From contig JBMNQN010000004.1 of NCBI GenBank assembly GCA_050944155.1, forward strand, positions 1-64,000: 64,000 nucleotides of DNA, read 5' to 3'. The notes under the pieces are model-generated. The model saw only the letters and a program-made list of their open reading frames with translations, did no database searches and was not told the DNA's origin. Below are positions 1 to 64,000 of this stretch, piece by piece; positions within the stretch are counted from its first letter, which is position 1; every line of letters begins with the position of its first letter. The position numbers were made by a program, and so were the translations under genes. This DNA is from Candidatus Methanomethylophilaceae archaeon (lineage in GTDB: Archaea > Thermoplasmatota > Thermoplasmata > Methanomassiliicoccales > Methanomethylophilaceae).

Positions 1-1913
1 AGCCGGGTTCCAACGACATAGACGGCATGAGGGCGGAAGCCGGACGCAAAGTCACTCTCAGCACGGTGTTCCTCCCTACAGGTGCGAGACAGCAGGGCGT
101 TCCGTTCCTGAACTTCGAAGGGGACATTACCGTTGAAGGTGCAGATCTCAAAATCCGCGGAATGACTCTCGCCGACGGAAAGGCCGTAATCACCGTGCCC
201 GACGGAAAGGCCGTTAAGTTTAAGGGAACGGCACTCGAAGACCATGCCGTGGATATTCCCGAACTGACTTACGATCTGGATCCCGGAACGGACAACGTTT
301 CCAAAAACTGGTATCTAGGAAATAGCGATTCGGGAAAGCTCAAGAAACAGGATATCGCGGAATCTTCCGAAAAAGCCTGGCTGCTTACTTCGGAATCCAG
401 TAAGGTCCCCTCGTACACCTCCGAGGACGGAAAATTCAAGGATGTTACTCCTGGCAAATACTACCTGGTTCAGAAAAACGGAGACGTTTACACTTTCAGC
501 ATGATTCAGACCTTCGCCGGAAGCAATGCGGTACATACCCTGGAAGACACTAAAATCGAGAACATGAACAGGGTAACCATCGTTAGAGAAGACGAGAATT
601 CCGACGTTGAAGTCACTCCCGATCCGAGCAACGAAGACGCGGAAAGCCGGTTGCTCAAGTTCGACGGAGAATTCTACCTCATGGAAAGCGGCAAGAGCTA
701 CCTCATAACCGAAACTTTCGACAACAAGGTATCTTACGACAACATAGTGGCTTCCGCGGGCAAAACGGTTGATATGCCTGCCCTTGCCGAGAAGGTTGTT
801 CTTACGGGATACGTGGGAACGCCCGGCAAAGGAACCGCGGAAATCGGTTCGCCCGCTTCCCTCAAGGGACTCACCGCCGAAATAGAGGACGGAGTGTACG
901 AATTCACTCTTCCGAAAGATGTCGGAGACGTAACCTTTGTTGTGGACGTTGAGACGGACATAGGCGACAGTACATACTCGTATACGGGAACGGAAACCGT
1001 CGCTATAGCCGACGAAAACAAAACGTTCAATTTCGAAGTCGACGGAAACGGAACTCTCGTTCACGAAGACGACGCTGTGGTGCTGACAGCCGATTCCATG
1101 ACTCTTACCGCGGAGGGATTCACGTTCAACATCAACGTCGAACATCCCGAAGCGATGAAGAAGACATACGTGGTAAAAGCGGAAGGTCCGTGGAAACTTT
1201 CGAAGCCCACGACGATTCTGGTTGACGGACTTACCGGTACCCTTGCGGTTTCGGGAACAGTCGACGCTTCCAAAGTGGGCGACGGAAACAGGGACATGAA
1301 AGTCTCCATATCTGATCTGTCCGGAACTTCCGTCGCGTCCTGCAAAGTACCCGACGGATTCGTTGCCGCCGAATTGGACGTCAACGATGTATACATAAGC
1401 ATAGCCGGCCAGGAAGGCGCGAGTCCGGATGCGGCGAACAGCTACGAATACATGTACGCGGTGACTCTGAAGAACGACGCCAACTATATTATGAAGGCGA
1501 AACTGGCCGTCTCGGAAGTTTCCCCCGGCTGGGTATGGAAGGTTTCCGATTCGGACGGCATACTGCTGGGAGACGAAACCGCGGAAATTCCCGTTCCGGG
1601 TTACGACGTAACCACGGTTTACGTCAAACTCATGAAACAGGACGGCGCGGCAGAGGAGATTCCTTCACCCGCAATCGAGGTAACCGTAACTTCCGACAGC
1701 GGAACTCCCTCTGTTGTCGGCGATACTTCTTTGCGTCCGGAACCGAAGGAAGCAAATCTCGACTCTTCGGTTTCCGCTTCCGGAGACAACCTCTACGACA
1801 CCGGAAGCAAGGTGCAATCCACATTCTGGGTGTTGCTCACACTGACGATCCTGGTCATAGTGATGATTGTTTGGCTCGGTTCCAGAAGGGGGGTGTTCAC
1901 ACGCAAAAAGTAA
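1..1913 (+). CDS. C-terminal part of a large membrane-anchored surface protein (possibly the extended C-terminus of an AglB/STT3-like protein); 5' truncated
   Basis: Frame open from the window start; acidic, beta-rich sequence ending in a TM helix plus basic tail (FWVLLTLTILVIVMIVWLGSRRGVFTRKK). Confidence 0.6.
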   Translation, partial: PGSNDIDGMRAEAGRKVTLSTVFLPTGARQQGVPFLNFEGDITVEGADLKIRGMTLADGKAVITVPDGKAVKFKGTALEDHAVDIPELTYDLDPGTDNVSKNWYLGNSDSGKLKKQDIAESSEKAWLLTSESSKVPSYTSEDGKFKDVTPGKYYLVQKNGDVYTFSMIQTFAGSNAVHTLEDTKIENMNRVTIVREDENSDVEVTPDPSNEDAESRLLKFDGEFYLMESGKSYLITETFDNKVSYDNIVASAGKTVDMPALAEKVVLTGYVGTPGKGTAEIGSPASLKGLTAEIEDGVYEFTLPKDVGDVTFVVDVETDIGDSTYSYTGTETVAIADENKTFNFEVDGNGTLVHEDDAVVLTADSMTLTAEGFTFNINVEHPEAMKKTYVVKAEGPWKLSKPTTILVDGLTGTLAVSGTVDASKVGDGNRDMKVSISDLSGTSVASCKVPDGFVAAELDVNDVYISIAGQEGASPDAANSYEYMYAVTLKNDANYIMKAKLAVSEVSPGWVWKVSDSDGILLGDETAEIPVPGYDVTTVYVKLMKQDGAAEEIPSPAIEVTVTSDSGTPSVVGDTSLRPEPKEANLDSSVSASGDNLYDTGSKVQSTFWVLLTLTILVIVMIVWLGSRRGVFTRKK

Positions 1914-2701
1914 TTTCGGTAATAGGAGCACTGGCTCTTTTGTTCGCAGCAGGATTCTGCATCGCTGCGGACGATTCGGACGGAGAGTATTTCAACGTGG
2001 CTCCCGAGGAAGGTTTCATGGTGAAAACGGGAGATAAGCTGACCTACGAAGCCTCGTTCTTCCACGAAAGTAGCACGAGCGGCATAAAAGTCCGTTTCGA
2101 CGCGTATCTGCTGGATCCGTCGGGAGAGAAAGTAACCGGTAAGGTTTCTCCGTCCACGGGAACGTTCTATTACAACGAAACTAAAAGGCTGACGGTCACC
2201 GCCCCCGATTCCGCGGGAGATTACACCCTGGTCGTCGAGTATAACGGGACGGTTACCGTCGAAGGCGAAAAAGTCGACGTAAGCGGTTCCAACCGCGCCC
2301 TCGTTAAGGTGATGAACCCGGTGGTTCTTAAGGCCGAAATAACCAACAACGGCTCCGTGATGCTGGATTCTCTTACGGTGGAATTCGTGGTGGACGGACA
2401 GGTCATCGAAGGAAGCAAGAAGACCGTGAAGGATATCAAACCCGGCGAGACGAAATCCGTTACTTTCGACTGGGTCACCGATTCCCTTTCCCCCGGAAAG
2501 CATACTTTCATGGCGGTCAGCGAAACAGAGCTGATTAACGTGTCCGGACTCAACAGCGAGAACGTATTCTACATAGGACACAACGATTACAAAACGGCGA
2601 CCATAATCATGGCGCTGCTGTTGGTAGTGCTCGTGTTCGTTCTGATATACGTGTACCGCAAGCCCGTGAAGAACCTGGGAAAGCCCAAGGGAAGGCGTTA
2701 A
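1871..2701 (+). CDS. CARDB/Ig-like domain membrane-anchored protein
   Basis: Signal-like N-terminus (VISVIGALALLFAAG), CARDB-like segment (AEITNNG...IKPGETKSVTFDW), C-terminal TM. Start inferred at TTG 1871; upstream part of the listed ORF is overlap artefact. Confidence 0.7.
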   Translation: MARFQKGGVHTQKVISVIGALALLFAAGFCIAADDSDGEYFNVAPEEGFMVKTGDKLTYEASFFHESSTSGIKVRFDAYLLDPSGEKVTGKVSPSTGTFYYNETKRLTVTAPDSAGDYTLVVEYNGTVTVEGEKVDVSGSNRALVKVMNPVVLKAEITNNGSVMLDSLTVEFVVDGQVIEGSKKTVKDIKPGETKSVTFDWVTDSLSPGKHTFMAVSETELINVSGLNSENVFYIGHNDYKTATIIMALLLVVLVFVLIYVYRKPVKNLGKPKGRR

Positions 2702-2722
2702 ACACAATGCGGGGAAACCCGC

Positions 2723-3304
2723 TTATTTTTTCATCATAAGAGCCACGGCTATGTCGGATCTGGTGCGTTCCGTCACGCCTCTGGCTATGTCCTGTTTTCT
2801 CCTGAGGGGAACAACAGCGTCCGGCACGTCGAACATAAGCAGTCCGTCCGTAAGGATTTCCATTTTTTCGTAAAATTTCTCGGCTTTTCCGGTTTCCCCG
2901 GACATGAGTTCCTTGAGTACGATTCTTCTCAGTTCGCCTATCGAATCCGCAAGACCCAGTATCCAGTTTTCCGCAGGTATTTCAAGCTCTTTGAAAGAAG
3001 GAACTCTGTCATAATATACGATGCAGTAAAGTATCGCTGCTTCGGCGTATTCCGCCAGCGCGTCCGCGGCGGGTCCCGAACGAAGATGATGAGAAGATTC
3101 TCCCAGCATATCTTTCATCTCCGCCACCGCGGAATCCAAGGACTTCATTTCTTTTACCGGATTTTTTCCTTCATGGATTTCGTGAATTACGGTTTTGGAA
3201 TGTCTGGTCACGGTGCGGGACCGTTTCACCGCAAGCTCCCGTTTCTCTTCCGCTTCTTCGAAAATCTTCGCCGCATCCGCAAGGTTTCCGGCCAATCCTT
3301 CCAT
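2723..3304 (-). CDS. Archaeal translin/TRAX family protein
   Basis: EYAEA, GLADSIGELRR, LRRKQDIAR motifs. Confidence 0.85.
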   Translation of the reverse strand: MEGLAGNLADAAKIFEEAEEKRELAVKRSRTVTRHSKTVIHEIHEGKNPVKEMKSLDSAVAEMKDMLGESSHHLRSGPAADALAEYAEAAILYCIVYYDRVPSFKELEIPAENWILGLADSIGELRRIVLKELMSGETGKAEKFYEKMEILTDGLLMFDVPDAVVPLRRKQDIARGVTERTRSDIAVALMMKK

Positions 3305-3327
3305 GAAAGTCCGTATAATCGGTAAAC

Positions 3328-4104
3328 TTAAAGAGATTCGTAAAACAGCCCCTTAAGTCTGCAGTTCAAAAGTTTCTTTTCCGCCGCGTTTCCGTAGGGT
3401 CTGCGTTTCGGTTCGGTGAATGTCACGTTTCTGTAGCGGACGTCCGTAAGCGTCAGCCCTTCCGCGGGGGAGACGCCGAAAGAAAACGGTCCGCCGTTCA
3501 GGCATTCCCGTACGCTTTCTATCTCCGAATCCCCCCGTCCCACGGAGAATATCGCCGCGGTCATGCGGCGGACCTGGTTCCAGAGAAAAAATTTGGCTTC
3601 GAAATCTAAAAAGATTAAATCTCCGTCAGTACGCACGGATACGGAATCGATCGAAGCGACGGTGGATTTTCCGTCGTATTTACAGAATCCGGCAAAATCA
3701 TGTTCCCCCTCGAAAAGGGAAGCACACTCTTTTGCCCGTCCGATGTCTATTCCTTTCAGCGGCGCGACGTATCGGTAGGAACGGGAGTATGCGTATCTCA
3801 CGTTGAAATCGTCGGGGACGTAGGAGTACGAACGGTAGAACACCCCGTCGGAAACCGCGTTGAGAGCTCTCAGAAGCTTTTCCGGGTCTCCGAAAGAAGT
3901 TTCGAAACACGCTACGTTTCCCAGAGCGTTTACCCCTCCGTCGGTTCTGCTGGCCATTTTAAGATTATTTTCTTCGGAGAAGGTACCGCAGATCGTTTTC
4001 AGATTCGATTCTATTTCTCCTTCGACCGTACGCAGCCCCGGCTGTTTCTGGGAACCGGAGAATCCTTCGCCGAGATATGCGACTTTTACCGCTATTCTGT
4101 TCAT
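3328..4104 (-). CDS. truA: tRNA pseudouridine(38-40) synthase
   Basis: AYLG..FSGSQ.QP, SRTDGGV, GEHDF, FLWNQVRR. Confidence 0.93.
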   Translation of the reverse strand: MNRIAVKVAYLGEGFSGSQKQPGLRTVEGEIESNLKTICGTFSEENNLKMASRTDGGVNALGNVACFETSFGDPEKLLRALNAVSDGVFYRSYSYVPDDFNVRYAYSRSYRYVAPLKGIDIGRAKECASLFEGEHDFAGFCKYDGKSTVASIDSVSVRTDGDLIFLDFEAKFFLWNQVRRMTAAIFSVGRGDSEIESVRECLNGGPFSFGVSPAEGLTLTDVRYRNVTFTEPKRRPYGNAAEKKLLNCRLKGLFYESL

Positions 4105-5423
4105 TCGCCGCGTATCTCTTTCATGTGTTCGATTCTGCGGTTTATCAGTTCCCGGGTACCTATGTCGTGTCTTACAAAGACGGCGTCGGAAACCACGTGC
4201 TTAAGCGCGCATTCGCAGTTTTCGTTCGCTTTTTCTATCGTGCCGGCGATACCTACGACGCCCACGGACCTGGAAGTTCCGGTTACGATTTTTCCGTCTT
4301 TCATGTCAACGTTTGCGTAGAAAGCTCTCGAACCGCATTTTTCTACGGCCGCGGAATCGACGTCTATTGCGTGTCCGGATTCGGATTTCGTTCCGTATCC
4401 TCTCGGTACGACGTATTTGCACACTGTGGCCTTTTTTCCGAAACGGATATTTTTGGGAAGGGAACCGGAAGCCATTCCCGCGCAGATCTCTTCGAAACTG
4501 TCTTCCAGTATCGGCAGAACGTTCATCGCTTCCGGGTCTCCGAATCTTGCGTTGATTTCTATTATCTTCGGTCCCGTTTTCGTGAGCATGAACTGTCCGT
4601 ACATCGTGCCCCGGTAAGGGCATCCTTCCTTCTCCATTGCGGCGACGATGTCTTTCAGAATAGTCAGAGCGTCCAGTCTGTCTTTTTCGGTCAGGAACGG
4701 AAGAAGGTGGTCCGCGTCGGAATAGGAACCCATTCCTCCGGTGTTCGGGCCCGTGTCTCCTTCGTAAGCTCTTTTGTGATCCTGTACGAGGGGAAGCGAC
4801 GCTATGTTTTTCCCGTCGCAGAACACCATCTGGGTAAATTCTTCTCCGACGGCCTTTTCTTCGAGTATGACTCCCGCTCCGCCTATGTTGTTGTCAAAAA
4901 TTTCGTTGACGTAATCCATGGTCTCTTCGAAATTGCGGAGGTGTTCTCCCTGGACCTTTACACCCTTTCCGCCGGTAAGGCCGACGGGTTTCACGACTAT
5001 TTCGTGATCCACCGTTTTAAGGTACTTTTCCGCATCTTCCGCATTATCGAAGGAAGCATGACCCAGATTGCCCTTTATGCCGTAGCGGTCCAGAAGGTCT
5101 CTCATGAAAGCTTTGGACGTTTCTATTCTCGCCGCGGACTTCGTGGGGGAAGCGCAGGGGATTCCCGCTTTTTCCAAAACGTCCGTAACGCCCGCTTCCA
5201 AGGGAGCTTCGGGACCGACGAAAGCCAGTTCTATTTTGTTTTTCAGGGCGAATTCCAGAACCTTCTCGGTATCCCTTTCGTCGGCAAGACTGTATCCCGC
5301 GACTTTGGAAATAATGCCGGGATTGGCGTTCTTCATCAGTGCGTATATTTCGGATCCGGAACGTCCGAAAGCATCCACCGCCGCACATTCTCTTCCGCCG
5401 CCGCCTATCACGAGTACTCTCAT
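4101..5423 (-). CDS. purD: Phosphoribosylamine--glycine ligase
   Basis: GGGGRE, GPEAPL, QDHKR, GPNTGGMG, ARFGDPE. Confidence 0.97.
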   Translation of the reverse strand: MRVLVIGGGGRECAAVDAFGRSGSEIYALMKNANPGIISKVAGYSLADERDTEKVLEFALKNKIELAFVGPEAPLEAGVTDVLEKAGIPCASPTKSAARIETSKAFMRDLLDRYGIKGNLGHASFDNAEDAEKYLKTVDHEIVVKPVGLTGGKGVKVQGEHLRNFEETMDYVNEIFDNNIGGAGVILEEKAVGEEFTQMVFCDGKNIASLPLVQDHKRAYEGDTGPNTGGMGSYSDADHLLPFLTEKDRLDALTILKDIVAAMEKEGCPYRGTMYGQFMLTKTGPKIIEINARFGDPEAMNVLPILEDSFEEICAGMASGSLPKNIRFGKKATVCKYVVPRGYGTKSESGHAIDVDSAAVEKCGSRAFYANVDMKDGKIVTGTSRSVGVVGIAGTIEKANENCECALKHVVSDAVFVRHDIGTRELINRRIEHMKEIRGE

Positions 5424-5432
5424 TCCCGCACC

Positions 5433-6083
5433 TCAGAGTTTAAGCGCTTCCAGGATACCCTCGATGTCTTCATCGTTCCTGGTGCTGCAGGGATACATTT
5501 TCTTGAGACCGCCGGTAAGTTTGCTGTAGTCGTTCATAATAACGCTCGGGTCGACTCCCACGGCATCGGCGATGTCCATTTTGTTCAATATAGCCAGATC
5601 GGAATGCAGGAAAATCCTGTGGTGTTTTCTCACCATGTCGTCGCCCTCGGTGGTGGAGACGACAACGACTCTGTAATCCGTTCCCAGAGGAAAATCAGCC
5701 GGACATACGAGGTTCCCCACGTTTTCTATGAGAATAACGTCGTAATCGTCCAGATTTATCTGTTCCAGAGCTTTGGAAACCAGGTTTGCGTCGAGGTGGC
5801 ATTCGGTTCCCGTGTTGCAGTTGATTGCTTTGAGTCCGGATTTTTCCATTCTGCCGAAGTCGTCGTCTCCGGTTACGTCTCCGGCTATGGCGCAGACGCG
5901 GACGCCCTTCTGTCTGAGCTTTTCCGCGAGCTTGATTATCAGCGTCGTTTTTCCGGCACCGATGGAGCCCATGAAGTCCACGGATTTTATGCCGTGTTCT
6001 TTCAGAAGGCGGTAGTTTCTATGGGCGAGTTTGCTGTTTTCTTTCAGTACATCGTATTCCATGCCCACTTTTACTATATGCAT
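5433..6083 (-). CDS. hypB: Hydrogenase nickel incorporation GTPase
   Basis: GAGKTT, CHLDA, IENVGNLVCPADFPLG. Confidence 0.96.
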   Translation of the reverse strand: MHIVKVGMEYDVLKENSKLAHRNYRLLKEHGIKSVDFMGSIGAGKTTLIIKLAEKLRQKGVRVCAIAGDVTGDDDFGRMEKSGLKAINCNTGTECHLDANLVSKALEQINLDDYDVILIENVGNLVCPADFPLGTDYRVVVVSTTEGDDMVRKHHRIFLHSDLAILNKMDIADAVGVDPSVIMNDYSKLTGGLKKMYPCSTRNDEDIEGILEALKL

Positions 6084-6213
6084 AAAACCGCAATCGCATT
6101 GCGGATAATAACGTTGTTGGGTTTGCGGCAGAATCCTTTTCGGAATACGGTTGCGGAACGGTCTTTTCCGATACCGTTAATTAAACAAAAGTCCGATGAG
6201 GGGAACGTCCATC

Positions 6214-7506
6214 ATGAGCTATTCAGATACCGTTTCCAAACTTCTGGCTTCTTCCGGGGCGACCGAAGGATGCAGGCTGTCCGTCAAATCCAAAGGCCGC
6301 GCGTACACCGGGACGCTGATGCCCCATCATGCATTCAGCGCCGAAGACGCAATCGTCCTGAAACTGAGCAGCGGCTACAACATAGGGATTCTCCTGGACG
6401 GGAATTCGTCCGTGGAGGTTCTGGAAAAACCCTCCGCCGTAAGAAGGGAAACGGTAATTCCCGAACAAAAAAAGGGACTGAAAAAACTGGTTTTCATAGG
6501 TACCGGCGGAACGATAGCGTCTTACGTTGATTACAGGACCGGAGGCGTCAGACCGGCTCTTTCGGCTGCCGATCTCGTCAATGCCGTTCCCGAGATAACC
6601 GAAATAGCCAACGTCGGGACCAGAGCCCTGTTTTCCGTGTTTTCGGAGGACATGACCGTGGAACACTGGCAGACTCTTGCCGAAGCCGTGGCCGAGGAAC
6701 TCAACGGCGGAGCCGACGGAGTCATAATTCCCCACGGAACGGATACGATGGGTTACACCGCAGCAGCTCTGTCGTTCATGCTGAGCGGAGTTAACAAACC
6801 CGTTGTTCTCGTGGGAGCCCAGAGATCTTCCGACCGTCCGTCTTCCGATTCCGTCGGAAACATACTCGCATCCGCCAGATTCTGCGTGGACGGAAACCGT
6901 GCGGGCGTTTTCGTCGTGATGCACGACACAACGGGAGACGATTCTTTCGCCGTTCACAAAGGTACCAGAGTCAGAAAAATGCACACTTCCCGCAGGGATG
7001 CGTTCCGCAGCATCAACGCTCCCCCCGAGGCACACATCGACATAAACGGCAAAATCGCGTTCAACTGCGAAGGACGTCCCGTTTCCGGCGGAAAGACCGT
7101 TGCGAAAACGGACATGGAAAAGAACTGCGTTCTGCTGCAGTTCTTCCCCGGAATGAATCCCGAATCTTTCAGAGATATCATCATGAAAAGCAAAGGCGTC
7201 GTCATAGCAGGATCCGGTCTGGGTCATGTGAACGAAAACCTTATTCCGCTTCTCGGCGAGGCATGCGCAAACGGGACGGTAGTGGTTGCCGCATCCCAGT
7301 GTCTGGGCGGAACCACGAATCTTAACGTTTACGATACGGGAAGAGACATGCTTTCGGCAGGAATCGTAACCGTGGGAGATATGCTTCCGGAAACGGCCTA
7401 CGTCAAACTGATGTGGGCGCTCGCCAACACGGGATCCCGGGAAGAAGCGATTCAATGCATGAAAAAGCCGGTTGCGGAAGAGTCCGGAGACAGGAGGGAG
7501 TTCTGA
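6214..7506 (+). CDS. gatD: Glu-tRNA(Gln) amidotransferase subunit D
   Basis: KLSSGYNIG, TGGTIAS, HGTDTM, GAQRSSDRPSSD. Confidence 0.96.
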   Translation: MSYSDTVSKLLASSGATEGCRLSVKSKGRAYTGTLMPHHAFSAEDAIVLKLSSGYNIGILLDGNSSVEVLEKPSAVRRETVIPEQKKGLKKLVFIGTGGTIASYVDYRTGGVRPALSAADLVNAVPEITEIANVGTRALFSVFSEDMTVEHWQTLAEAVAEELNGGADGVIIPHGTDTMGYTAAALSFMLSGVNKPVVLVGAQRSSDRPSSDSVGNILASARFCVDGNRAGVFVVMHDTTGDDSFAVHKGTRVRKMHTSRRDAFRSINAPPEAHIDINGKIAFNCEGRPVSGGKTVAKTDMEKNCVLLQFFPGMNPESFRDIIMKSKGVVIAGSGLGHVNENLIPLLGEACANGTVVVAASQCLGGTTNLNVYDTGRDMLSAGIVTVGDMLPETAYVKLMWALANTGSREEAIQCMKKPVAEESGDRREF

Positions 7507-9368
7507 TGGAAGGGATGAAATGCGGTATAGAAATCCATCAGCAGCTGGATACCAGGAAACTTTTCTGCCAATGCGAAAGCGAACTCCGCGAAGAAGGTTT
7601 CGGGGCCCACTACCGCAGACTTAGGCCCACAACGAGCGAGATGGGCGAAATCGACCGCGCCGCGCTGGCACAGTACCGGAGAGGCCACGGATTCATCTAT
7701 CAGTGCTGCCCCGAAGCGTCCTGTCTTGTGGATTTGGATGAAGAGCCTCCCCACGAAATCAACGGAGAAGCGCTTGACATTTCTTTGACGTTCTCGTCCA
7801 TGCTCGGTGCGGACATAGTCGACGAAATCCACTACATGAGAAAAATAGTGGTCGACGGTTCCAACACCGGGGGTTTCCAGAGAACCGCCCTTATCTCGAC
7901 CGGAGGGGAAGTGGATGTAAACGGAAAGAAAATTTCCATCCTTTCGGTGTGTCTCGAAGAAGACGCGGCCCGTAAAATCGAAACCAAAGGCAAGGAAGTT
8001 ACGTACAGACTCGACCGTCTGGGTATTCCTCTCATCGAAGTTGCGACCGGCCCCGACATGACGACTCCGGAAGAAGTCATGGAAACCGCCATGCGCCTGG
8101 GTTCTCTGTTCAGAGCGACCAAAAAAGTCAAGCGCGGAATAGGAACCATACGGGAAGATCTCAACATATCGATACCCGAAGGGGCCCGTGTGGAAATCAA
8201 AGGCGTCCAGGAACTCAAAATGCTTCCCGATTTCGTAAGAAACGAAGTCAACAGGCAGAAAATGCTCGTCAGAGTCAGAGACATACTCAGAGAAAGAGGA
8301 ACGGTTCCCGCGGAGATTAAGACGGAAGACGTTACCGACATCTTCGCCGGAAGCAAATCCAAAGTTATTTCCGGAGCTCTGAAGAACAAAGGTTCGGTGC
8401 TCGCGGTAAGGCTTCCCGGATTCGCGGGCGTTATGAACGGAGACGGGGGCACTCTCAGACTGGGGTCGGAAATGGCCCAAAGGGCCAGAGTTCAGGGCGT
8501 AAAAGGAATATTCCATTCGGACGAGCTTCCGGATTACGGAATAGAACCGGAGTCCGTCGAGGCGCTGAAAGAACGTCTGGGTATGCTGTCAGAATACGAC
8601 GCCTTCGCCATATGCGCCGCGCCTGCGGCAACGGCGGAAAAAGCGCTTATCGCGGCGGTGATAAGAGCCAACGAGGCAATCACGGGCGTTCCCGAAGAGA
8701 CCAGGGATCCTCTTCCCGACGGAACCACGAGATATTCTCGTCCTCTGCCCGGAGCCGCGAGAATGTATCCGGAAACGGATGTTCCACCTTATCTCGTGAC
8801 GGAAGAAAAACTGAAGTCTATACGGGACTCCATGCCGGAATTCCCCGAAGAGAAGGAAAAGAGGCTGATTTCGTCTTACGGAATAAACGCCCAGCAGGCA
8901 CATCAGCTCATAAGGGAAAGCAACGACGATCTTTTCGAGAATCTTTCGGAAACTTACAGGGAACTTTCCGGAATCATTGCCGGAACGCTTACCAACACAT
9001 ATTCCGAACTGGAGCGCGAAGGAGTCCCCGTTCACAATATACCGGAAGAAACGGTATCCGAAATTTTCGGAATGCTGGCACATGAAAAATTCGCCAAAGA
9101 AGCTCTGCCGGCGGTAATCCGCGAAGTTTCCGGCGGAGTGTCTCCGCAGAAAGCCGTTTCCGATCTGGGACTCGAAGTGGTGGATGCGGACGAAGCTTCC
9201 GGAATCATAGCGGCAATCGTTAAAGAAAGAGAGGAATTCGTCCGCGAAAAGGGTATGAACGCGGTGGGTCCGCTAATGGGGCCGGTCATGGCCGCGCTCC
9301 GTGGAAAGATTGACGGAAAGAAGGCAAACGAACTTCTGGCACAGGAAATCTCCAAGCTCATAAAGTGA
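7506..9368 (+). CDS. gatE: Glu-tRNA(Gln) amidotransferase subunit E
   Basis: GIEIHQQL, DGSNTGGFQRT, LDRLGIPLIE, PGAARMYPETD; TGATG overlap with gatD. Confidence 0.96.
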   Translation: MEGMKCGIEIHQQLDTRKLFCQCESELREEGFGAHYRRLRPTTSEMGEIDRAALAQYRRGHGFIYQCCPEASCLVDLDEEPPHEINGEALDISLTFSSMLGADIVDEIHYMRKIVVDGSNTGGFQRTALISTGGEVDVNGKKISILSVCLEEDAARKIETKGKEVTYRLDRLGIPLIEVATGPDMTTPEEVMETAMRLGSLFRATKKVKRGIGTIREDLNISIPEGARVEIKGVQELKMLPDFVRNEVNRQKMLVRVRDILRERGTVPAEIKTEDVTDIFAGSKSKVISGALKNKGSVLAVRLPGFAGVMNGDGGTLRLGSEMAQRARVQGVKGIFHSDELPDYGIEPESVEALKERLGMLSEYDAFAICAAPAATAEKALIAAVIRANEAITGVPEETRDPLPDGTTRYSRPLPGAARMYPETDVPPYLVTEEKLKSIRDSMPEFPEEKEKRLISSYGINAQQAHQLIRESNDDLFENLSETYRELSGIIAGTLTNTYSELEREGVPVHNIPEETVSEIFGMLAHEKFAKEALPAVIREVSGGVSPQKAVSDLGLEVVDADEASGIIAAIVKEREEFVREKGMNAVGPLMGPVMAALRGKIDGKKANELLAQEISKLIK

Positions 9369-9924
9369 TTTCCAGAACCCTCAGTTTCTCGAAGAACAGG
9401 GGAAGTTCTCCCAGAGTTTTTACTTTGTAGTCTCTCAAAACTTCATTCAGTTTCTCCCGATCCGAGAGGGAGGAAACGACGACCACGACTCTCCACCCTT
9501 CGTTTCCGTGTTTTTTCATTCCTTCCAGCACACGGGGGAGAGGCCCCAATCCGTCAGGTCCGCCGGACCACGCTTCCGCCAATTCCACATCATCGTCGAC
9601 GGGAAGATACGGGAGGTTGAAAACCACGGTATCATACTTTCCTTCGACGGAACCGAACACGTCCGTCACAACGGTCCGAACTGCAATATTGTTCAGTTCC
9701 GCATTTTTTGCGGTGAGTTCGACTGCCGACGGGTTTATGTCTCCCGCCGTTACCTCCGCGCCGGCGGCGGCCATATGAAGGGACACCACTCCGGAACCGC
9801 ACCCCAGCTCGAGGACGTTCTCTCCCTGCCTGACGTTAAGACATTCGATAAGGAATATGCTGTCTTCCGACGGGGGGTAAACGTCGGGTCTTTCCAGAAT
9901 TCTTATGCCGGGGGCGAACTCCAT
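9358..9924 (-). CDS. HemK2/PrmC-like protein methyltransferase
   Basis: VYPPSEDS, LELGCGSG, FNLPY; start taken at ATG 9924. Confidence 0.88.
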   Translation of the reverse strand: MEFAPGIRILERPDVYPPSEDSIFLIECLNVRQGENVLELGCGSGVVSLHMAAAGAEVTAGDINPSAVELTAKNAELNNIAVRTVVTDVFGSVEGKYDTVVFNLPYLPVDDDVELAEAWSGGPDGLGPLPRVLEGMKKHGNEGWRVVVVVSSLSDREKLNEVLRDYKVKTLGELPLFFEKLRVLEITL

Positions 9925-10002
9925 CGTTTCCGTAAACGTATCGGTAAATAAAGAACCGAACGGAAGAAACTTCAGAAATACAGCCCTGACGATTACGTTA
10001 CC

Positions 10003-10575
10003 ATGATTCGGACGGACATTCTGGCGGTCGGGCAGATTTCCAGGAACAGGGACGGCAGCGTTATTTCGGCAGATTCCACAAGTACGCTGATACGTACAGG
10101 GAGCGGAACAATGGTTGTCGACACGGGAACGCGGAGATTCAGGCAGGAAATACTGGATTCTTTCGGAAAACTGAACCTGAGTCCGCAAGACGTGGATATG
10201 GTGTTTCTTACCCACACCCATTACGATCACACGGAAAATATGGATTTATATCCCGACGCGGAAGTGCTGTTCTTCGAAGGAGAAATCCCGATAGAGGGTG
10301 CGGAGAGAGTTTCCGAAGAGTTCAGTCCGTTCCCGGGAGTAATGATTGTACACACTCCGGGCCATACTCCCGGTTCTGCATCCGTATTCGTCGACGGAGC
10401 AAGAAAATACGCCGTCGCAGGAGACGCGATACCGACGGAAAGCAACTTCAGAAAGATGAAACCGCCCAGACTGAACTGCGATCCGGAGGCAGCATTACAA
10501 AGTATTATAAGGATAGGAGAATACGCGGACGTCGTCGTTCCGGGGCACGGTCCCCCCTTCGATACCCGCGTGTGA
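10003..10575 (+). CDS. MBL-fold metallo-hydrolase
   Basis: THTHYDH, HTPGHT, GDA, PGHG. Confidence 0.9.
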   Translation: MIRTDILAVGQISRNRDGSVISADSTSTLIRTGSGTMVVDTGTRRFRQEILDSFGKLNLSPQDVDMVFLTHTHYDHTENMDLYPDAEVLFFEGEIPIEGAERVSEEFSPFPGVMIVHTPGHTPGSASVFVDGARKYAVAGDAIPTESNFRKMKPPRLNCDPEAALQSIIRIGEYADVVVPGHGPPFDTRV

Positions 10576-11204
10576 TTGTTATGGACGAAGAACTTCCCGA
10601 AGTCATCATTTTCGAATGCCCCTCGTGCGGAGAGGATACCGAGCACGAAATACTGAAGGGCAGATTCGGCAAGGCTTCGGTTTCCGGAACCTTCAGATGC
10701 AAAGAATGCGGAGAAATTTATCCCGCGACGGTGAGACTTCCCGAAGAGGTCAAAGTCAAAGTTCTTTACAGCGACGGAGACGTTACCAACGTTACCGAAA
10801 CGGTTCTGATGAGCAACGAAATCGTGGAAGTCGGAGACGAATTTTTCCTGGATACCGGCGAGAGGGTGAGGATAACCCATATAGACTCGGAAGACGGAAG
10901 GAAATCCAGAAAAGTTCTCGCTACCAAAGTCAAAAGCCTGTGGGTCAAACAGTTCGGAGTTCTCAGCGTAAAGGTTTCCGTAAACGACAACCACCGTACG
11001 CTGTCGGTGAGAACCGAAGCGGAACCGGACGACGAATTTGCGGTAGGTTCCGTCCTTTCTTTCGAAGATTTCGACTGTCTGGTACATGCGATAAAAACCA
11101 AGGACAGACTTATTAGAAAAGGCAGCGCCGAAGCGAGAAACATCACCCGTATTTACGGAAAACTGCGGAAAAAACAGTACGCCGTACTGGAATTCGACGA
11201 TTAA
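10572..11204 (+). CDS. HVO_0476-like archaeal zinc-finger protein
   Basis: CPSC...HEILK...CKEC N-terminus. Confidence 0.8.
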   Translation: MIVMDEELPEVIIFECPSCGEDTEHEILKGRFGKASVSGTFRCKECGEIYPATVRLPEEVKVKVLYSDGDVTNVTETVLMSNEIVEVGDEFFLDTGERVRITHIDSEDGRKSRKVLATKVKSLWVKQFGVLSVKVSVNDNHRTLSVRTEAEPDDEFAVGSVLSFEDFDCLVHAIKTKDRLIRKGSAEARNITRIYGKLRKKQYAVLEFDD

Positions 11205-11848
11205 TCGTTCAGAATAACGTCCAGAATGTCGGAAAGATTTTTTGAACGCACAACGGCGTCGGCAGCTTCGATTACATACTCGTCCAGAGGGTTGAACGCT
11301 ATCGACAGGGCGCTTTCCCTGAACATGCTCACGTCCGTTCTGGAATTTCCCACGGATACGGTTCTTTCTTTGCCTATGCCGTATTTTCTCTGAAACTCTC
11401 TGACGGTTTTTCCTTTGTCGCTCAGATTCACATGAACGATTCCTTCCCCGGTGAGCCTGCCGTCTTCGTACAGTTCCAGCCCGTCCGCGGCGTAATCGTC
11501 GAATCCGAATTTTTCTGCTATCGTTCGGGCGGCGATATCTATTCCGCCGCTGACTATGACGTTTTTTGCGCCTTCGGCGCCCAATGCGGAAATGGTTTCT
11601 CCGATTCCTTCGTTCAAAGGAAGCGTCTCTATAATTTCAGCGATATCGCGGATGTTTACGTCGGGTTTGATGCCCTTCCAGAGTGCTATGTCTCTTCTCA
11701 TAAATTCGGGTTCGTCTATCAGTCCGTTATGGAAAGCTTCCAGAGATTCTTCGTTATCGACTCCGAACGCGTGGTGGACCCAGCACCAGGAACTTCTGTA
11801 TTCGGTCAGAGTACCGTCCATATCAAAGCAAACCAGTCCGTATTTCAT
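11201..11848 (-). CDS. HAD-IB phosphatase (phosphoserine phosphatase-like)
   Basis: FDMDGTL, VSGG, VGNSRTD. Confidence 0.85.
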   Translation of the reverse strand: MKYGLVCFDMDGTLTEYRSSWCWVHHAFGVDNEESLEAFHNGLIDEPEFMRRDIALWKGIKPDVNIRDIAEIIETLPLNEGIGETISALGAEGAKNVIVSGGIDIAARTIAEKFGFDDYAADGLELYEDGRLTGEGIVHVNLSDKGKTVREFQRKYGIGKERTVSVGNSRTDVSMFRESALSIAFNPLDEYVIEAADAVVRSKNLSDILDVILND

Positions 11849-11860
11849 TTCAATCTCCGC

Positions 11861-12730
11861 TTACCGTCTGCGCATCATCAGAACCGACAGCAGGAAGAAC
11901 ACCGCGGCGGTTCCGAAGAGATACAGAACCGAGAACACGGGGTCGATCTGCCAGCTTCCGATGTTCAGATCATATCCCAGATACGTTCTCATAGTTTCTA
12001 CTTCTCCCGCGGTACCGAAAGTGGTTTCCATGGCTTCGGCACCGAAAATATCTCTGAAAATCGCTCCTGACTGGGTTGCGGGAATAACAGACATTACGTT
12101 CTGAATGCTTTTTGAAAAAATCCCCATGGGGATGAACGTTCCGGTTCCGAATCCGATCAGAATGTTGAGAATCATGATGAATCCGTTATAGGCCCCCTTG
12201 GAGTTTATGAAGAACGTAAGGAAGAACAGAATCGAACATGCCGAAAGGATGGACGGAACCATAAGTCCCACGGATATCAATATGTCGGAGGCGGTTATGT
12301 TCAGACCGTTGTAAACTGCCCAGATGCAGGCGAAGACCAGGAAAATCAAAGACATTACGAACGCAACCACGAATGTCGACAGGATGTATCCGAATGTAAT
12401 TGCCGACGTGTCCGCGGGAGAAGATCTGAAATCTCCGAAAGTTCCGGAAATTCTGTCGTAAAGGAGTCTCCCCATCGCTACGGCGGAAGCGGTTACCGGT
12501 ATTATTCCCAAAAGCCCTCCCGTGATCCAGGCGTCGGCCATAGTTCCGGGCGACGGATAATCGGCGAATTCGCCGACTATTCCGGACCTGAGTATTCCGA
12601 TGTACAGAAACAAAATTATTACTATCCCCATCAGTGTTGCAAGTACGGAGGACCTGTCCCTGAAAAACATCATCAGGTTTCTTTTGGTCATCGTGCCGGC
12701 GGTTTCGGCAAAAGATCTGAAATCGGTCAT
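11861..12730 (-). CDS. ABC-2 type transporter permease
   Basis: Multiple TM helices; KRNL..FFRD motif; in operon with ATPase. Confidence 0.88.
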   Translation of the reverse strand: MTDFRSFAETAGTMTKRNLMMFFRDRSSVLATLMGIVIILFLYIGILRSGIVGEFADYPSPGTMADAWITGGLLGIIPVTASAVAMGRLLYDRISGTFGDFRSSPADTSAITFGYILSTFVVAFVMSLIFLVFACIWAVYNGLNITASDILISVGLMVPSILSACSILFFLTFFINSKGAYNGFIMILNILIGFGTGTFIPMGIFSKSIQNVMSVIPATQSGAIFRDIFGAEAMETTFGTAGEVETMRTYLGYDLNIGSWQIDPVFSVLYLFGTAAVFFLLSVLMMRRR

Positions 12731-13611
12731 GCCTTTCTCCTGCCGACGTTCAGAACGGCGAGAACGAAGAAAACTGCTGCCGATACCGCAAGTATCGCAA
12801 CGCTCACCCAGGGTTCGTAGGCCCAGCTTCCAGCGTAAAGGTCGAATCCCATATCGTGTCTGAAATCGGAAAGCATTCCGGGCGGAGCTCCGGCAAAGAG
12901 TTCGGATGTTTTTTCTCCTCCGATTATGTCTCTGAACAGAGACGCCGAATGGCTCATGGGCATCGCCGAAAATACGCCGGCGACGGCTCCGGGAAGGTTT
13001 CCCAGCGGAATGTACATTCCGACTATGAATCCGGACAGAATTCCCACGGCCATGGAAAGTCCGGAATGCCCCCCGTCGGTATTTATGAAGGTCACCATAA
13101 AAAACAGAACCGAAGCGGACGAGAGCACGGAAAGAGCCAGCACCCCCAGAACTTTAACGAGTTGAACAGCGTTCAGAACCGTTCCGCCGATTGCCGCCAT
13201 GTAAATCTGACAGAACACGAGGACAATCACAGACATCAAAAGGCTGACCGCAACCGACGCAAGAATGTATCCGAAGGTCATAGACATGGGTGAGACCGGA
13301 GATACGGCGAAGTCTCTGAAACCGCCCGAAGTTTTGTCGTTTACGAGTATCCCCAAAGCTCCCAGGGACGTGGTTACGGGAACCACCGCCATGAGTCCGG
13401 CAATCATCCAAAGATCTATCACGTTCGCCGCACCGGGAAATTCCAGGTCGCTTACGAAGGCCGTCCTGAGAAAGGCGGCGTAAAGACCCAGTATCACGAA
13501 AGCCCCCAGAAGAGAGAAGAATACGGTTCCACGGTCCCGGAAGTAAGAGATAAGATTTCTCCGGGTGAAATAGAGAACGGAGTTCTTTTCCGGGGCTTCG
13601 AAATCCGTCAG
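12727..13611 (-). CDS. ABC-2 type transporter permease (probable CTG start)
   Basis: Paralog of downstream permease; frame extends to CTG at 13611 (LTDF...RRNLISYFRDR). Confidence 0.85.
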   Translation of the reverse strand: MTDFEAPEKNSVLYFTRRNLISYFRDRGTVFFSLLGAFVILGLYAAFLRTAFVSDLEFPGAANVIDLWMIAGLMAVVPVTTSLGALGILVNDKTSGGFRDFAVSPVSPMSMTFGYILASVAVSLLMSVIVLVFCQIYMAAIGGTVLNAVQLVKVLGVLALSVLSSASVLFFMVTFINTDGGHSGLSMAVGILSGFIVGMYIPLGNLPGAVAGVFSAMPMSHSASLFRDIIGGEKTSELFAGAPPGMLSDFRHDMGFDLYAGSWAYEPWVSVAILAVSAAVFFVLAVLNVGRRKA

Positions 13612-14519
13612 CGTATCGCTTCCCCCGTGATTTCTATGAACGCGTCGTCCATGGTCCCCATTCTGACCTCGAGAGAAGAGATCAGGTCTTTGTATCTGTT
13701 AAGGAGGGCGATGGAACTTTTTGTGTCTTTCAGTTTTATTTTTACCCTGTCCCCTGCCTTTTCGAATTCCGTGCCGTCCGCTTCCAGTACGGATATCAGT
13801 GCGTCCATGTCGTTCGGAATAAGAGTCAGAACGTCCGAGGTAAATTCTTCCTTGAGATACGAAGGGCTTCCTTCGGCGGCAATCTTCCCGTCGTCGATGA
13901 TTACGACGTAATCCGCCACTTCCGCCTCTTCCATGTAGTGGGTGGTGAGGAAAACCGTCATCCCCTCCTCTTTTTTCAGGTCTGTGATGGTGTCCCAGAT
14001 TTTTCTTCTGGTCTGGGGGTCCAGACCCGTGGTGGGTTCGTCGAGCATCAGTATTTTCGGTTTGCTCACCAAAGCTCTGGCTATGTCTGCTCTCCTCTTC
14101 TGTCCTCCGGACAGTTTTCCGTATCTTCGGTCGAGAAATTCTTCTGTTCCGGCGGAATCCGAGGCCCAGACAATCTGTTCTTCCAGTTCCTCCCCTTTCA
14201 GGCCGTAAAGCGCCCCGCGGATACGCAGATTTTCCCTTACGGTCAGAAGAGGATCGAGAATGCTGGTCTGGAAGACGATTCCCAGAGTTTTCCTTATTTC
14301 CGTATCGTCTTTTCCCAGAATGTTTCCGTTAACGCTGACGCTTCCGGAATCGGGCTTCAGAACCGTACAGATAATGTTGATAACGGTGCTCTTCCCCGCA
14401 CCGTTGGGCCCCAGAAAAGCGAACAGTGAATTTTCTTCCACGGAAAACGAAATCCCGTCGACGGCAACGACGTCGCCGTAGTTTTTTCTCAGCCCGTCGA
14501 CCTTTATGATTTCGGCCAT
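13608..14519 (-). CDS. ABC transporter ATP-binding protein
   Basis: GPNGAGKST, LSGGQ, LDEPT, TTHY. Confidence 0.95.
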   Translation of the reverse strand: MAEIIKVDGLRKNYGDVVAVDGISFSVEENSLFAFLGPNGAGKSTVINIICTVLKPDSGSVSVNGNILGKDDTEIRKTLGIVFQTSILDPLLTVRENLRIRGALYGLKGEELEEQIVWASDSAGTEEFLDRRYGKLSGGQKRRADIARALVSKPKILMLDEPTTGLDPQTRRKIWDTITDLKKEEGMTVFLTTHYMEEAEVADYVVIIDDGKIAAEGSPSYLKEEFTSDVLTLIPNDMDALISVLEADGTEFEKAGDRVKIKLKDTKSSIALLNRYKDLISSLEVRMGTMDDAFIEITGEAIR

Positions 14520-14614
14520 GACAGGCTACCGAGCCACACATTATATCACCCTTTTTTACCTACCCGAAATACGTAAATTTTCCCGTCAGCGATTTTAACG
14601 TTGAAGGATATCGC

Positions 14615-15334
14615 ATGCCGATGCTGCTGATTGTGGGCACCGGACACGTGTTCAAACTGGAAGATTCCGTACGCTTCATCATAAAAAATTCCTGGCCCGA
14701 CGCCGTATTGGTGGAATTGGACGAGAAAAGATACAGAGTTCTCGACGGAACTTACGACTATCCCAAAGATGCGGAGCCGAAAAAAATTCCCAGGGCGATA
14801 CGCAATCTGGGAAAGTCCCAGAGCCGCACCGCCGTAAGATACGGGACGTATGTCGGCTTCGAGTTATTGGAGGCGGTGAGGGCAGGAAAGGCTTCCGGAG
14901 CCGAAGTCATTCTCATGGACGGGGACGCGGTGGAAACCCTGGTGAGAATGTGGAACGAAATGTCCCTCGCCGAAAAAATCAGATGGAGGTTCTCTTCGTT
15001 CTTCGGAAGCATAAGGCCCAAGAAAAACATGGAAAAGACCCAGACGGATTTTTCGGAGAACGAAAAGGAGTACATGGAGAGGATGAGAAAACGTTTTCCC
15101 ACCATGATGAGAATACTCCACGACGAGAGAAACAGAGTCATGGCCGACGCGATAACGGAAGCTTACGGGCGTCATAAAAAAATCATCGCGGTGGTGGGAG
15201 ATGCCCACGTGGAAGGTATATGCGCTCTCCTTCCCGAGGACACGAAAGTGAAAAAAATACGCCTGGCGGACATCAGGGACGAGAAGAAGATGGGAAAGAT
15301 AATGTCCGATATATGGTATGACAGGGTCGAGTGA
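14615..15334 (+). CDS. TraB/GumN family protein
   Basis: GTGHV, VLVELD..R, ERNRVM, VVGDAH. Confidence 0.85.
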   Translation: MPMLLIVGTGHVFKLEDSVRFIIKNSWPDAVLVELDEKRYRVLDGTYDYPKDAEPKKIPRAIRNLGKSQSRTAVRYGTYVGFELLEAVRAGKASGAEVILMDGDAVETLVRMWNEMSLAEKIRWRFSSFFGSIRPKKNMEKTQTDFSENEKEYMERMRKRFPTMMRILHDERNRVMADAITEAYGRHKKIIAVVGDAHVEGICALLPEDTKVKKIRLADIRDEKKMGKIMSDIWYDRVE

Positions 15335-15335
15335 A

Positions 15336-15995
15336 ATGAGAGTCGTTCTGCTTGCTTACACGCCGGATGCGGACGAAATATGCGCCGCCGCCGGAAGATC
15401 CTGCTATTCCGAAAAGCCCGCCGACGAGCTGAAAGGTACGGGCAATGCGGAGAAGTCGCTGGCTTCCATAGTGGGCATGGGCCATTATTCCGTGGTCGAA
15501 CACGCTTCGTTCACTTTTTCCGTATCGGGAGTTTCCAGATCGCTTACCCATCAGCTGGTAAGGCACCGCATAGCTTCCTATTCCCAGCAGTCCCAGAGGT
15601 ATGTGGGAATGAAAAATCCGGACTACGTAACTCCGCCCACCATAGCGGCGGACACGGAACTTCTGCGCATATACGACGAGGCGATGAAAAACATCTGGGA
15701 CGTTTATTCCAGATTGGGAGAAAGGATTCCCGCCGAAGACGCAAGATACGTTCTTCCCAACGGGTGCACCACCAACATCACGATAACAATGAATGCCCGC
15801 GAACTCCTTCATTTCTTTTCGTTAAGGTGCTGCGAAAGGGCCCAGTGGGAAATCAGGGGATTGGCGGAGAAGATGCTGGCACTGTGTCTGGAAGTTTCGC
15901 CCACGATTTTCAAAGACGCGGGGCCCCCCTGCATGAGAGGGCCGTGTCCCGAGGGGGAGAAGTCCTGCGGATATCCGAGAAAGAAAAGAAATTGA
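15336..15995 (+). CDS. thyX: FAD-dependent thymidylate synthase
   Basis: GHYSVVEH, HQLVRHRIASYSQQSQRY. Confidence 0.96.
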   Translation: MRVVLLAYTPDADEICAAAGRSCYSEKPADELKGTGNAEKSLASIVGMGHYSVVEHASFTFSVSGVSRSLTHQLVRHRIASYSQQSQRYVGMKNPDYVTPPTIAADTELLRIYDEAMKNIWDVYSRLGERIPAEDARYVLPNGCTTNITITMNARELLHFFSLRCCERAQWEIRGLAEKMLALCLEVSPTIFKDAGPPCMRGPCPEGEKSCGYPRKKRN

Positions 15996-16154
15996 AATAC
16001 TTCGGACCGGTTCCGGAGACAGTGAAAATTTTCGGCCGTATTTCAATTAACGTATGGCCGTACTGATGAATCTGTTAGCGATACATTGATGGTTTTATGG
16101 ATACGCATAGTGTGATTTTCCATCCGTGTATTCCGACGGGGCCGGAACCGACAC

Positions 16155-16379
16155 TCAGTCGCTTTTCTTTTCCGACAGTTTCTTTCTGGCCTCTTCCTGG
16201 GTTTTGCTGTCGTTTGCTATGGAAAGCAGTTCTTCAAGATCTATACCCAATTCCTCGGCGATGCACTCCATCAGAAATTCCAATCTCAGGAGTCTTTTGT
16301 TGAAACTTTTGGTCGTAAGGTTACTTTTTCCCCAGATGGGGTCGTCGCCGTACCATACGGCACCCTTCTGAAAAGACAT
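16155..16379 (-). CDS. Small hypothetical protein
   Basis: 74 aa ORF in an intergenic gap, SD-like GAGG upstream, plausible composition. Confidence 0.55.
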   Translation of the reverse strand: MSFQKGAVWYGDDPIWGKSNLTTKSFNKRLLRLEFLMECIAEELGIDLEELLSIANDSKTQEEARKKLSEKKSD

Positions 16380-16512
16380 TTTGCTGGCCTCATCCGTCTA
16401 CGACGTTACCGAGTTATGTTTTTTGCCTCATCGGTTCCGATTCTCGGTACAAAACATTTCTGAAAAGCCTTATATAGGGAATATCCTTAATCGGAGGTAC
16501 TCGGTGAAAGAT

Positions 16513-16704
16513 ATGGGAAGAATAAGACCCACATACATCAAGAGAGTGTCCATAGAACTCCTCGACAAATATCCGCAGGCCTTTAACAGAGACTTCGAGA
16601 ACAACAAGGAGATGGTGAGCACTCTCACGGACGTTACCTCTATTATGATGAGGAACAGGATTGCGGGATACATCACCCGTTACCTGTCCCACCCTGAGGT
16701 CTAA
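16513..16704 (+). CDS. rps17e: 30S ribosomal protein S17e
   Basis: MGRIRPTYIKR...DFENNK...RNRIAGYITR. Confidence 0.96.
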   Translation: MGRIRPTYIKRVSIELLDKYPQAFNRDFENNKEMVSTLTDVTSIMMRNRIAGYITRYLSHPEV

Positions 16705-16738
16705 ACACCTTAGGTCGCAAGACTTTTTCCGCTTTTTT

Positions 16739-16815
16739 GCTCGCGTAGGGTAGCCTGGATATCCTGAGAGATTGCGGATCTCTTGACCCGGATTCGAATT
16801 CCGGCGCGAGCGCCA
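16739..16815 (+). tRNA. tRNA-Arg(GCG)
   Basis: Acceptor GCTCGCG/CGCGAGC, anticodon arm AGAGA-TTGCGGA-TCTCT, TTCGAAT loop, encoded CCA. Confidence 0.95.
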
Positions 16816-18744
16816 TCATTCGTTTCCGTTTTTCGGCCACACCTTTTCCGTTATTTCGGAGTCTCCCGGCGGGAGTATGTGAGAAATCTCCTCCTCCGGA
16901 ACTTCAAAAGCCCTGGCGATTTCTCCCGCGGATTTCTTGTGTTTTCCTCTGCCCGGACGTATTATGAAATATTTCTCCGAAGATTTTTTTATCACTTCGG
17001 GAGGGGCGCACATTATTTTCCTCGCACCCTGGTACTCGATTTCTCCCACGGCCATCTCCGTCTGTATGTGGAATTCGTAATTTCTTTTTCCGCGGATAAT
17101 GAATGCTCCCCTGGGAACGAACTCTCCCGGGTTGGGTGTTTTGCTCACCTGATCGGGATAGACCCAGAAAGCACTTCCGTCGGACAGGGCCGATACCCAC
17201 GCCTTGGAATGGCAGAAGGCGAATATGCACGCCTGTCTGAATTCTTCCGGAGATGCGGAAACGCCGTCTTTGAGTATAACGGACGGAGCTCCGTGGATGT
17301 CCGCGTGTACGTAAATGTCCCCTTCCTTCATGTGTTTCTTCACGGCGCTGTCGTTGCTGCGGGCGTCTTTTCCGGCGATGACCAGTTTTCCGCTTTCCGT
17401 GAAAAACCATTTGTAGCGGTCGAACCAGAATTGTTTGGTGGGCTGTGCGCGGTTAAGTGCCAGATGCTTTTCTTTTTCGAATCCTTTCTCCGCACGCCTG
17501 AGCTCTTCCAGACTCTCTGCGAGAGCGTCTTCGGCTCTTTTTCCCCGGTCCCCTATGTCTTTTCCGGCCTGGTATATCAGCGAAGCGTTTGCGTCGAGGT
17601 TTTTCGTATAATCCAGAGTAACCTCTGTTCCCCCCAGTTTTGCGGTCACGCTGTTTTTGGAAGGGTCTATGGATTTTACGAAAGGTATTTTCATCGCTCC
17701 CTCGGCGAGTTTCTCCCACGTTAATTTTTTCGACTGTTCGTTAAGCACTTCGAGAAGTTCGCTGGCTCTTTGGTAATCGGTGTAAAGTCCGTCGGCCTGC
17801 ATTCTCAGTTCTTCCGCTTCCCGTCTGTATTCGGAAACGATTTCTTCCTGCTTTTCCGCTCTGCGTCTGAGTTTTATTATCTCGGGATCGACGTAATCGG
17901 CGGTTTCCTGCCGTTCGGTTTCTTTCATGAAAGCGTCGATTGCCAGAGATATGGTTTCGAAACGCTCGGCTTCCGCATTCCCGTAAGAAACTAGTTTCAC
18001 CGGAGCTATGTCCGTTATTTTTCCGTCGGTTCTGTATACGGTGGGTTCGGGGTCGGATCCGGCGGAAAGAACGAGTCCGTTTATTTCTTCGAATATTTTC
18101 TTCAGCTCATCTTCCCGAACGTTTTTCGCTGGTATGGTTTTGTCAAGACCCAGGCGTGCGCAGACTTCTTCCGCGTACTGTCCGCCCAGGTTCACGGAGG
18201 CGGCCAGAGTTCTGACGGTATCCGCCGCGGAAGCTCTGAACAGCGATGAAAATTCTTCGTACGAAGAGGTTCCCGGTTCGAAACGGGGTTTCGGCATAAC
18301 GTATTCTTCGCCGGGGCGTACCGCTCTGTCCCTGTAGGTTTTGTGTATCAGACAGTTTACAATCTTTCCTTCGGAAACCAGAAGTACGTTGCCTCCGCCG
18401 AATATTTCGAATACAAGTTCGTAAGAAACGTCGGCTTTCGAAAGCTCCACGACGGCTATGCGGTCGAATCCAGCCTGGTATACCTTTCCGATTCTGGCAT
18501 TATCCAGGTATTTGCGCATGAAACCGGCGAAAGACGTGGGAAGATCCGGAGTTTCGGGCTTCTCGGGAGGCATGTAAAGCCATTTTCTGTCTTTGAAAAA
18601 CAGCTCTTTTTTTCCTCCCGGAACGCTTATTCTGAACAGTACGTTGGAACCCCAGTGGAATATTTTGTCCATATGGGCTCCCTCGAGCACGGCCATCTCC
18701 GATACCACGGAACGCAGGTCGAGAGAACTCATTTCTTTCTTCAT
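16816..18744 (-). CDS. rqcH: Ribosome rescue protein RqcH (NEMF/FbpA family)
   Basis: FDRI, GGNVLL, WFDRYKWF, HADIHGAP, GAFIIRG. Confidence 0.92.
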   Translation of the reverse strand: MKKEMSSLDLRSVVSEMAVLEGAHMDKIFHWGSNVLFRISVPGGKKELFFKDRKWLYMPPEKPETPDLPTSFAGFMRKYLDNARIGKVYQAGFDRIAVVELSKADVSYELVFEIFGGGNVLLVSEGKIVNCLIHKTYRDRAVRPGEEYVMPKPRFEPGTSSYEEFSSLFRASAADTVRTLAASVNLGGQYAEEVCARLGLDKTIPAKNVREDELKKIFEEINGLVLSAGSDPEPTVYRTDGKITDIAPVKLVSYGNAEAERFETISLAIDAFMKETERQETADYVDPEIIKLRRRAEKQEEIVSEYRREAEELRMQADGLYTDYQRASELLEVLNEQSKKLTWEKLAEGAMKIPFVKSIDPSKNSVTAKLGGTEVTLDYTKNLDANASLIYQAGKDIGDRGKRAEDALAESLEELRRAEKGFEKEKHLALNRAQPTKQFWFDRYKWFFTESGKLVIAGKDARSNDSAVKKHMKEGDIYVHADIHGAPSVILKDGVSASPEEFRQACIFAFCHSKAWVSALSDGSAFWVYPDQVSKTPNPGEFVPRGAFIIRGKRNYEFHIQTEMAVGEIEYQGARKIMCAPPEVIKKSSEKYFIIRPGRGKHKKSAGEIARAFEVPEEEISHILPPGDSEITEKVWPKNGNE

Positions 18745-18862
18745 ATTCTTCGGTTAAGCGCGGTTCCGATATAATTCAGTCGGTTCGGAGCGTTTTGCGC
18801 TCCGTACGAAAGGAGTCTGCCAGAAAGATTTATGAACTATACACTAATTAGGACGGTTCACC

Positions 18863-18937
18863 GCCGCTGTGGCTAAGGGGTATAGCGACGCCTTGGTAAG
18901 GCGTAGGTCGAGGGTTCAATTCCCTCCAGCGGCTCCA
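18863..18937 (+). tRNA. tRNA-Thr(GGT)
   Basis: GCCGCTG/CAGCGGC, ACGCC-TTGGTAA-GGCGT, encoded CCA. Confidence 0.95.
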
Positions 18938-18939
18938 TC

Positions 18940-20121
18940 TCATACCATTCTGTACATTACCCATCCGGACCAGATTTTCGGGAAGAAGTACGTGGTTTTC
19001 TTGGGCATGCGTTTTCCTTCGACCGAAAGATTACGCACGGTATCGTACTCGGGCCTGTTCAGGACGATTGCCAGATCGTACTGTCCCGCCTTCATCTTCT
19101 CTTTCACGGAATCCAGTTCCGCATCGTAGTCCACTTCGGACTTGCCCTCGTCCCATTTGTAAACGTCTTTGAGAATTCTTTCCTGGGCTATGTACGTATC
19201 AATGTTCACCGGTTCGGTTCCTTTGTAATCCGCAACGAAGAATTTTCCGGAGCGGGTTATGAATCCCATGTCGTGCTCCGGAAGCATCTTTTCCAGATCG
19301 TTTTCGGAAACCTCCGTCGTTTCGAATGTCTTGTTTATTTTTCTGAGAGCGTTCGATTCGGAGATGGATTCCGTTTTCACCAGACGGTGGGTGGGCCATA
19401 TGACCAGACCCGGGTCGTTTCCCGCGACAAGTGTCGCCAGAACGTAGCCCTTCTTTTCGGAATCGGGATTTTCTTCCGAATACGCAAGAGCGGTTTCGTA
19501 CCTGTGGTGGCCGTCCGCGATGAGCATCTTCTGATCTTTCAGTTCGTTTACGATTCCGGCGACGGTTTCCGGGTCGGAAAGTCTGCAGTATCTGTGTTCC
19601 ACCCCGTCATCGTCGGAAAATCTGTAAATCAGTCTTTCGTTGTCGCGGATTTTTTTGCCCAGTTCCGGTGTCAGAACGTCGTACATTCCGAAGATGGATT
19701 CGAGATGGGTTTCCATGTCCCTGAGAAGGTTGAGGCGGTCCGCCTTGACTTTGGAAAACGTTTCTTCGTGGGGAACGACGTTTCCGTTTTCGTAGGGTTC
19801 GGTTTTCAGTATTCCCACGATTCCCGTACGGGTCATCTTTTTTCCGGAATCTTCGAAAGTCTGTTCGTAAATGTAGAAGGAATCGGAATCCTCTTTGAGT
19901 GCGCCTTCGGCAATCCATCCCTCCAGTTCTTTTCTGGAACCGTGATACCTTCCGTCGGTGTCCGGAGAGAGAGTGAGTCTCGTTATGTTGTACGGGAAAC
20001 TGCGGAGCTCCTTCAGATAATCGGGTCCGATGACGTCGTAAGGAGGACTGATTCTTTCGCCTATAGGTCCGCCTTTTTCCATGGCGGGTCTTAAGCCGGG
20101 AAACGGAAGAAATGTAACCAT
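18940..20121 (-). CDS. DUF1015 family protein
   Basis: SPPYDVI, PHEET, IADGHHRY, MPKKTTYFFPK. Confidence 0.9.
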   Translation of the reverse strand: MVTFLPFPGLRPAMEKGGPIGERISPPYDVIGPDYLKELRSFPYNITRLTLSPDTDGRYHGSRKELEGWIAEGALKEDSDSFYIYEQTFEDSGKKMTRTGIVGILKTEPYENGNVVPHEETFSKVKADRLNLLRDMETHLESIFGMYDVLTPELGKKIRDNERLIYRFSDDDGVEHRYCRLSDPETVAGIVNELKDQKMLIADGHHRYETALAYSEENPDSEKKGYVLATLVAGNDPGLVIWPTHRLVKTESISESNALRKINKTFETTEVSENDLEKMLPEHDMGFITRSGKFFVADYKGTEPVNIDTYIAQERILKDVYKWDEGKSEVDYDAELDSVKEKMKAGQYDLAIVLNRPEYDTVRNLSVEGKRMPKKTTYFFPKIWSGWVMYRMV

Positions 20122-20272
20122 AATATCAGGGACATGCCATGGATTACGATTATTTTAAACTGAGTTTGACACCGATTTGCCTGTTAACCGCATATACGGG
20201 CATGTGCCGAACGTTATCGGATGCACGGACTTCCGTTCCGCATATTTCCGGATTCCGCCGGAAAATCGCTGT

Positions 20273-21319
20273 TCAGCAGATCCTGGGAACGGGATCTCCT
20301 ACGGGAGGTTCGAGGATTCTTCTTCCGCCCACTTCGGTTCTGAGAATCACTCTGTCATGGCTGTCAACGGCACGGCCGATTATTGCCGCGTTCTTTCCTT
20401 CCGGGGTTTTTCTGAGAGTTTTCAGCACCTCTTCGGCCATTTCGGGAACGCAGGCGATTACGCATTTTCCTTCGTTCCCTATGCTCAGGGGGTCGATTCC
20501 CAGAAGCTCGCATGCGTTGTCAACCGCGTCCCTTATCGGAATCGAAGAATATTCCACGTCTATGCCCACGCGGGATTTGGACGAAAGCTCGTTAAGGGTG
20601 TTGGCGAGCCCGCCGCGGGTGGAATCTTTCATGGAAACCGTTCCGCCGGTTTTCAGCACTTCTTTAATCATTCCGTTCAGAGGAGCCACGTCGCTCTGAA
20701 CCTCGCTTTCGAATCCGTATCCTTCGCGGAAGGACAGAAGGGCGATTCCGTGGTCTCCCACGTAACCGGAAACAATTATCGCGTCTCCCGCGGCGATGTT
20801 GGAATCGGTACACCAGTTGTGAGTGACGCTGCGGTATTCTTTCGTTTTGGAAAAGTTGGAATCAAGATATGCGGAACGTTTTCCGACGGCGGAAGTGGCC
20901 ATGAACATCTGGTCCGCCGCGCCGGACTCGACGACTTTGGTGTCCCCCGTCTCTATGGGGACTCCGCACTCCGCCGAAGTCTTTCCCGCGCTTTCCATGA
21001 TTCTGTCCACTATGTCTGTGTCAAGGCCTTCTTCGATGATGGCGGAACATCCGAGTGCCAGAGGTTCGGCTCCCATCACCGATATGTCGTTGACGGTTCC
21101 CGCAACCGATATTCTCCCCAGATCTCCTCCGGGGAAAAACAGAGGTTTGACGGTGTGTCCGTCTATTGTGAATACGATTCCGTCCACAACGGCGGAATCA
21201 TCCATGGAATCGAGGGGTACTTCCGATTCGAATTTGGGAAAATGGCACACTATGTGTTTGTCGAGGAATTCCTGCATGGCTTCCCCGCCGGCACCGTGGC
21301 TCATGATTACTTTGGGCAT
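20273..21319 (-). CDS. hypE: Hydrogenase maturation carbamoyl dehydratase
   Basis: HGAGG, GTVND, GDTKV, DSTRGG, NEGK, C-terminal PRIC. Confidence 0.96.
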   Translation of the reverse strand: MPKVIMSHGAGGEAMQEFLDKHIVCHFPKFESEVPLDSMDDSAVVDGIVFTIDGHTVKPLFFPGGDLGRISVAGTVNDISVMGAEPLALGCSAIIEEGLDTDIVDRIMESAGKTSAECGVPIETGDTKVVESGAADQMFMATSAVGKRSAYLDSNFSKTKEYRSVTHNWCTDSNIAAGDAIIVSGYVGDHGIALLSFREGYGFESEVQSDVAPLNGMIKEVLKTGGTVSMKDSTRGGLANTLNELSSKSRVGIDVEYSSIPIRDAVDNACELLGIDPLSIGNEGKCVIACVPEMAEEVLKTLRKTPEGKNAAIIGRAVDSHDRVILRTEVGGRRILEPPVGDPVPRIC

Positions 21320-21404
21320 TGACGGGTAGATAATGTAAGAGCGATAAAGATTTATTCCGTCCGAGGGCGTATCTTAAAAATAATGCCACCGTTTAACGGA
21401 AGAC

Positions 21405-21477
21405 GGACCCTTAGGGTAGCGGATTATCCTGTCGGCCTTCGGAGCCGACGACTCGGGTTCGAATCCCGGGGGGCCCA
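21405..21477 (+). tRNA. tRNA-Arg(TCG), integration target, 3' end replaced by element sequence
   Basis: TCGGC-CTTCGGA-GCCGA anticodon arm; acceptor GGACCCT/GGGGCCC has an A3:C70 mismatch; no encoded CCA. Confidence 0.9.
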
Positions 21478-21497
21478 CTCTTTACATGTCTGGCTAA

Positions 21498-21535
21498 AAT
21501 TCAATGACCTTTTTGGTAGGTCGTCAATGGATTTG
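21498..21535. repeat. Left-end arm-type repeats (attL)
   Basis: AATTCAATGACCT (21498-21510) repeated at 39842-39854; TCGTCAATGG (21521-21530) inverted at 39817-39826; AATGGATTTG at both ends. Confidence 0.8.
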
Positions 21536-21902
21536 AAACGTTTTCGTGTTTGAGGGTATGTTGCCTTTCTCCGAAAATGCCCGTTTTTTTACCAAAGGAT
21601 TTGAACCTGTTGCATCCAGCAAACTGAAAACAGATTCAATGATTGGTAAAAGTCAGTGAAGAAAAACGTGTATTTCATCGAAAAAACGACGTACATCTTT
21701 TTTGGTAGGCTGAAAATCGTGTCGTATTTGTTTCATGTTTGAGTTCACTACTCAAAATCTCAAACGTGAAACAAAATGGCGAAAAGGTAGGTCCGAAAAT
21801 GCCCGATTCCGGTCTCTTGCGGAACAAGAATGATAGAATGATCTGCCTCTTCCCGATCATTTTCTAACACTCTCTTAATACGACTACGACCATCCCGAAT
21901 CG

Positions 21903-24350
21903 ATGAAGGAAAAGGACAGGATTCTCTTCAATGAGGTCAACAGATCGTTGGAGGCCCTATCGTCCGCAACCAACGGTTCAGGATTCATCGAACCCTGTAG
22001 CGTCGAGTCCTTCAAGAACAGCACCAAACAAACAGTTGAATCGGCCAAGAAGAGATCCAAAGGTATCTTCTTCAGACTCGGTCTCGTAAACAAACCGTTC
22101 AAGAGCAGCATAATCGAGTTCCTCAAGAGATACGAGGCCTTCCCAGAGGATGCCCACAAACACAATGTCGAACTGGCAGAGAGACTGCAAGTCGATGTCG
22201 GTCGCATGATCAATCCGGTGGAAGGCAGGGATCTGGACAGACAGCAGCTCACCTCCATCGCCATGGATGTCAACACCCGTCTGGTCATAGCGGGGGCAGG
22301 AACAGGAAAGACCACGACCATCATAGGTCTTGTCAAAGAGCTTCTGATGACGGAGAAGGCCCAACCTGAAGAGATCCTTCTTCTGTCCTTCACAAATGCC
22401 TCTGTCAACGAACTGAAGGAACGCATCCTCAAAGAGACATCTAAGCGCATCGATACCACGACATTCCACAGGTTGGGACTAAAGATTATCGCCTCCACCA
22501 GGGGGAAGACCCCCAATGTATCCCACACGGATTTGAATCAATTCGTCACGGACGAGCTGCAGAGAAGAGTCTCCGACCCTCAGTTCCTGGCTGACTTCAA
22601 CTCATACATAGCATTCGATTACAACTCACAGACCGATGAGTTCGCATTCGCAACGAATGAGGATTACGTCAGGTACGTCAAAGAGAACCCTCTGATCACA
22701 CTCAACGGAGAGAAGGTAAAGAGCTTCGGAGAGGCCGACATCGCCAACTTCCTCGCTATCAACGGGGTGCCGTACACATATGAGGATGCCTATCCGGTCG
22801 ACACCTCGGATGCGAAGCACGGCCACTATCATCCGGACTTCCACATCAACGGCACGAACATCTACATCGAGTACTTCGGAACGGATCGTTACGGGAATGT
22901 GGCACAGTTCATGTTGGATGCCAATCCCAATGCTGCTGAAGTGTACAGACAGTCCATGGAATGGAAGAGGACTATCCATCGGATCAACAACACCGAACTG
23001 GTGGAGTTGTTCGCATACAATAGGTCAGAGGGCACCCTTCTCGAAGACCTGAAGAACCACCTTACCAGACTCGGTGTGGAGATGTCCCCCGCATCCCCGT
23101 CGGATCTGTTCGACAGGATGTTCAACAGCGGCAGGCTGAAATTCAGTATGATAGCATCCTCCATGACCACCGCGATCCTCCTCATCAAGGGTTACGGGAA
23201 ACCGTGGAACGAGGTATACCCGACATCCAAGGACAGGAGGGTAAAGCAGTCCCTGATCAGATTGGAGAAGGTACTAAGGCCGATATACGAAGAATATCAG
23301 GATCAGTTGGCGATCAACGACGAGATAGATTTCGAAGACATGCTTAACATGGCCTCCGAATGCGTCAAGGAAGGCTACATCCATCCTTACAGGTACGTCA
23401 TCGTCGACGAGTACCAGGACATCTCCAGGTCGAGATTCAATCTGCTGAAGGAGATGAGGGCATCGAAGGATTACAGGTTGTTCTGTGTGGGTGACGATTG
23501 GCAGAGCATCTATCGTTTCAACGGCAGCGATGTATCGTACATCCTGGACTTCGAGGACTATTGGGGGCCTTCGGAGATCTGCAAGATAGAAACAACATAT
23601 CGTTTCTCCGGGGAGCTCCTGCAGAAGAGCAGCGAATTCATCATGCGCAACCCCAGACAATTCAAGAAGGACCTGGTGGGCAGAGCGGATGTCGATTGCA
23701 GGATCATCAGATTATCAGCAAAGACCGAAGCGGATGCTTATCAGCGTGTCGCCGAAGAGCTTGCACAGATTCCAGCCAACGAGACTATCCTATTCCTCGG
23801 CAGATACCGTCATGACATCGTGAAGTTGGAGGATATTGGCCTGGAATGGAAACCCAATCTGGATGATGGATCATTCAAGGTAACGGATTCCCGCAGACCG
23901 GAATTAAAGATGACCTTCATGACGATACACGGGTCCAAAGGCCTTCAGGCCTCCCGTGTATTCATCCTGAACAACAAGACCGGGAGCTACGGATTCCCGA
24001 ACGTCAGGGACGAACCGCCCATAATTCCGCTGTTACTGAACAGTCAGGACAACCAACTGGATGAAGAGAGAAGATTATTCTACGTGGCCATGACCCGTGC
24101 CAAGAAGAGGGTTTATTTGGTCGCTGTGAACAACAAGGAATCGAGATTCTACAAGGAGATAGCGAGTTCATCAGGCGGCCAGAGGCGTAGCAACAGACCG
24201 ATCACTTGTCCGATGTGCGGTGGCGATATGGTCCTCAGGAAGGGAAAATACGGATTATTCTACGGGTGCTCTAACTTCCCGAAGACTGGGTGCAAATACA
24301 CTGTCAAATATGAATCTGGCACAAATCAACACAATGTCAGAAAATACTGA
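21903..24350 (+). CDS. UvrD/HelD (helicase IV-like) SF1 helicase with inserted PD-(D/E)XK-like domain and C-terminal topoisomerase-type Zn ribbon
   Basis: AGAGTGKT, VDEYQD, VGDDWQSIYRFNG, TIHGSKGL, EERRLFYVAMTRAK; insert KSFGE...YHPDF...IYIEYFG; CPMC...FYGCSNFP..C. Confidence 0.9.
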   Translation: MKEKDRILFNEVNRSLEALSSATNGSGFIEPCSVESFKNSTKQTVESAKKRSKGIFFRLGLVNKPFKSSIIEFLKRYEAFPEDAHKHNVELAERLQVDVGRMINPVEGRDLDRQQLTSIAMDVNTRLVIAGAGTGKTTTIIGLVKELLMTEKAQPEEILLLSFTNASVNELKERILKETSKRIDTTTFHRLGLKIIASTRGKTPNVSHTDLNQFVTDELQRRVSDPQFLADFNSYIAFDYNSQTDEFAFATNEDYVRYVKENPLITLNGEKVKSFGEADIANFLAINGVPYTYEDAYPVDTSDAKHGHYHPDFHINGTNIYIEYFGTDRYGNVAQFMLDANPNAAEVYRQSMEWKRTIHRINNTELVELFAYNRSEGTLLEDLKNHLTRLGVEMSPASPSDLFDRMFNSGRLKFSMIASSMTTAILLIKGYGKPWNEVYPTSKDRRVKQSLIRLEKVLRPIYEEYQDQLAINDEIDFEDMLNMASECVKEGYIHPYRYVIVDEYQDISRSRFNLLKEMRASKDYRLFCVGDDWQSIYRFNGSDVSYILDFEDYWGPSEICKIETTYRFSGELLQKSSEFIMRNPRQFKKDLVGRADVDCRIIRLSAKTEADAYQRVAEELAQIPANETILFLGRYRHDIVKLEDIGLEWKPNLDDGSFKVTDSRRPELKMTFMTIHGSKGLQASRVFILNNKTGSYGFPNVRDEPPIIPLLLNSQDNQLDEERRLFYVAMTRAKKRVYLVAVNNKESRFYKEIASSSGGQRRSNRPITCPMCGGDMVLRKGKYGLFYGCSNFPKTGCKYTVKYESGTNQHNVRKY

Positions 24351-24462
24351 TTGATTCTCTATCCATTTATTCTTTCATGACATGGCGTTATGAAATCAAG
24401 TCGTGTAATCCCATTAAATATCATGAGAGCCGTAAGAGTATGATTTACAGAGGTGTAAATCC

Positions 24463-25176
24463 GTGAGTCGTAAATACGAATACGTGAAGTGGGAAGAAGC
24501 CCGCCCAGTAAAGATGGAACTCAACCGGATTAACCAGAAGATGTTCAGTTACATCAACTCTAACCATCCGGAATTGTGTTTCGAGGCTAGAGTGATAGGT
24601 AGCGGAAAACGTGGGTTGAATACCCGCGTAGTAAATGGAAACAAAGGTTTCGATTTTGATTTCAATCTAATCATCGACGCCCCTCCAGAAGGGAAAGTCT
24701 GGGTGGCCGATGTAGTAAAACAGATCTTCATGGAAGCGGCAGATTATGCAGTCAAGGGGACGAATTATTCACATCCCAAGGATTCGACCAGGGCCATAAC
24801 AGTTAAAGTCGTGGACAAGAAGAACAGCAAGATCAAACATAGCTGCGACTACGCCATCATCTACTACGGTGATGATGGAGCGTATTATTATCTGCACAAC
24901 GACAAGAACGATGGTTGCAGTTATTCCTTCAACAGACGCGAACTCAAGTATCCGATCGAAGAGATGGAAAGATACATCCAGGAAAATGCTGGACGTTTCT
25001 CGACTACCGGCGGGGATTGGATAGCCGAAGAGTATCTGAAGGTCAAGAACAGCGATAATCAAGACAAGGAATCACACATCCTCTATGTCGAAGCCCTGTA
25101 CAATATCGTCAACCACATCCAACAATGCGATGCTGATGACGAAGAAGACGAATACTACGATGATGACGACGAGTGA
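24463..25176 (+). CDS. Pol-beta superfamily nucleotidyltransferase (CD-NTase/SMODS-like) with acidic tail
   Basis: hIGS...DFDFNL motif and later strand HSCDYAII (third Asp); SD AGAGGTG before GTG start. Confidence 0.72.
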   Translation: MSRKYEYVKWEEARPVKMELNRINQKMFSYINSNHPELCFEARVIGSGKRGLNTRVVNGNKGFDFDFNLIIDAPPEGKVWVADVVKQIFMEAADYAVKGTNYSHPKDSTRAITVKVVDKKNSKIKHSCDYAIIYYGDDGAYYYLHNDKNDGCSYSFNRRELKYPIEEMERYIQENAGRFSTTGGDWIAEEYLKVKNSDNQDKESHILYVEALYNIVNHIQQCDADDEEDEYYDDDDE

Positions 25177-25520
25177 TTATGACCGACTACATGAATCAGT
25201 ACAAGAGGAATGTCAAGGCCATGAATAAAACCAGTAAAGGAACGCCCATGCCAGGAGAGGTATGGTGGGTTTCTAATCTGGATAATATCAAGGATCGCCC
25301 GATTCTTGTTCTTGATTGTTCCTCAGGAATAGTGACGTATCGCAAGTGTACCTCCCAAACCAGTGTGTTTCGTCAGAGGGATACGATTGAGGATTACTAC
25401 GAAGCAGGTCTCGATAAGGCGACCTATGTGGATCCCGAGAGACGCAGTATTTCGAGAACACGTCTTGTCCGTAAGATGGGTGAACTATCAGATTACGACC
25501 GTCAGAAATTTGGCTTATAA
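25173..25520 (+). CDS. PemK/MazF-like toxin-fold protein
   Basis: GEVWWV...KDRPILVL...TSQ...AGLDKATYVD...RKMGELS..D pattern; GTGA overlap with NTase stop. Confidence 0.72.
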   Translation: MIMTDYMNQYKRNVKAMNKTSKGTPMPGEVWWVSNLDNIKDRPILVLDCSSGIVTYRKCTSQTSVFRQRDTIEDYYEAGLDKATYVDPERRSISRTRLVRKMGELSDYDRQKFGL

Positions 25521-25684
25521 ACCGAGGGCGGACCCCCGCCCTCATTAACAATATCGATGTCCACTTTACCTCGAGACGGGAGGTAAAGAACGACAACCGA
25601 CCTCTCAAAACCCCCCTCTAAAGCCGGGGGTTAAGATATATATATGTCACCCGCGGGGGTACCCCGCTGTCTGTCTGTAGATGA

Positions 25685-25717
25685 AAAAGAGTGGTGGACA
25701 AATCGTCCGACCACTTT
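25685..25717 (-). terminator. Hairpin plus T-tract after the ATPase gene
   Basis: AGTGGT-GGAC/GTCC-ACCACT stem followed by TTTTT on the minus strand. Confidence 0.55.
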
Positions 25718-25729
25718 GGTAGTTGTTTA

Positions 25730-26860
25730 TCATTCCGCTTGGCCAGCATCCTGTTTCTCCCCGTAGATCTTCTTGAATCTGAAGGGATGATCCATCGACC
25801 ATTTTCTCCACTCGTATCCCTGCTTCTCGGCCCACCTCCTCAGTGTGGTCTTGGGTGTCTTCAGGGCATATTCTATGGCCTCGTCGGTCAGTCCCATGGA
25901 CTTCAGGATCGCTGCTATGTCAGCATAGTTTTTCACCATCTGGCTCTTCTCAGTTTCGAAGGTCTTGGGGTGCTCCTCGTAGAATCTCTGAACGTATTCC
26001 TTGACCTTCAGACTCGAAGTGTTGCCGAATCCTCTCCAGAAGGAATCGAAATCAAAGGCCTTGTCGTATCTGAGGATGGAGGATTGGGTGTACGCGTCGT
26101 AGAACCATCCTTCCTTCTTGTCCTCATCCGTCCAATCGGTCACGGTCAGGGATACGTGAAGCCATTCCCCGTCCGGAAGCTGTACCTCGCTGGAGTCCAA
26201 ACGGTTCCAATTCGGATCCAGATTGTTCTCCGTCTTCGCTGACTCCCAGGTCTTCTCGGTGTCGTACCTGTACCATTCGCAATCGCAGGTGTAATCGCTC
26301 TTGCGGTCATTCTCGAATTCGATGAATCCGTCCTTGCTGAACAGGATGAGCAGAATATCGAGCTTGCCCCTGTTGGCGATGAGATGGCGGATCTGTTTCG
26401 TAATCGGGCCCTTCCCGTCATCGAGATAGAAGTTGTGGATGTCATCCAGGACTATGGCAATCTGCCTTCCGCAACCGTACAGTTCGGTCAGCTTCAGGTA
26501 GAGCTCGTCGATGCTGTCGACGTGATGCACATGGTCGGGGGTGCCGACCTTCGTACCGTTCCTGTCCTTGTGATACATGAAGACGTTGGTGATGATCTCC
26601 CAATCGCCGCATTCCTGGTATCCGGTGTGAAGCATGTACATCAGGTTCACGCACATCCGCGTCTTCCCCGTTCCTCTGTCACCGGCGATTGCGTGGAAAC
26701 CTCCCGGCTGCAGAAGGTCCCCGAATATGCTCTCATCGTAACCGCTGTCCGACTTCACCTGACAGAATGAGTGGTCCGAAATCGAACGATTGAGGTCCAC
26801 GTCGTTCTTTATATCTGTTTGAGGGGGTTTTGCTACCCCTCCTTTTTGGTCCGGGGTCAT
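25730..26860 (-). CDS. P-loop ATPase with C-terminal HTH
   Basis: Walker A GDRGTGKT, Walker B IVLDD; C-terminal GLTDEAIEYALKTPKTTLRRW. Confidence 0.75.
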   Translation of the reverse strand: MTPDQKGGVAKPPQTDIKNDVDLNRSISDHSFCQVKSDSGYDESIFGDLLQPGGFHAIAGDRGTGKTRMCVNLMYMLHTGYQECGDWEIITNVFMYHKDRNGTKVGTPDHVHHVDSIDELYLKLTELYGCGRQIAIVLDDIHNFYLDDGKGPITKQIRHLIANRGKLDILLILFSKDGFIEFENDRKSDYTCDCEWYRYDTEKTWESAKTENNLDPNWNRLDSSEVQLPDGEWLHVSLTVTDWTDEDKKEGWFYDAYTQSSILRYDKAFDFDSFWRGFGNTSSLKVKEYVQRFYEEHPKTFETEKSQMVKNYADIAAILKSMGLTDEAIEYALKTPKTTLRRWAEKQGYEWRKWSMDHPFRFKKIYGEKQDAGQAE

Positions 26861-27513
26861 TGGGGTACCTCCTTTTCGGACCTCTTCTTGATTAGGGCTT
26901 CGATCTCATCTCTCCTGCGCATGAGAGTGGTCTTGGGGATGTGAAGGTCCCTTGTTATTGATCTCCATGAGTTTCCGGACATGCGTAGTGTGGCGATGGT
27001 ATCGATGGGGATGTCATCCCTTCTCTTCCTTCCGAGGCGGATTCCTTTGGCCTTCCTTGCTTCGATGCCTTCTCTTGTCCTCTGAGCAATAATCTCCCTC
27101 TCCCATTCGGCGATGGCACCGATGATCTGCATCTGCACCTTCCCCATCGGAGTGGTGAAGTCAATCTCCCCGATGTCGGCGCAGATGAGCTTCACGTTGT
27201 AGGATTGGAGATCGGTCATGGTGATGTTCAGCTGTACTAACGATCTCATCACTCTGTCGAGCTTGGTGACGAGGATCGCATCAAACTTGTGTTCTGCGGC
27301 ATCCTGCATGAGACCTTTCCACCCCGGACGATTGGCGTCCTTCGCGGAGGCCTCGTCGGAATATTCACGGAAGACCTCGAATCCCCTGTTCTTCGCCATC
27401 TCCCTCAGACGAGGGAGCTGGTTGGTCTCGTCCTGCTTCTTTGTCGAGACGCGGACATAGATGGCCACCTTCATGCGAACCACCCTGTTCCTGTCCCGAA
27501 AAGGGATGTCCAT
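26857..27513 (-). CDS. Serine recombinase (resolvase/invertase)
   Basis: YVRVSTKKQ, RPG, KLDRVMRS, AEWERE...RTREG, C-terminal HTH. Confidence 0.93.
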   Translation of the reverse strand: MDIPFRDRNRVVRMKVAIYVRVSTKKQDETNQLPRLREMAKNRGFEVFREYSDEASAKDANRPGWKGLMQDAAEHKFDAILVTKLDRVMRSLVQLNITMTDLQSYNVKLICADIGEIDFTTPMGKVQMQIIGAIAEWEREIIAQRTREGIEARKAKGIRLGRKRRDDIPIDTIATLRMSGNSWRSITRDLHIPKTTLMRRRDEIEALIKKRSEKEVPQ

Positions 27514-27774
27514 TTGTCAGTACCTACCGAGGGATATACACCAGAAAGACCCTCGGTGCGTATCCCCCTACTTGCTTTTTTGGGTCCAGAAAATGTGTTC
27601 ATTTTCATAACACATTAAGACTGCATACATGTTGATAATGAATTGCCCAAAAATCAGGTGGTTTCAGTCGTATACTGGCACATCGGTTTCTGACCTCGAA
27701 AAAACCCCTTTGTATACAGCCAATATACGAATTTTCGGAATCGAGTCCGATACATAATTCGTTATTAGATTGTC

Positions 27775-29889
27775 ATGTCGAGAAACGCCCGATTTTACGA
27801 TGACTATATAATATCTGGCAAATATTTCTTTTCAGTTCTATCTAAAGGCGGGATTATCTTGAGTTGTCTGACTGGTTACCTTGACGTGGAAGATGCAGAG
27901 GATTGCATCGAAAAAGAGGTCCAGTTGATCGATGTCAAATCATATCCCGTTAGGGATGTACTTGAGATCCTACTTCAGGACAAGTCCGCCAAGAAGGTCA
28001 AGAAGAACATCATTTGGGCAACGGATGCCTACAAGGGTTATGGAGATAACTGTGGCGATACCAGTCAGATAATCCCGCAGGTGTTCTTCACCGGGAAACA
28101 GATTGTTCTGCAACCTAGGACCGAGAAGGCCTTGGAGCAGCAGCAGGAAAGGACCAGGAAGAAAGCGGAGGTTTTCACCCCCGTTTGGTTGTGCAACATG
28201 ATGAACAACTATGCGGATGAGGAATGGTTCGGCCGCAAGGATGTATTCAATCACGAGAATGGGGATCACACTTGGACAGTGAATGAGGCGAAGATCCAAT
28301 TCCTGGAAGGAAAGACCTGGAAGGATTACGTCGATTCCAGGAGACTGGAGATCACCTGCGGGGAAGCTCCGTACCTGGTCTCCAGATATGATGCGGCGAC
28401 CGGGGATTATGTGCTCCCGTTGCTGAGACGCGTGGGCATACTGGACAGGAAGCTCCGTGTGGTGAACGAGAACGCCGAATCCCTAGAGGAATGGAACAAA
28501 TGGGTCGAGAGGGCGTTCCAGAGCTGCTACGGATATGAATGGCAGGGTGACAGCCTCCTGATTGCGAGGATCAACCTGCTGATGACCTTTTACGATTACT
28601 ACAAGGCGAGATGGGATTCGATTCCAGAACAAGAGCATTTGAAAAAAATTGCTAATGTTATAAGCTGGAATATTTGGCAGATGGATGGTCAGAATGATGT
28701 CGTACCATTTGGAAAACCATACCAAGGATTCCGTCAGATGACGTTATTTGATTCCTTTGAAGAAAATAAAAATCAGGAAACGGAGACGGTCCCTTGTAAG
28801 ATCTATGATTGGAGAAGAGATAATTCGCTGTTATTCAGAGACTGCAAATCGAGGGGTAAGATGAGCAAGAAGATGTTTGATTTTGTGATTGGAAATCCGC
28901 CATATCAGGAGATTAATGACAAAAATACTAGGCAACCACCAGTTTACCATCTTTTCATGGATGCTGCTTTCAAGGTGGGAACAGCGGTTGAATTAATTAC
29001 ACCAGCTAGATTTTTATCAAATGCGGGTCAAACCCCAAAAGAATGGAATCAACAAATGCTCAACGATGAGCATTTTAAAGTGTTGTATTTTGAAAGCGAT
29101 GCCTCTAAGGTTTTTTCAAATACGGAAATTAAGGGTGGAGTTGCAATAACTTACCATGATGACAACAACATTGTTGGTCCTATCGGGACGTTTACCCCTT
29201 ATCCAGAACTGAATAACATAATGAAAAAAGTCTCATCCCACAATTTTACCCCGTTGAGTGAGATTGTTTCATCAAGAGGCACCTATCGTTTCTCTGAACA
29301 ACTATATCTGGACCATCCTGAAGCAAAGGAATATGCTGATACTGGAACAGGCAATATGATTGCTTCAAACACGCTAAGCAATCTTCAAAATGTATTCACA
29401 GATTCGCCTTCGTCCCAAGATTGTGTGAAAATAATCGGTAGACTCGATAACAAAAGAGTTACAAAATTCATTGAGAGACGTTACCTCATCGATAATGAAT
29501 ATCTAAGAACATTCAATGTATTACTTGCTGAAGCCAATAATAATGGGAGATTTGGTGAAGTATTAACTACAACCATCATTGCACCCCCTGACATTGGCGC
29601 ATCTGATACTTTCATCAGTATCGGATGTTTATCCTCCAAAGAAGAGGCCGACAATGTTGCACTATACTTGAAAACCAAATTTTTACGTTCATTACTTGGA
29701 ATCAAAAAAGTTACGCAACATAATCCAAAGTCTGTGTGGGTCCATATACCCATTCTTGATTTTACGCCATCGTCAGATATTGATTGGTCAAAATCTATCC
29801 CAGAGATTGATAGGCAGCTCTATTCCAAATATCATCTTTCTGTAGAAGAAATGGAGTTTATTGAAACTCATGTCCAGGAGATGAACTGA
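27775..29889 (+). CDS. Eco57I-like N6-adenine DNA methyltransferase / RM subunit
   Basis: KAEVFTP, LEITCGEAPY, IGNPPY, ITPARF, low-GC C-terminal TRD; start may be TTG 27859. Confidence 0.88.
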   Translation: MSRNARFYDDYIISGKYFFSVLSKGGIILSCLTGYLDVEDAEDCIEKEVQLIDVKSYPVRDVLEILLQDKSAKKVKKNIIWATDAYKGYGDNCGDTSQIIPQVFFTGKQIVLQPRTEKALEQQQERTRKKAEVFTPVWLCNMMNNYADEEWFGRKDVFNHENGDHTWTVNEAKIQFLEGKTWKDYVDSRRLEITCGEAPYLVSRYDAATGDYVLPLLRRVGILDRKLRVVNENAESLEEWNKWVERAFQSCYGYEWQGDSLLIARINLLMTFYDYYKARWDSIPEQEHLKKIANVISWNIWQMDGQNDVVPFGKPYQGFRQMTLFDSFEENKNQETETVPCKIYDWRRDNSLLFRDCKSRGKMSKKMFDFVIGNPPYQEINDKNTRQPPVYHLFMDAAFKVGTAVELITPARFLSNAGQTPKEWNQQMLNDEHFKVLYFESDASKVFSNTEIKGGVAITYHDDNNIVGPIGTFTPYPELNNIMKKVSSHNFTPLSEIVSSRGTYRFSEQLYLDHPEAKEYADTGTGNMIASNTLSNLQNVFTDSPSSQDCVKIIGRLDNKRVTKFIERRYLIDNEYLRTFNVLLAEANNNGRFGEVLTTTIIAPPDIGASDTFISIGCLSSKEEADNVALYLKTKFLRSLLGIKKVTQHNPKSVWVHIPILDFTPSSDIDWSKSIPEIDRQLYSKYHLSVEEMEFIETHVQEMN

Positions 29890-29890
29890 T

Positions 29891-32800
29891 ATGGTTAGTG
29901 GCGTCAAGATCCACACATCGGAAGCAATTACTCCGATGATCTACGCATACACCACGCCGGAGATCAGGCGCCACGATGGTTGGATCAAGATCGGTTACAC
30001 CGAACAGACCGTGGAGAAACGTATCGGCGGACAGACACATACAGCAGACGTCCAATGGGAGCTCCAATGGAAAGGTACCGCCATATTCGATGACGGTACC
30101 GGAGACACATTCAGGGACGAGGAATTCCACGAATTCCTCCGCAAGCACGGTATCAAACAGCAGACGGAGAACAAGAACGAATGGTTCTGCATCTCCAAGG
30201 AGGAATCATACAGACTGTTCATGGAGTTCAGATCCGAGAGAGGAGCGATCAAGACCAAAGGTGTCATCCCCTACTCTCTCAGGAATGAACAGAACGAGGC
30301 CGTCGAGCGTGCCAATGACTATTTCAAACTCAACCCGGAAGGGGAGTTCCTATGGAATGCCAAACCTCGCTTTGGTAAAACACTGTCAGTTTACGACCTT
30401 TGCAAGCGTCTAGGTGCTAAGGATGTTCTGATTGTCACCAACAGGCCAGCCATAGCCAATTCCTGGTATGACGATTACTGCAAGTTCATCGGTGACGAAT
30501 CCGGATACAGGTTCATCAGCGAGGTAGATGCACTCAAAGGCCAGCCACACGCTATCACTCAAGAGAAATACACCGAACTGAAGAGGACACATCCGGAGAT
30601 CAAGCGCATCGAGTTCCTCAGTCTTCAGGACCTGAAGGGATCCATCTTCTTCGGCGGCAAGTTCGATAAACTAAAGCACATCCGCGATACCGAATGGGAT
30701 CTTCTGGTCATCGACGAAGCTCACGAGGGAGTTGACACCTTCAAGACCGATGTGGCATTCGACCACATTAGGCGCAGGAACACACTGCATCTATCAGGTA
30801 CACCATTCAAGGCCATAGCCAATGACAAGTTCCCGCAGGATGCGATATACAACTGGACATACGTCGACGAACAGAAGGCCAAGAGTGAATGGGTCGACAT
30901 CCCCGGTACCCAGAATCCATATGAGAGATTGCCCACGCTATGTATGTTCACCTACCAGATGTCCGAGATCGTACAGGCAAGGGTGGAACGCGGCATCGAG
31001 ATTGACGGGGATCCCGAAGAGTTTGCATTCGATCTAAACGAGTTTTTCAAGACCAAGGCCAACGGCGAATTCGTCTACGATTCCGCAGTGGATGCCTTTC
31101 TGGATGCACTCGCCAATCAGGAGAAGTATCCGTTCTCAACCGAGGCATTACGCAATGAATTAAAACACACCCTGTGGCTCCTGAACCGTGTCGACAGCGC
31201 AAGAGCTTTAGCAAAGAAGCTCAACGAACATCCGATCTTCAGGACCTTCAAGGTCGTTCTTGCCGCAGGTGACGGCAGCATCTACGATGTCAAGGAGAAC
31301 GAGAAATCCCTTGACAGGGTCAGGAAAGCGATTAGGGAATCCCCCAGGACCATCACACTTTCGGTAGGCCAATTGACCACCGGGGTCACTGTGCCAGAGT
31401 GGACTGCGGTGCTCATGTTGTCCAACATAAGCAGCCCTGCATTGTACATGCAGGCAGCCTTCAGAGCGCAGAACCCCTATTCCTTCAGAGAGGGCAAGGA
31501 ATACCGCAGGAAGGAGACCGCATACGTCTTCGACTTCGACCCCGCCCGGACGCTGGAAATCTTTGAGAAGTTTGCCAACGACCTCTCCGCATCCGCCAAG
31601 AATGATATGGATGCACGCAAGAACAACGTCCGCGAACTCCTGAACTTCTTCCCCGTCATAGGCGAGGACGAAGAGGGTAGGATGATCGAACTGGATGCCG
31701 AGAAGGTCCTGTCGATTCCAAGAGTTCTCCGTTCCAAGGAAGTCGTTCGCAGCGGATTCATGTCCAACTACCTTTTCCAGAACATCAGCAATGTGTTCGG
31801 TTCTCCTGAAGCCGTCATTGACATCATCAAGAAGTTCGACGAAACAAAACAATCCGGCCCGATCACCGCAGGGAAGGCACTCTATATCGATGACGAGGGG
31901 AACGTACAGGTTCCTGAGGACAAGGTCATCGGTACTGCAGTAGGGCTCTTCGGAGACAAGATATACTTCGACCCGGGGCAGTTCGACGATATCATCGACG
32001 ATGCCCAGAACGGTCTCGAACCTCCGAAGGAGGAGCAGGAGATTAAAAAGCTCCTGAATCAGTTCAACAAGGATGTCACCGAACCCATGCTGCAGACTGC
32101 CAAGGACAAGTATGGGAAGGATCTCTCCGCATCATCTCAGAAGACGTTATCACGCAAGATCAACTCCGATGCCGAGACCACCATCAAGAAGGCTGTCAAG
32201 GACCATCAGATCATCCAGAACACCCTGGATTCGGAGATGGAGAATGCCATCAGCACTGTATCCACCATGGAGGAGCGCAACCGTATAGTCCAGGAGTACG
32301 AGGGCAAGAAAGAAGATGCCACAAGGGAATTCAAGCAGGGTCTGAACGGAAGAATCGAACAGCTCGTGAAATCCGCGGGACAGGACATCGCTAGACAGGT
32401 GCAGACCGACCAGGTCAAGAAGGACATCCATGAAGTGGAGGACAAGGTCAGGAGCCATCTGAGGGGATTCACAAGGACAATCCCCGCATTCCTCATGGCT
32501 TACGGGAAGGACTGCGATGTCACTCTCCAGAACTTCGACAAGATAATCCCCGGGAGCGTGTTCAAGGAAGTTACCAGCATAACCCTCCAGGAATTCAGGC
32601 TGCTCCGTGACGGTGGATCCATCGTCAACGAACAGGGCGTGAAAGAATACTACGAAGGTCATCTGTTTGATGAGGTTGTGTTCAACGATTCCGTGAAGGA
32701 GTTCATGAAGCTCAGGAAGAGACTGGCCAATTACTTCGATGAATCATCCGAGGAGGACATTTTCGACTACATCCCGCCACAGAGGACCAACCAGATCTTC

Positions 32801-34033
32801 ACTCCGAAGAAAGTGGTCAGGGACATGGTCAACAAGCTGGAGATCGAGAATCCGGGATGCTTCGATGATGAGACCAAGACCTTCGCCGATCTTTACATGA
32901 AGTCTGGACTATATCTCGCCGAGATCGTTAAAAGGCTCTATCAGAGCAAGCGCATCAAGATGCTATTCCCCGATGACAAGGAACGTCTGGCACATATCTT
33001 CTCCAAGCAGGTATATGGCCTTGCTCCAACGATGATCATCTACCGCATCTGCAAGTCCTTCCTGCTCGGATTCGATGACGATGTCCACATAATCAAGGAC
33101 AATATCCGCCTCTGCGATTCCCTGAAGTTCGCAAAGGACGGAGATCTGGAAGCCGAATTGAAGAAAGTGTTCTCTGACGATTATGAGGAGCCTGTTGATG
33201 ACTATACTGATCCCGAAACTGATTCCAATATAGTAATCGGTGAGTTCCCGGCGTACAAGGAAGCTAAGGACAAGGAGCGCTTCACCGTCACTTCCAGGGT
33301 GAAGAGCGTCAGACAGCCCCGTGGCGGATACATCAACCCCAAGGACATGGACAGGATCGGATTCAGCGACGGTATAGAGCTGTTCGACGAATCCATATCG
33401 CCATCCACGATGGGGATGGTCGTCGACTATATGACACGTTTCGACCAAGGAGCTCCTGCATCGGAGGCCTTCAGGATCAGCATCAAGGGTGCAGAGATGT
33501 GCAACAGGGAGAAGGAAGCGAATTCCTATCTGGAACACATCAAAGGCCTTGATGACGATTCTATACTCAATGCCTGCAGGCTGGTATGGTTTGACCAGGT
33601 CTTCAGGACCGGAACCAGAGGATTCGGAGACCCACTGGATGCCGTTCCTGACCACGAAACATGCGAGAACGTACGTACGATGGTCAAACGTGCTGCCACA
33701 TTCTTCAAACAGTTCGGGCCTGTCGTGGAGGACGGTCCTGTATTCCCCGGAGGATATACAGATGTGATTGTCTCTGGTGACGGTGATTTCACGACCAAAG
33801 ACACGATATGGGACTTCAAAGTCTCCAAAAATGAGCCCACGATTTACAACACGCTGCAGGTCGCCATATATTACCTTATGGCGCACCACTCAATAGTTGA
33901 AAGTCACCGCAAGATATCAAAGATAGGATTGTTCAACCCGCGTCTCAACGCCGCGTACACAATGGATATGAACAAAATCCCTCAATCGACGATAGAAGAA
34001 ATAGAGAAAGACATCATAGGATATGACAAGTAA
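29891..34033 (+). CDS. RM-associated SF2 helicase with N-terminal GIY-YIG-like and C-terminal PD-(D/E)XK-like domains
   Basis: IYAY...KIGYT...EWF; AKPRFGKT; IDEAH; LSGTP; QAAFRAQ; NQIFTP; C-terminal GDGDF...IWDFKVSK. Confidence 0.85.
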   Translation: MVSGVKIHTSEAITPMIYAYTTPEIRRHDGWIKIGYTEQTVEKRIGGQTHTADVQWELQWKGTAIFDDGTGDTFRDEEFHEFLRKHGIKQQTENKNEWFCISKEESYRLFMEFRSERGAIKTKGVIPYSLRNEQNEAVERANDYFKLNPEGEFLWNAKPRFGKTLSVYDLCKRLGAKDVLIVTNRPAIANSWYDDYCKFIGDESGYRFISEVDALKGQPHAITQEKYTELKRTHPEIKRIEFLSLQDLKGSIFFGGKFDKLKHIRDTEWDLLVIDEAHEGVDTFKTDVAFDHIRRRNTLHLSGTPFKAIANDKFPQDAIYNWTYVDEQKAKSEWVDIPGTQNPYERLPTLCMFTYQMSEIVQARVERGIEIDGDPEEFAFDLNEFFKTKANGEFVYDSAVDAFLDALANQEKYPFSTEALRNELKHTLWLLNRVDSARALAKKLNEHPIFRTFKVVLAAGDGSIYDVKENEKSLDRVRKAIRESPRTITLSVGQLTTGVTVPEWTAVLMLSNISSPALYMQAAFRAQNPYSFREGKEYRRKETAYVFDFDPARTLEIFEKFANDLSASAKNDMDARKNNVRELLNFFPVIGEDEEGRMIELDAEKVLSIPRVLRSKEVVRSGFMSNYLFQNISNVFGSPEAVIDIIKKFDETKQSGPITAGKALYIDDEGNVQVPEDKVIGTAVGLFGDKIYFDPGQFDDIIDDAQNGLEPPKEEQEIKKLLNQFNKDVTEPMLQTAKDKYGKDLSASSQKTLSRKINSDAETTIKKAVKDHQIIQNTLDSEMENAISTVSTMEERNRIVQEYEGKKEDATREFKQGLNGRIEQLVKSAGQDIARQVQTDQVKKDIHEVEDKVRSHLRGFTRTIPAFLMAYGKDCDVTLQNFDKIIPGSVFKEVTSITLQEFRLLRDGGSIVNEQGVKEYYEGHLFDEVVFNDSVKEFMKLRKRLANYFDESSEEDIFDYIPPQRTNQIFTPKKVVRDMVNKLEIENPGCFDDETKTFADLYMKSGLYLAEIVKRLYQSKRIKMLFPDDKERLAHIFSKQVYGLAPTMIIYRICKSFLLGFDDDVHIIKDNIRLCDSLKFAKDGDLEAELKKVFSDDYEEPVDDYTDPETDSNIVIGEFPAYKEAKDKERFTVTSRVKSVRQPRGGYINPKDMDRIGFSDGIELFDESISPSTMGMVVDYMTRFDQGAPASEAFRISIKGAEMCNREKEANSYLEHIKGLDDDSILNACRLVWFDQVFRTGTRGFGDPLDAVPDHETCENVRTMVKRAATFFKQFGPVVEDGPVFPGGYTDVIVSGDGDFTTKDTIWDFKVSKNEPTIYNTLQVAIYYLMAHHSIVESHRKISKIGLFNPRLNAAYTMDMNKIPQSTIEEIEKDIIGYDK

Positions 34034-34045
34034 AGGATCTCAGAT

Positions 34046-34732
34046 TCAACTTACTTCGTCATCATCATCGAAGATTAGGGCCCTATCATCTACATCTATC
34101 TGGACGTCGTCATCGTCTCTATCTTTGACTTGTTTGTTTCCAGGAATGTCAATCATCAGTTCCCCCTCTTCATAAGCGACAGAACCACGACCCTGAGAGG
34201 AACAGGTGGCATTGATAAAATCCTGACCTAATACGGACGATTTGTAGAGGATTCTAGCTTTGTTTTCTCTTAATTTGTCAACCATACGTGCAACTGCTAC
34301 ACGAATATAGGTCTGAACAGAATCGAATTTCCATGTGTTTTGGTTTAGTAGAGATATGTATTCCTGTAACCCTTCAGTTATGGAATATGTCACCTTGTAT
34401 GGCTGTTCATCATTCGAATCGTCTTCCAATCCAACCTCAGACTTTTCGCAATAGACATTCAACTGTGTCAAAAGTTCTTCGCTAATTGCAGCTGTACGTG
34501 TCCAATACTCTTTGTTTGATCCTGGATTCGAAGACATATTTTTTAGAATGTAACTCAAAGTGTACTCGTTAAAGCGACGAACAGAATAGATTATGAAATC
34601 GGAACGATTGGTGAAATATTTGGTCATCTTGATCATAGCGACCATATCTTCCATCAATACCTTCGGAAATCTGATGCTGGTAACGTTAGTTTTGAACTGA
34701 ACCACGTCGGAACCGCTGCCCCTTCTAGCCAC
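34046..34732 (-). CDS. Putative repressor with RHH-like domains
   Basis: TSIRFP...NRSDFIIYSVR and a second repeat SVQTYIRVAV; divergent from the RHH operon. Confidence 0.65.
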   Translation of the reverse strand: MARRGSGSDVVQFKTNVTSIRFPKVLMEDMVAMIKMTKYFTNRSDFIIYSVRRFNEYTLSYILKNMSSNPGSNKEYWTRTAAISEELLTQLNVYCEKSEVGLEDDSNDEQPYKVTYSITEGLQEYISLLNQNTWKFDSVQTYIRVAVARMVDKLRENKARILYKSSVLGQDFINATCSSQGRGSVAYEEGELMIDIPGNKQVKDRDDDDVQIDVDDRALIFDDDDEVS

Positions 34733-34785
34733 GGTGTATAATTAATCTCATACTCTTAAATAATTCTGTATACGTTAATAAGTCC

Positions 34786-34803
34786 AAACTTAATATTAAG
34801 TTT
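34786..34803. promoter_or_regulatory. Perfect 18-bp palindrome in the divergent promoter region (candidate operator)
   Basis: AAACTTAATATTAAGTTT between divergent RHH genes, flanked by TATA-like sequence. Confidence 0.6.
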
Positions 34804-34876
34804 TAAATATCGGCCCCGTCCATATCTGTACCGAGGTTGACGGACACTCGGTTCGAAAATCTCAAGAGGCAAAGCT

Positions 34877-35035
34877 ATGAGAAAGAACTGCAAGACCTAC
34901 GCCAGGCTTTCAGAAAACGAATCAAGGAGAATGGATGAACTGATCGATCAGGGATTCGCCTTCAACAGATCCGAATTCATACGCCAGGCCATCAGGTACT
35001 ACATAGCATTGTGCGAGAGGGGGTATTTCGAATGA
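34877..35035 (+). CDS. 52 aa CopG/RHH protein (absent from ORF track)
   Basis: MRKNCKTYARLSENESRRMDELIDQGFAFNRSEFIRQAIRYY; SD AGAGG upstream. Confidence 0.8.
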   Translation: MRKNCKTYARLSENESRRMDELIDQGFAFNRSEFIRQAIRYYIALCERGYFE

Positions 35036-35289
35036 CCCAGATCGCCAAAGATGCTACCAAAAAGGAGAGCGACAAAATGAAAGACGACTCCAATGACATG
35101 TTCTACAAGAACATGGCCGGACCAAGGGAGATCGTTCTTTGCGGAAAGGTGTCCAAACCGTTATCGGATCAAGTGCGCCTTCTCGTCAAGAACGGGAGAT
35201 ACGGAACGATCAACGACTTCGTTGAACAGGCAATCCTGGAGAAGATGAAGCGTGAAACGGAAGACGGGGGGATCAATTATGGAGACTGA
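35032..35289 (+). CDS. RHH-like DNA-binding protein
   Basis: LVKNGRYGTINDFVEQAILEK; ATGA overlap with upstream ORF. Confidence 0.7.
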   Translation: MTQIAKDATKKESDKMKDDSNDMFYKNMAGPREIVLCGKVSKPLSDQVRLLVKNGRYGTINDFVEQAILEKMKRETEDGGINYGD

Positions 35290-35395
35290 GGCCCGCCGCA
35301 TCCCGCTCACGGAATCCTATTGCTTCAGACAGTTTAAGGTTTCCGTCTTCTCAGACAGGAACCGCAACCGTCTGCCCACGAAGGGGGGATTGTGA
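35279..35395 (+). CDS. 38 aa micro-ORF
   Basis: G-rich SD upstream; ends in TGATG overlap with the next ORF. Confidence 0.45.
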   Translation: METEARRIPLTESYCFRQFKVSVFSDRNRNRLPTKGGL

Positions 35396-35526
35396 TGGGA
35401 TTCCACTACTTTGAGAACGGTGTGTCGAGATACATCGACCACTACGACCCCCTACCCGACTACGACAGACCCCGCAGGACATACCGCAAGAGGATGCCTG
35501 AGTCGTACCCGAGGGGGTGGTGGTGA
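35395..35526 (+). CDS. 43 aa micro-ORF (Tyr/Arg/Pro-rich)
   Basis: TGATG overlaps at both ends; G-rich SD. Confidence 0.5.
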   Translation: MGFHYFENGVSRYIDHYDPLPDYDRPRRTYRKRMPESYPRGWW

Positions 35527-37073
35527 TGACGATCGCCATGCTCAACAACATGTACGACTTCTGCGAACCCTACAGGGACAGGAACGGTGAGATCAGATTC
35601 ACCGTCCTGCCCAAAGGGACGCTAAGGCTGAAGAACATCGGAATCGGCGATGCTCAGAAGGACGAGGACCTGATCCCGTTGACAAAGTACCTCAACATGT
35701 GCGAGGCCTGGAATCTTCCGGACGAGTTCACGAAGGGTTACCTCAACGACGGGCTGTTCAAGGACACTTCGGAACTGACTGACGAAATCAGGAACGTATC
35801 CAAGAAGATCGTGAATCTCTACGACAGATCGGTCTTCTTCATGGATGAGAATGACCAGGCCATCAACCTGCTTTTCATCCTGAACACATACTTCAAGGAC
35901 GAGATCAGGTACGCACCGAGGATAATCATCGAGGGAGTTACCTCATCCGGAAAGGGAAGGGTAGATTCTCTTCTCACGGAGCTCTGCTACCACGCCATCC
36001 CCGTCGGGGACGGCTCCTATGCTTCGAGCTTCAGAATGGCCTCCGACTACGATGCGACACCCATCTTCTCCGAGTTCGGGGACTACGGCAACCAGGACAG
36101 GAAACAGCTGTGCCAGATGCTGAAGGTCGGATTCGACAGGAACGGGAAGATGTTCAGATGCGCATCCAGCAACTTCAACAACGAGCCGCAGGTGTTCAAC
36201 GTCTTCACGCCCATGTCCCTGGATGTGAAGAGCATCGACGTCCTTCCGGAGGATGTAATCAACCGTTCGTTCCGCATCAACATGATGGAGAACCTCGGGA
36301 TGAAGAAGATCGACAGACAGTATGACCTGAAGGCATGCAGGGAGATCCGTACGGACCTCTACCGTCTCAAACTCCTTGCCGCGATCAGGAAGATCAGAGA
36401 CCGCGAGGAAGAAAAGGCCTTCCATCTGGACGAATTCATCGCCGACAGCATCAAGCTGCTGGAAGATGTGGATGAGGACGGATTCATCGTTCCCGCCGAT
36501 GGTTCTGGTATCAGAAACAACATCCAGGAGTTCACCAATCGTACCTTCGATATCGCCAGCGCCTACTACCCGTTCGCAAGGATAACCGGGACCGAGGACA
36601 ACCTGCTGACGAAACTGCAGATGATGCGTGACGTCAACAGGTCGAAGCTACTGAACACCGTCGAGGCCCTGGTATTCAACACATGGGTTTCCGAATCGCT
36701 GCTGCATTTCCAGAAGACCTTGGAGGACTTCATCTCCTATGCCCTGAAGATGTCCACCAAAGAGATCAAGGACATCCTTCTGGCGAATCTGTGGAATGAG
36801 GGCAACTCCGATGAACGTTTCAGGAACTTCAAGACCACCGACGTCACCAAGGCCCTGGAGTCCATCGGATTCCGCACATCCTACGAGCACATGCCCGGAC
36901 ATCAGACCTACGTTCAGAGGACACCGAACATCGAGAGACTGTTCCTCATAAACACGAGGAAATTCTGCGACGAGGAGACGTATTCACGCTTCCTTTCATT
37001 GAGTTTTACCAAGAAGCCGAGAACAGTGCCAGATGTCAAGAAATCACCCGCAATCGGTAAAAAGGGGGCCTGA
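35526..37073 (+). CDS. P-loop/AAA+-like protein, putative replication helicase of the element
   Basis: IIIEGVTSSGKG Walker A, degenerate Walker B (PIFSE), INRS arginine-finger-like motif; directly upstream of integrase. Confidence 0.6.
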   Translation: MTIAMLNNMYDFCEPYRDRNGEIRFTVLPKGTLRLKNIGIGDAQKDEDLIPLTKYLNMCEAWNLPDEFTKGYLNDGLFKDTSELTDEIRNVSKKIVNLYDRSVFFMDENDQAINLLFILNTYFKDEIRYAPRIIIEGVTSSGKGRVDSLLTELCYHAIPVGDGSYASSFRMASDYDATPIFSEFGDYGNQDRKQLCQMLKVGFDRNGKMFRCASSNFNNEPQVFNVFTPMSLDVKSIDVLPEDVINRSFRINMMENLGMKKIDRQYDLKACREIRTDLYRLKLLAAIRKIRDREEEKAFHLDEFIADSIKLLEDVDEDGFIVPADGSGIRNNIQEFTNRTFDIASAYYPFARITGTEDNLLTKLQMMRDVNRSKLLNTVEALVFNTWVSESLLHFQKTLEDFISYALKMSTKEIKDILLANLWNEGNSDERFRNFKTTDVTKALESIGFRTSYEHMPGHQTYVQRTPNIERLFLINTRKFCDEETYSRFLSLSFTKKPRTVPDVKKSPAIGKKGA

Positions 37074-37075
37074 AG

Positions 37076-38179
37076 ATGGGGAAACAGCCAAGCCTCGACC
37101 AGGAGGTCATGGACAGGCAGAGACTGAAGAGAACGGCCCCCAAGGATCTGCACCTTGGAAGGTACCCCTTCAGCGGCGGGATCAGGTACTATGAGGCCAA
37201 GAGGTCCACGAAATACTCCAGATCCACGATGGAAGAGAACGTCCGCAAGCTCCGCATGTTCGCGAGGATCTTCGAGGAGATGAAGAAGAACGGACTGGTT
37301 AGGACCACCGACCCCAGGTGCATCGACTCGTACGATATTGAGGCCTTCCTGGATTACATGAAGGAAAGGAGACTCGGGATGAATACGAAGGTCAAGTACA
37401 CCAATGTGCTGGAATCGTATCTCGTCACCTTCAACAACTACACCATCGGGGAGATGAAGAGGACCGCAGATTGGCCACTAGCCAGGGACGAGACGGGGGA
37501 GATCTTCTCACTGGAGCTGAATGAGGTCCAGAGGATCTTCGATGCTTTGGATGAATACGAACCCAAATCCGTAAAGAAACTGTGGCACAAGATCGTCCTC
37601 TCAGGCGTCTTCTCCATCATGTTCGGTACCGCCATCAGGCCGAAGGAGATATTCCAGGCCAAGGTCAAGGACATCCATCTGGAGGAGGGCAAGAATGCCT
37701 TCTACGTCGAACATCCGAAGGGCGAGGATTCCTGGGGGAAGAGGGAATGGATCCCGATCATCAGAGGAGATATGGTTGAAAGGATCAAGATCTTCCTCAA
37801 CGAGAGGGCGCAGTTCATCAAGGCCTACCAGCTCCCGGATTCGCAGTACCTGTTCATCAATTTCAGTACTGGACAGCCGTTCACTGGACAGGCCATCAGG
37901 AAGATGAAGTCGGAGATCGAGAAGTTATCCGGCGTCAAATTCAAACTGAAGGACTTCAGAGCAACTTATGCCACCCTGACCGCTGAGAACGATATGGACA
38001 GGTTGAAGAACGTATCCGTCCAGCTCAGGCACAAGAGCGTAGAGACCACCGAAGGTTACTACCTCCGTCTCAGGAGGATGAAGGCACAGAAGAAGATCGC
38101 CGACGTCTGGGAGGAAACCGCGATAGTCGATTCCAAGAAGAAAAGGAAAGAGGAAGAGGAAGGAGGTGAGGACGAATGA
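37076..38179 (+). CDS. Tyrosine recombinase/integrase
   Basis: AIRPKE (R), KDFRATY (K-x-x-R), LRH...TEGYY (H, Y). Confidence 0.92.
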   Translation: MGKQPSLDQEVMDRQRLKRTAPKDLHLGRYPFSGGIRYYEAKRSTKYSRSTMEENVRKLRMFARIFEEMKKNGLVRTTDPRCIDSYDIEAFLDYMKERRLGMNTKVKYTNVLESYLVTFNNYTIGEMKRTADWPLARDETGEIFSLELNEVQRIFDALDEYEPKSVKKLWHKIVLSGVFSIMFGTAIRPKEIFQAKVKDIHLEEGKNAFYVEHPKGEDSWGKREWIPIIRGDMVERIKIFLNERAQFIKAYQLPDSQYLFINFSTGQPFTGQAIRKMKSEIEKLSGVKFKLKDFRATYATLTAENDMDRLKNVSVQLRHKSVETTEGYYLRLRRMKAQKKIADVWEETAIVDSKKKRKEEEEGGEDE

Positions 38180-38790
38180 CCCTTACCGCCCCTCAGCTCT
38201 CCGCCATCGGCAACTACTGGGATAAGAATGGAGAGATCAGATACTACGTCAACAACATCCAGAAGCTGATAGAAGAGAAGATTCCCGACGATCTCCGCGT
38301 GTACGTCGATTCCCTGGAGGAGGTTCATGTCGTGAACTGTTACGACAGGAATCTGAAGGACAAGATTAAGTCCGCTCTCCAGAAACAGATGGAACTCGCT
38401 GCAGACATGTATGTGGTGCAGTTCTATTCCTCATTCGGAAAGGAAGCGACTCTCGTTGAAGATATGCCTTCTGCCGAGAGGATGGCGGAGGAGATCTGGG
38501 AGAGCTATCCCAAGAGCAGGCAGCAGAGGATGGGTCCGGTGAAGATCTTCGAACCGGGCTCGGATACCTCATGCAAGATCTATCCCGGCAGGTTCTCGGT
38601 CGAGACTTTCACTCACGAGGAATATACAAAGGACAGAACAACCAACAGGAAATACTTCGACCGTCAGGAAGACGCCCTTGTATATGGTCTCAGGAGATTC
38701 AAAGACCTGAAATCCAAGGGCAAATACTACGTCCACATCAAGGAGAAGGATCTTGTCATCAAGGCTTACGCACCAGATGTTCCTGAATAA
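38176..38790 (+). CDS. Hypothetical protein
   Basis: SD GGAGGTG, ATGA overlap with integrase; followed by hairpin GTGCC/GGCAC plus T-tract. Confidence 0.7.
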   Translation: MTLTAPQLSAIGNYWDKNGEIRYYVNNIQKLIEEKIPDDLRVYVDSLEEVHVVNCYDRNLKDKIKSALQKQMELAADMYVVQFYSSFGKEATLVEDMPSAERMAEEIWESYPKSRQQRMGPVKIFEPGSDTSCKIYPGRFSVETFTHEEYTKDRTTNRKYFDRQEDALVYGLRRFKDLKSKGKYYVHIKEKDLVIKAYAPDVPE

Positions 38791-38881
38791 ACTATTCGTG
38801 CCTCCGGGCACTTATTTTCTTTCATGTTATCGCCTCTTTTTTTCCCATAACTACTATAACCGAAATTGACCATCTACCATT

Positions 38882-39787
38882 GTGGCCCACGGTAAGACCA
38901 TCAGCATCTTCCTCGTAGATGATGATCCATCATCCAGATGGATCTGCGAACTCTCAAACTGGACTGGTATTGGATTCAGGATTCCGAGGGCTATGCTGGC
39001 CGATTCCAAAGATGTCGATTATCTGGATACTCCAGGCGTTTATTTCCTAATTGGAAGAACAGATGATGATTCCGGATATGCGGTCTATATCGGAGAAACC
39101 GAGGACGTCCACTACCGTTTGATGCAACATTACAACAACGGAGACAAGGAATGGCAGGAATGGAACGAATGTGTTGCATTCTGCAGCAAGGATGCCACAC
39201 TTAACAAGGCCAAGATCAAGTATCTGGAAAACAGACTCTACAACCTTGCTCGTTCTTCCGGAAGATGCAAAGTCATGAATGGAAACGAACCGAAACAATC
39301 CAAACTGTCCATGAAAGACAAAGCAGAGACCGAAGAATATCTGGACAACCTGATTGTCACCTTCGGTGCCATGGGGTACAGGTTCTTACAGAAATATTCG
39401 CCTATTAAACCTATCAAGAAGATTGAATCGAACAGTTCGAACATCGATACTACTGCAAACATTGATTCTGAAACCGTAATCTTCAACTGTACTTGGCCAA
39501 AGATCGGCTGTGATGCACACGGGATTATCGTTCCTGAAGGAATCCTGGTGTTGAAAAACTCCAGAATCAGACATGACACCACCCCTTCCTTCAAGAACAA
39601 GGGATACAATATCCTTAGGGAGAAACTGATTAATGATGGAGTGATCGTCAACGACATTTTCGTCACGGACTATCTGTTCTCATCATACTCTGCAGCCGCC
39701 TCGGTGATATGTGGCAACAGCACCAACGGTAGGCAGGCATGGATCAATGATGACCATCAATCGATAGAGGAATACCTTTCAAATTGA
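38882..39787 (+). CDS. GIY-YIG nuclease with C-terminal DUF4357 domain
   Basis: PGVYFLIG...VYIGE, YLE, FSSYSAAASVICGNSTNGRQAW. Confidence 0.85.
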   Translation: MAHGKTISIFLVDDDPSSRWICELSNWTGIGFRIPRAMLADSKDVDYLDTPGVYFLIGRTDDDSGYAVYIGETEDVHYRLMQHYNNGDKEWQEWNECVAFCSKDATLNKAKIKYLENRLYNLARSSGRCKVMNGNEPKQSKLSMKDKAETEEYLDNLIVTFGAMGYRFLQKYSPIKPIKKIESNSSNIDTTANIDSETVIFNCTWPKIGCDAHGIIVPEGILVLKNSRIRHDTTPSFKNKGYNILREKLINDGVIVNDIFVTDYLFSSYSAAASVICGNSTNGRQAWINDDHQSIEEYLSN

Positions 39788-39816
39788 GTGGACCGTCATT
39801 TTTTACCATTCATTTA

Positions 39817-39925
39817 CCATTGACGAAAATGGATTTGCAACAATTCAATGACCTGTTTTAGAGGGTCATTGAACTCAATTTTTTGATGCTGGCCTATGTT
39901 GTTGCAATGTCGGGGGGGTCCGCCA
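39817..39925. repeat. attR: arm repeats plus displaced tRNA-Arg 3' end
   Basis: TTCAATGACC-N10-GGTCATTGAA inverted repeat; GGGGTCCGCCA pairs with the tRNA 5' strand GGACCCT. Confidence 0.85.
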
Positions 39926-40016
39926 TTTTCGGACGACGGGAGTGTCCGCGACTCCGTAAGAGTTACGGTTTTTGAATTCCGGTCGAAATCCATGTATGGG
40001 TACAGTGAAGTTTGTA

Positions 40017-40811
40017 TCAGAAATTTCTGAGTCTGTACACCGCGGAGGCCGCTATCGTAAGGATCGACCCGTAAATCAGCATAACGGCGGCGGATACGGC
40101 GCTGTCCGGCACATAATGAGGGCGGATTCCGTGGGTATCGTACGTCACGAAGTAGAATCCCTTGCCTATGTCTGAGGATATCGCGTCAATCAGATAAGAG
40201 GGAAGATACCACGGTTCGGACGGGAATACTTCCGGCGCGGGCATCAGAAATATTACCAGTACGGCGAGTGCAAGCATGATTATCACCGAGATGCTGGTTT
40301 TCGGAGAGACCGAACTTATGAAAACGGCAAGTCCGCACGAAAAAAACAGACAGGAGATTGTAAGACCCACAGTGACGGAAAGATCGGGTATTTTTCCGTA
40401 TTCGATTCTTACGACGGTCGCTGCGCATGCGATGTAAATCAATGCAAAAACCGTTCCCACGATAAAAGCTGCCGTGTATTTGGAAGCGAAAACGGTGTAT
40501 CTGCTCACAGGCTTGGAAAGTATAACCGTGCCCGTTCCGGATTCGAACTGGGACGATATGCTGTCGGACAGGAGAATCGCAGGGATTATGAAAACCAGGG
40601 CTGGAACCATGAACAGAAAGGTCTTCATCTTTCTGTCCCAAAGGCTGTCGGCGAATTCCGTGTATAACGGCGGGGCAACCGCCGCCCCCGCGAGCATAAG
40701 CACAGTGACTGCCGCAAGTGCCAGTATTCTCCAGCCGAAGATTACGGACCGCAGTTCGAACAGAAGCATTTTCGGGAACTGTTTCAGCGAAATCTCCGCG
40801 CACGCGTTCAC
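40017..40811 (-). CDS. ABC transporter permease
   Basis: DSISSQFESGT...LSKPVSR...SKY motif; several TMs. Confidence 0.85.
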   Translation of the reverse strand: MNACAEISLKQFPKMLLFELRSVIFGWRILALAAVTVLMLAGAAVAPPLYTEFADSLWDRKMKTFLFMVPALVFIIPAILLSDSISSQFESGTGTVILSKPVSRYTVFASKYTAAFIVGTVFALIYIACAATVVRIEYGKIPDLSVTVGLTISCLFFSCGLAVFISSVSPKTSISVIIMLALAVLVIFLMPAPEVFPSEPWYLPSYLIDAISSDIGKGFYFVTYDTHGIRPHYVPDSAVSAAVMLIYGSILTIAASAVYRLRNF

Positions 40812-41752
40812 TTCGTTTCCTTCAGAATTTCCGAATATGCCGCTTTCAGGCTGTCTTCTCTGTCGTATACGGATCCCACCTCTACGCCCAGTTCCGCCAG
40901 TCTCGGAATGATACCGAAGCGGTCGTCTTCGGATCCTTCGAACAGGATTTCCAGAAAATGTTCTTCCGCAATTACGGACTCCACCCCGGGTATCTTCATA
41001 ATCGCTTCTGCCGTCTGTTCGGAAATACGCTTCCTTATCTCGATGACAATCTTTCTTCCGCTGCGGTGTTTTATCTCTTCCGTTGTGCCGTCTGCGATGA
41101 TTTTTCCTTTATTGAGGACGACGATTCTTTCGCACAGTCCTTCGATTTCGGAAAGGTTGTGACTGCTTATCAGCAGAGTCGTTTTCTTTTCTTCGGTGAT
41201 TTTTGACAGCAGATTTATGAAATCTTCCGCTCCGCCGGGATCCAATCCGGATGTGGGTTCGTCCAGAATAATCAGTCCGGGATCGGAAATCAACGCCTGT
41301 GCCAGACCTATGCGTTGCATCATCCCTTTGGAAAATCCGCCTATTTTTGCGTCGATCCAGTTAATCATGTTTACTTCCGTAAGGACTCTGTTCACGGATG
41401 CCGAAGCACTCTTCCGTGACATTCCGTACAGGTCCGCGACATAAGTCAGAATCTGACGGGGAGTATACTGCTTTCCGAAAGCGGGGGTTTCGATAACCGC
41501 TCCGACATCCGCCAGAGCCGTTACCTGGTCGGCGTGGACGTCGGTTCCGAATACGAAAACGTTTCCGGATGTGGGCCTGAGCAGACCGGTAATCATCTTA
41601 AGCAGTGTGCTTTTTCCGGAACCGTTGGGGCCTAAAAGTCCCACGGTTGTTCCGGGTTCTATGCCGAACGTCAAATCGTTTACGGCAAAAGTTCTGCCGT
41701 AACGGCGCGTAAGTCCTTCGGTGCGTATCGCATCCGTCACGGAGCATCCCAT
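40808..41752 (-). CDS. ABC transporter ATP-binding protein
   Basis: GPNGSGKST, FSKGM, LDEPT, SSH. Confidence 0.93.
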   Translation of the reverse strand: MGCSVTDAIRTEGLTRRYGRTFAVNDLTFGIEPGTTVGLLGPNGSGKSTLLKMITGLLRPTSGNVFVFGTDVHADQVTALADVGAVIETPAFGKQYTPRQILTYVADLYGMSRKSASASVNRVLTEVNMINWIDAKIGGFSKGMMQRIGLAQALISDPGLIILDEPTSGLDPGGAEDFINLLSKITEEKKTTLLISSHNLSEIEGLCERIVVLNKGKIIADGTTEEIKHRSGRKIVIEIRKRISEQTAEAIMKIPGVESVIAEEHFLEILFEGSEDDRFGIIPRLAELGVEVGSVYDREDSLKAAYSEILKETK

Positions 41753-42842
41753 TCCAAGTCCCAGCTTACGTATTTTTGTTCCTGCAGCGTGCCGTCTTCG
41801 TTAAATGTGTACGACCGAACGGTTCCCGATGTTGTCATTTTGATAATTTTTCCTTCTTCTTTTTCGGATATATATTCGGTATACTGTGTCACATTCGAAG
41901 TCACAGTGCTGTAAGTGAAGCCGTCCCCGGAAGATATGGAATAATTTGCGATTCTCACGAACGCCCCCCCTCTTTCTGAGGATTGCAATCCATCAGCGTT
42001 CCTTCGAACGCGTAAGGAAGAACTGTTTTTCCGAGTGCTTCGGTTATTTCGCCGTTGCGGATGTCCAGGCTGCGGTATACCCGTTCATTTTTGACATAGA
42101 AAAAGACCACGGACGAAGTCTGCGGGAATCCGAATTCGTATTCGCAGGCAGTTTCTGTCAGAGGTTCCGGCGTTCCGGTCGTAATCGTACCCTTTGCTCC
42201 GAAATACGGGATCTCGGTTTCGTTATTCCAGTCCGCCCCCCGTCTTATCGGGCCGTTGATGTCCAGTTTGGCGGAAATCTCTGCGGAAACCATGCTCACG
42301 GTTCCGCCGGGTACGGCAAGAGGTCCTTCGTAATTCATCTCGAATCTTACGATGATACCGGAGCTCTTATCTTGATAAATCGTGAAGTTGCTGCTTCCGG
42401 TTTTATAGCTGTATTCTCCGCAATCGGAAGAATATTCGTTGCCGATTCCGTATTTTACGGTTTTTTCTCCTGTAAACGAAACTTCTCCGGGAAGACCCGT
42501 CTTTTTATCGATTGCAATCTGGTAAGTGTTGGAAGAGCCGTAGGCGTATTCCACGGTGAAAATCGTGAAAATGTCGTCGCCGTCGGCGAACATCATTCTG
42601 CCTTCCGACTGGGGCATGGCAAGTTTGTCTTTTGTGTAGGAGTAGCTGAATAAAACGTTGCCGTCGGAGTCGGTTATTCTGCTGTTTTCCGTCGTATATC
42701 TTGCAAAACTCGGCGGCATGATTGAAATTTCGGACCGCAGGTCGTCGTGATGGCTATCGACTGCAACCATCGACGGAACAAGTATGATGAGGATGACGGC
42801 TGCAGACAGAATGGCCGATTTGACGGGCTTCACATGGCGCAC
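41737..42842 (-). pseudogene. Exported protein apparently split by a frameshift at a G7 run (41955-42842 plus 41737-41988)
   Basis: N-terminal signal anchor; frames switch at GGGGGGG (41964-41970); one extra G fuses them. Confidence 0.55.
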
Positions 42843-43036
42843 ACCGTATCGTTTAAGATAAACGTTGTCTAAGTAAAATATATACCCATTATGATTTTAT
42901 TTCGGGGTTGCTTATATGGAAAAATTAGGTGCAATCACGTGATAATTCCACGAAACAAAACCAATCCCGGTTTCGATTGTTGTCGTAACGGCAATGATTT
43001 TTGATTGTTTTTCAATGGATTTTCCAAAATGGAATT

Positions 43037-43561
43037 TCAGTTTTCGGGGTAAGTAATCAGTGAGTCTACTTCGTACCCCTTGAATTTATTCCGTCCTCCG
43101 AGCCCCGCAAGCTCTATGAGGAAACACATTTTGACTACTTTTCCGCCCAGCTGTTCGACCATTTTCACCATGGCTTCCGCGGTTCCTCCGGTTGCGATCA
43201 AATCGTCGATGATTACGACCTTCTGTCCGGGTTTTATGGAATCTTTGTGCATTTCCAGCGTGGCGGTTCCGTATTCCAGATCATATTCCATTTCTATGGT
43301 TTCGCGCGGGAGCTTTCCTTTTTTCCTGACGATGACGAATCCTTTGTGCAGGGCGTAAGCCACAGGAGCCCCGAAAATGAATCCTCTGGATTCTGATCCG
43401 GCAACGACGTCGAAATCGACTCCTTTGAGCATTTCGGCGATACCGTCGACGGCCATCGCAAGTCCGTCTTTATCCTGGAGTACCGTCGTTATGTCTCTAA
43501 AAACCACTCCCTTTTTGGGAAAATCGGGTATTTCCGTTACGTAGTCTTCTACAGTCTTCAT
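43037..43561 (-). CDS. apt: Adenine phosphoribosyltransferase
   Basis: DFPKKGVVFRDIT, ESRGF, RKKGKLP, IDDLIATGGT. Confidence 0.96.
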   Translation of the reverse strand: MKTVEDYVTEIPDFPKKGVVFRDITTVLQDKDGLAMAVDGIAEMLKGVDFDVVAGSESRGFIFGAPVAYALHKGFVIVRKKGKLPRETIEMEYDLEYGTATLEMHKDSIKPGQKVVIIDDLIATGGTAEAMVKMVEQLGGKVVKMCFLIELAGLGGRNKFKGYEVDSLITYPEN

Positions 43562-43599
43562 AAGCCCGAAATTGAAAATTGAATATATAACAACAGCCG

Positions 43600-43807
43600 A
43601 AAAACCCCAGAGGGGTAAAGGTTCCCGGCACAGCCGGGTTTGTTGCGGTCATCAGTCGAGTCTTGCAGACAGCCCGCGTGAAAGGTCAATCAGAGTGAAG
43701 CGCCGACCGGCCTACCTTCTGCTCTTTGTTACCCGTACACATTACTGAGTTGTCTTCGCCGCAGATCCAAGTGTTTTGTCGTTTCCCGATAGTTGCTTAC
43801 CTCCGGT
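43600..43807 (-). ncRNA. Candidate structured ncRNA, family unknown
   Basis: BRE/TATA (GAAAAA...TTATAAAT 43836-43829) upstream, GC-rich hairpins, terminal ACCCC-TCT-GGGGT-TTTT; no canonical-start ORF behind the 5' SD. Confidence 0.5.
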
Positions 43808-43984
43808 ACTATACATTGATTCCCTACTATTTATAACATATGTTTTTCGTTTTCCGTTGAATCTATGATAATAACTACGAAATTCGTAGAAAAGGTTACA
43901 GAAAGCAAATAATGTACTTTTTCGGGAATTACAGCATATTTCAAAAAAATCAAAGAAAAGGCCGGCGGGTGCCGGCAAAAAGTT

Positions 43985-45088
43985 TCAGTTCAGCTGTTCC
44001 GAGCAGTACGGGCAGAACTTCGGGGTCTTCTTAAGCCCGGCAAGACTCTCTCCGCAGTACGGGCAGATTTTGAAAGTTCTGCCCTCTCCGTCGGAAGGAG
44101 CGGGAGCCGCCGCAGGCGCCGCGGGGGCTGCCTGAGCATTTCCGGCTGCAGCCTGCTGCTGGGGCGAAGGTTTTCCGCAGTTTCCGCAGAATCTGTACGG
44201 ATAGTCGTTGGGACTTCCGCAGTACGGACACAGAACTTTCGGAATCTGGTTTCCCTGTTGCTGCTGGGCGGCCTGTTGCTGCTGAAGCTGCTGGTACATC
44301 TGGGGGAACAGAAGCATTCCCGTACCTACAGCCGCGCCCCCGCTGGAGTTTCCGATGGCATCGGCCATACGGTCCATGACTTCGTACCTCTTGAAGGCCT
44401 CACCGTTCTGGGAACTGAACTGGAGATAGTTGAATATCTTCTCCTGATCCTCGTCGGTGGTTCTAAGCTCCGCAATCTTGAACGCCAGAAGTTCGATTCC
44501 CCTCTGTTCGAAGTAAGGCTCTATGAGGGCTTTGGTGGTGGACGAGGCTTTTTCGAGGTTTCCGTAGACTTCCATGTAGTATTGTTTCGTGAGCTGCTGG
44601 GTAATCTGTTCGTTTATGAAACTCTTCATGAAACTGTTGACGTCCGCCGTGCTGTACGAATTCATTCCTCCGATAACCTGGGTGTAGAATATCGACGGGT
44701 CCTTTATGCGGAACTGATAGTCTCCGTTGGACATGAGCACGATGGGAACGTCGTATCCCGGCGCAGCCTTGATCATGCCTCTGATGCCCCACCTTCCGTT
44801 GAACATCTTCAGGGAAACGAAGATTACCTGAACCTTGAACGGCGTCTCTTTGTATCCGAGTGCCAGATTGTACAGTTTGGTAAGCCAGGGGATGTTGGAA
44901 CTGGTCAGTACGTGTCTTCCCGGCTCCAGAACCCCGGTAAGCTGTCCGTCTCTTATGAACAGGGCTACGGCGTGTTCGGGGACGGTCACGGAAGTGACGG
45001 TTCTCAGGTCGTCCCGGTCGTATTTGTAGATGATGTCGTCCGGACCCTGTCCGTCCCAAAATATTACGTTTGTTTTTTTCTCGGCCAT
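43985..45088 (-). CDS. SPFH (band 7, YdjI-like) protein with C-terminal zinc ribbons
   Basis: VTVPEHAVALFIRDG...PGRH.L.SSNIP.L; Q-rich linker; four CxxC pairs. Confidence 0.85.
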   Translation of the reverse strand: MAEKKTNVIFWDGQGPDDIIYKYDRDDLRTVTSVTVPEHAVALFIRDGQLTGVLEPGRHVLTSSNIPWLTKLYNLALGYKETPFKVQVIFVSLKMFNGRWGIRGMIKAAPGYDVPIVLMSNGDYQFRIKDPSIFYTQVIGGMNSYSTADVNSFMKSFINEQITQQLTKQYYMEVYGNLEKASSTTKALIEPYFEQRGIELLAFKIAELRTTDEDQEKIFNYLQFSSQNGEAFKRYEVMDRMADAIGNSSGGAAVGTGMLLFPQMYQQLQQQQAAQQQQGNQIPKVLCPYCGSPNDYPYRFCGNCGKPSPQQQAAAGNAQAAPAAPAAAPAPSDGEGRTFKICPYCGESLAGLKKTPKFCPYCSEQLN

Positions 45089-45093
45089 CGGTA

Positions 45094-45642
45094 TCACTCC
45101 TCTCCGTCCGCGAATCCTTTCATTACGGAGTCTCTGTTTCTGTATTCGTCGATCATGGAATCGACGGCGGTTTCGAGTTTTCTCAGATCTCCTCTGATTG
45201 CGTATTCGCCCCTGTCGATTTTGGCGACGAGTTCCGCAGACTCCTTTCTGAGTCCGGCGGCGCTTTCCACCAGCCGGGCATCCCACATAATCAGCCGATC
45301 CAGTTCCTCTTCCAGAATTTTAACCGAAGAAGACAGTCCGCTGTATCCGCCGGCGGCCTTTTTGACCGAAATGTAATACTGGTCCACTTTCGCTCTGATT
45401 CTTTCGGTGTCTCTGAGCAGTTCCAGATCTCCGGTGACGGCTCTCTGTACCGTACCGAGATCGGATTTGGTTCCTTCCAGGGTCCGGGCAACCTCCTGTC
45501 TTACGGCTCTGTCCTCGTCCCTGCGGAGGTTTTTCTGTTTGTATCCCCTGTATATGGGAATGTAAAGTCCTATGCGTTCTATCATAGACGTGGTGCTTTT
45601 CATCTGGTCTCCGACTTTTTTGTCCAACGTCATTTTTCTCAC
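45094..45642 (-). CDS. Helical hypothetical protein
   Basis: IPIYRGY...RRDEDRAVR, GGYSGL...VKI motifs; operonic. Confidence 0.75.
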   Translation of the reverse strand: MRKMTLDKKVGDQMKSTTSMIERIGLYIPIYRGYKQKNLRRDEDRAVRQEVARTLEGTKSDLGTVQRAVTGDLELLRDTERIRAKVDQYYISVKKAAGGYSGLSSSVKILEEELDRLIMWDARLVESAAGLRKESAELVAKIDRGEYAIRGDLRKLETAVDSMIDEYRNRDSVMKGFADGEE

Positions 45643-46010
45643 TTCCTGTTTTTAACCACCAGCAGTATCGCCAGAACGGCAATCACTATAATCACGATCA
45701 GTGCCACAATCGCCGTTCCCAGTTCCGTATATGTGAGCAGGTATCCCGTCAGGCCTGCCAGAAGCATAACGGACCCGACTGCGAATCTGTAGCTGGATTC
45801 CGAAGGGCCGAAGCCGTCGGATGCGTTGTCGTACAGGAACGACAGAGCCGCAACGGCCCCTCCTGTTATTGCCAGTACGACCCACAGAATCACGTGATAG
45901 CCGTCATCCATCGCGATGTAGGCGGCTACCCCGATTGCCAGGGCAATAATGAACATAATGCCCGTGACGGCGTTCAGATTTCTTTCTGCCAGCATTTTTT
46001 TGTTTACCAT
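45639..46010 (-). CDS. Small 4-TM membrane protein
   Basis: Four hydrophobic segments; SD GAGGT. Confidence 0.8.
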   Translation of the reverse strand: MVNKKMLAERNLNAVTGIMFIIALAIGVAAYIAMDDGYHVILWVVLAITGGAVAALSFLYDNASDGFGPSESSYRFAVGSVMLLAGLTGYLLTYTELGTAIVALIVIIVIAVLAILLVVKNRK

Positions 46011-46021
46011 TTGTTACCTCC

Positions 46022-47545
46022 TCATAATATAACCAGTTGGTTTGCGTCCGATCTTTTAACCCGCTCCGGCAGAAGTTTTCCGAACCCGTCCATGGTGAAC
46101 GAGGTTCCGGACATTCTGCACGGAATGTAAATCAGCTGTTTTACGTAGGGTTTTGTAAGTTTGAGTTTGCTGTTCGTGACCGCACGCTGAACGAGATAGT
46201 TCTCGGTCAGCTGTTCGGCTTCTTTTTTCGTGCTCAGCGGCGCGATTACCTGTCTTCCTCCGGGGTTGCCTGGTTTGGCGGTATCCGAGAGCCTTCCTAT
46301 GCCTTCGCCGCCGCTGATACTGGTCTCCTTGCCGGTTATACCGCTCAGTATTCCGCTTGCGGGCTTGAGCAGGAAAATATCCGTCACTCCGGAGGACGGG
46401 TCTGTCAGACACCCCAGGTCTATGGTGAAATCCGCGGGAACCAGAATATCCTCGGCGACCTCCACGCTCTTCTTGGACCACAGGGCCCCGGTGGTGAAGC
46501 TGTACCTCAGATCGATGTCCCAGAACGGGTAAAGAATATCCCCGTCCCCCGACGCTATGTTGATGGTTCCGTTTCCGGCCTTGGCGGCGAGAATCTCTGC
46601 CATATGGTCGAAAAGTTCCCGGCTCCGGTCCTTGCTTCTGAGAATGACCCAGTTGCTTACGTTAGGGTATTCGATTTTGGTTATTTTGCTCAGACCCGAG
46701 AATGTCTTTACGGCGTCTCCGCCCATGGAATTTTTCACCACTTCGGCAGCCGTGTTAACCAAAGTCGCTTCCCTTTCGATGCCCTGAAACATCACGGCAA
46801 GGGCAGGCGTAGAAAACAGACCTGCTTTGGCGTCGTTAAGAGCAGACGCTCCTTTTTCGAAATAACCCAGACTTCCCATGGCGTCTCCGTTCAGCAGTTT
46901 TTCGCATCCCGTGCACGCGTCGGCAAGGCCGCCGAAACGTTTGGAGACGCTTTCGTAATCCTTCACGTTTTTGAGCATATCGGAAGCCTGCTGGAAGTTG
47001 TTTCCCATGAGAACGTAGCGTCCGGGTTTGTCTTCCTGCATCAGTTTCGCATTGTTGATTATGAGAGCGTAAGCGTTGGCAAGATTTTCGGCTCCCGCTA
47101 TTTCCGCCTTGTCGTTGGGATCCACCGCCAGGGGAGACAGGCTCTTCAGTTTGGCGTTCAGCTCGAAAGCCGAAGCCGGTGTGTGCACGGGTTTGGCGGT
47201 GTTGTCGACGGTGAACGGCAGGACGAAAAGGGAATTCGACATCAGGCTGTTCGCCGCAAACCTGTATTCGGTGATTTCGGGCGTGATTCTGGGTTTTACG
47301 TTGGTTATGAAAATGTTGTGTCTCGCAATGGAGTCCACGTTTTCAGTCTGGGTCAGCGAAAAACCGCCGGGCATGGCGCTGCTTACCCAGGACCTTACCT
47401 GTGCCATAACCTGATCCAGGTAGGCTTTCGCGTCAATGCGCTGCTGGGTGGTTCCGCAGCTGCGGCAGGTTATGTAGGGTGTTTCCGCCCCTACGTCTTT
47501 CTCTTCGAAAGGCGCACCGCAGTATTTGCACCTCAGCATTACCAT
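46022..47545 (-). CDS. Zn-ribbon protein with helical core (YdjG-like)
   Basis: CKYCGA...CRSCG N-terminus; LYPFW motif. Confidence 0.7.
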   Translation of the reverse strand: MVMLRCKYCGAPFEEKDVGAETPYITCRSCGTTQQRIDAKAYLDQVMAQVRSWVSSAMPGGFSLTQTENVDSIARHNIFITNVKPRITPEITEYRFAANSLMSNSLFVLPFTVDNTAKPVHTPASAFELNAKLKSLSPLAVDPNDKAEIAGAENLANAYALIINNAKLMQEDKPGRYVLMGNNFQQASDMLKNVKDYESVSKRFGGLADACTGCEKLLNGDAMGSLGYFEKGASALNDAKAGLFSTPALAVMFQGIEREATLVNTAAEVVKNSMGGDAVKTFSGLSKITKIEYPNVSNWVILRSKDRSRELFDHMAEILAAKAGNGTINIASGDGDILYPFWDIDLRYSFTTGALWSKKSVEVAEDILVPADFTIDLGCLTDPSSGVTDIFLLKPASGILSGITGKETSISGGEGIGRLSDTAKPGNPGGRQVIAPLSTKKEAEQLTENYLVQRAVTNSKLKLTKPYVKQLIYIPCRMSGTSFTMDGFGKLLPERVKRSDANQLVIL

Positions 47546-47558
47546 GTCGTCCAGGAAA

Positions 47559-48485
47559 TCATCTCCTCATAATCATTATCTGGGACTGCAGTGCGGACAT
47601 CTCCATCTGCAGTCTGGCTTCCACGGCGGCTATTTCGCTCATGGCGCTGGCGTAATATCTCTTGGAAATCTCGTCGGCTTTGCGGACGATTCCGGTATAA
47701 CACGCTCTGCACACGTAGACGGCATCTCCTTCCGCTCCGGATTTGAGAGGTTCGTTTTCGTCCGTTTTGCGGAGCATGGGCGAAATATCGCTGGAAAGTT
47801 TGAAAAAGTGAATCCCTTCGCCGGAAGCGTGTCTTCCGCAGAACCAGCATTTGCAGCTGCGGGAATACTCTTCTATGAGTTTCAGATTGGATTCTCCCGA
47901 GTCACCGATCTGTTTTCTGTAACCGTAGGCAATCTGCTGGTACTCGGCCGCTTTGCGGGGATCTTCCCATACGGTTCCCGTAGCCATGGATTCGTATGCG
48001 ACTGCCAGAAGAAGCATGCTTTCCCTTATGCCGGTGCGGGTGGTGTCGTTCTGATATATTTCCACAAGCCTGAGGTGGTCGTTCCCCATCTGGGTCTGGA
48101 ATTTCTGGGCAAGTTCGATGAGACGTTTTCCCTTTTCCAGAAGAACTTCGGGCCCTCCGTTCATATTCATAAGACGAATCTCTTCAACGGAAAGTTCGCA
48201 TTGCGTAATCATCGTCTTGGTGTTAAGGGGCGTTAGGCCGAATTCGAAATCTTCAGTGCTGCAGTTCTTCAGCGCTTCGATAAGACGCAGGTAGCTGTCC
48301 GGATCCCCAAGCTTTCCGCGCATGTCTATCAGCGCCACGATTACCCTGGAGAGGTCGTCGGGTCCTCCGTCTTTCTCTATCGATTTCATCAATTTGGCTC
48401 TGGCGCCGTCCATGTCGCCCTGTTTAATCAGATCGATTCCCTGCGCGTATAGGTCATCGGCATTTTTGAAAAAAGATAACGCCAT
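47559..48485 (-). CDS. TPR-like protein with C-terminal CxxC...CxxC zinc finger
   Basis: Helical repeats; CWFC...CRAC; C-terminal coiled coil. Confidence 0.7.
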   Translation of the reverse strand: MALSFFKNADDLYAQGIDLIKQGDMDGARAKLMKSIEKDGGPDDLSRVIVALIDMRGKLGDPDSYLRLIEALKNCSTEDFEFGLTPLNTKTMITQCELSVEEIRLMNMNGGPEVLLEKGKRLIELAQKFQTQMGNDHLRLVEIYQNDTTRTGIRESMLLLAVAYESMATGTVWEDPRKAAEYQQIAYGYRKQIGDSGESNLKLIEEYSRSCKCWFCGRHASGEGIHFFKLSSDISPMLRKTDENEPLKSGAEGDAVYVCRACYTGIVRKADEISKRYYASAMSEIAAVEARLQMEMSALQSQIMIMRR

Positions 48486-48729
48486 ATGCAGTCCTTCTTC
48501 GGTTATATTATCCAGGGACTAAAAAATACATTCGGAAACGGCGGGCCGGATATTTCCGGAATGTGGATTTATTCGAAAATCGCAAATATATTATTTCCAG
48601 TGTTTAACGAAAGAATGTTCATAGTTTTCTGATTTTATTAGACAAATGTACAGTCAATATCATACAGACAAAACGTTTGTTTCAAACCTTGTAAAAAGTT
48701 TTATATCGGATTATTCAATCCGTCCGGAT

Positions 48730-50913
48730 ATGGCGAACAGCAGGTTCCGGGCGGTTGAAAAAGCATTGGAAAAAGAGCCCGTGAAAACCGCTCCTCCCGC
48801 GTCCGGCGTATCCGAATACTACGGATGCGACGTTTTCGGCAGACGCAACATGAGAAAGTATCTTTCTCCGGATACGAGAAGGTCGGTTTACGAATCCGCG
48901 GAAAGCGGAAAGACTCTTGATGCCTCGACCGCCGAACTTGTCGCAGAAGGCATGAAACGCTGGGCAACCGACCTGGGCGCAACCCATTATTCCCATTGGT
49001 TTCAGCCCCTGACTGGAGGAACCGCCGAGAAACACGATTCTTTCGCCACTCCGCACGGACACGGCGAAGCAATCGAAACTTTCTCCGGAGCCATGCTGTG
49101 CCAGCAGGAACCCGACGCGTCGTCATTTCCCAGCGGAGGCCTGAGAAATACTTTCGAAGCCAGAGGTTATACTGCATGGGATCCCTCGTCTCCCGCCTTC
49201 GTCATAGGAGACACCCTCTTCATACCCACGGTTTTCATATCCTACAACGGCGAAGCCCTCGATTACAAAACACCTCTGCTGAGGTCCATCGCGGCCGTGA
49301 GCAGGGCCGCTTCCGAAGTTCTGGAATATTTCGGCATCCGCGGCGCAAGGGTGGAATCTTATCTGGGATGGGAACAGGAATTCTTTCTTGCGGACTCTTC
49401 TCTTTCCTCGCAGCGTCCGGACATAATGCTGGCCGGACGTACCCTGGTGGGGCACGAAAGCGCAAAGAGCCAACAGCTCGACGATCACTATTTCGGATCG
49501 ATACCCATGAGGGTCCTGGAATTCATGAAAGATTTGGAATTCGAGTGCTACAAACTGGGAATTCCGATAAAAACCAGGCATAACGAAGTGGCACCCAACC
49601 AGTTCGAAATCGCTCCGGTGTACGAGGAGGCGAATCTTGCCGTGGATCACAATCTTATGCTGATGTCTCTGATGAGACCCACGGCGAAGCGCCACGGATT
49701 CAGAGTCCTATTCCACGAGAAACCCTACAAAGGGGTGAACGGTTCGGGAAAGCACTGCAATTGGTCTCTGGGTATATCGGACGGACCGGGACTTTTCTCT
49801 CCCGGAAAAACGAATCTCGAAAACCTCAGGTTCCTTACGTTCGTCGTTAACGTTCTTGCGGCGGTCCGCAGACACGATTCTCTTCTCAAAGCGTCGGTGA
49901 TGAACGCTTCCAACGTGGAAAGACTCGGGGCGGACGAGGCGCCTCCCGCCATAATATCGGTGTTTCTCGGAACCAGTCTGACCGAAGTTTTCGAGAAACT
50001 GCTTAGTTCCGAAGAGATGGTGGAGATCGGCGGTAATTCCGGTTACAGACTGGGTCTCCCCCGTATTCCCGAAATAACCGTCGACGGGACGGACCGCAAC
50101 CGCACTTCCCCCTTTGCGTTCACGGGAAACAGATTCGAGTTCCGTGCCGTCGGTGCATCCGCAAGCTGTTCTCCTTCGGTGACCGTGATAAACGCGGCGG
50201 TCGCCGAACAGCTGAAAGAATTCAAGAAAAAAGTCGATGCGAGAATCGCTTCCGGAGTCCCCGCGGAAAAAGCGGTTCTCGACGAAGTCAGGGAAACCTA
50301 CGCGTCGTGCCGCGACGTCTGTTTCGAAGGCAACGCATATTCGGAAGAATGGAAAGCCGAGGCAAAACGCCGCAATCTCGACTGCGAAGAATCCGTGCCC
50401 ATTGTTTACGATTCGTTCACGTCTCCCGAATCGTTGGAGTTGTTTTCGGATACCGGCATTCTGACGGAAACGGAGGCGGAGGCGAGGACGGAAATTCTTT
50501 GGGAACAGTACGGCAAGAAGGTAGAAATCGAAGCCAGAACCCTCAGCGACATGACGCTCAACCATATTCTTCCGGTGGCGACCGCCTATCAGTCCCTGCT
50601 TTTAGATAATGTATCTAAGATAAAGGAGTCGTTTTCCGAGTCGGAATTCAAAGTTCTTGCGGCCAACGAGATAGAGTTGGTAAGGGCGATAGCGGGCCAC
50701 ATTTCGGAAGCCAGGAGACTTTCGATGGAAATCGACTCGGCCTGCGACCGCGCATCCGAGATTTCCGAAGAACGGGAAAAAGCTATAGCCTTCCATGACG
50801 GCGTGGTTCCTCTCATGTCGGAAATACGCACCCACGCGGACTCGCTGGAAATGATAGTCGACGATCAGATGTGGCCTCTTCCGAAATACAGGGAACTCCT
50901 GTTCATACACTGA
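48730..50913 (+). CDS. glnA: Glutamine synthetase type III
   Basis: HWFQPLTG.TAEKHD, EPDASSFP, HNEVAP.Q, NGSGKH.NW, DRNRTSPFAFTGN.FEFR, WPLPKY. Confidence 0.95.
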   Translation: MANSRFRAVEKALEKEPVKTAPPASGVSEYYGCDVFGRRNMRKYLSPDTRRSVYESAESGKTLDASTAELVAEGMKRWATDLGATHYSHWFQPLTGGTAEKHDSFATPHGHGEAIETFSGAMLCQQEPDASSFPSGGLRNTFEARGYTAWDPSSPAFVIGDTLFIPTVFISYNGEALDYKTPLLRSIAAVSRAASEVLEYFGIRGARVESYLGWEQEFFLADSSLSSQRPDIMLAGRTLVGHESAKSQQLDDHYFGSIPMRVLEFMKDLEFECYKLGIPIKTRHNEVAPNQFEIAPVYEEANLAVDHNLMLMSLMRPTAKRHGFRVLFHEKPYKGVNGSGKHCNWSLGISDGPGLFSPGKTNLENLRFLTFVVNVLAAVRRHDSLLKASVMNASNVERLGADEAPPAIISVFLGTSLTEVFEKLLSSEEMVEIGGNSGYRLGLPRIPEITVDGTDRNRTSPFAFTGNRFEFRAVGASASCSPSVTVINAAVAEQLKEFKKKVDARIASGVPAEKAVLDEVRETYASCRDVCFEGNAYSEEWKAEAKRRNLDCEESVPIVYDSFTSPESLELFSDTGILTETEAEARTEILWEQYGKKVEIEARTLSDMTLNHILPVATAYQSLLLDNVSKIKESFSESEFKVLAANEIELVRAIAGHISEARRLSMEIDSACDRASEISEEREKAIAFHDGVVPLMSEIRTHADSLEMIVDDQMWPLPKYRELLFIH

Positions 50914-51030
50914 TCGCGGCCCGATTTCACGGAAAAACCGCGAAGCCGTGACAAAGAGATAGATTTATATAGAAGAACAAACTTTATCCAATTAGAATCC
51001 ACGTGAGTGGAATATTGGAGGTATACAATT

Positions 51031-52662
51031 ATGGGTATGGGTAACACACCGATCCTGATTCTTAGAGAAGGAACCAAGAGAAACAGAGGAAAAGATGCTC
51101 AGTACAACAACATATCGGCCGCAGTGGCCATCGCCGACTCCGTAGGCAGCAGCCTCGGACCCAGGGGTATGGACAAAATGCTCGTCGATTCCCTGGGCGA
51201 CGTCGTGATAACCAACGACGGTGTCACGATCCTCAAAGAAATGGACGTTCAGCACCCCGCCGCAAAGATGCTGGTGGAAGTCGCCAAGGCACAGGACTCC
51301 GAAGTCGGAGACGGTACCACGTCTTCCGTAATCATAACCGGAGAGCTTCTGAAGAAAGCCACCGACCTTATCGACGCCAACATACACCCGACAATCATCG
51401 CCAAAGGATACAGAATGGCCAACGACAAGGCTCAGGAAATCCTCAAAGAGATAGCGAAGGAAGTCACCATCGACGACGAAGAGACCCTCAGAAAGGTGGC
51501 CGAAGTCGCCATGATAAGCAAACAGGTCAGCGGATACAAGGAGTACTTCTCCGAGATGGTTGTCGACGCCGTAAAAACCGTGGCCGAGAAAGACAAAGAC
51601 GGAAAATACACCGTGGACCTGAAGAACATTCAGACGGTCAAGAAATCCGGCGCCAACATGGAAGAGTCCCAGGTATACAAAGGACTCATAATCGACAAAG
51701 AGCCCGTTCAGCCCAACATGCCCAAGGTCGTTAAAAACGCCAAGATCGCGCTCATCGACGCGGCATTCGAAGTCAAGAAAACCGAAACCGACGCAAAGAT
51801 TCAGATCAACGACCCGAGCCAGCTCTCCCGCTTCGTCGCCGAAGAAGAAAACATGCTCAAGAAGATGGTCGAATCCGTCAAGAAAGCAGGCGCCAACGTT
51901 GTGTTCTGCCAGAAAGGAATCGACGATCTGGCACAGCACCTTCTCTCCAAAGAGGGAATCTACGCCTGCAGACGCGTGAAGAAGAGCGACATGGACAGAC
52001 TCGCCAAATCCACCGGCGCTTCCATAGTCAACAAAATCTCCGACATAACCAAGGACGATCTGGGATTCGCCGGCGCCGTCGAATTCAAGAAAGTCGACGA
52101 CGAGGAGATGACCTTCATCACCGGAGTCAAAGACCCCAAGACCGTTTCTGTCCTCGTCAGGGGAGGAACCAAACACGTAGCCGACGAAGTGGAAAGATCC
52201 CTTGTCGACTCCTGGTCCGCGGTCAAGGTTGCAATCGAAGACGGACTCATCGAGTGCGGCGGCGGATCCAAAGAGATGGAAATCGCCATGAGGCTCAGAG
52301 AATACGCGGCAACCGTCGGCGGAAGAGAGCAGATTGCAATCGAAGCCTTCGCATCCGCGATGGAAGTGATTCCGAAGACTCTGGCGGAAAACGCCGGTCT
52401 CGACCCGATCGACATGCTCATCGAGATGAGGAAACAGCACAAGGAAGGCAAAATCACCGCAGGTCTCGACCCCTTCTCCGGAAAGGTTGCGGACATGATG
52501 AAACTCAACGTCATCGAGCCCTACAGAGTAGGAAAGCACGCAATCAACTCGGCAACCGATGCTGCCGTGATGATTCTCAGAATCGACGACGTCATAGCGG
52601 CCTCCGGATCCCACGACATGGGTGTCGGAGACGGAATGCCTTCTCCCGAAGACGACGAGTGA
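51031..52662 (+). CDS. ths: Thermosome (group II chaperonin) subunit
   Basis: [29 protein letters not shown]. Confidence 0.96.
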
Positions 52663-52726
52663 AACCTTAAAAAAACAACCGGGGGCTTCGGCCCCCCTTC
52701 ATATTTACCTTGCAGAGTGATGATGG

Positions 52727-53284
52727 ATGACTGGTAAGTCTAAAAAGAACACAGAAGAGGAAAAGGAAAATTCCGAACCGATTCAGGAAGAGATAGACGA
52801 GCTTACCGCAGCCAGAGAACTTGCCGATCAGTACCTGAATGTGGCAAAACGCATACAGGCAGACTTCGACAACTACCGCAAGAGAACCCAGAAGGACATG
52901 GAGGAGTACAGAAAACACGCCACGGACGGCTTGGCGACCGGCCTTCTGGAGACCCTGGACGACCTGGACAGAGCCATCGCATCGGCAAAAGACCCGGACG
53001 GGGAATTCGTGCAGGGTATACTCATGGTGCGACAGAATCTCATGAAAACCCTGGCATCATACGGCATCGCTGAGATACCGACGGACTGCAAGTTCGATCC
53101 GAAACTGCATGAAGCCCTGTGCACGGAAGAAGGCGAAGAAGACGGAGATATAGCCGAAGTCTATCAGAAAGGTTACTCCAGCGGAGACAGGGTGCTCAGA
53201 TATTCGAAAGTCAAAGTGACAAAGGCCCGGGAGGCCGAAAAAAAGACAGCCGGAGAGACGGCAGAAGAAGAGGAGAGTGATTGA
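52727..53284 (+). CDS. grpE: Nucleotide exchange factor GrpE
   Basis: [20 protein letters not shown]...VLR. Confidence 0.95.
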
Positions 53285-53285
53285 A

Positions 53286-55142
53286 ATGGGAAGAATAATT
53301 GGAATAGATCTAGGAACCAGTAATTCGGCAGCTGCAGCGATGGAGGGCGGCAGACCCTCCATGATACCCAGCGCCGAAGGAACCAGTGTGGGAGGCAAAG
53401 CCTTCCCGTCTTACGTGGCATTCACCAAAGAGGGAGAGCTTCTGGTCGGCGAGCCCGCCAGAACACAGGCGGTGACCAACCCCGAAGGAACAGTCAAAAA
53501 CGTAAAGAGGAAGATGGGGACCAACGAGAAGATCAAGGTCTTCGACAAAGAATACACGCCCCAGCAGATTTCCGCTTTCATACTTCAGAAAATCAAGAAG
53601 GACGCGGAATCCTACCTCGGCGAAACCATAGACAAAGCGGTGATAACCGTTCCCGCTTACTTCGACGACAATCAGAGACAGGCGACCAAGGACGCCGGCG
53701 CGATTGCCGGTCTCGAAGTGGTCCGCATGATCAACGAACCTACGGCGGCGGCTTTGGCTTTCGGACTCGACAAAAGCGGAACCGAGCAGAAGATTCTCGT
53801 GTTCGACTTCGGAGGCGGAACTCTGGATGTAACCATAATGGATTTCAGCGACGGAGTCTTCGAAGTTCTTTCGACCAAGGGAGACACGAAACTGGGCGGT
53901 TCGGACATGGACGAAGCGATTACAAACTACGTGATCGGCGAGTTCAAGAAAAAGACAGGAATCGATCTTTCGACGGACAAGATGGCGTTCTGGAGAGTGC
54001 GCGAGGCATGCGAGAAAGCGAAGATTGAGCTGTCCTCCATCATGCAGACGGAAATCAACCTGCCCTATGTAGCATCCGACGACAGCGGTCCCAAGCACCT
54101 TACCCAGACGCTTAACCGCGCAAAGCTCGAAGAACTCGTGGAACCCACCGTATCCAGATGCAGAACCTGCATCGAAGGCGCGGTATCCGACGCCAAACTC
54201 AAGATGGACGACATCGACAAAATCATCATGGTCGGAGGACCGACAAGAATGCCGATCGTTCAGAACTTCGTCGAGAGCATAGTCGGACCCAAGATACAGC
54301 GTGGAATCGACCCCATGGAATGCGTTTCCATGGGAGCGGCAATTCAGGGAGCAGTCCTGTCCGGAGACGTGAAAAACGTTCTTCTTCTGGACGTTACCCC
54401 GCTTACGCTGGGTATCGAGACACTCGGAGGCGTTGCAACCCCTCTGATCGAAAGGAACACCACCATCCCCACCAAGAAGTCCCAGATATTCTCGACGGCG
54501 GCGGACAACCAGCCTTCCGTTGAGATCAACGTGGTTCAGGGAGAGAGGAAGATGGCGGCAGACAACACGTCCCTCGGCCGCTTCATCCTCGACGGAATAC
54601 CCCCGGCACGCCGCGGAGTTCCCCAGATCGAAGTCACCTTCGACATCGACGCGAACGGAATCGTCACCGTGACGGCCAAAGACAAGGGAACCGGAAAGGA
54701 ACAGAAGATTACCATCGCTTCTTCCAACAAACTCACCGAGGACGAAATCAACGAGATGGTCAAGCAGGCCGAAGCTTTCGCCGATGCGGACAAGAAGAAA
54801 CTGGAACTCATCGAAATCCGCAACCAGGCCGAGAGCAGCGTGTACATGGTGCGCAAGTCCCTTGACGAACTGGGAGAGAAGGTCAACCAGGCCGAGAGGA
54901 CGGAGATCGAAGCGGCCATTTCCGACATCGAAGCCGTGATGAAGGAGGACGACGCCGAAGCGATCAAGAACAAGATGGAGGCTCTGATGAAGGTTATGGA
55001 ACCCATATCCCAGAGAATCTATCAGGAAGCTTCCGAGGAGGCGGCCAGGAACGAACCCGGTACCCAGGAGGCTTCGGAGAATCCCGACGAAAACATAGTC
55101 GACGCCGACTACAAAATAGTCGACGACGACGATAAGAACTGA
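53286..55142 (+). CDS. dnaK: Chaperone DnaK
   Basis: [34 protein letters not shown]. Confidence 0.98.
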
Positions 55143-55150
55143 GGCAGTCA

Positions 55151-56278
55151 ATGGGTAAAGACTACTACGGAATCCTGGGCGTCGAAAAGGACGCCTCCCA
55201 GAGCGAGATAAAGAGCGCGTACCGCTCTCTGGCCAAAAAGTACCATCCCGACGTATCCACGGAATCGAAGGAGGTGGCCGAAGAGAAGTTCAAGGAGATC
55301 TCGGAGGCTTACGAAGTCCTTTCGGACCCGGAAAAACGGAAGACGTACGACATGTACGGAAGCGACGCGGTCAACAGTCAGTTCTCGGGAGGAGGATTCT
55401 CGTGGGACGACTTTACCCGTGCCGACGACATAAGCGATATCTTCGGGGATCTGTTCGGAAGCTTCTTCGGAGGAGGCGGAAGCCGCCGTTCCCACCAGAG
55501 AGGACCCAGACCCGGGAACTCTCTGAGGATGGATATCGAAATAACCTTAAAAGAGGCCCTTACGGGCCTCAAAAAAGAGGTTAAGGTTCCCCATACGGTA
55601 CGCTGCAATCCCTGTAAGGGCACCGGCGGAAAGGACGGCAAGACCGAAACCTGCAGCCAGTGCGGAGGAACAGGAAGCGTCAGGTCGGTGAGGCAGACGC
55701 CTTTCGGAGGCATGGTATCCGTTTCCGACTGCGGACAGTGCGGAGGAACAGGGCGCACCTTCAAAGAAAAATGTCCCGAATGCAGGGGGCACGGACACAT
55801 TCAGAAAACCTCCAAGGTGGAAGTGAATATTCCCAAGGGGGTGGACGAAGGTTCCACGCTTACGCTTAAGGGACTCGGCGATGCCGGTTCCGACGGAGCT
55901 CCTCCGGGAGATCTCTACGTGGTGATACACCTGAAAAAAGATTCTGTTTTCGAAAGAGACGGCGCGAATCTCTGGACGGGTATAACCACCACGTATCCCA
56001 AACTCGTTCTGGGCGGGCAGGAGACCATTTCCACCCTCGAAGGGGAAAAAGTCATGCTGAACATTCCCAAAGGAACCCAGGTCGGGTCGGTTCTCAGAAT
56101 CAACGGCAAAGGTATGCCCCGTTCCGCGAACTCGCTTACCCGGGGAGATCTTTTCGTGAGAGTGAAAATGGACGTTCCGACGAAAGTTTCCAAAGAAGAG
56201 ACCGAACTGCTTCAGAAGCTGGACGAAGAAGCGGGACAGAAGGGAAAATCAAGACTGGGAAGAAGATCCAAATCCTGA
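55151..56278 (+). CDS. dnaJ: Chaperone DnaJ
   Basis: HPD J-domain, G/F region, four CxxCxGxG repeats. Confidence 0.97.
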
Positions 56279-56299
56279 TTCCGGTTATTGCGCAGAAGG

Positions 56300-56383
56300 C
56301 GCCGAGGGAGAGATTTGAACTCCCGAGGTCTTGCGACCAGCGGTTTTCGAGACCGCCACCCTACCGGACTAGATTACCTCGGC
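56300..56383 (-). tRNA. tRNA-Ser(CGA)
   Basis: GCCGAGG/CCTCGGC, GCGGT-CTCGAAA-ACCGC, long variable arm. Confidence 0.94.
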
Positions 56384-56483
56384 TAGGTACGGCTTATCCG
56401 CTCCGCATATTTTTAAATTTGCCATCTTCGGCAGATAACCCAGAATATATTATACCGTAACACATTGGGACGGCGGAGAACAT

Positions 56484-57803
56484 ATGCAGGATATCAGGTC
56501 CCAGATTCTTAAATGCAAACAGGCGTCGGTGAAGCTCTCGGCAGCGGATACGGAGACGAAAAACCGCGCGCTCGGAGCGATGGCCGATGCCTTGGACAAG
56601 AACAGGGAAAGAATACTGAAAGCAAACGCCGAAGACGTAATAGAGGCGGAGAAACTCTGCAGGGAAGGAAAACTCGCTGGACCGATGGTAAAAAGACTCA
56701 TGGTCAGCGATTCCAAAATCGACGGGATGATCGACGGCATTTTGGACGTGAAATCCCTTGAAGACCCCGTGGGAGAGACCATCTCCGCGCTGGAGCTGGA
56801 CGAAGGTCTGACTCTTTATCAGGTCCGCTGTCCCATAGGCGTGCTGGGAGTCATTTTCGAATCCCGTCCCGACGTGGTTCCCCAGATAATGTCTCTCTGT
56901 CTGAAGAGCGGCAATGCCGTCGCGTTCAAAGGCGGTTCCGAAGCCGCCCGTTCCAACAGAATCCTGTTCGATATTCTGCGGGATGCCGCCGCGTCCGAAG
57001 GAATTCCTAAAGACGCATTCGTGCTCATGGAGACCAGGGAAGACATATCCGAAATTCTGAGTCTCGACGAATACATCGATCTGCTCATTCCTAGAGGCTC
57101 CAACTCTTTCGTCCAATACATTCAGAACAATACGAAAATTCCGGTACTGGGTCATGCTTCCGGAGTGTGCACCACGTACATAGATTCCGATGCGGATCAG
57201 GATATGGCTCTGCGCGTCGTGCTGGACGCCAAGATACAGTATCCTGCAGTGTGCAACGCAACGGAAAACGTTCTGGTGCACAGAGACATAGCGGACGAAT
57301 TCGTACCGAAGCTGTGCCGCATATTCGCCGAAAACGGCGTGGAAGTCAGAGCCGATAAGTCGGTTTCAGAAATACCCGGAACCGAAGGTACGGTTCCCGC
57401 TTCCGAAGAAGACTGGAGCACCGAATACGGAGACTATACGGTGGCAGTCAAGGTGGTCGATTCGATAGAAGAGGCCACGGATTTCATCAACGAATACGGG
57501 TCGCACCACACCGACGCAATCATAACAAACAACAGTGCCAGCATGAAGTATTTCGTCAAAATGGTGGATTCCGCCGACGTTTTCGTAAACGCGTCTACCA
57601 GGTTTGCCGACGGATACAGATTCGGCAAGGGCGCGGAAGTGGGCATTAGCACCAACAAAATCCACGCCCGCGGGCCGGTGGGCATGGAAGGTCTGATGAT
57701 TTACAAGTATGTCTTAATGGGAAACGGCCAGGAAGTCCGCGGATACGCGGACGGGACGAAAAAATTCACTCACAGGGAAAAGAAGGAGGACTGTCCTCTT
57801 TGA
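56484..57803 (+). CDS. proA: Gamma-glutamyl phosphate reductase
   Basis: IFESRP, IPRG, CNATE, NASTRFADG, HARGPVG. Confidence 0.96.
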   Translation: MQDIRSQILKCKQASVKLSAADTETKNRALGAMADALDKNRERILKANAEDVIEAEKLCREGKLAGPMVKRLMVSDSKIDGMIDGILDVKSLEDPVGETISALELDEGLTLYQVRCPIGVLGVIFESRPDVVPQIMSLCLKSGNAVAFKGGSEAARSNRILFDILRDAAASEGIPKDAFVLMETREDISEILSLDEYIDLLIPRGSNSFVQYIQNNTKIPVLGHASGVCTTYIDSDADQDMALRVVLDAKIQYPAVCNATENVLVHRDIADEFVPKLCRIFAENGVEVRADKSVSEIPGTEGTVPASEEDWSTEYGDYTVAVKVVDSIEEATDFINEYGSHHTDAIITNNSASMKYFVKMVDSADVFVNASTRFADGYRFGKGAEVGISTNKIHARGPVGMEGLMIYKYVLMGNGQEVRGYADGTKKFTHREKKEDCPL

Positions 57804-58918
57804 AATCCAGAAAAGAAGCCTTGGGAACCGTTGAAAGAGTGGTTATCAAAGTCGGAACTTCGTCCATTACCAGAAGTTCGCCGGAAAAATCCGCCGAGTT
57901 CATGGAAGAAATCGCGGATCAGGTGAAAACAATCAAAGACAGAGGCATCGAAGTCCTCATTGTTTCTTCGGGAGCCATAGGCCTGGGCATCAGGACTCTG
58001 GGTATAGAGCCCCATCCCAGCGACGTTCCCATGAGGCAGGCCGCAGCATCCATCGGACAGTCGGCATTGATGCACGGTTGGAACACGGCATTCGAAAAAA
58101 GGGGGCTGATCGGAGCCCAGATTCTGCTGACCATGGATTCGTATTCCGTCAGGGAAACCGCTAACAACCTCGGCAATACGGTGGAAACCCTTCTTTCCCT
58201 GGGAGCCGTTCCCGTGTTCAACGAAAACGATGCCGTATGCACCAAGGAAATCGATGCCGTTTTCGGAGACAACGACACTCTGTCCGCGGTAATAGCCAGC
58301 AATACGGATTCAGATCTTCTGATTATACTTTCCGACGTGGATGGACTGTACACAAAGAATCCGAAACTCTACGAGGATGCAGAATTGGTTTCCTGCGTAT
58401 CCGATATAGACGAAGTGGAACACATGGCGGGAGACCCGACCACCAATTTGGGAGTCGGAGGGATGAAAACAAAACTCAGCGCCGCACGCATATGCGCTGA
58501 TGCCGGATGCAACATGGTTATTGCTTCCGGATTTTTGGGTAATTCGATTGTGGACGTTGTCAACGGAGAGGACATCGGAACGCTGTTCGTTCCCGGTCCC
58601 GCAATCCCCAAAAAAAGACGCTGGCTCAAGTCGGTGGAACCTCACGGAAAGATATACGTGGACGACGGCGCGGCCAAAGCTCTGAAGAGACACCATTCTC
58701 TTCTGCCCGTCGGAATAACGGAAATCTCCGGAGGTTTTTCCCAGGGAGATCCCGTCGACGTGATGCACGGAGACGAAAACATTGCCCGGGGAATTTCCAA
58801 TTACGATTCGGACGACCTCATAACGATAATGGGAAAGAGAAAACCGGAGGCGGACAGAATCCTCGGCAGAGACCGCCCCATCGACGTGATTCATACGGAA
58901 AACATGGTTCTTCTGTGA
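57800..58918 (+). CDS. proB: Glutamate 5-kinase
   Basis: VIKVGTS, VSSGA, NENDAV, FGDNDTL, GGM.TK, PUA domain. Confidence 0.96.
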   Translation: MKSRKEALGTVERVVIKVGTSSITRSSPEKSAEFMEEIADQVKTIKDRGIEVLIVSSGAIGLGIRTLGIEPHPSDVPMRQAAASIGQSALMHGWNTAFEKRGLIGAQILLTMDSYSVRETANNLGNTVETLLSLGAVPVFNENDAVCTKEIDAVFGDNDTLSAVIASNTDSDLLIILSDVDGLYTKNPKLYEDAELVSCVSDIDEVEHMAGDPTTNLGVGGMKTKLSAARICADAGCNMVIASGFLGNSIVDVVNGEDIGTLFVPGPAIPKKRRWLKSVEPHGKIYVDDGAAKALKRHHSLLPVGITEISGGFSQGDPVDVMHGDENIARGISNYDSDDLITIMGKRKPEADRILGRDRPIDVIHTENMVLL

Positions 58919-59038
58919 GCCGTTATGCTTTCCTTATGTGGTCTCTTAGGTTAAAGGGCGATTCGGGCGAGCGGGTCTTCCGTGCTCGTACGGATAAGAA
59001 GAAAGACGTCTCGGGAAAATTTTCAGAAGGATAAGGCA

Positions 59039-59114
59039 TGGTGGGCCCGGCCGGATTTGAACCGGCGACCTCCGCAATGTCAATGCGACGTCATAACCCC
59101 TAGACTACGAGCCC
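59039..59114 (-). tRNA. tRNA-Val(GAC)
   Basis: GGGCTCG/CGGGCCC, TCGCA-TTGACAT-TGCGG, encoded CCA. Confidence 0.95.
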
Positions 59115-59235
59115 AGCAAGCCCTTGATACAATTACAGTAAATATATCTTTTCCCGCAGAAATTCCGTTCGGATATCTGAATTTCCGGTACTGGGTCATG
59201 GCAGATTCTTATATCGTAAAAGGGTTTTTACCCCT

Positions 59236-59478
59236 ATGGCCGAGATTAAGCTGTTTACGAAAGACAACTGCGGAAAATGCGAATACGTCTTGGAACGCAT
59301 TCCCGAAGGGATCCGCGTGGAAACGGTGAACGTGGATACCGTGGACGGACTGGCCGAAGGAGCCTTTTATCAGATTCTCAACATGACGTTTCCCGTGCTG
59401 GTCGTCGACGGAACCGTGAAAGCCGAAGGTTCCATTAATTCGCTTAAAGTCCTGAAGGAGATTTCCGAACAGAAATGA
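59236..59478 (+). CDS. Glutaredoxin/thioredoxin-like protein
   Basis: CGKC, FPVLVVDG. Confidence 0.8.
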   Translation: MAEIKLFTKDNCGKCEYVLERIPEGIRVETVNVDTVDGLAEGAFYQILNMTFPVLVVDGTVKAEGSINSLKVLKEISEQK

Positions 59479-60461
59479 TAACGCTGGGAATCGAAAGCAC
59501 CGCCCACACCATGGGCGTAGGAATCACCGATTCGGAAAACGGCTGCAGAGTACTGGCAAACGTAATAGACATGTACCGCCCCCCGCAGGGCGGGCTCCAT
59601 CCCAGGGAAGCCGCCAACCATCATGCGGAAAACGTTTCTTCCGACATACTCAAGGCGCTGGAAGAGGCGGGCCTCGGAATCAGGGACATAGACTTGGTTT
59701 CGTTTTCCATGGGCCCCGGTCTCGGACCGTGTCTGAAAACATCCGCAACCGCTGCCAGGGCGTTATCCCACCGTCTGAATATTCCGATAATGGGAGTCAA
59801 CCACTGCGTCGCCCACATAGAGATAGGAAGAGCCACTCAGGGATGCGAAGATCCCGCTCTGCTTTACGCTTCCGGAGGAAATACCCAGATAATCGCTTTT
59901 GCCGACCGCAGATACCGTATATTCGGGGAAACCGAAGACGTGGGCATAGGAAACATGTTCGATAAACTGGGAAGGGAACTGGGACTGGGGTATTACGCGG
60001 GGCCCGCGATAGAAAAACTGGCGAAAGACGGAGACAGACTTCTCGATATCCCCTACTCCGTCAAAGGTATGGACGTTTCTTTCTCTGGCATAATGACCGC
60101 AGCGCTGGCACATTACAAAAAAGGCGAGCGTCTGGAAGATATCGCGATGAGCGTTCAGGAGACCGCATTCGCGATGCTCGTGGAAGTTACGGAAAGGGCG
60201 ATGGCCCACACGGGAAAGAACGAAGTTTTGCTGGGCGGAGGTGTTTCCCAGAACACGCGTCTGAGGGAAATGACGAAAGCCATGGCCGAAGCGCGGGGAG
60301 CGGAAATGTTCGTTCCCGAAAGAAAACTGTGCGTGGACAACGGAGCTATGATAGCCTGGCTGGGAACACTTATGTACGAATCCGGAGTGAGAACGGACAT
60401 AGCGTCCACCGCCGTCCGCCAAAGGTTCCGTACCGACGAGGCGGAAGTCACCTGGCGCTGA
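59475..60461 (+). CDS. kae1: t6A synthase Kae1
   Basis: GIESTAHT, GPG.GPCL, HCVAHIE, SGGNT, DNGAMIA. Confidence 0.95.
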   Translation: MITLGIESTAHTMGVGITDSENGCRVLANVIDMYRPPQGGLHPREAANHHAENVSSDILKALEEAGLGIRDIDLVSFSMGPGLGPCLKTSATAARALSHRLNIPIMGVNHCVAHIEIGRATQGCEDPALLYASGGNTQIIAFADRRYRIFGETEDVGIGNMFDKLGRELGLGYYAGPAIEKLAKDGDRLLDIPYSVKGMDVSFSGIMTAALAHYKKGERLEDIAMSVQETAFAMLVEVTERAMAHTGKNEVLLGGGVSQNTRLREMTKAMAEARGAEMFVPERKLCVDNGAMIAWLGTLMYESGVRTDIASTAVRQRFRTDEAEVTWR

Positions 60462-61782
60462 TTTGGGCGGCTATAACCGAATTCAGTTTTTCGATGAATT
60501 CGTCTTTTCTTTCGGAGGGAAAAGATCCTCCGCTGGCTATTCTGTGGCCTCCGCCGCTTCCGCCCACAGCCTTACATGCTTCCCGAAGCGCAACCGAAAG
60601 ATCGACGCCCTTCGAAAGCAGTTCCGCGGTGGCCCTTCCGGAAACCTTTGCGGTTTCTTCCGTAGAGTTGATTCCGAATGTGGGTTTGGAACCGTTTCCC
60701 ATGTAATTCATAGCAATCCCACACAGCATTCCGGTCATTCCGGAACGGGAGCTGTCGAACCATTGAATGTCAGAGAGCTGGGTGAGTCCCCTTCCGTCCA
60801 GTTCGGCGGCGTTTTTCACGATTTCCGCGCGGAATTCTTTTTCGTTTTCTTCGGCTGTTTTAAGGCTCCGCAGATCCCCGCACGCGGCTGCCGCCCCCAG
60901 ACCCATGAGTCCGTTGCGTCCGCAGCCGTCAAGAATCATTGCGAACCGTCCGGAATCCATTTTCCGGTCTTTCAGCAGATAACGTTCTCCCGAGATATTT
61001 CTCAGGGTATCTGCGGAAACACCCTGTTCCGCAAGTCTCAGAACAATCAGGGAAGAAAGTTTTCTTCTTTTGTCGTCGGACAGTTCGGAATTGTAGGAAT
61101 CTTTGGAAATTCCCGCTTCGCCCAGAATCTCAGCAACCCCTTCCGCGTTTCCGCTTACGCCCCTGATATAGGGTTCGGAAGAAAGAAACAGCTCGTCCGT
61201 AAGTTTTCCGGAGGGGATGACCGATCCTTTTTTCGTCAATATGTGGCCCCGTTCCGTCCCCTCGTCGAGAAGATAAGCGTTCAGACCGTCGATTTCCTGT
61301 TTGTCACCGTATATTCCGGCGAAAGCGATTTCGACCAAGTCCCAGTTTCTTTCGTTCAGGGTCACGGCGAACAGACACGCCATGGTGGAGCCGCATCCGT
61401 ATTTCATGCCGTCTATTCCGTGGAAGTGGGGATTGGCGTAAATCACCCGTTTCGCTTCCGCGCCGGGGGTGTGATGATCCAGAACCACGATTTTGCGGTC
61501 CAGCGCGTCCATTTTTTCTATGTAGGATGCGCCCAAATCCGTCATAACTATACATTCGGCGTCGCTGTTCTCCACTTCCGGGAAGGTACTGTCGTCGAGA
61601 GTCGTCAGAAAGGTGACTCTGAATTCCTTTCCCTCGCGCATCAGAGCTTTGATGACGATTCCGGCGGAAGAAATGCCGTCTGCGTCGTAATGGGAAATTA
61701 CGTGAATGAAACCGCTGCCGCGGACGGTATCCGCGGCGGCGGAGAGAATTTTAAGAAGTTTTTCGGGGACACTCCGGTCCAT
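60448..61782 (-). CDS. DHH/DHHA1 phosphoesterase (RecJ-like)
   Basis: HYDADG, DLG, LDHH, GGGH. Confidence 0.9.
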   Translation of the reverse strand: MDRSVPEKLLKILSAAADTVRGSGFIHVISHYDADGISSAGIVIKALMREGKEFRVTFLTTLDDSTFPEVENSDAECIVMTDLGASYIEKMDALDRKIVVLDHHTPGAEAKRVIYANPHFHGIDGMKYGCGSTMACLFAVTLNERNWDLVEIAFAGIYGDKQEIDGLNAYLLDEGTERGHILTKKGSVIPSGKLTDELFLSSEPYIRGVSGNAEGVAEILGEAGISKDSYNSELSDDKRRKLSSLIVLRLAEQGVSADTLRNISGERYLLKDRKMDSGRFAMILDGCGRNGLMGLGAAAACGDLRSLKTAEENEKEFRAEIVKNAAELDGRGLTQLSDIQWFDSSRSGMTGMLCGIAMNYMGNGSKPTFGINSTEETAKVSGRATAELLSKGVDLSVALREACKAVGGSGGGHRIASGGSFPSERKDEFIEKLNSVIAAQISAR

Positions 61783-61789
61783 TTCATTC

Positions 61790-62245
61790 TCACTTGAGCA
61801 TAAGCTCCGCGTTCTTCAGCGAATATTTCCACTCTTTGGGAAGGACTCCCCTGTCTTTGTAGTATTTTTCGAGCCTTCTGATTTTCGCTTCGATGAGAAG
61901 AAGACCTCTTTTGTTGGCAACGTCTCCCTTGTTTTCCTTTACGTGGACGTTGAGGGAAATTGCGCGCCTCATGAGGTTGGAAAGATCCTCGGGAAGAGAA
62001 GGTGCCACGCCCTTTTCCTCCATGATTTCGGTAACGGTTTTTCCGGTTGCCAGTTTGACATTGGGAACTCCGTACTGGTCTCTGAGAACGAGTCCGATTT
62101 TCGCGGAAATCATTCCTTCCTTAGCGAATTTCACTATGAGTTCTTCAATCTCGGATGCCCCTATGGGTACCCAAGCGGGATTTTCGGACACCATCGGGCG
62201 TCTCGAACGGGATTTCCCCCTTCTTCTGGTGTGCATTCTTGCCAT
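61790..62245 (-). CDS. rps15: 30S ribosomal protein S15
   Basis: MARMHTRRRGKS, LRDQYG, LPEDL, IRRL.KYY. Confidence 0.96.
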   Translation of the reverse strand: MARMHTRRRGKSRSRRPMVSENPAWVPIGASEIEELIVKFAKEGMISAKIGLVLRDQYGVPNVKLATGKTVTEIMEEKGVAPSLPEDLSNLMRRAISLNVHVKENKGDVANKRGLLLIEAKIRRLEKYYKDRGVLPKEWKYSLKNAELMLK

Positions 62246-62330
62246 GATATGATACTCCGAATAGGTTTGGCGGCTTGGCTGAGTCACATTAACGGCACGG
62301 TATATTAAAAGGTTACATCCGCGCGCGGTA

Positions 62331-62681
62331 TTATGCGCGTTTTCCGGACACTTCGGATTCCGCCCAGGGAATCACGTCCAAATACTCGTCCCGGGGAAAG
62401 GACAGAACTTCTGGAAGTTCGGAGAAAAGACGGCTTTCCATCTCTCCGCCGGATATTTTTTCTCCGAGTACCGCGGCGCACACGTCGCAGTATCCCAGAT
62501 CCCGGACGGCGACGATTTCGATACCGTACCCGGATTCTTCGAGAAATTCCCGTTCCGCGGCTTCTTTTACGCTCTCTCCGGCTTCGGCCTTTCCTCCCGG
62601 CATCTCCCATCCCTTTCTCTTCCGGTTGTAAACCATCAGGTATTTTCCGTCCGAGAAAGCCACTGTGTAAACGGTCCTCAT
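62331..62681 (-). CDS. NUDIX hydrolase
   Basis: WEMPGG.AE.GE...EAAEREFLEESG; ATGA overlap with fibrillarin stop. Confidence 0.88.
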   Translation of the reverse strand: MRTVYTVAFSDGKYLMVYNRKRKGWEMPGGKAEAGESVKEAAEREFLEESGYGIEIVAVRDLGYCDVCAAVLGEKISGGEMESRLFSELPEVLSFPRDEYLDVIPWAESEVSGKRA

Positions 62682-63337
62682 TTTTTCGCTCCGAAAACGA
62701 TCATGACGTGATTCTTTTCGTAAGGCTCCAGACTTCTGGAATCCAGTATTGCGAATCCCCTTCCGCGGAGAACCGATTCGGCCTCCGCATATACGGCTTT
62801 CGGTTCTTTCGCGACGTCTTCGGAATTGGCTTTCACGCACAGCATTCCGTATTCCGCTCCGAAAGCTTCGGCGTTGTCCGCGGCGATTTCCGCCTGCCGT
62901 TTCTGTGCCACGTCCTGATAAACTATTTCGACTCTGTCCGAAGCGAAAAGATATTCTTCGGGTTTCGTGGCATCGCCAAGAACCGGAATCATGTTCGGCC
63001 GTCCTTCGCACACGGTCACCAGATCCCTGAACATTCTCTTCGAAATTTCGACGCATATTATTTTTCCTTTGACACACACGTCGGACACATGGGATGCGGT
63101 GGTTCCGCCGGATGCTCCGAGATACAGGACGGAAGAAGTTTCCGTAAACGGAAAGACTCTTCCGCCGTTGGTAAGGTAGGCGGAAAGTTTGCTCCTGCGG
63201 GGAGACCATTCCCTGTATTCCGTCCCCCCGTCGGTTACGAGGCGTTCTCCGTACACCCTTTTTCCGGGCAGGGAGGATTCGGTATACAGTTTTCCGTTCC
63301 GGGTAAAAACCCCCGGAACGTCCTTCAGATGTTCCAC
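62678..63337 (-). CDS. flpA: Fibrillarin-like rRNA/tRNA 2'-O-methyltransferase
   Basis: VYGE, YREW.P.RSKL, LYLGASGGTTASH, QDVAQ. Confidence 0.95.
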   Translation of the reverse strand: MEHLKDVPGVFTRNGKLYTESSLPGKRVYGERLVTDGGTEYREWSPRRSKLSAYLTNGGRVFPFTETSSVLYLGASGGTTASHVSDVCVKGKIICVEISKRMFRDLVTVCEGRPNMIPVLGDATKPEEYLFASDRVEIVYQDVAQKRQAEIAADNAEAFGAEYGMLCVKANSEDVAKEPKAVYAEAESVLRGRGFAILDSRSLEPYEKNHVMIVFGAKK

Positions 63338-63409
63338 AATTCCGCCAACGGGTTTTCCTTAGAAAAAGGAACCTATCGGAAACCCTAATTACGGAGTTAC
63401 CGCCTTAGG

Positions 63410-64000
63410 ATGCCCATGAACCTTGTCGAAACGCTGCGGGAAATCGCAAAGGAAGTCCGGAAGGCCGTATCGCTGATACCGGATTCCGACTTCAGAGGCA
63501 AAGAAATCTGTATGGGAGACGACGGAACTCCCACGTCCGGAATAGACAAGGTGGCCGAAAACGCCGTTCTGGGATATATCGAAGCCAACGGACTGAAACT
63601 CAACGTTCTGAGCGAAGAAATCGGTTTCGTCGACAACGGCGGAAGCGACGTTCTGGTTTTGGATCCGATAGACGGAACGAACAACTCGGTTGCGGAAATT
63701 CCCTTCTATTCCATATCAATGGCCGTGGGGACGGGTTCGCTGAGGGGTATGCACACCGCGTTCATCATGAACCTGGCAACCGGGGACGAGTATTGGGCGG
63801 TCAAAGGAAAAGGCGCCTACTTCAACGGAAGAAAACTCAAGGTGAGAAAGCCGGACTTCGACAGAATATTTGCGATGATATACACGGGAAACTCGGCCGC
63901 GGACGAATCTTTCGCACTGATCAAAAACGTCAAAAGCGTACGTTCCATGGGATGCGCTTCGCTGGAAATGGCACATCTGGCACTGGGGCACGCGGACATA
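63410..64000 (+). CDS. Inositol monophosphatase-family domain (possibly a bifunctional NADP phosphatase/NAD kinase); 3' truncated
   Basis: GDDGTPT..IDK.AE, SEE, LDPIDGT, RSMGCASLE. Confidence 0.85.
   Translation, partial: MPMNLVETLREIAKEVRKAVSLIPDSDFRGKEICMGDDGTPTSGIDKVAENAVLGYIEANGLKLNVLSEEIGFVDNGGSDVLVLDPIDGTNNSVAEIPFYSISMAVGTGSLRGMHTAFIMNLATGDEYWAVKGKGAYFNGRKLKVRKPDFDRIFAMIYTGNSAADESFALIKNVKSVRSMGCASLEMAHLALGHADI

What the first reader, a model, noticed from the sequence alone, without database searches (positions are those of the whole stretch)
24463..25520. Nucleotidyltransferase coupled to a PemK/MazF-fold protein: candidate undescribed defence or TA module
Seen: a 237 aa protein with the Pol-beta NTase signature (IGS...DFD...CD) overlaps (GTGA) a 115 aa protein with PemK/MazF motifs (KDRP, TSQ, AGL...YVD, KMGELS). 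No MazE/AbrB/RHH antitoxin sits upstream. The NTase ends in a very acidic tail (DADDEEDEYYDDDDE). Known: NTases act as CBASS cyclases, as Hailong HalB, and as MNT antitoxins of HEPN RNases; MazE neutralises MazF through an acidic C-terminus. I know of no described NTase + MazF-fold system. Inference: the NTase either nucleotidylates or tail-binds the RNase (antitoxin), or makes a nucleotide signal or decoy that gates it. The setting is an archaeal defence island.
Basis: partly seen in the sequence, partly recalled or inferred. Interest (0 to 1): 0.82.

Follow-up and report, generated by a model that had tools for sequence, protein, structure and literature searches.

The report
NTase coupled to MazF-like RNase
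An archaeal mobile island carries a MazF-type RNA-cutting toxin gene placed directly behind an uncharacterised cGAS-like nucleotidyltransferase gene instead of a normal antitoxin gene; the pairing is rare but recurs, and it hints at an unusual way of keeping such toxins in check.

Summary
Both genes are real. The 237 aa protein is a catalytically intact Pol-beta nucleotidyltransferase (NTase). Its model resembles CD-NTases (Z 13.7) but matches no Pfam, NCBIfam or PADLOC family. The 115 aa protein has a MazF fold with the conserved RP and TSQ motifs. No MazE-type antitoxin gene, repeat array or Rfam RNA lies nearby.

The pairing is rare: 3 of 182 NTase loci and 3 of 32 MazF-like loci. It is not chance, because the same junction (stop, 2 nt, ATG) recurs on two other contigs. 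In one of them the NTase is only 41% identical while the MazF-like protein is 82% identical.

The NTase family (1,090 representative clusters) is mostly solitary. One clade overlaps Abi_2/AbiD HEPN RNase genes (19 loci), and one archaeal member precedes a GIY-YIG nuclease. The MazF-like gene is confined to one archaeal family and also follows LITAF-like zinc-ribbon or phosphoribosyltransferase genes.

Best reading (0.42): an antitoxin-like NTase restrains the RNase, most likely as MntA restrains HepT. Rivals are unlinked genes (0.25), CBASS-like signalling (0.12) and a Hailong-like product inhibitor (0.10, included in the 0.42). Nothing biochemical is shown. I class it as a new variant of a known kind.

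The parts
24450..24455 (+). Shine-Dalgarno-like GAGGTG, 7 nt upstream of the NTase GTG start
   Evidence: Read directly from the sequence; function is inferred.
24463..25176 (+). Gene for a 237 aa Pol-beta-superfamily nucleotidyltransferase with a CD-NTase-like fold, belonging to an unnamed family
   Evidence: ORF. Invariant G46 S47 / D64 D66 / D129. pLDDT 93.8. CdnB Z 13.7, DncV Z 13.3. No Pfam, NCBIfam or PADLOC hit. 1,090 representative clusters at E<=1e-3.
25129..25173 (+). Acidic C-terminal tail of the NTase (DADDEEDEYYDDDDE)
   Evidence: At least 10 D/E in the last 25 residues in 2 of 3 MazF-paired NTases (the third ends SEDDDD), 7 of 7 U460-paired, 0 of 19 Abi_2-paired and 6 of 119 in no partner cluster. 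pLDDT is 63-79 in this stretch.
25179..25520 (+). Gene for a MazF-fold protein (113 aa from ATG 25179; 115 aa if read from GTG 25173), the presumed endoribonuclease toxin or effector
   Evidence: Foldseek MazF hits at E 6e-5 to 5e-4, TM 0.60-0.66. PemK_toxin PF02452 E 0.066, below threshold. phrog_1936 'MazF-like growth inhibitor' E 1.4e-4. NCBI names some cluster members PemK/MazF family toxin.
25524..25543 (+). Perfect 8-bp GC-rich stem with a 4-nt loop, 4 nt after the MazF-like stop; a likely operon end
   Evidence: Read from the sequence. Non-homologous GC-rich hairpins follow the MazF-like gene in L122, L124, L130, L132 and L170. No T-run follows, and the terminator scan did not list it.
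21405..21478 (+). Context: tRNA-Arg(TCG), the probable integration site of the island that carries the pair
   Evidence: ARAGORN. A 22-nt imperfect direct repeat lies at 21493-21514 and 39837-39858, 86% identical.
21903..24350 (+). Context: UvrD/GajB-like SF1 helicase with a Topo-type zinc ribbon, immediately upstream; not part of the conserved unit
   Evidence: Pfam and PADLOC. No helicase match next to the pair in L162 or L170. A 98.7% identical copy in G072 is followed by only the first 32 codons of the NTase.
25730..27513 (-). Context: AAA-type ATPase (376 aa) and serine recombinase (218 aa), convergent with the pair
   Evidence: Pfam: Resolvase E 2.5e-40; AAA_25 and AAA_22 weak.
37076..38179 (+). 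Context: tyrosine integrase near the distal end of the island
   Evidence: Phage_integrase E 4.6e-15.

Best explanation
The two genes form a translationally coupled two-gene toxin/regulator module on an integrated mobile island of a Methanomethylophilaceae archaeon. The downstream MazF-fold protein is an endoribonuclease toxin or effector. The upstream CD-NTase-like nucleotidyltransferase sits where an antitoxin normally sits and acts as its negative regulator. My preferred sub-mechanism is enzymatic neutralisation as in the type VII HepT/MntA system, where the NTase covalently nucleotidylates the RNase near its active site (about 0.20). Second is MazE-like occupation of the RNA groove by the acidic tail (about 0.12). 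Third is an NTase-made oligonucleotide that blocks the RNase (about 0.10). Loss of NTase supply or activity, through phage infection or loss of the island, would free the RNase. Shown: gene structure, folds, conserved catalytic residues, recurrence of the pairing, and partner patterns. Inferred: toxicity, neutralisation, its chemistry and the trigger.
For: (1) The NTase keeps its catalytic residues: G46, S47, D64, D66 and D129 are invariant in 36 sequences, in the 9 archaeal-clade sequences and in L170. The MazF-like protein keeps the RP and TSQ motifs, which align to the QRP and VTSN stretches of solved MazF-mt1. (2) No other antitoxin candidate exists. (3) The pair recurs with the same stop-2nt-ATG junction in L162 and L170. 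The NTase is 87% and 41% identical while the MazF-like protein is 63% and 82% identical, so the architecture survived both deep divergence and re-assortment. (4) The three MazF-paired NTases sit in one small clade (SH-aLRT 84) with a GIY-YIG-paired NTase. (5) The same NTase family is overlap-coupled (-14 to -44 nt) to Abi_2/AbiD HEPN RNases in 19 of 182 loci, which is 17 unique rows and 15 of the 18 rows of one clade. This parallels MNT-HEPN, where the NTase AMPylates the RNase (PMC7641770 and PMC11586414, abstracts). (6) AbiF-type HEPN proteins are neutralised by an element encoded immediately upstream, an ncRNA (PMC13064643, passages). That is the position the NTase gene holds here. (7) The MazF-like gene is translationally coupled to whatever lies upstream: LITAF-like in 5 loci, PRTase in 3, NTase in 3. 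(8) Weak support: contigs from RNA libraries of three studies cover the unit, and two of them bridge the junction (X15 24462-25480; X16 24937-25222).
Against: The pairing is rare: 3 of 182 full-length NTase loci, 3 of 32 MazF-like loci, none in 261 genomes of the order apart from the window, and 0 of 119 and 0 of 29 in the first two screens. 94 of 182 NTases have no close co-directional downstream ORF (not corrected for contig ends) and no widely shared upstream partner, so the enzyme has a life of its own. 9 of 32 MazF-like loci have no upstream ORF of at least 45 aa and 12 have only singleton ORFs, so this RNase often exists without any visible protein antitoxin. The NTase is not an MNT by sequence (no NTP_transf_2 hit), and its structural neighbours are cyclases and TUTases, not MntA. 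In G072 the island lost the pair. No activity, toxicity or binding has been measured.
Confidence: 0.42

Rival explanations
1. There is no functional link. The NTase is a self-sufficient accessory enzyme of phage, ICE or island origin. The MazF-like gene is an autonomous orphan toxin or RNase module that recombines into the 3' end of many operons and merely borrows upstream transcription and translation.
For: Most NTases are solitary or lie in phage synteny: 94 of 182 have no close downstream partner and 21 of 182 sit beside a phage ParB-methylase with 36-74 nt gaps in most. The MazF-like gene follows at least three unrelated gene types and often nothing. DNA similarity between MazF-like loci starts and ends at the ORF. 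The NTase and MazF-like phylogenies are incongruent. The pair was lost from a 98.7% identical island in G072.
Against: The identical stop-2nt-ATG junction in three loci spans 41% NTase identity. The NTase family repeatedly overlaps nuclease genes: Abi_2 in 19 loci, MazF in 3, GIY-YIG in 2 loci that are one contig. An active MazF-type RNase with no neutraliser would be hard to maintain.
Confidence: 0.25
2. CBASS-like positive signalling: the CD-NTase-like enzyme senses infection and makes a nucleotide second messenger that activates the downstream RNase effector.
For: The best structural neighbours are CD-NTases, namely CdnB, DncV, CdnG, CdnE and cGAS. The nearest named Atlas clusters are SMODS and DncV-like, at 0.85, which is a lead only. 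The gene order of cyclase then effector, the island setting, and a variable effector set in the family (MazF, HEPN, GIY-YIG) resemble CBASS logic.
Against: There is no SMODS, DncV or PADLOC Cdn hit. The protein is only 237 aa. The 113 aa MazF-like protein has no recognisable ligand-sensing domain, only a low-confidence basic N-terminal stretch of about 25 aa. No Cap2, Cap3 or HORMA genes are present. Half of the family has no adjacent effector.
Confidence: 0.12
3. Hailong- or Panoptes-like guard (a subset of the best explanation, listed separately because it is distinct): the NTase constitutively makes a template-independent oligonucleotide that occupies the single-strand-binding active site of the RNase. 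Phage nucleases or binding proteins that remove this product unleash the RNase.
For: Precedents: HalB makes poly-dA that keeps HalA off (PMC13434031, passages); an ncRNA blocks the AbiF HEPN site (PMC13064643, passages). One NTase family partners two unrelated RNase folds and a GIY-YIG nuclease, whose common property is nucleic-acid binding. Re-assortment of partners is easier if inhibition runs through a generic product and not a co-evolved interface. A conserved Tyr-rich segment follows D129, with Y134, Y135, Y141 and Y143 nearly invariant and Y154 invariant; HalB primes synthesis on a tyrosine.
Against: There is no sequence or listed structural match to HalB (absence from a top-50 list does not exclude it). 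No product is known. The acidic tail suggests a protein-level contact instead.
Confidence: 0.1

Closest known systems
MazEF / PemIK type II toxin-antitoxin systems
   Same: The downstream gene has the MazF fold with the conserved RP and T-S-Q motifs. It is the second, translationally coupled gene of a two-gene operon. The upstream protein ends in an acidic tail; that MazE's C-terminus is acidic and binds the MazF groove is recalled, not tested.
   Different: The upstream gene is a 237 aa enzyme and not a roughly 80 aa AbrB/RHH DNA-binding antitoxin. The small protein scores below the PF02452 threshold (13.9 against 23.1 bits). The family has a conserved basic N-terminal extension of about 25 aa.
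HepT/MntA (HEPN-MNT) type VII toxin-antitoxin system
   Same: A Pol-beta NTase gene lies directly upstream of, and is coupled to, a small RNase toxin gene. The NTase catalytic residues are conserved. Sister clades of this NTase pair with HEPN (Abi_2) RNases. MntA neutralises HepT by (poly)adenylylation (PMC7641770, abstract).
   Different: The NTase is not an MNT: it has no NTP_transf_2 hit, is about twice the size (MNT size recalled), and has a CD-NTase-like fold with a C-terminal helical domain. The toxin in the window is MazF-fold, not HEPN.
CBASS (CD-NTase plus effector)
   Same: The best structural match of the NTase, the NTase-then-effector gene order, and the defence-island setting.
   Different: No sequence membership, a much smaller protein, an effector without a nucleotide-sensor domain, and no ancillary Cap genes.
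Hailong (HalA/HalB) and AbiF-type type III systems
   Same: A negative regulator is encoded immediately upstream of a toxic effector, and in both precedents the regulator acts through a nucleic acid (PMC13434031 and PMC13064643, passages).
   Different: The effector here is a soluble RNase and not an ion channel. No HalB similarity was detected. No ncRNA or repeats are present.

Membership tests
Pol-beta nucleotidyltransferase superfamily | hG[GS] ... [DE]x[DE] ... [DE] catalytic pattern on the NTase beta-sheet | tested here: met
   G46-S47, D64-x-D66 and D129 are invariant in 36 sequences. They lie on strands E40-45, E63-71 and E123-135 of the model.
CD-NTase / SMODS (CBASS cyclases) | Overall cGAS/DncV-like fold | tested here: met
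   VIA Z 13.7 (CdnB, 187 aligned, rmsd 3.7), 13.3 (DncV) and 12.8 (CdnG), above TUTases and OAS at about 10. Foldseek E 4.8e-8.
CD-NTase / SMODS (CBASS cyclases) | Sequence membership (Pfam SMODS PF18144 or DncV-like PF21654; PADLOC Cdn models) | tested here: not met
   0 Pfam families at E<=1, 0 PADLOC, 0 NCBIfam. The Atlas gives only a 0.85 lead.
CD-NTase / SMODS (CBASS cyclases) | Adjacent effector with a nucleotide-sensing domain (SAVED, STING, etc.) | tested here: not met
   The adjacent protein is 113-115 aa with a MazF fold only.
CD-NTase / SMODS (CBASS cyclases) | Synthesis of cyclic oligonucleotides | not testable with these tools
   Needs enzymology.
MazF/PemK toxin family | MazF/CcdB-type SH3-like barrel fold | tested here: met
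   60 PDB hits at E<=1e-3, and all 31 rows shown are MazF or its homologues (YdcE, MoxT), TM 0.60-0.66. Model pLDDT 82.9.
MazF/PemK toxin family | Pfam PF02452 above the gathering score | tested here: not met
   13.9 bits against a 23.1 cutoff. One homologue (P0126) carries a precomputed PF02452 hit. PHROG MazF-like E 1.4e-4. NCBI names some members PemK/MazF toxin.
MazF/PemK toxin family | Catalytic Arg (RP motif) and Thr/Ser (T-S/T-Q motif) | tested here: met
   R42-P43 are nearly invariant and T60-S61 invariant. They align to QRP and VTSN of MazF-mt1. That these are the catalytic residues is recalled from the MazF literature.
MazF/PemK toxin family | Cognate upstream MazE/PemI-type antitoxin | tested here: not met
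   The upstream gene is the NTase, and there is no small DNA-binding ORF.
MazF/PemK toxin family | Sequence-specific endoribonuclease activity and toxicity | not testable with these tools
   Needs expression and cleavage assays.
HepT/MntA type VII TA | MNT-type minimal NTase (NTP_transf_2) | tested here: not met
   No PF01909 hit at E<=1. No MNT structure is among the top 50 VIA rows, which alone is inconclusive.
HepT/MntA type VII TA | HEPN RNase toxin with the Rx4-6H motif | tested here: not met
   The window partner is MazF-fold. HEPN (Abi_2) partners occur only in other clades of the NTase family.
HepT/MntA type VII TA | Covalent nucleotidylation of the toxin | not testable with these tools
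   Needs intact-mass spectrometry.
Hailong | HalA-type transmembrane effector next to a HalB NTase | tested here: not met
   No membrane effector is adjacent, and neither protein has a PADLOC hit. HalB similarity was not detected, which is inconclusive for the fold.

The most novel reading that the evidence does not exclude
This unnamed CD-NTase-like family (1,090 representative clusters, in Bacillota, their phages and Methanomethylophilaceae) is a general enzymatic antitoxin that guards unrelated nucleases: MazF, AbiD/F-type HEPN, GIY-YIG and perhaps a HicA-like domain. It would do so by synthesising, without a template, a short oligonucleotide or protein-linked polymer that plugs their single-strand-binding active sites. 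That would be an enzymatically produced type III-like antitoxin, analogous to Hailong but controlling RNases, and present in archaea.
Probability: 0.1. Interest if true: 0.85.

Novelty: new variant of a known kind. Interest (0 to 1): 0.6.

Why it matters
MazF toxins are textbook type II toxins neutralised by small DNA-binding antitoxins. A MazF-fold RNase whose only partner is an intact nucleotidyltransferase would extend enzymatic (type VII-like) or product-mediated neutralisation to a second, unrelated RNase fold, and to archaea. The larger point is the NTase family itself. It is sizeable, structurally CD-NTase-like and unannotated, and it is overlap-coupled to AbiD/F-type HEPN RNases at the position where those proteins normally carry their RNA antitoxin. 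One set of experiments (toxicity and rescue, mass adducts, product analysis) would decide whether it is an antitoxin, a signal generator or a Hailong-like guard.

Tried and rejected
- **Complex prediction:** two MazF-like chains plus one NTase chain with my own alignments gave no verdict (ipSAE 0.19 and 0.11, mark 0.32). This is no evidence either way.
- **PDB profile search with the NTase alignment:** 0 hits at E<=10.
- **Family libraries for the NTase:** PHROGs (only phrog_23284, E 0.064), PADLOC and NCBIfam gave nothing usable.
- **BFVD viral fold search:** one uncharacterised giant-virus protein (E 2.9e-6) and nothing informative.
- **Viral-contig scan for the MazF-like family:** none found.
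- **Earlier scan notes:** none by place or by either sequence.
- **Helicase as a third component:** rejected, because it has no match beside the pair in L162 or L170.
- **Hidden antitoxin:** no conserved small ORF, no Rfam hit at E<=1, and no repeat array other than the codon repeat of the acidic tail.
- **Mobile cassette or integron-like idea for the MazF-like gene:** not supported. Loci share only 65-76% nucleotide identity, confined to the ORF, and the downstream hairpins are not homologous.
- **Fused NTase-effector proteins:** none among the best 150 representatives. The longer forms are tandem NTase-NTase or carry extensions with no Pfam hit.
- **Parts of the locus without RNA-contig cover:** 24196-24417 and 25528-25675 had zero depth in the four laid runs. 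Contigs cannot show absence, so I do not interpret this.
- **Promoter scan:** it uses a bacterial sigma-70 model and is not applicable to an archaeon.
- **Supplements of PMC13107127** (list of 164 tested archaeal MazFs): closed. They might include a member of this family.
Full report
**1. What is in the sequence**

Two co-directional ORFs lie at 24463..25176 (237 aa, GTG start) and 25173..25520 (115 aa). Both are genes:
- The large-database search found 94 homologues of the first protein and 45 of the second.
- In an alignment of 36 NTase sequences, G46, S47, D64, D66 and D129 are invariant.
- In 24 small-protein sequences, T60, S61, G79, L80 and D87 are invariant, and K40, D41, R42, P43, C59 and Q62 are nearly so.
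- M3 is nearly invariant and most homologues are 113 aa. The likely start of the second gene is therefore ATG 25179, which gives TGA, 2 nt, ATG and not a GTGA overlap.

A GAGGTG lies 7 nt before the NTase start. A perfect 8-bp hairpin (25524-25543) follows the second gene.

**2. What the proteins are**

- **The NTase.** It has no hit in Pfam, NCBIfam, PADLOC or (usefully) PHROGs, and no sequence hit in the PDB.
  - Its AlphaFold2 model is confident, with pLDDT 93.8.
  - The model resembles CD-NTases: Foldseek gives 7ljo CdnB at E 4.8e-8.
  - The Foldseek-independent search gives Z 13.7 (CdnB), 13.4, 13.3 (DncV), 12.8 (CdnG) and 11.7 (CdnE). TUTases and OAS follow at about 10.
  - The ESM Atlas' nearest named clusters are SMODS and DncV-like at 0.85, which is a lead only.
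  - It is therefore a catalytically intact, compact, CD-NTase-like member of the Pol-beta superfamily from an unnamed family.
  - That family holds 1,090 representative clusters at E<=1e-3, 670 at <=1e-10 and 166 at <=1e-30.
- **The small protein.** Its model has pLDDT 82.9, with the first 25 or so residues at low confidence.
  - The model matches MazF structures at E 6e-5 to 5e-4 and TM 0.60-0.66.
  - Sequence evidence is sub-threshold for Pfam PemK_toxin (E 0.066) but concordant with the fold.
  - NCBI labels some members of the 90% cluster 'PemK/MazF family toxin' in Methanomethylophilus alvi.
  - The RP and T-S-Q motifs align with those of solved MazF-mt1. That they are catalytic is recalled.

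**3. Setting**

The genome is a 1.04 Mb archaeon. Its family is Methanomethylophilaceae, judged from protein and locus names.

The pair lies on what looks like an 18-kb integrated island:
- tRNA-Arg at 21405-21478;
- an imperfect 22-nt direct repeat at 21493 and 39837 (two-copy repeats can arise by chance);
- a UvrD/GajB-like helicase, AAA ATPase, serine recombinase and Eco57I-type methylase;
- a ResIII+T5orf172 protein, tyrosine integrase and DUF4357 protein.

A complete genome of another genus (G072) carries a 98.7% identical helicase. It is followed by only the first 32 codons of this NTase and then an unrelated gene. The island was therefore shared recently, and the pair was lost there.

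No small ORF with antitoxin features, Rfam RNA or repeat array lies in 24200-25800.

**4. Is the pairing conserved?**

*Mostly not.*
- The MazF-like profile hit 0 of 119 NTase loci from genome and viral collections.
- In the archaeal order, the MazF-like gene occurs in 66 of 173 other genomes of the window's family and in 0 of 87 genomes of other families.
- The NTase occurs in 11 of 173 genomes. It never shares a contig with a MazF-like hit.
- 0 of 29 MazF-like loci had the NTase within 1.5 kb.

*But it recurs.*
- A metagenome scan with the archaeal NTase subclade gave two contigs with the identical junction: L162 and L170.
- Window against L162: the NTase is 87% identical and the MazF-like protein 63%.
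- Window against L170: the NTase is 41% identical and the MazF-like protein 82%.
- The two genes have therefore been re-assorted while the architecture was kept.
- The window's MazF-like protein is closer to copies with other partners (72% and 68%) than to the NTase-paired L162 copy.
- In a tree of 164 unique NTases (of 182 full-length; 10 partial hits of 192 were dropped), the three MazF-paired NTases group with one GIY-YIG-paired archaeal NTase (SH-aLRT 84, quick method).

**5. The wider pattern**

*Downstream of the NTase.* Among the 182 full-length NTase loci (many are near-duplicates, so they are not independent), the close co-directional downstream gene is as follows:

| Downstream gene | Loci | Note |
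|---|---|---|
| Phage ParB_N + N6_N4 methylase | 21 | gaps 36-74 nt in most; synteny |
| Abi_2/AbiD HEPN | 19 | overlaps of 14-44 nt; 17 unique rows; 15 of 18 rows of one clade plus two long-branch archaeal rows |
| Unknown 460 aa protein ("U460") | 7 | weak HicA-like C-terminus, E 5e-4 |
| PrgI | 4 | |
| Zinc-ribbon protein | 4 | |
| MazF-like | 3 | |
| GNAT | 3 | |
| GIY-YIG | 2 | one contig fetched twice |
| None | 94 | not corrected for contig ends |

The remaining 25 loci have downstream ORFs that fall in small clusters or are singletons. Upstream partners are likewise not broadly conserved.

*Acidic tail* (at least 10 D/E in the last 25 residues):
- 2 of 3 MazF-paired NTases, with the third ending SEDDDD;
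- 7 of 7 U460-paired;
- 0 of 19 Abi_2-paired;
- 6 of 119 assigned to no partner cluster.

*Upstream of the MazF-like gene.* In 32 loci:

| Upstream gene | Loci |
|---|---|
| LITAF-like zinc-ribbon/TM protein (PF10601) | 5 |
| Phosphoribosyltransferase (PF00156) | 3 (two nearly identical) |
| NTase | 3 |
| Singleton ORF | 12 |
| No ORF of at least 45 aa | 9 |

Nucleotide similarity between these loci is confined to the ORF, at 65-76%.

**6. Expression**

Contigs from four metatranscriptome runs (three studies) lie on it without mismatches. X15's 1,019-nt contig spans 24462-25480. X16's contig 24937-25222 bridges the junction. Contigs cannot prove a single transcript, and RNA libraries can hold DNA, so this is a weak hint.

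**7. Interpretation**

- **Chance adjacency is unlikely,** given the three identical junctions across deep NTase divergence.
- **The NTase as negative regulator is the most economical reading.** It takes the antitoxin position and retains catalysis. Its family is coupled to a second, unrelated RNase toxin family, AbiD/F HEPN. The natural neutraliser of that family is encoded at exactly this upstream position, as an ncRNA (PMC13064643, passages).
- **The closest mechanistic precedent is HepT/MntA.** There an upstream NTase adenylylates the RNase (PMC7641770 and PMC11586414, abstracts).
- **I put the negative-regulator reading at 0.42 in total:** type VII-like 0.20, tail binding 0.12, Hailong-like product 0.10 (HalB precedent: PMC13434031, passages).
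- **Against it:** the pairing is rare, most NTases are solitary, and many MazF-like copies have no visible partner. I therefore give 0.25 to 'co-transcribed but functionally independent'.
- **CBASS-like activation gets 0.12.** The fold fits, but the effector lacks a sensor domain and sequence membership fails.
- **The rest is unassigned.** The complex prediction gave no verdict.

**8. Novelty**

No NTase+MazF system, and no NTase partner for AbiD/F, appeared in:
- PADLOC, Pfam or NCBIfam;
- four full-text searches;
- the passages read from the HEPN survey (PMC3710099) and the 2026 Abi review (PMC13064643).

This does not exclude subscription-only literature or supplements. I class it as a new variant of a known kind, a toxin/regulator module with a new partner combination. 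The NTase family itself is the more interesting lead.

Noticed in passing
Loci L073, L078, L079, L092-L094, L096, L097, L102, L156, L159, L190, L192, L200, L201, L205, L206, L223, L224: One clade of the same NTase family overlaps (by 14-44 nt) a downstream Abi_2/AbiD-type HEPN gene with the RNxxxH motif, in Bacilli and Mollicutes MAGs, viral contigs and two archaeal genomes. The NTase sits where AbiF-type proteins carry their ncRNA antitoxin. I found no description of this pair.
   Followed up: partly
L122, L132, L143, L146, L147 (upstream of the MazF-like gene): A 61-69 aa LITAF-like zinc-ribbon protein with a central hydrophobic helix overlaps the start of the MazF-like gene in 5 of 32 loci. 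It may be a membrane-anchored antitoxin or partner.
   Followed up: partly
L124, L126, L128 (upstream of the MazF-like gene): A 199-230 aa phosphoribosyltransferase (PF00156, UPRTase-like) precedes or overlaps the MazF-like gene. This is a second nucleotide-metabolising enzyme in the antitoxin position.
   Followed up: partly
L123 1888-2397 and L125 1857-2390 (MazF-oriented coordinates): In these two loci the MazF-like gene has no upstream partner but is followed, with an overlap in L125, by a 169-177 aa protein. Its 'ARLAQLGDSVLDL' stretch looks like an RNase III signature; this is by eye and was not scanned.
   Followed up: no
L161 (G072) 1468-1596 and 1709-3091, minus strand: A complete genome of another genus has a 98.7% identical helicase followed by an NTase remnant (the first 32 codons are identical, then it breaks). 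An unrelated 222 aa gene replaces the rest. This indicates recent inter-genus transfer of the island and loss of the pair.
   Followed up: partly
window 21405-39858: A probable 18-kb integrated element at tRNA-Arg(TCG), bounded by an imperfect 22-nt direct repeat (21493-21514 and 39837-39858). It carries both a serine recombinase and a tyrosine integrase.
   Followed up: partly
window 27775-34033: An Eco57I-type methyltransferase (704 aa) is immediately followed by a 1,380 aa protein with T5orf172 (GIY-YIG-like) and ResIII helicase domains. This is probably an unusual restriction-modification or defence pair.
   Followed up: no
L015, L017, L018, L070, L088-L090: A conserved three-gene block: a 332-338 aa membrane protein, an NTase with an acidic tail, and a 460 aa protein with weak PADLOC hits (HEC-07 E 1e-5; HicA-like C-terminus E 5e-4). 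It occurs in Christensenella-like MAGs and viral contigs.
   Followed up: partly
Proteins P0180, P0195, P0208, P0226: Tandem NTase-NTase fusions (376-444 aa, two matched stretches). P0180 keeps GS and DxD in both halves. P0305 carries an unannotated C-terminal extension of about 150 aa.
   Followed up: partly
L012 (fetched again as L151) 1189-2115: The archaeal NTase closest to L170's is followed, after a 36-nt gap, by a 308 aa GIY-YIG-domain protein instead of MazF. This looks like partner replacement within the archaeal clade.
   Followed up: partly
window 25135-25169: The acidic tail is encoded by an imperfect 9-nt tandem repeat (GATGACGAA, 3.9 copies). Tail length could therefore vary by slippage.
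   Followed up: no
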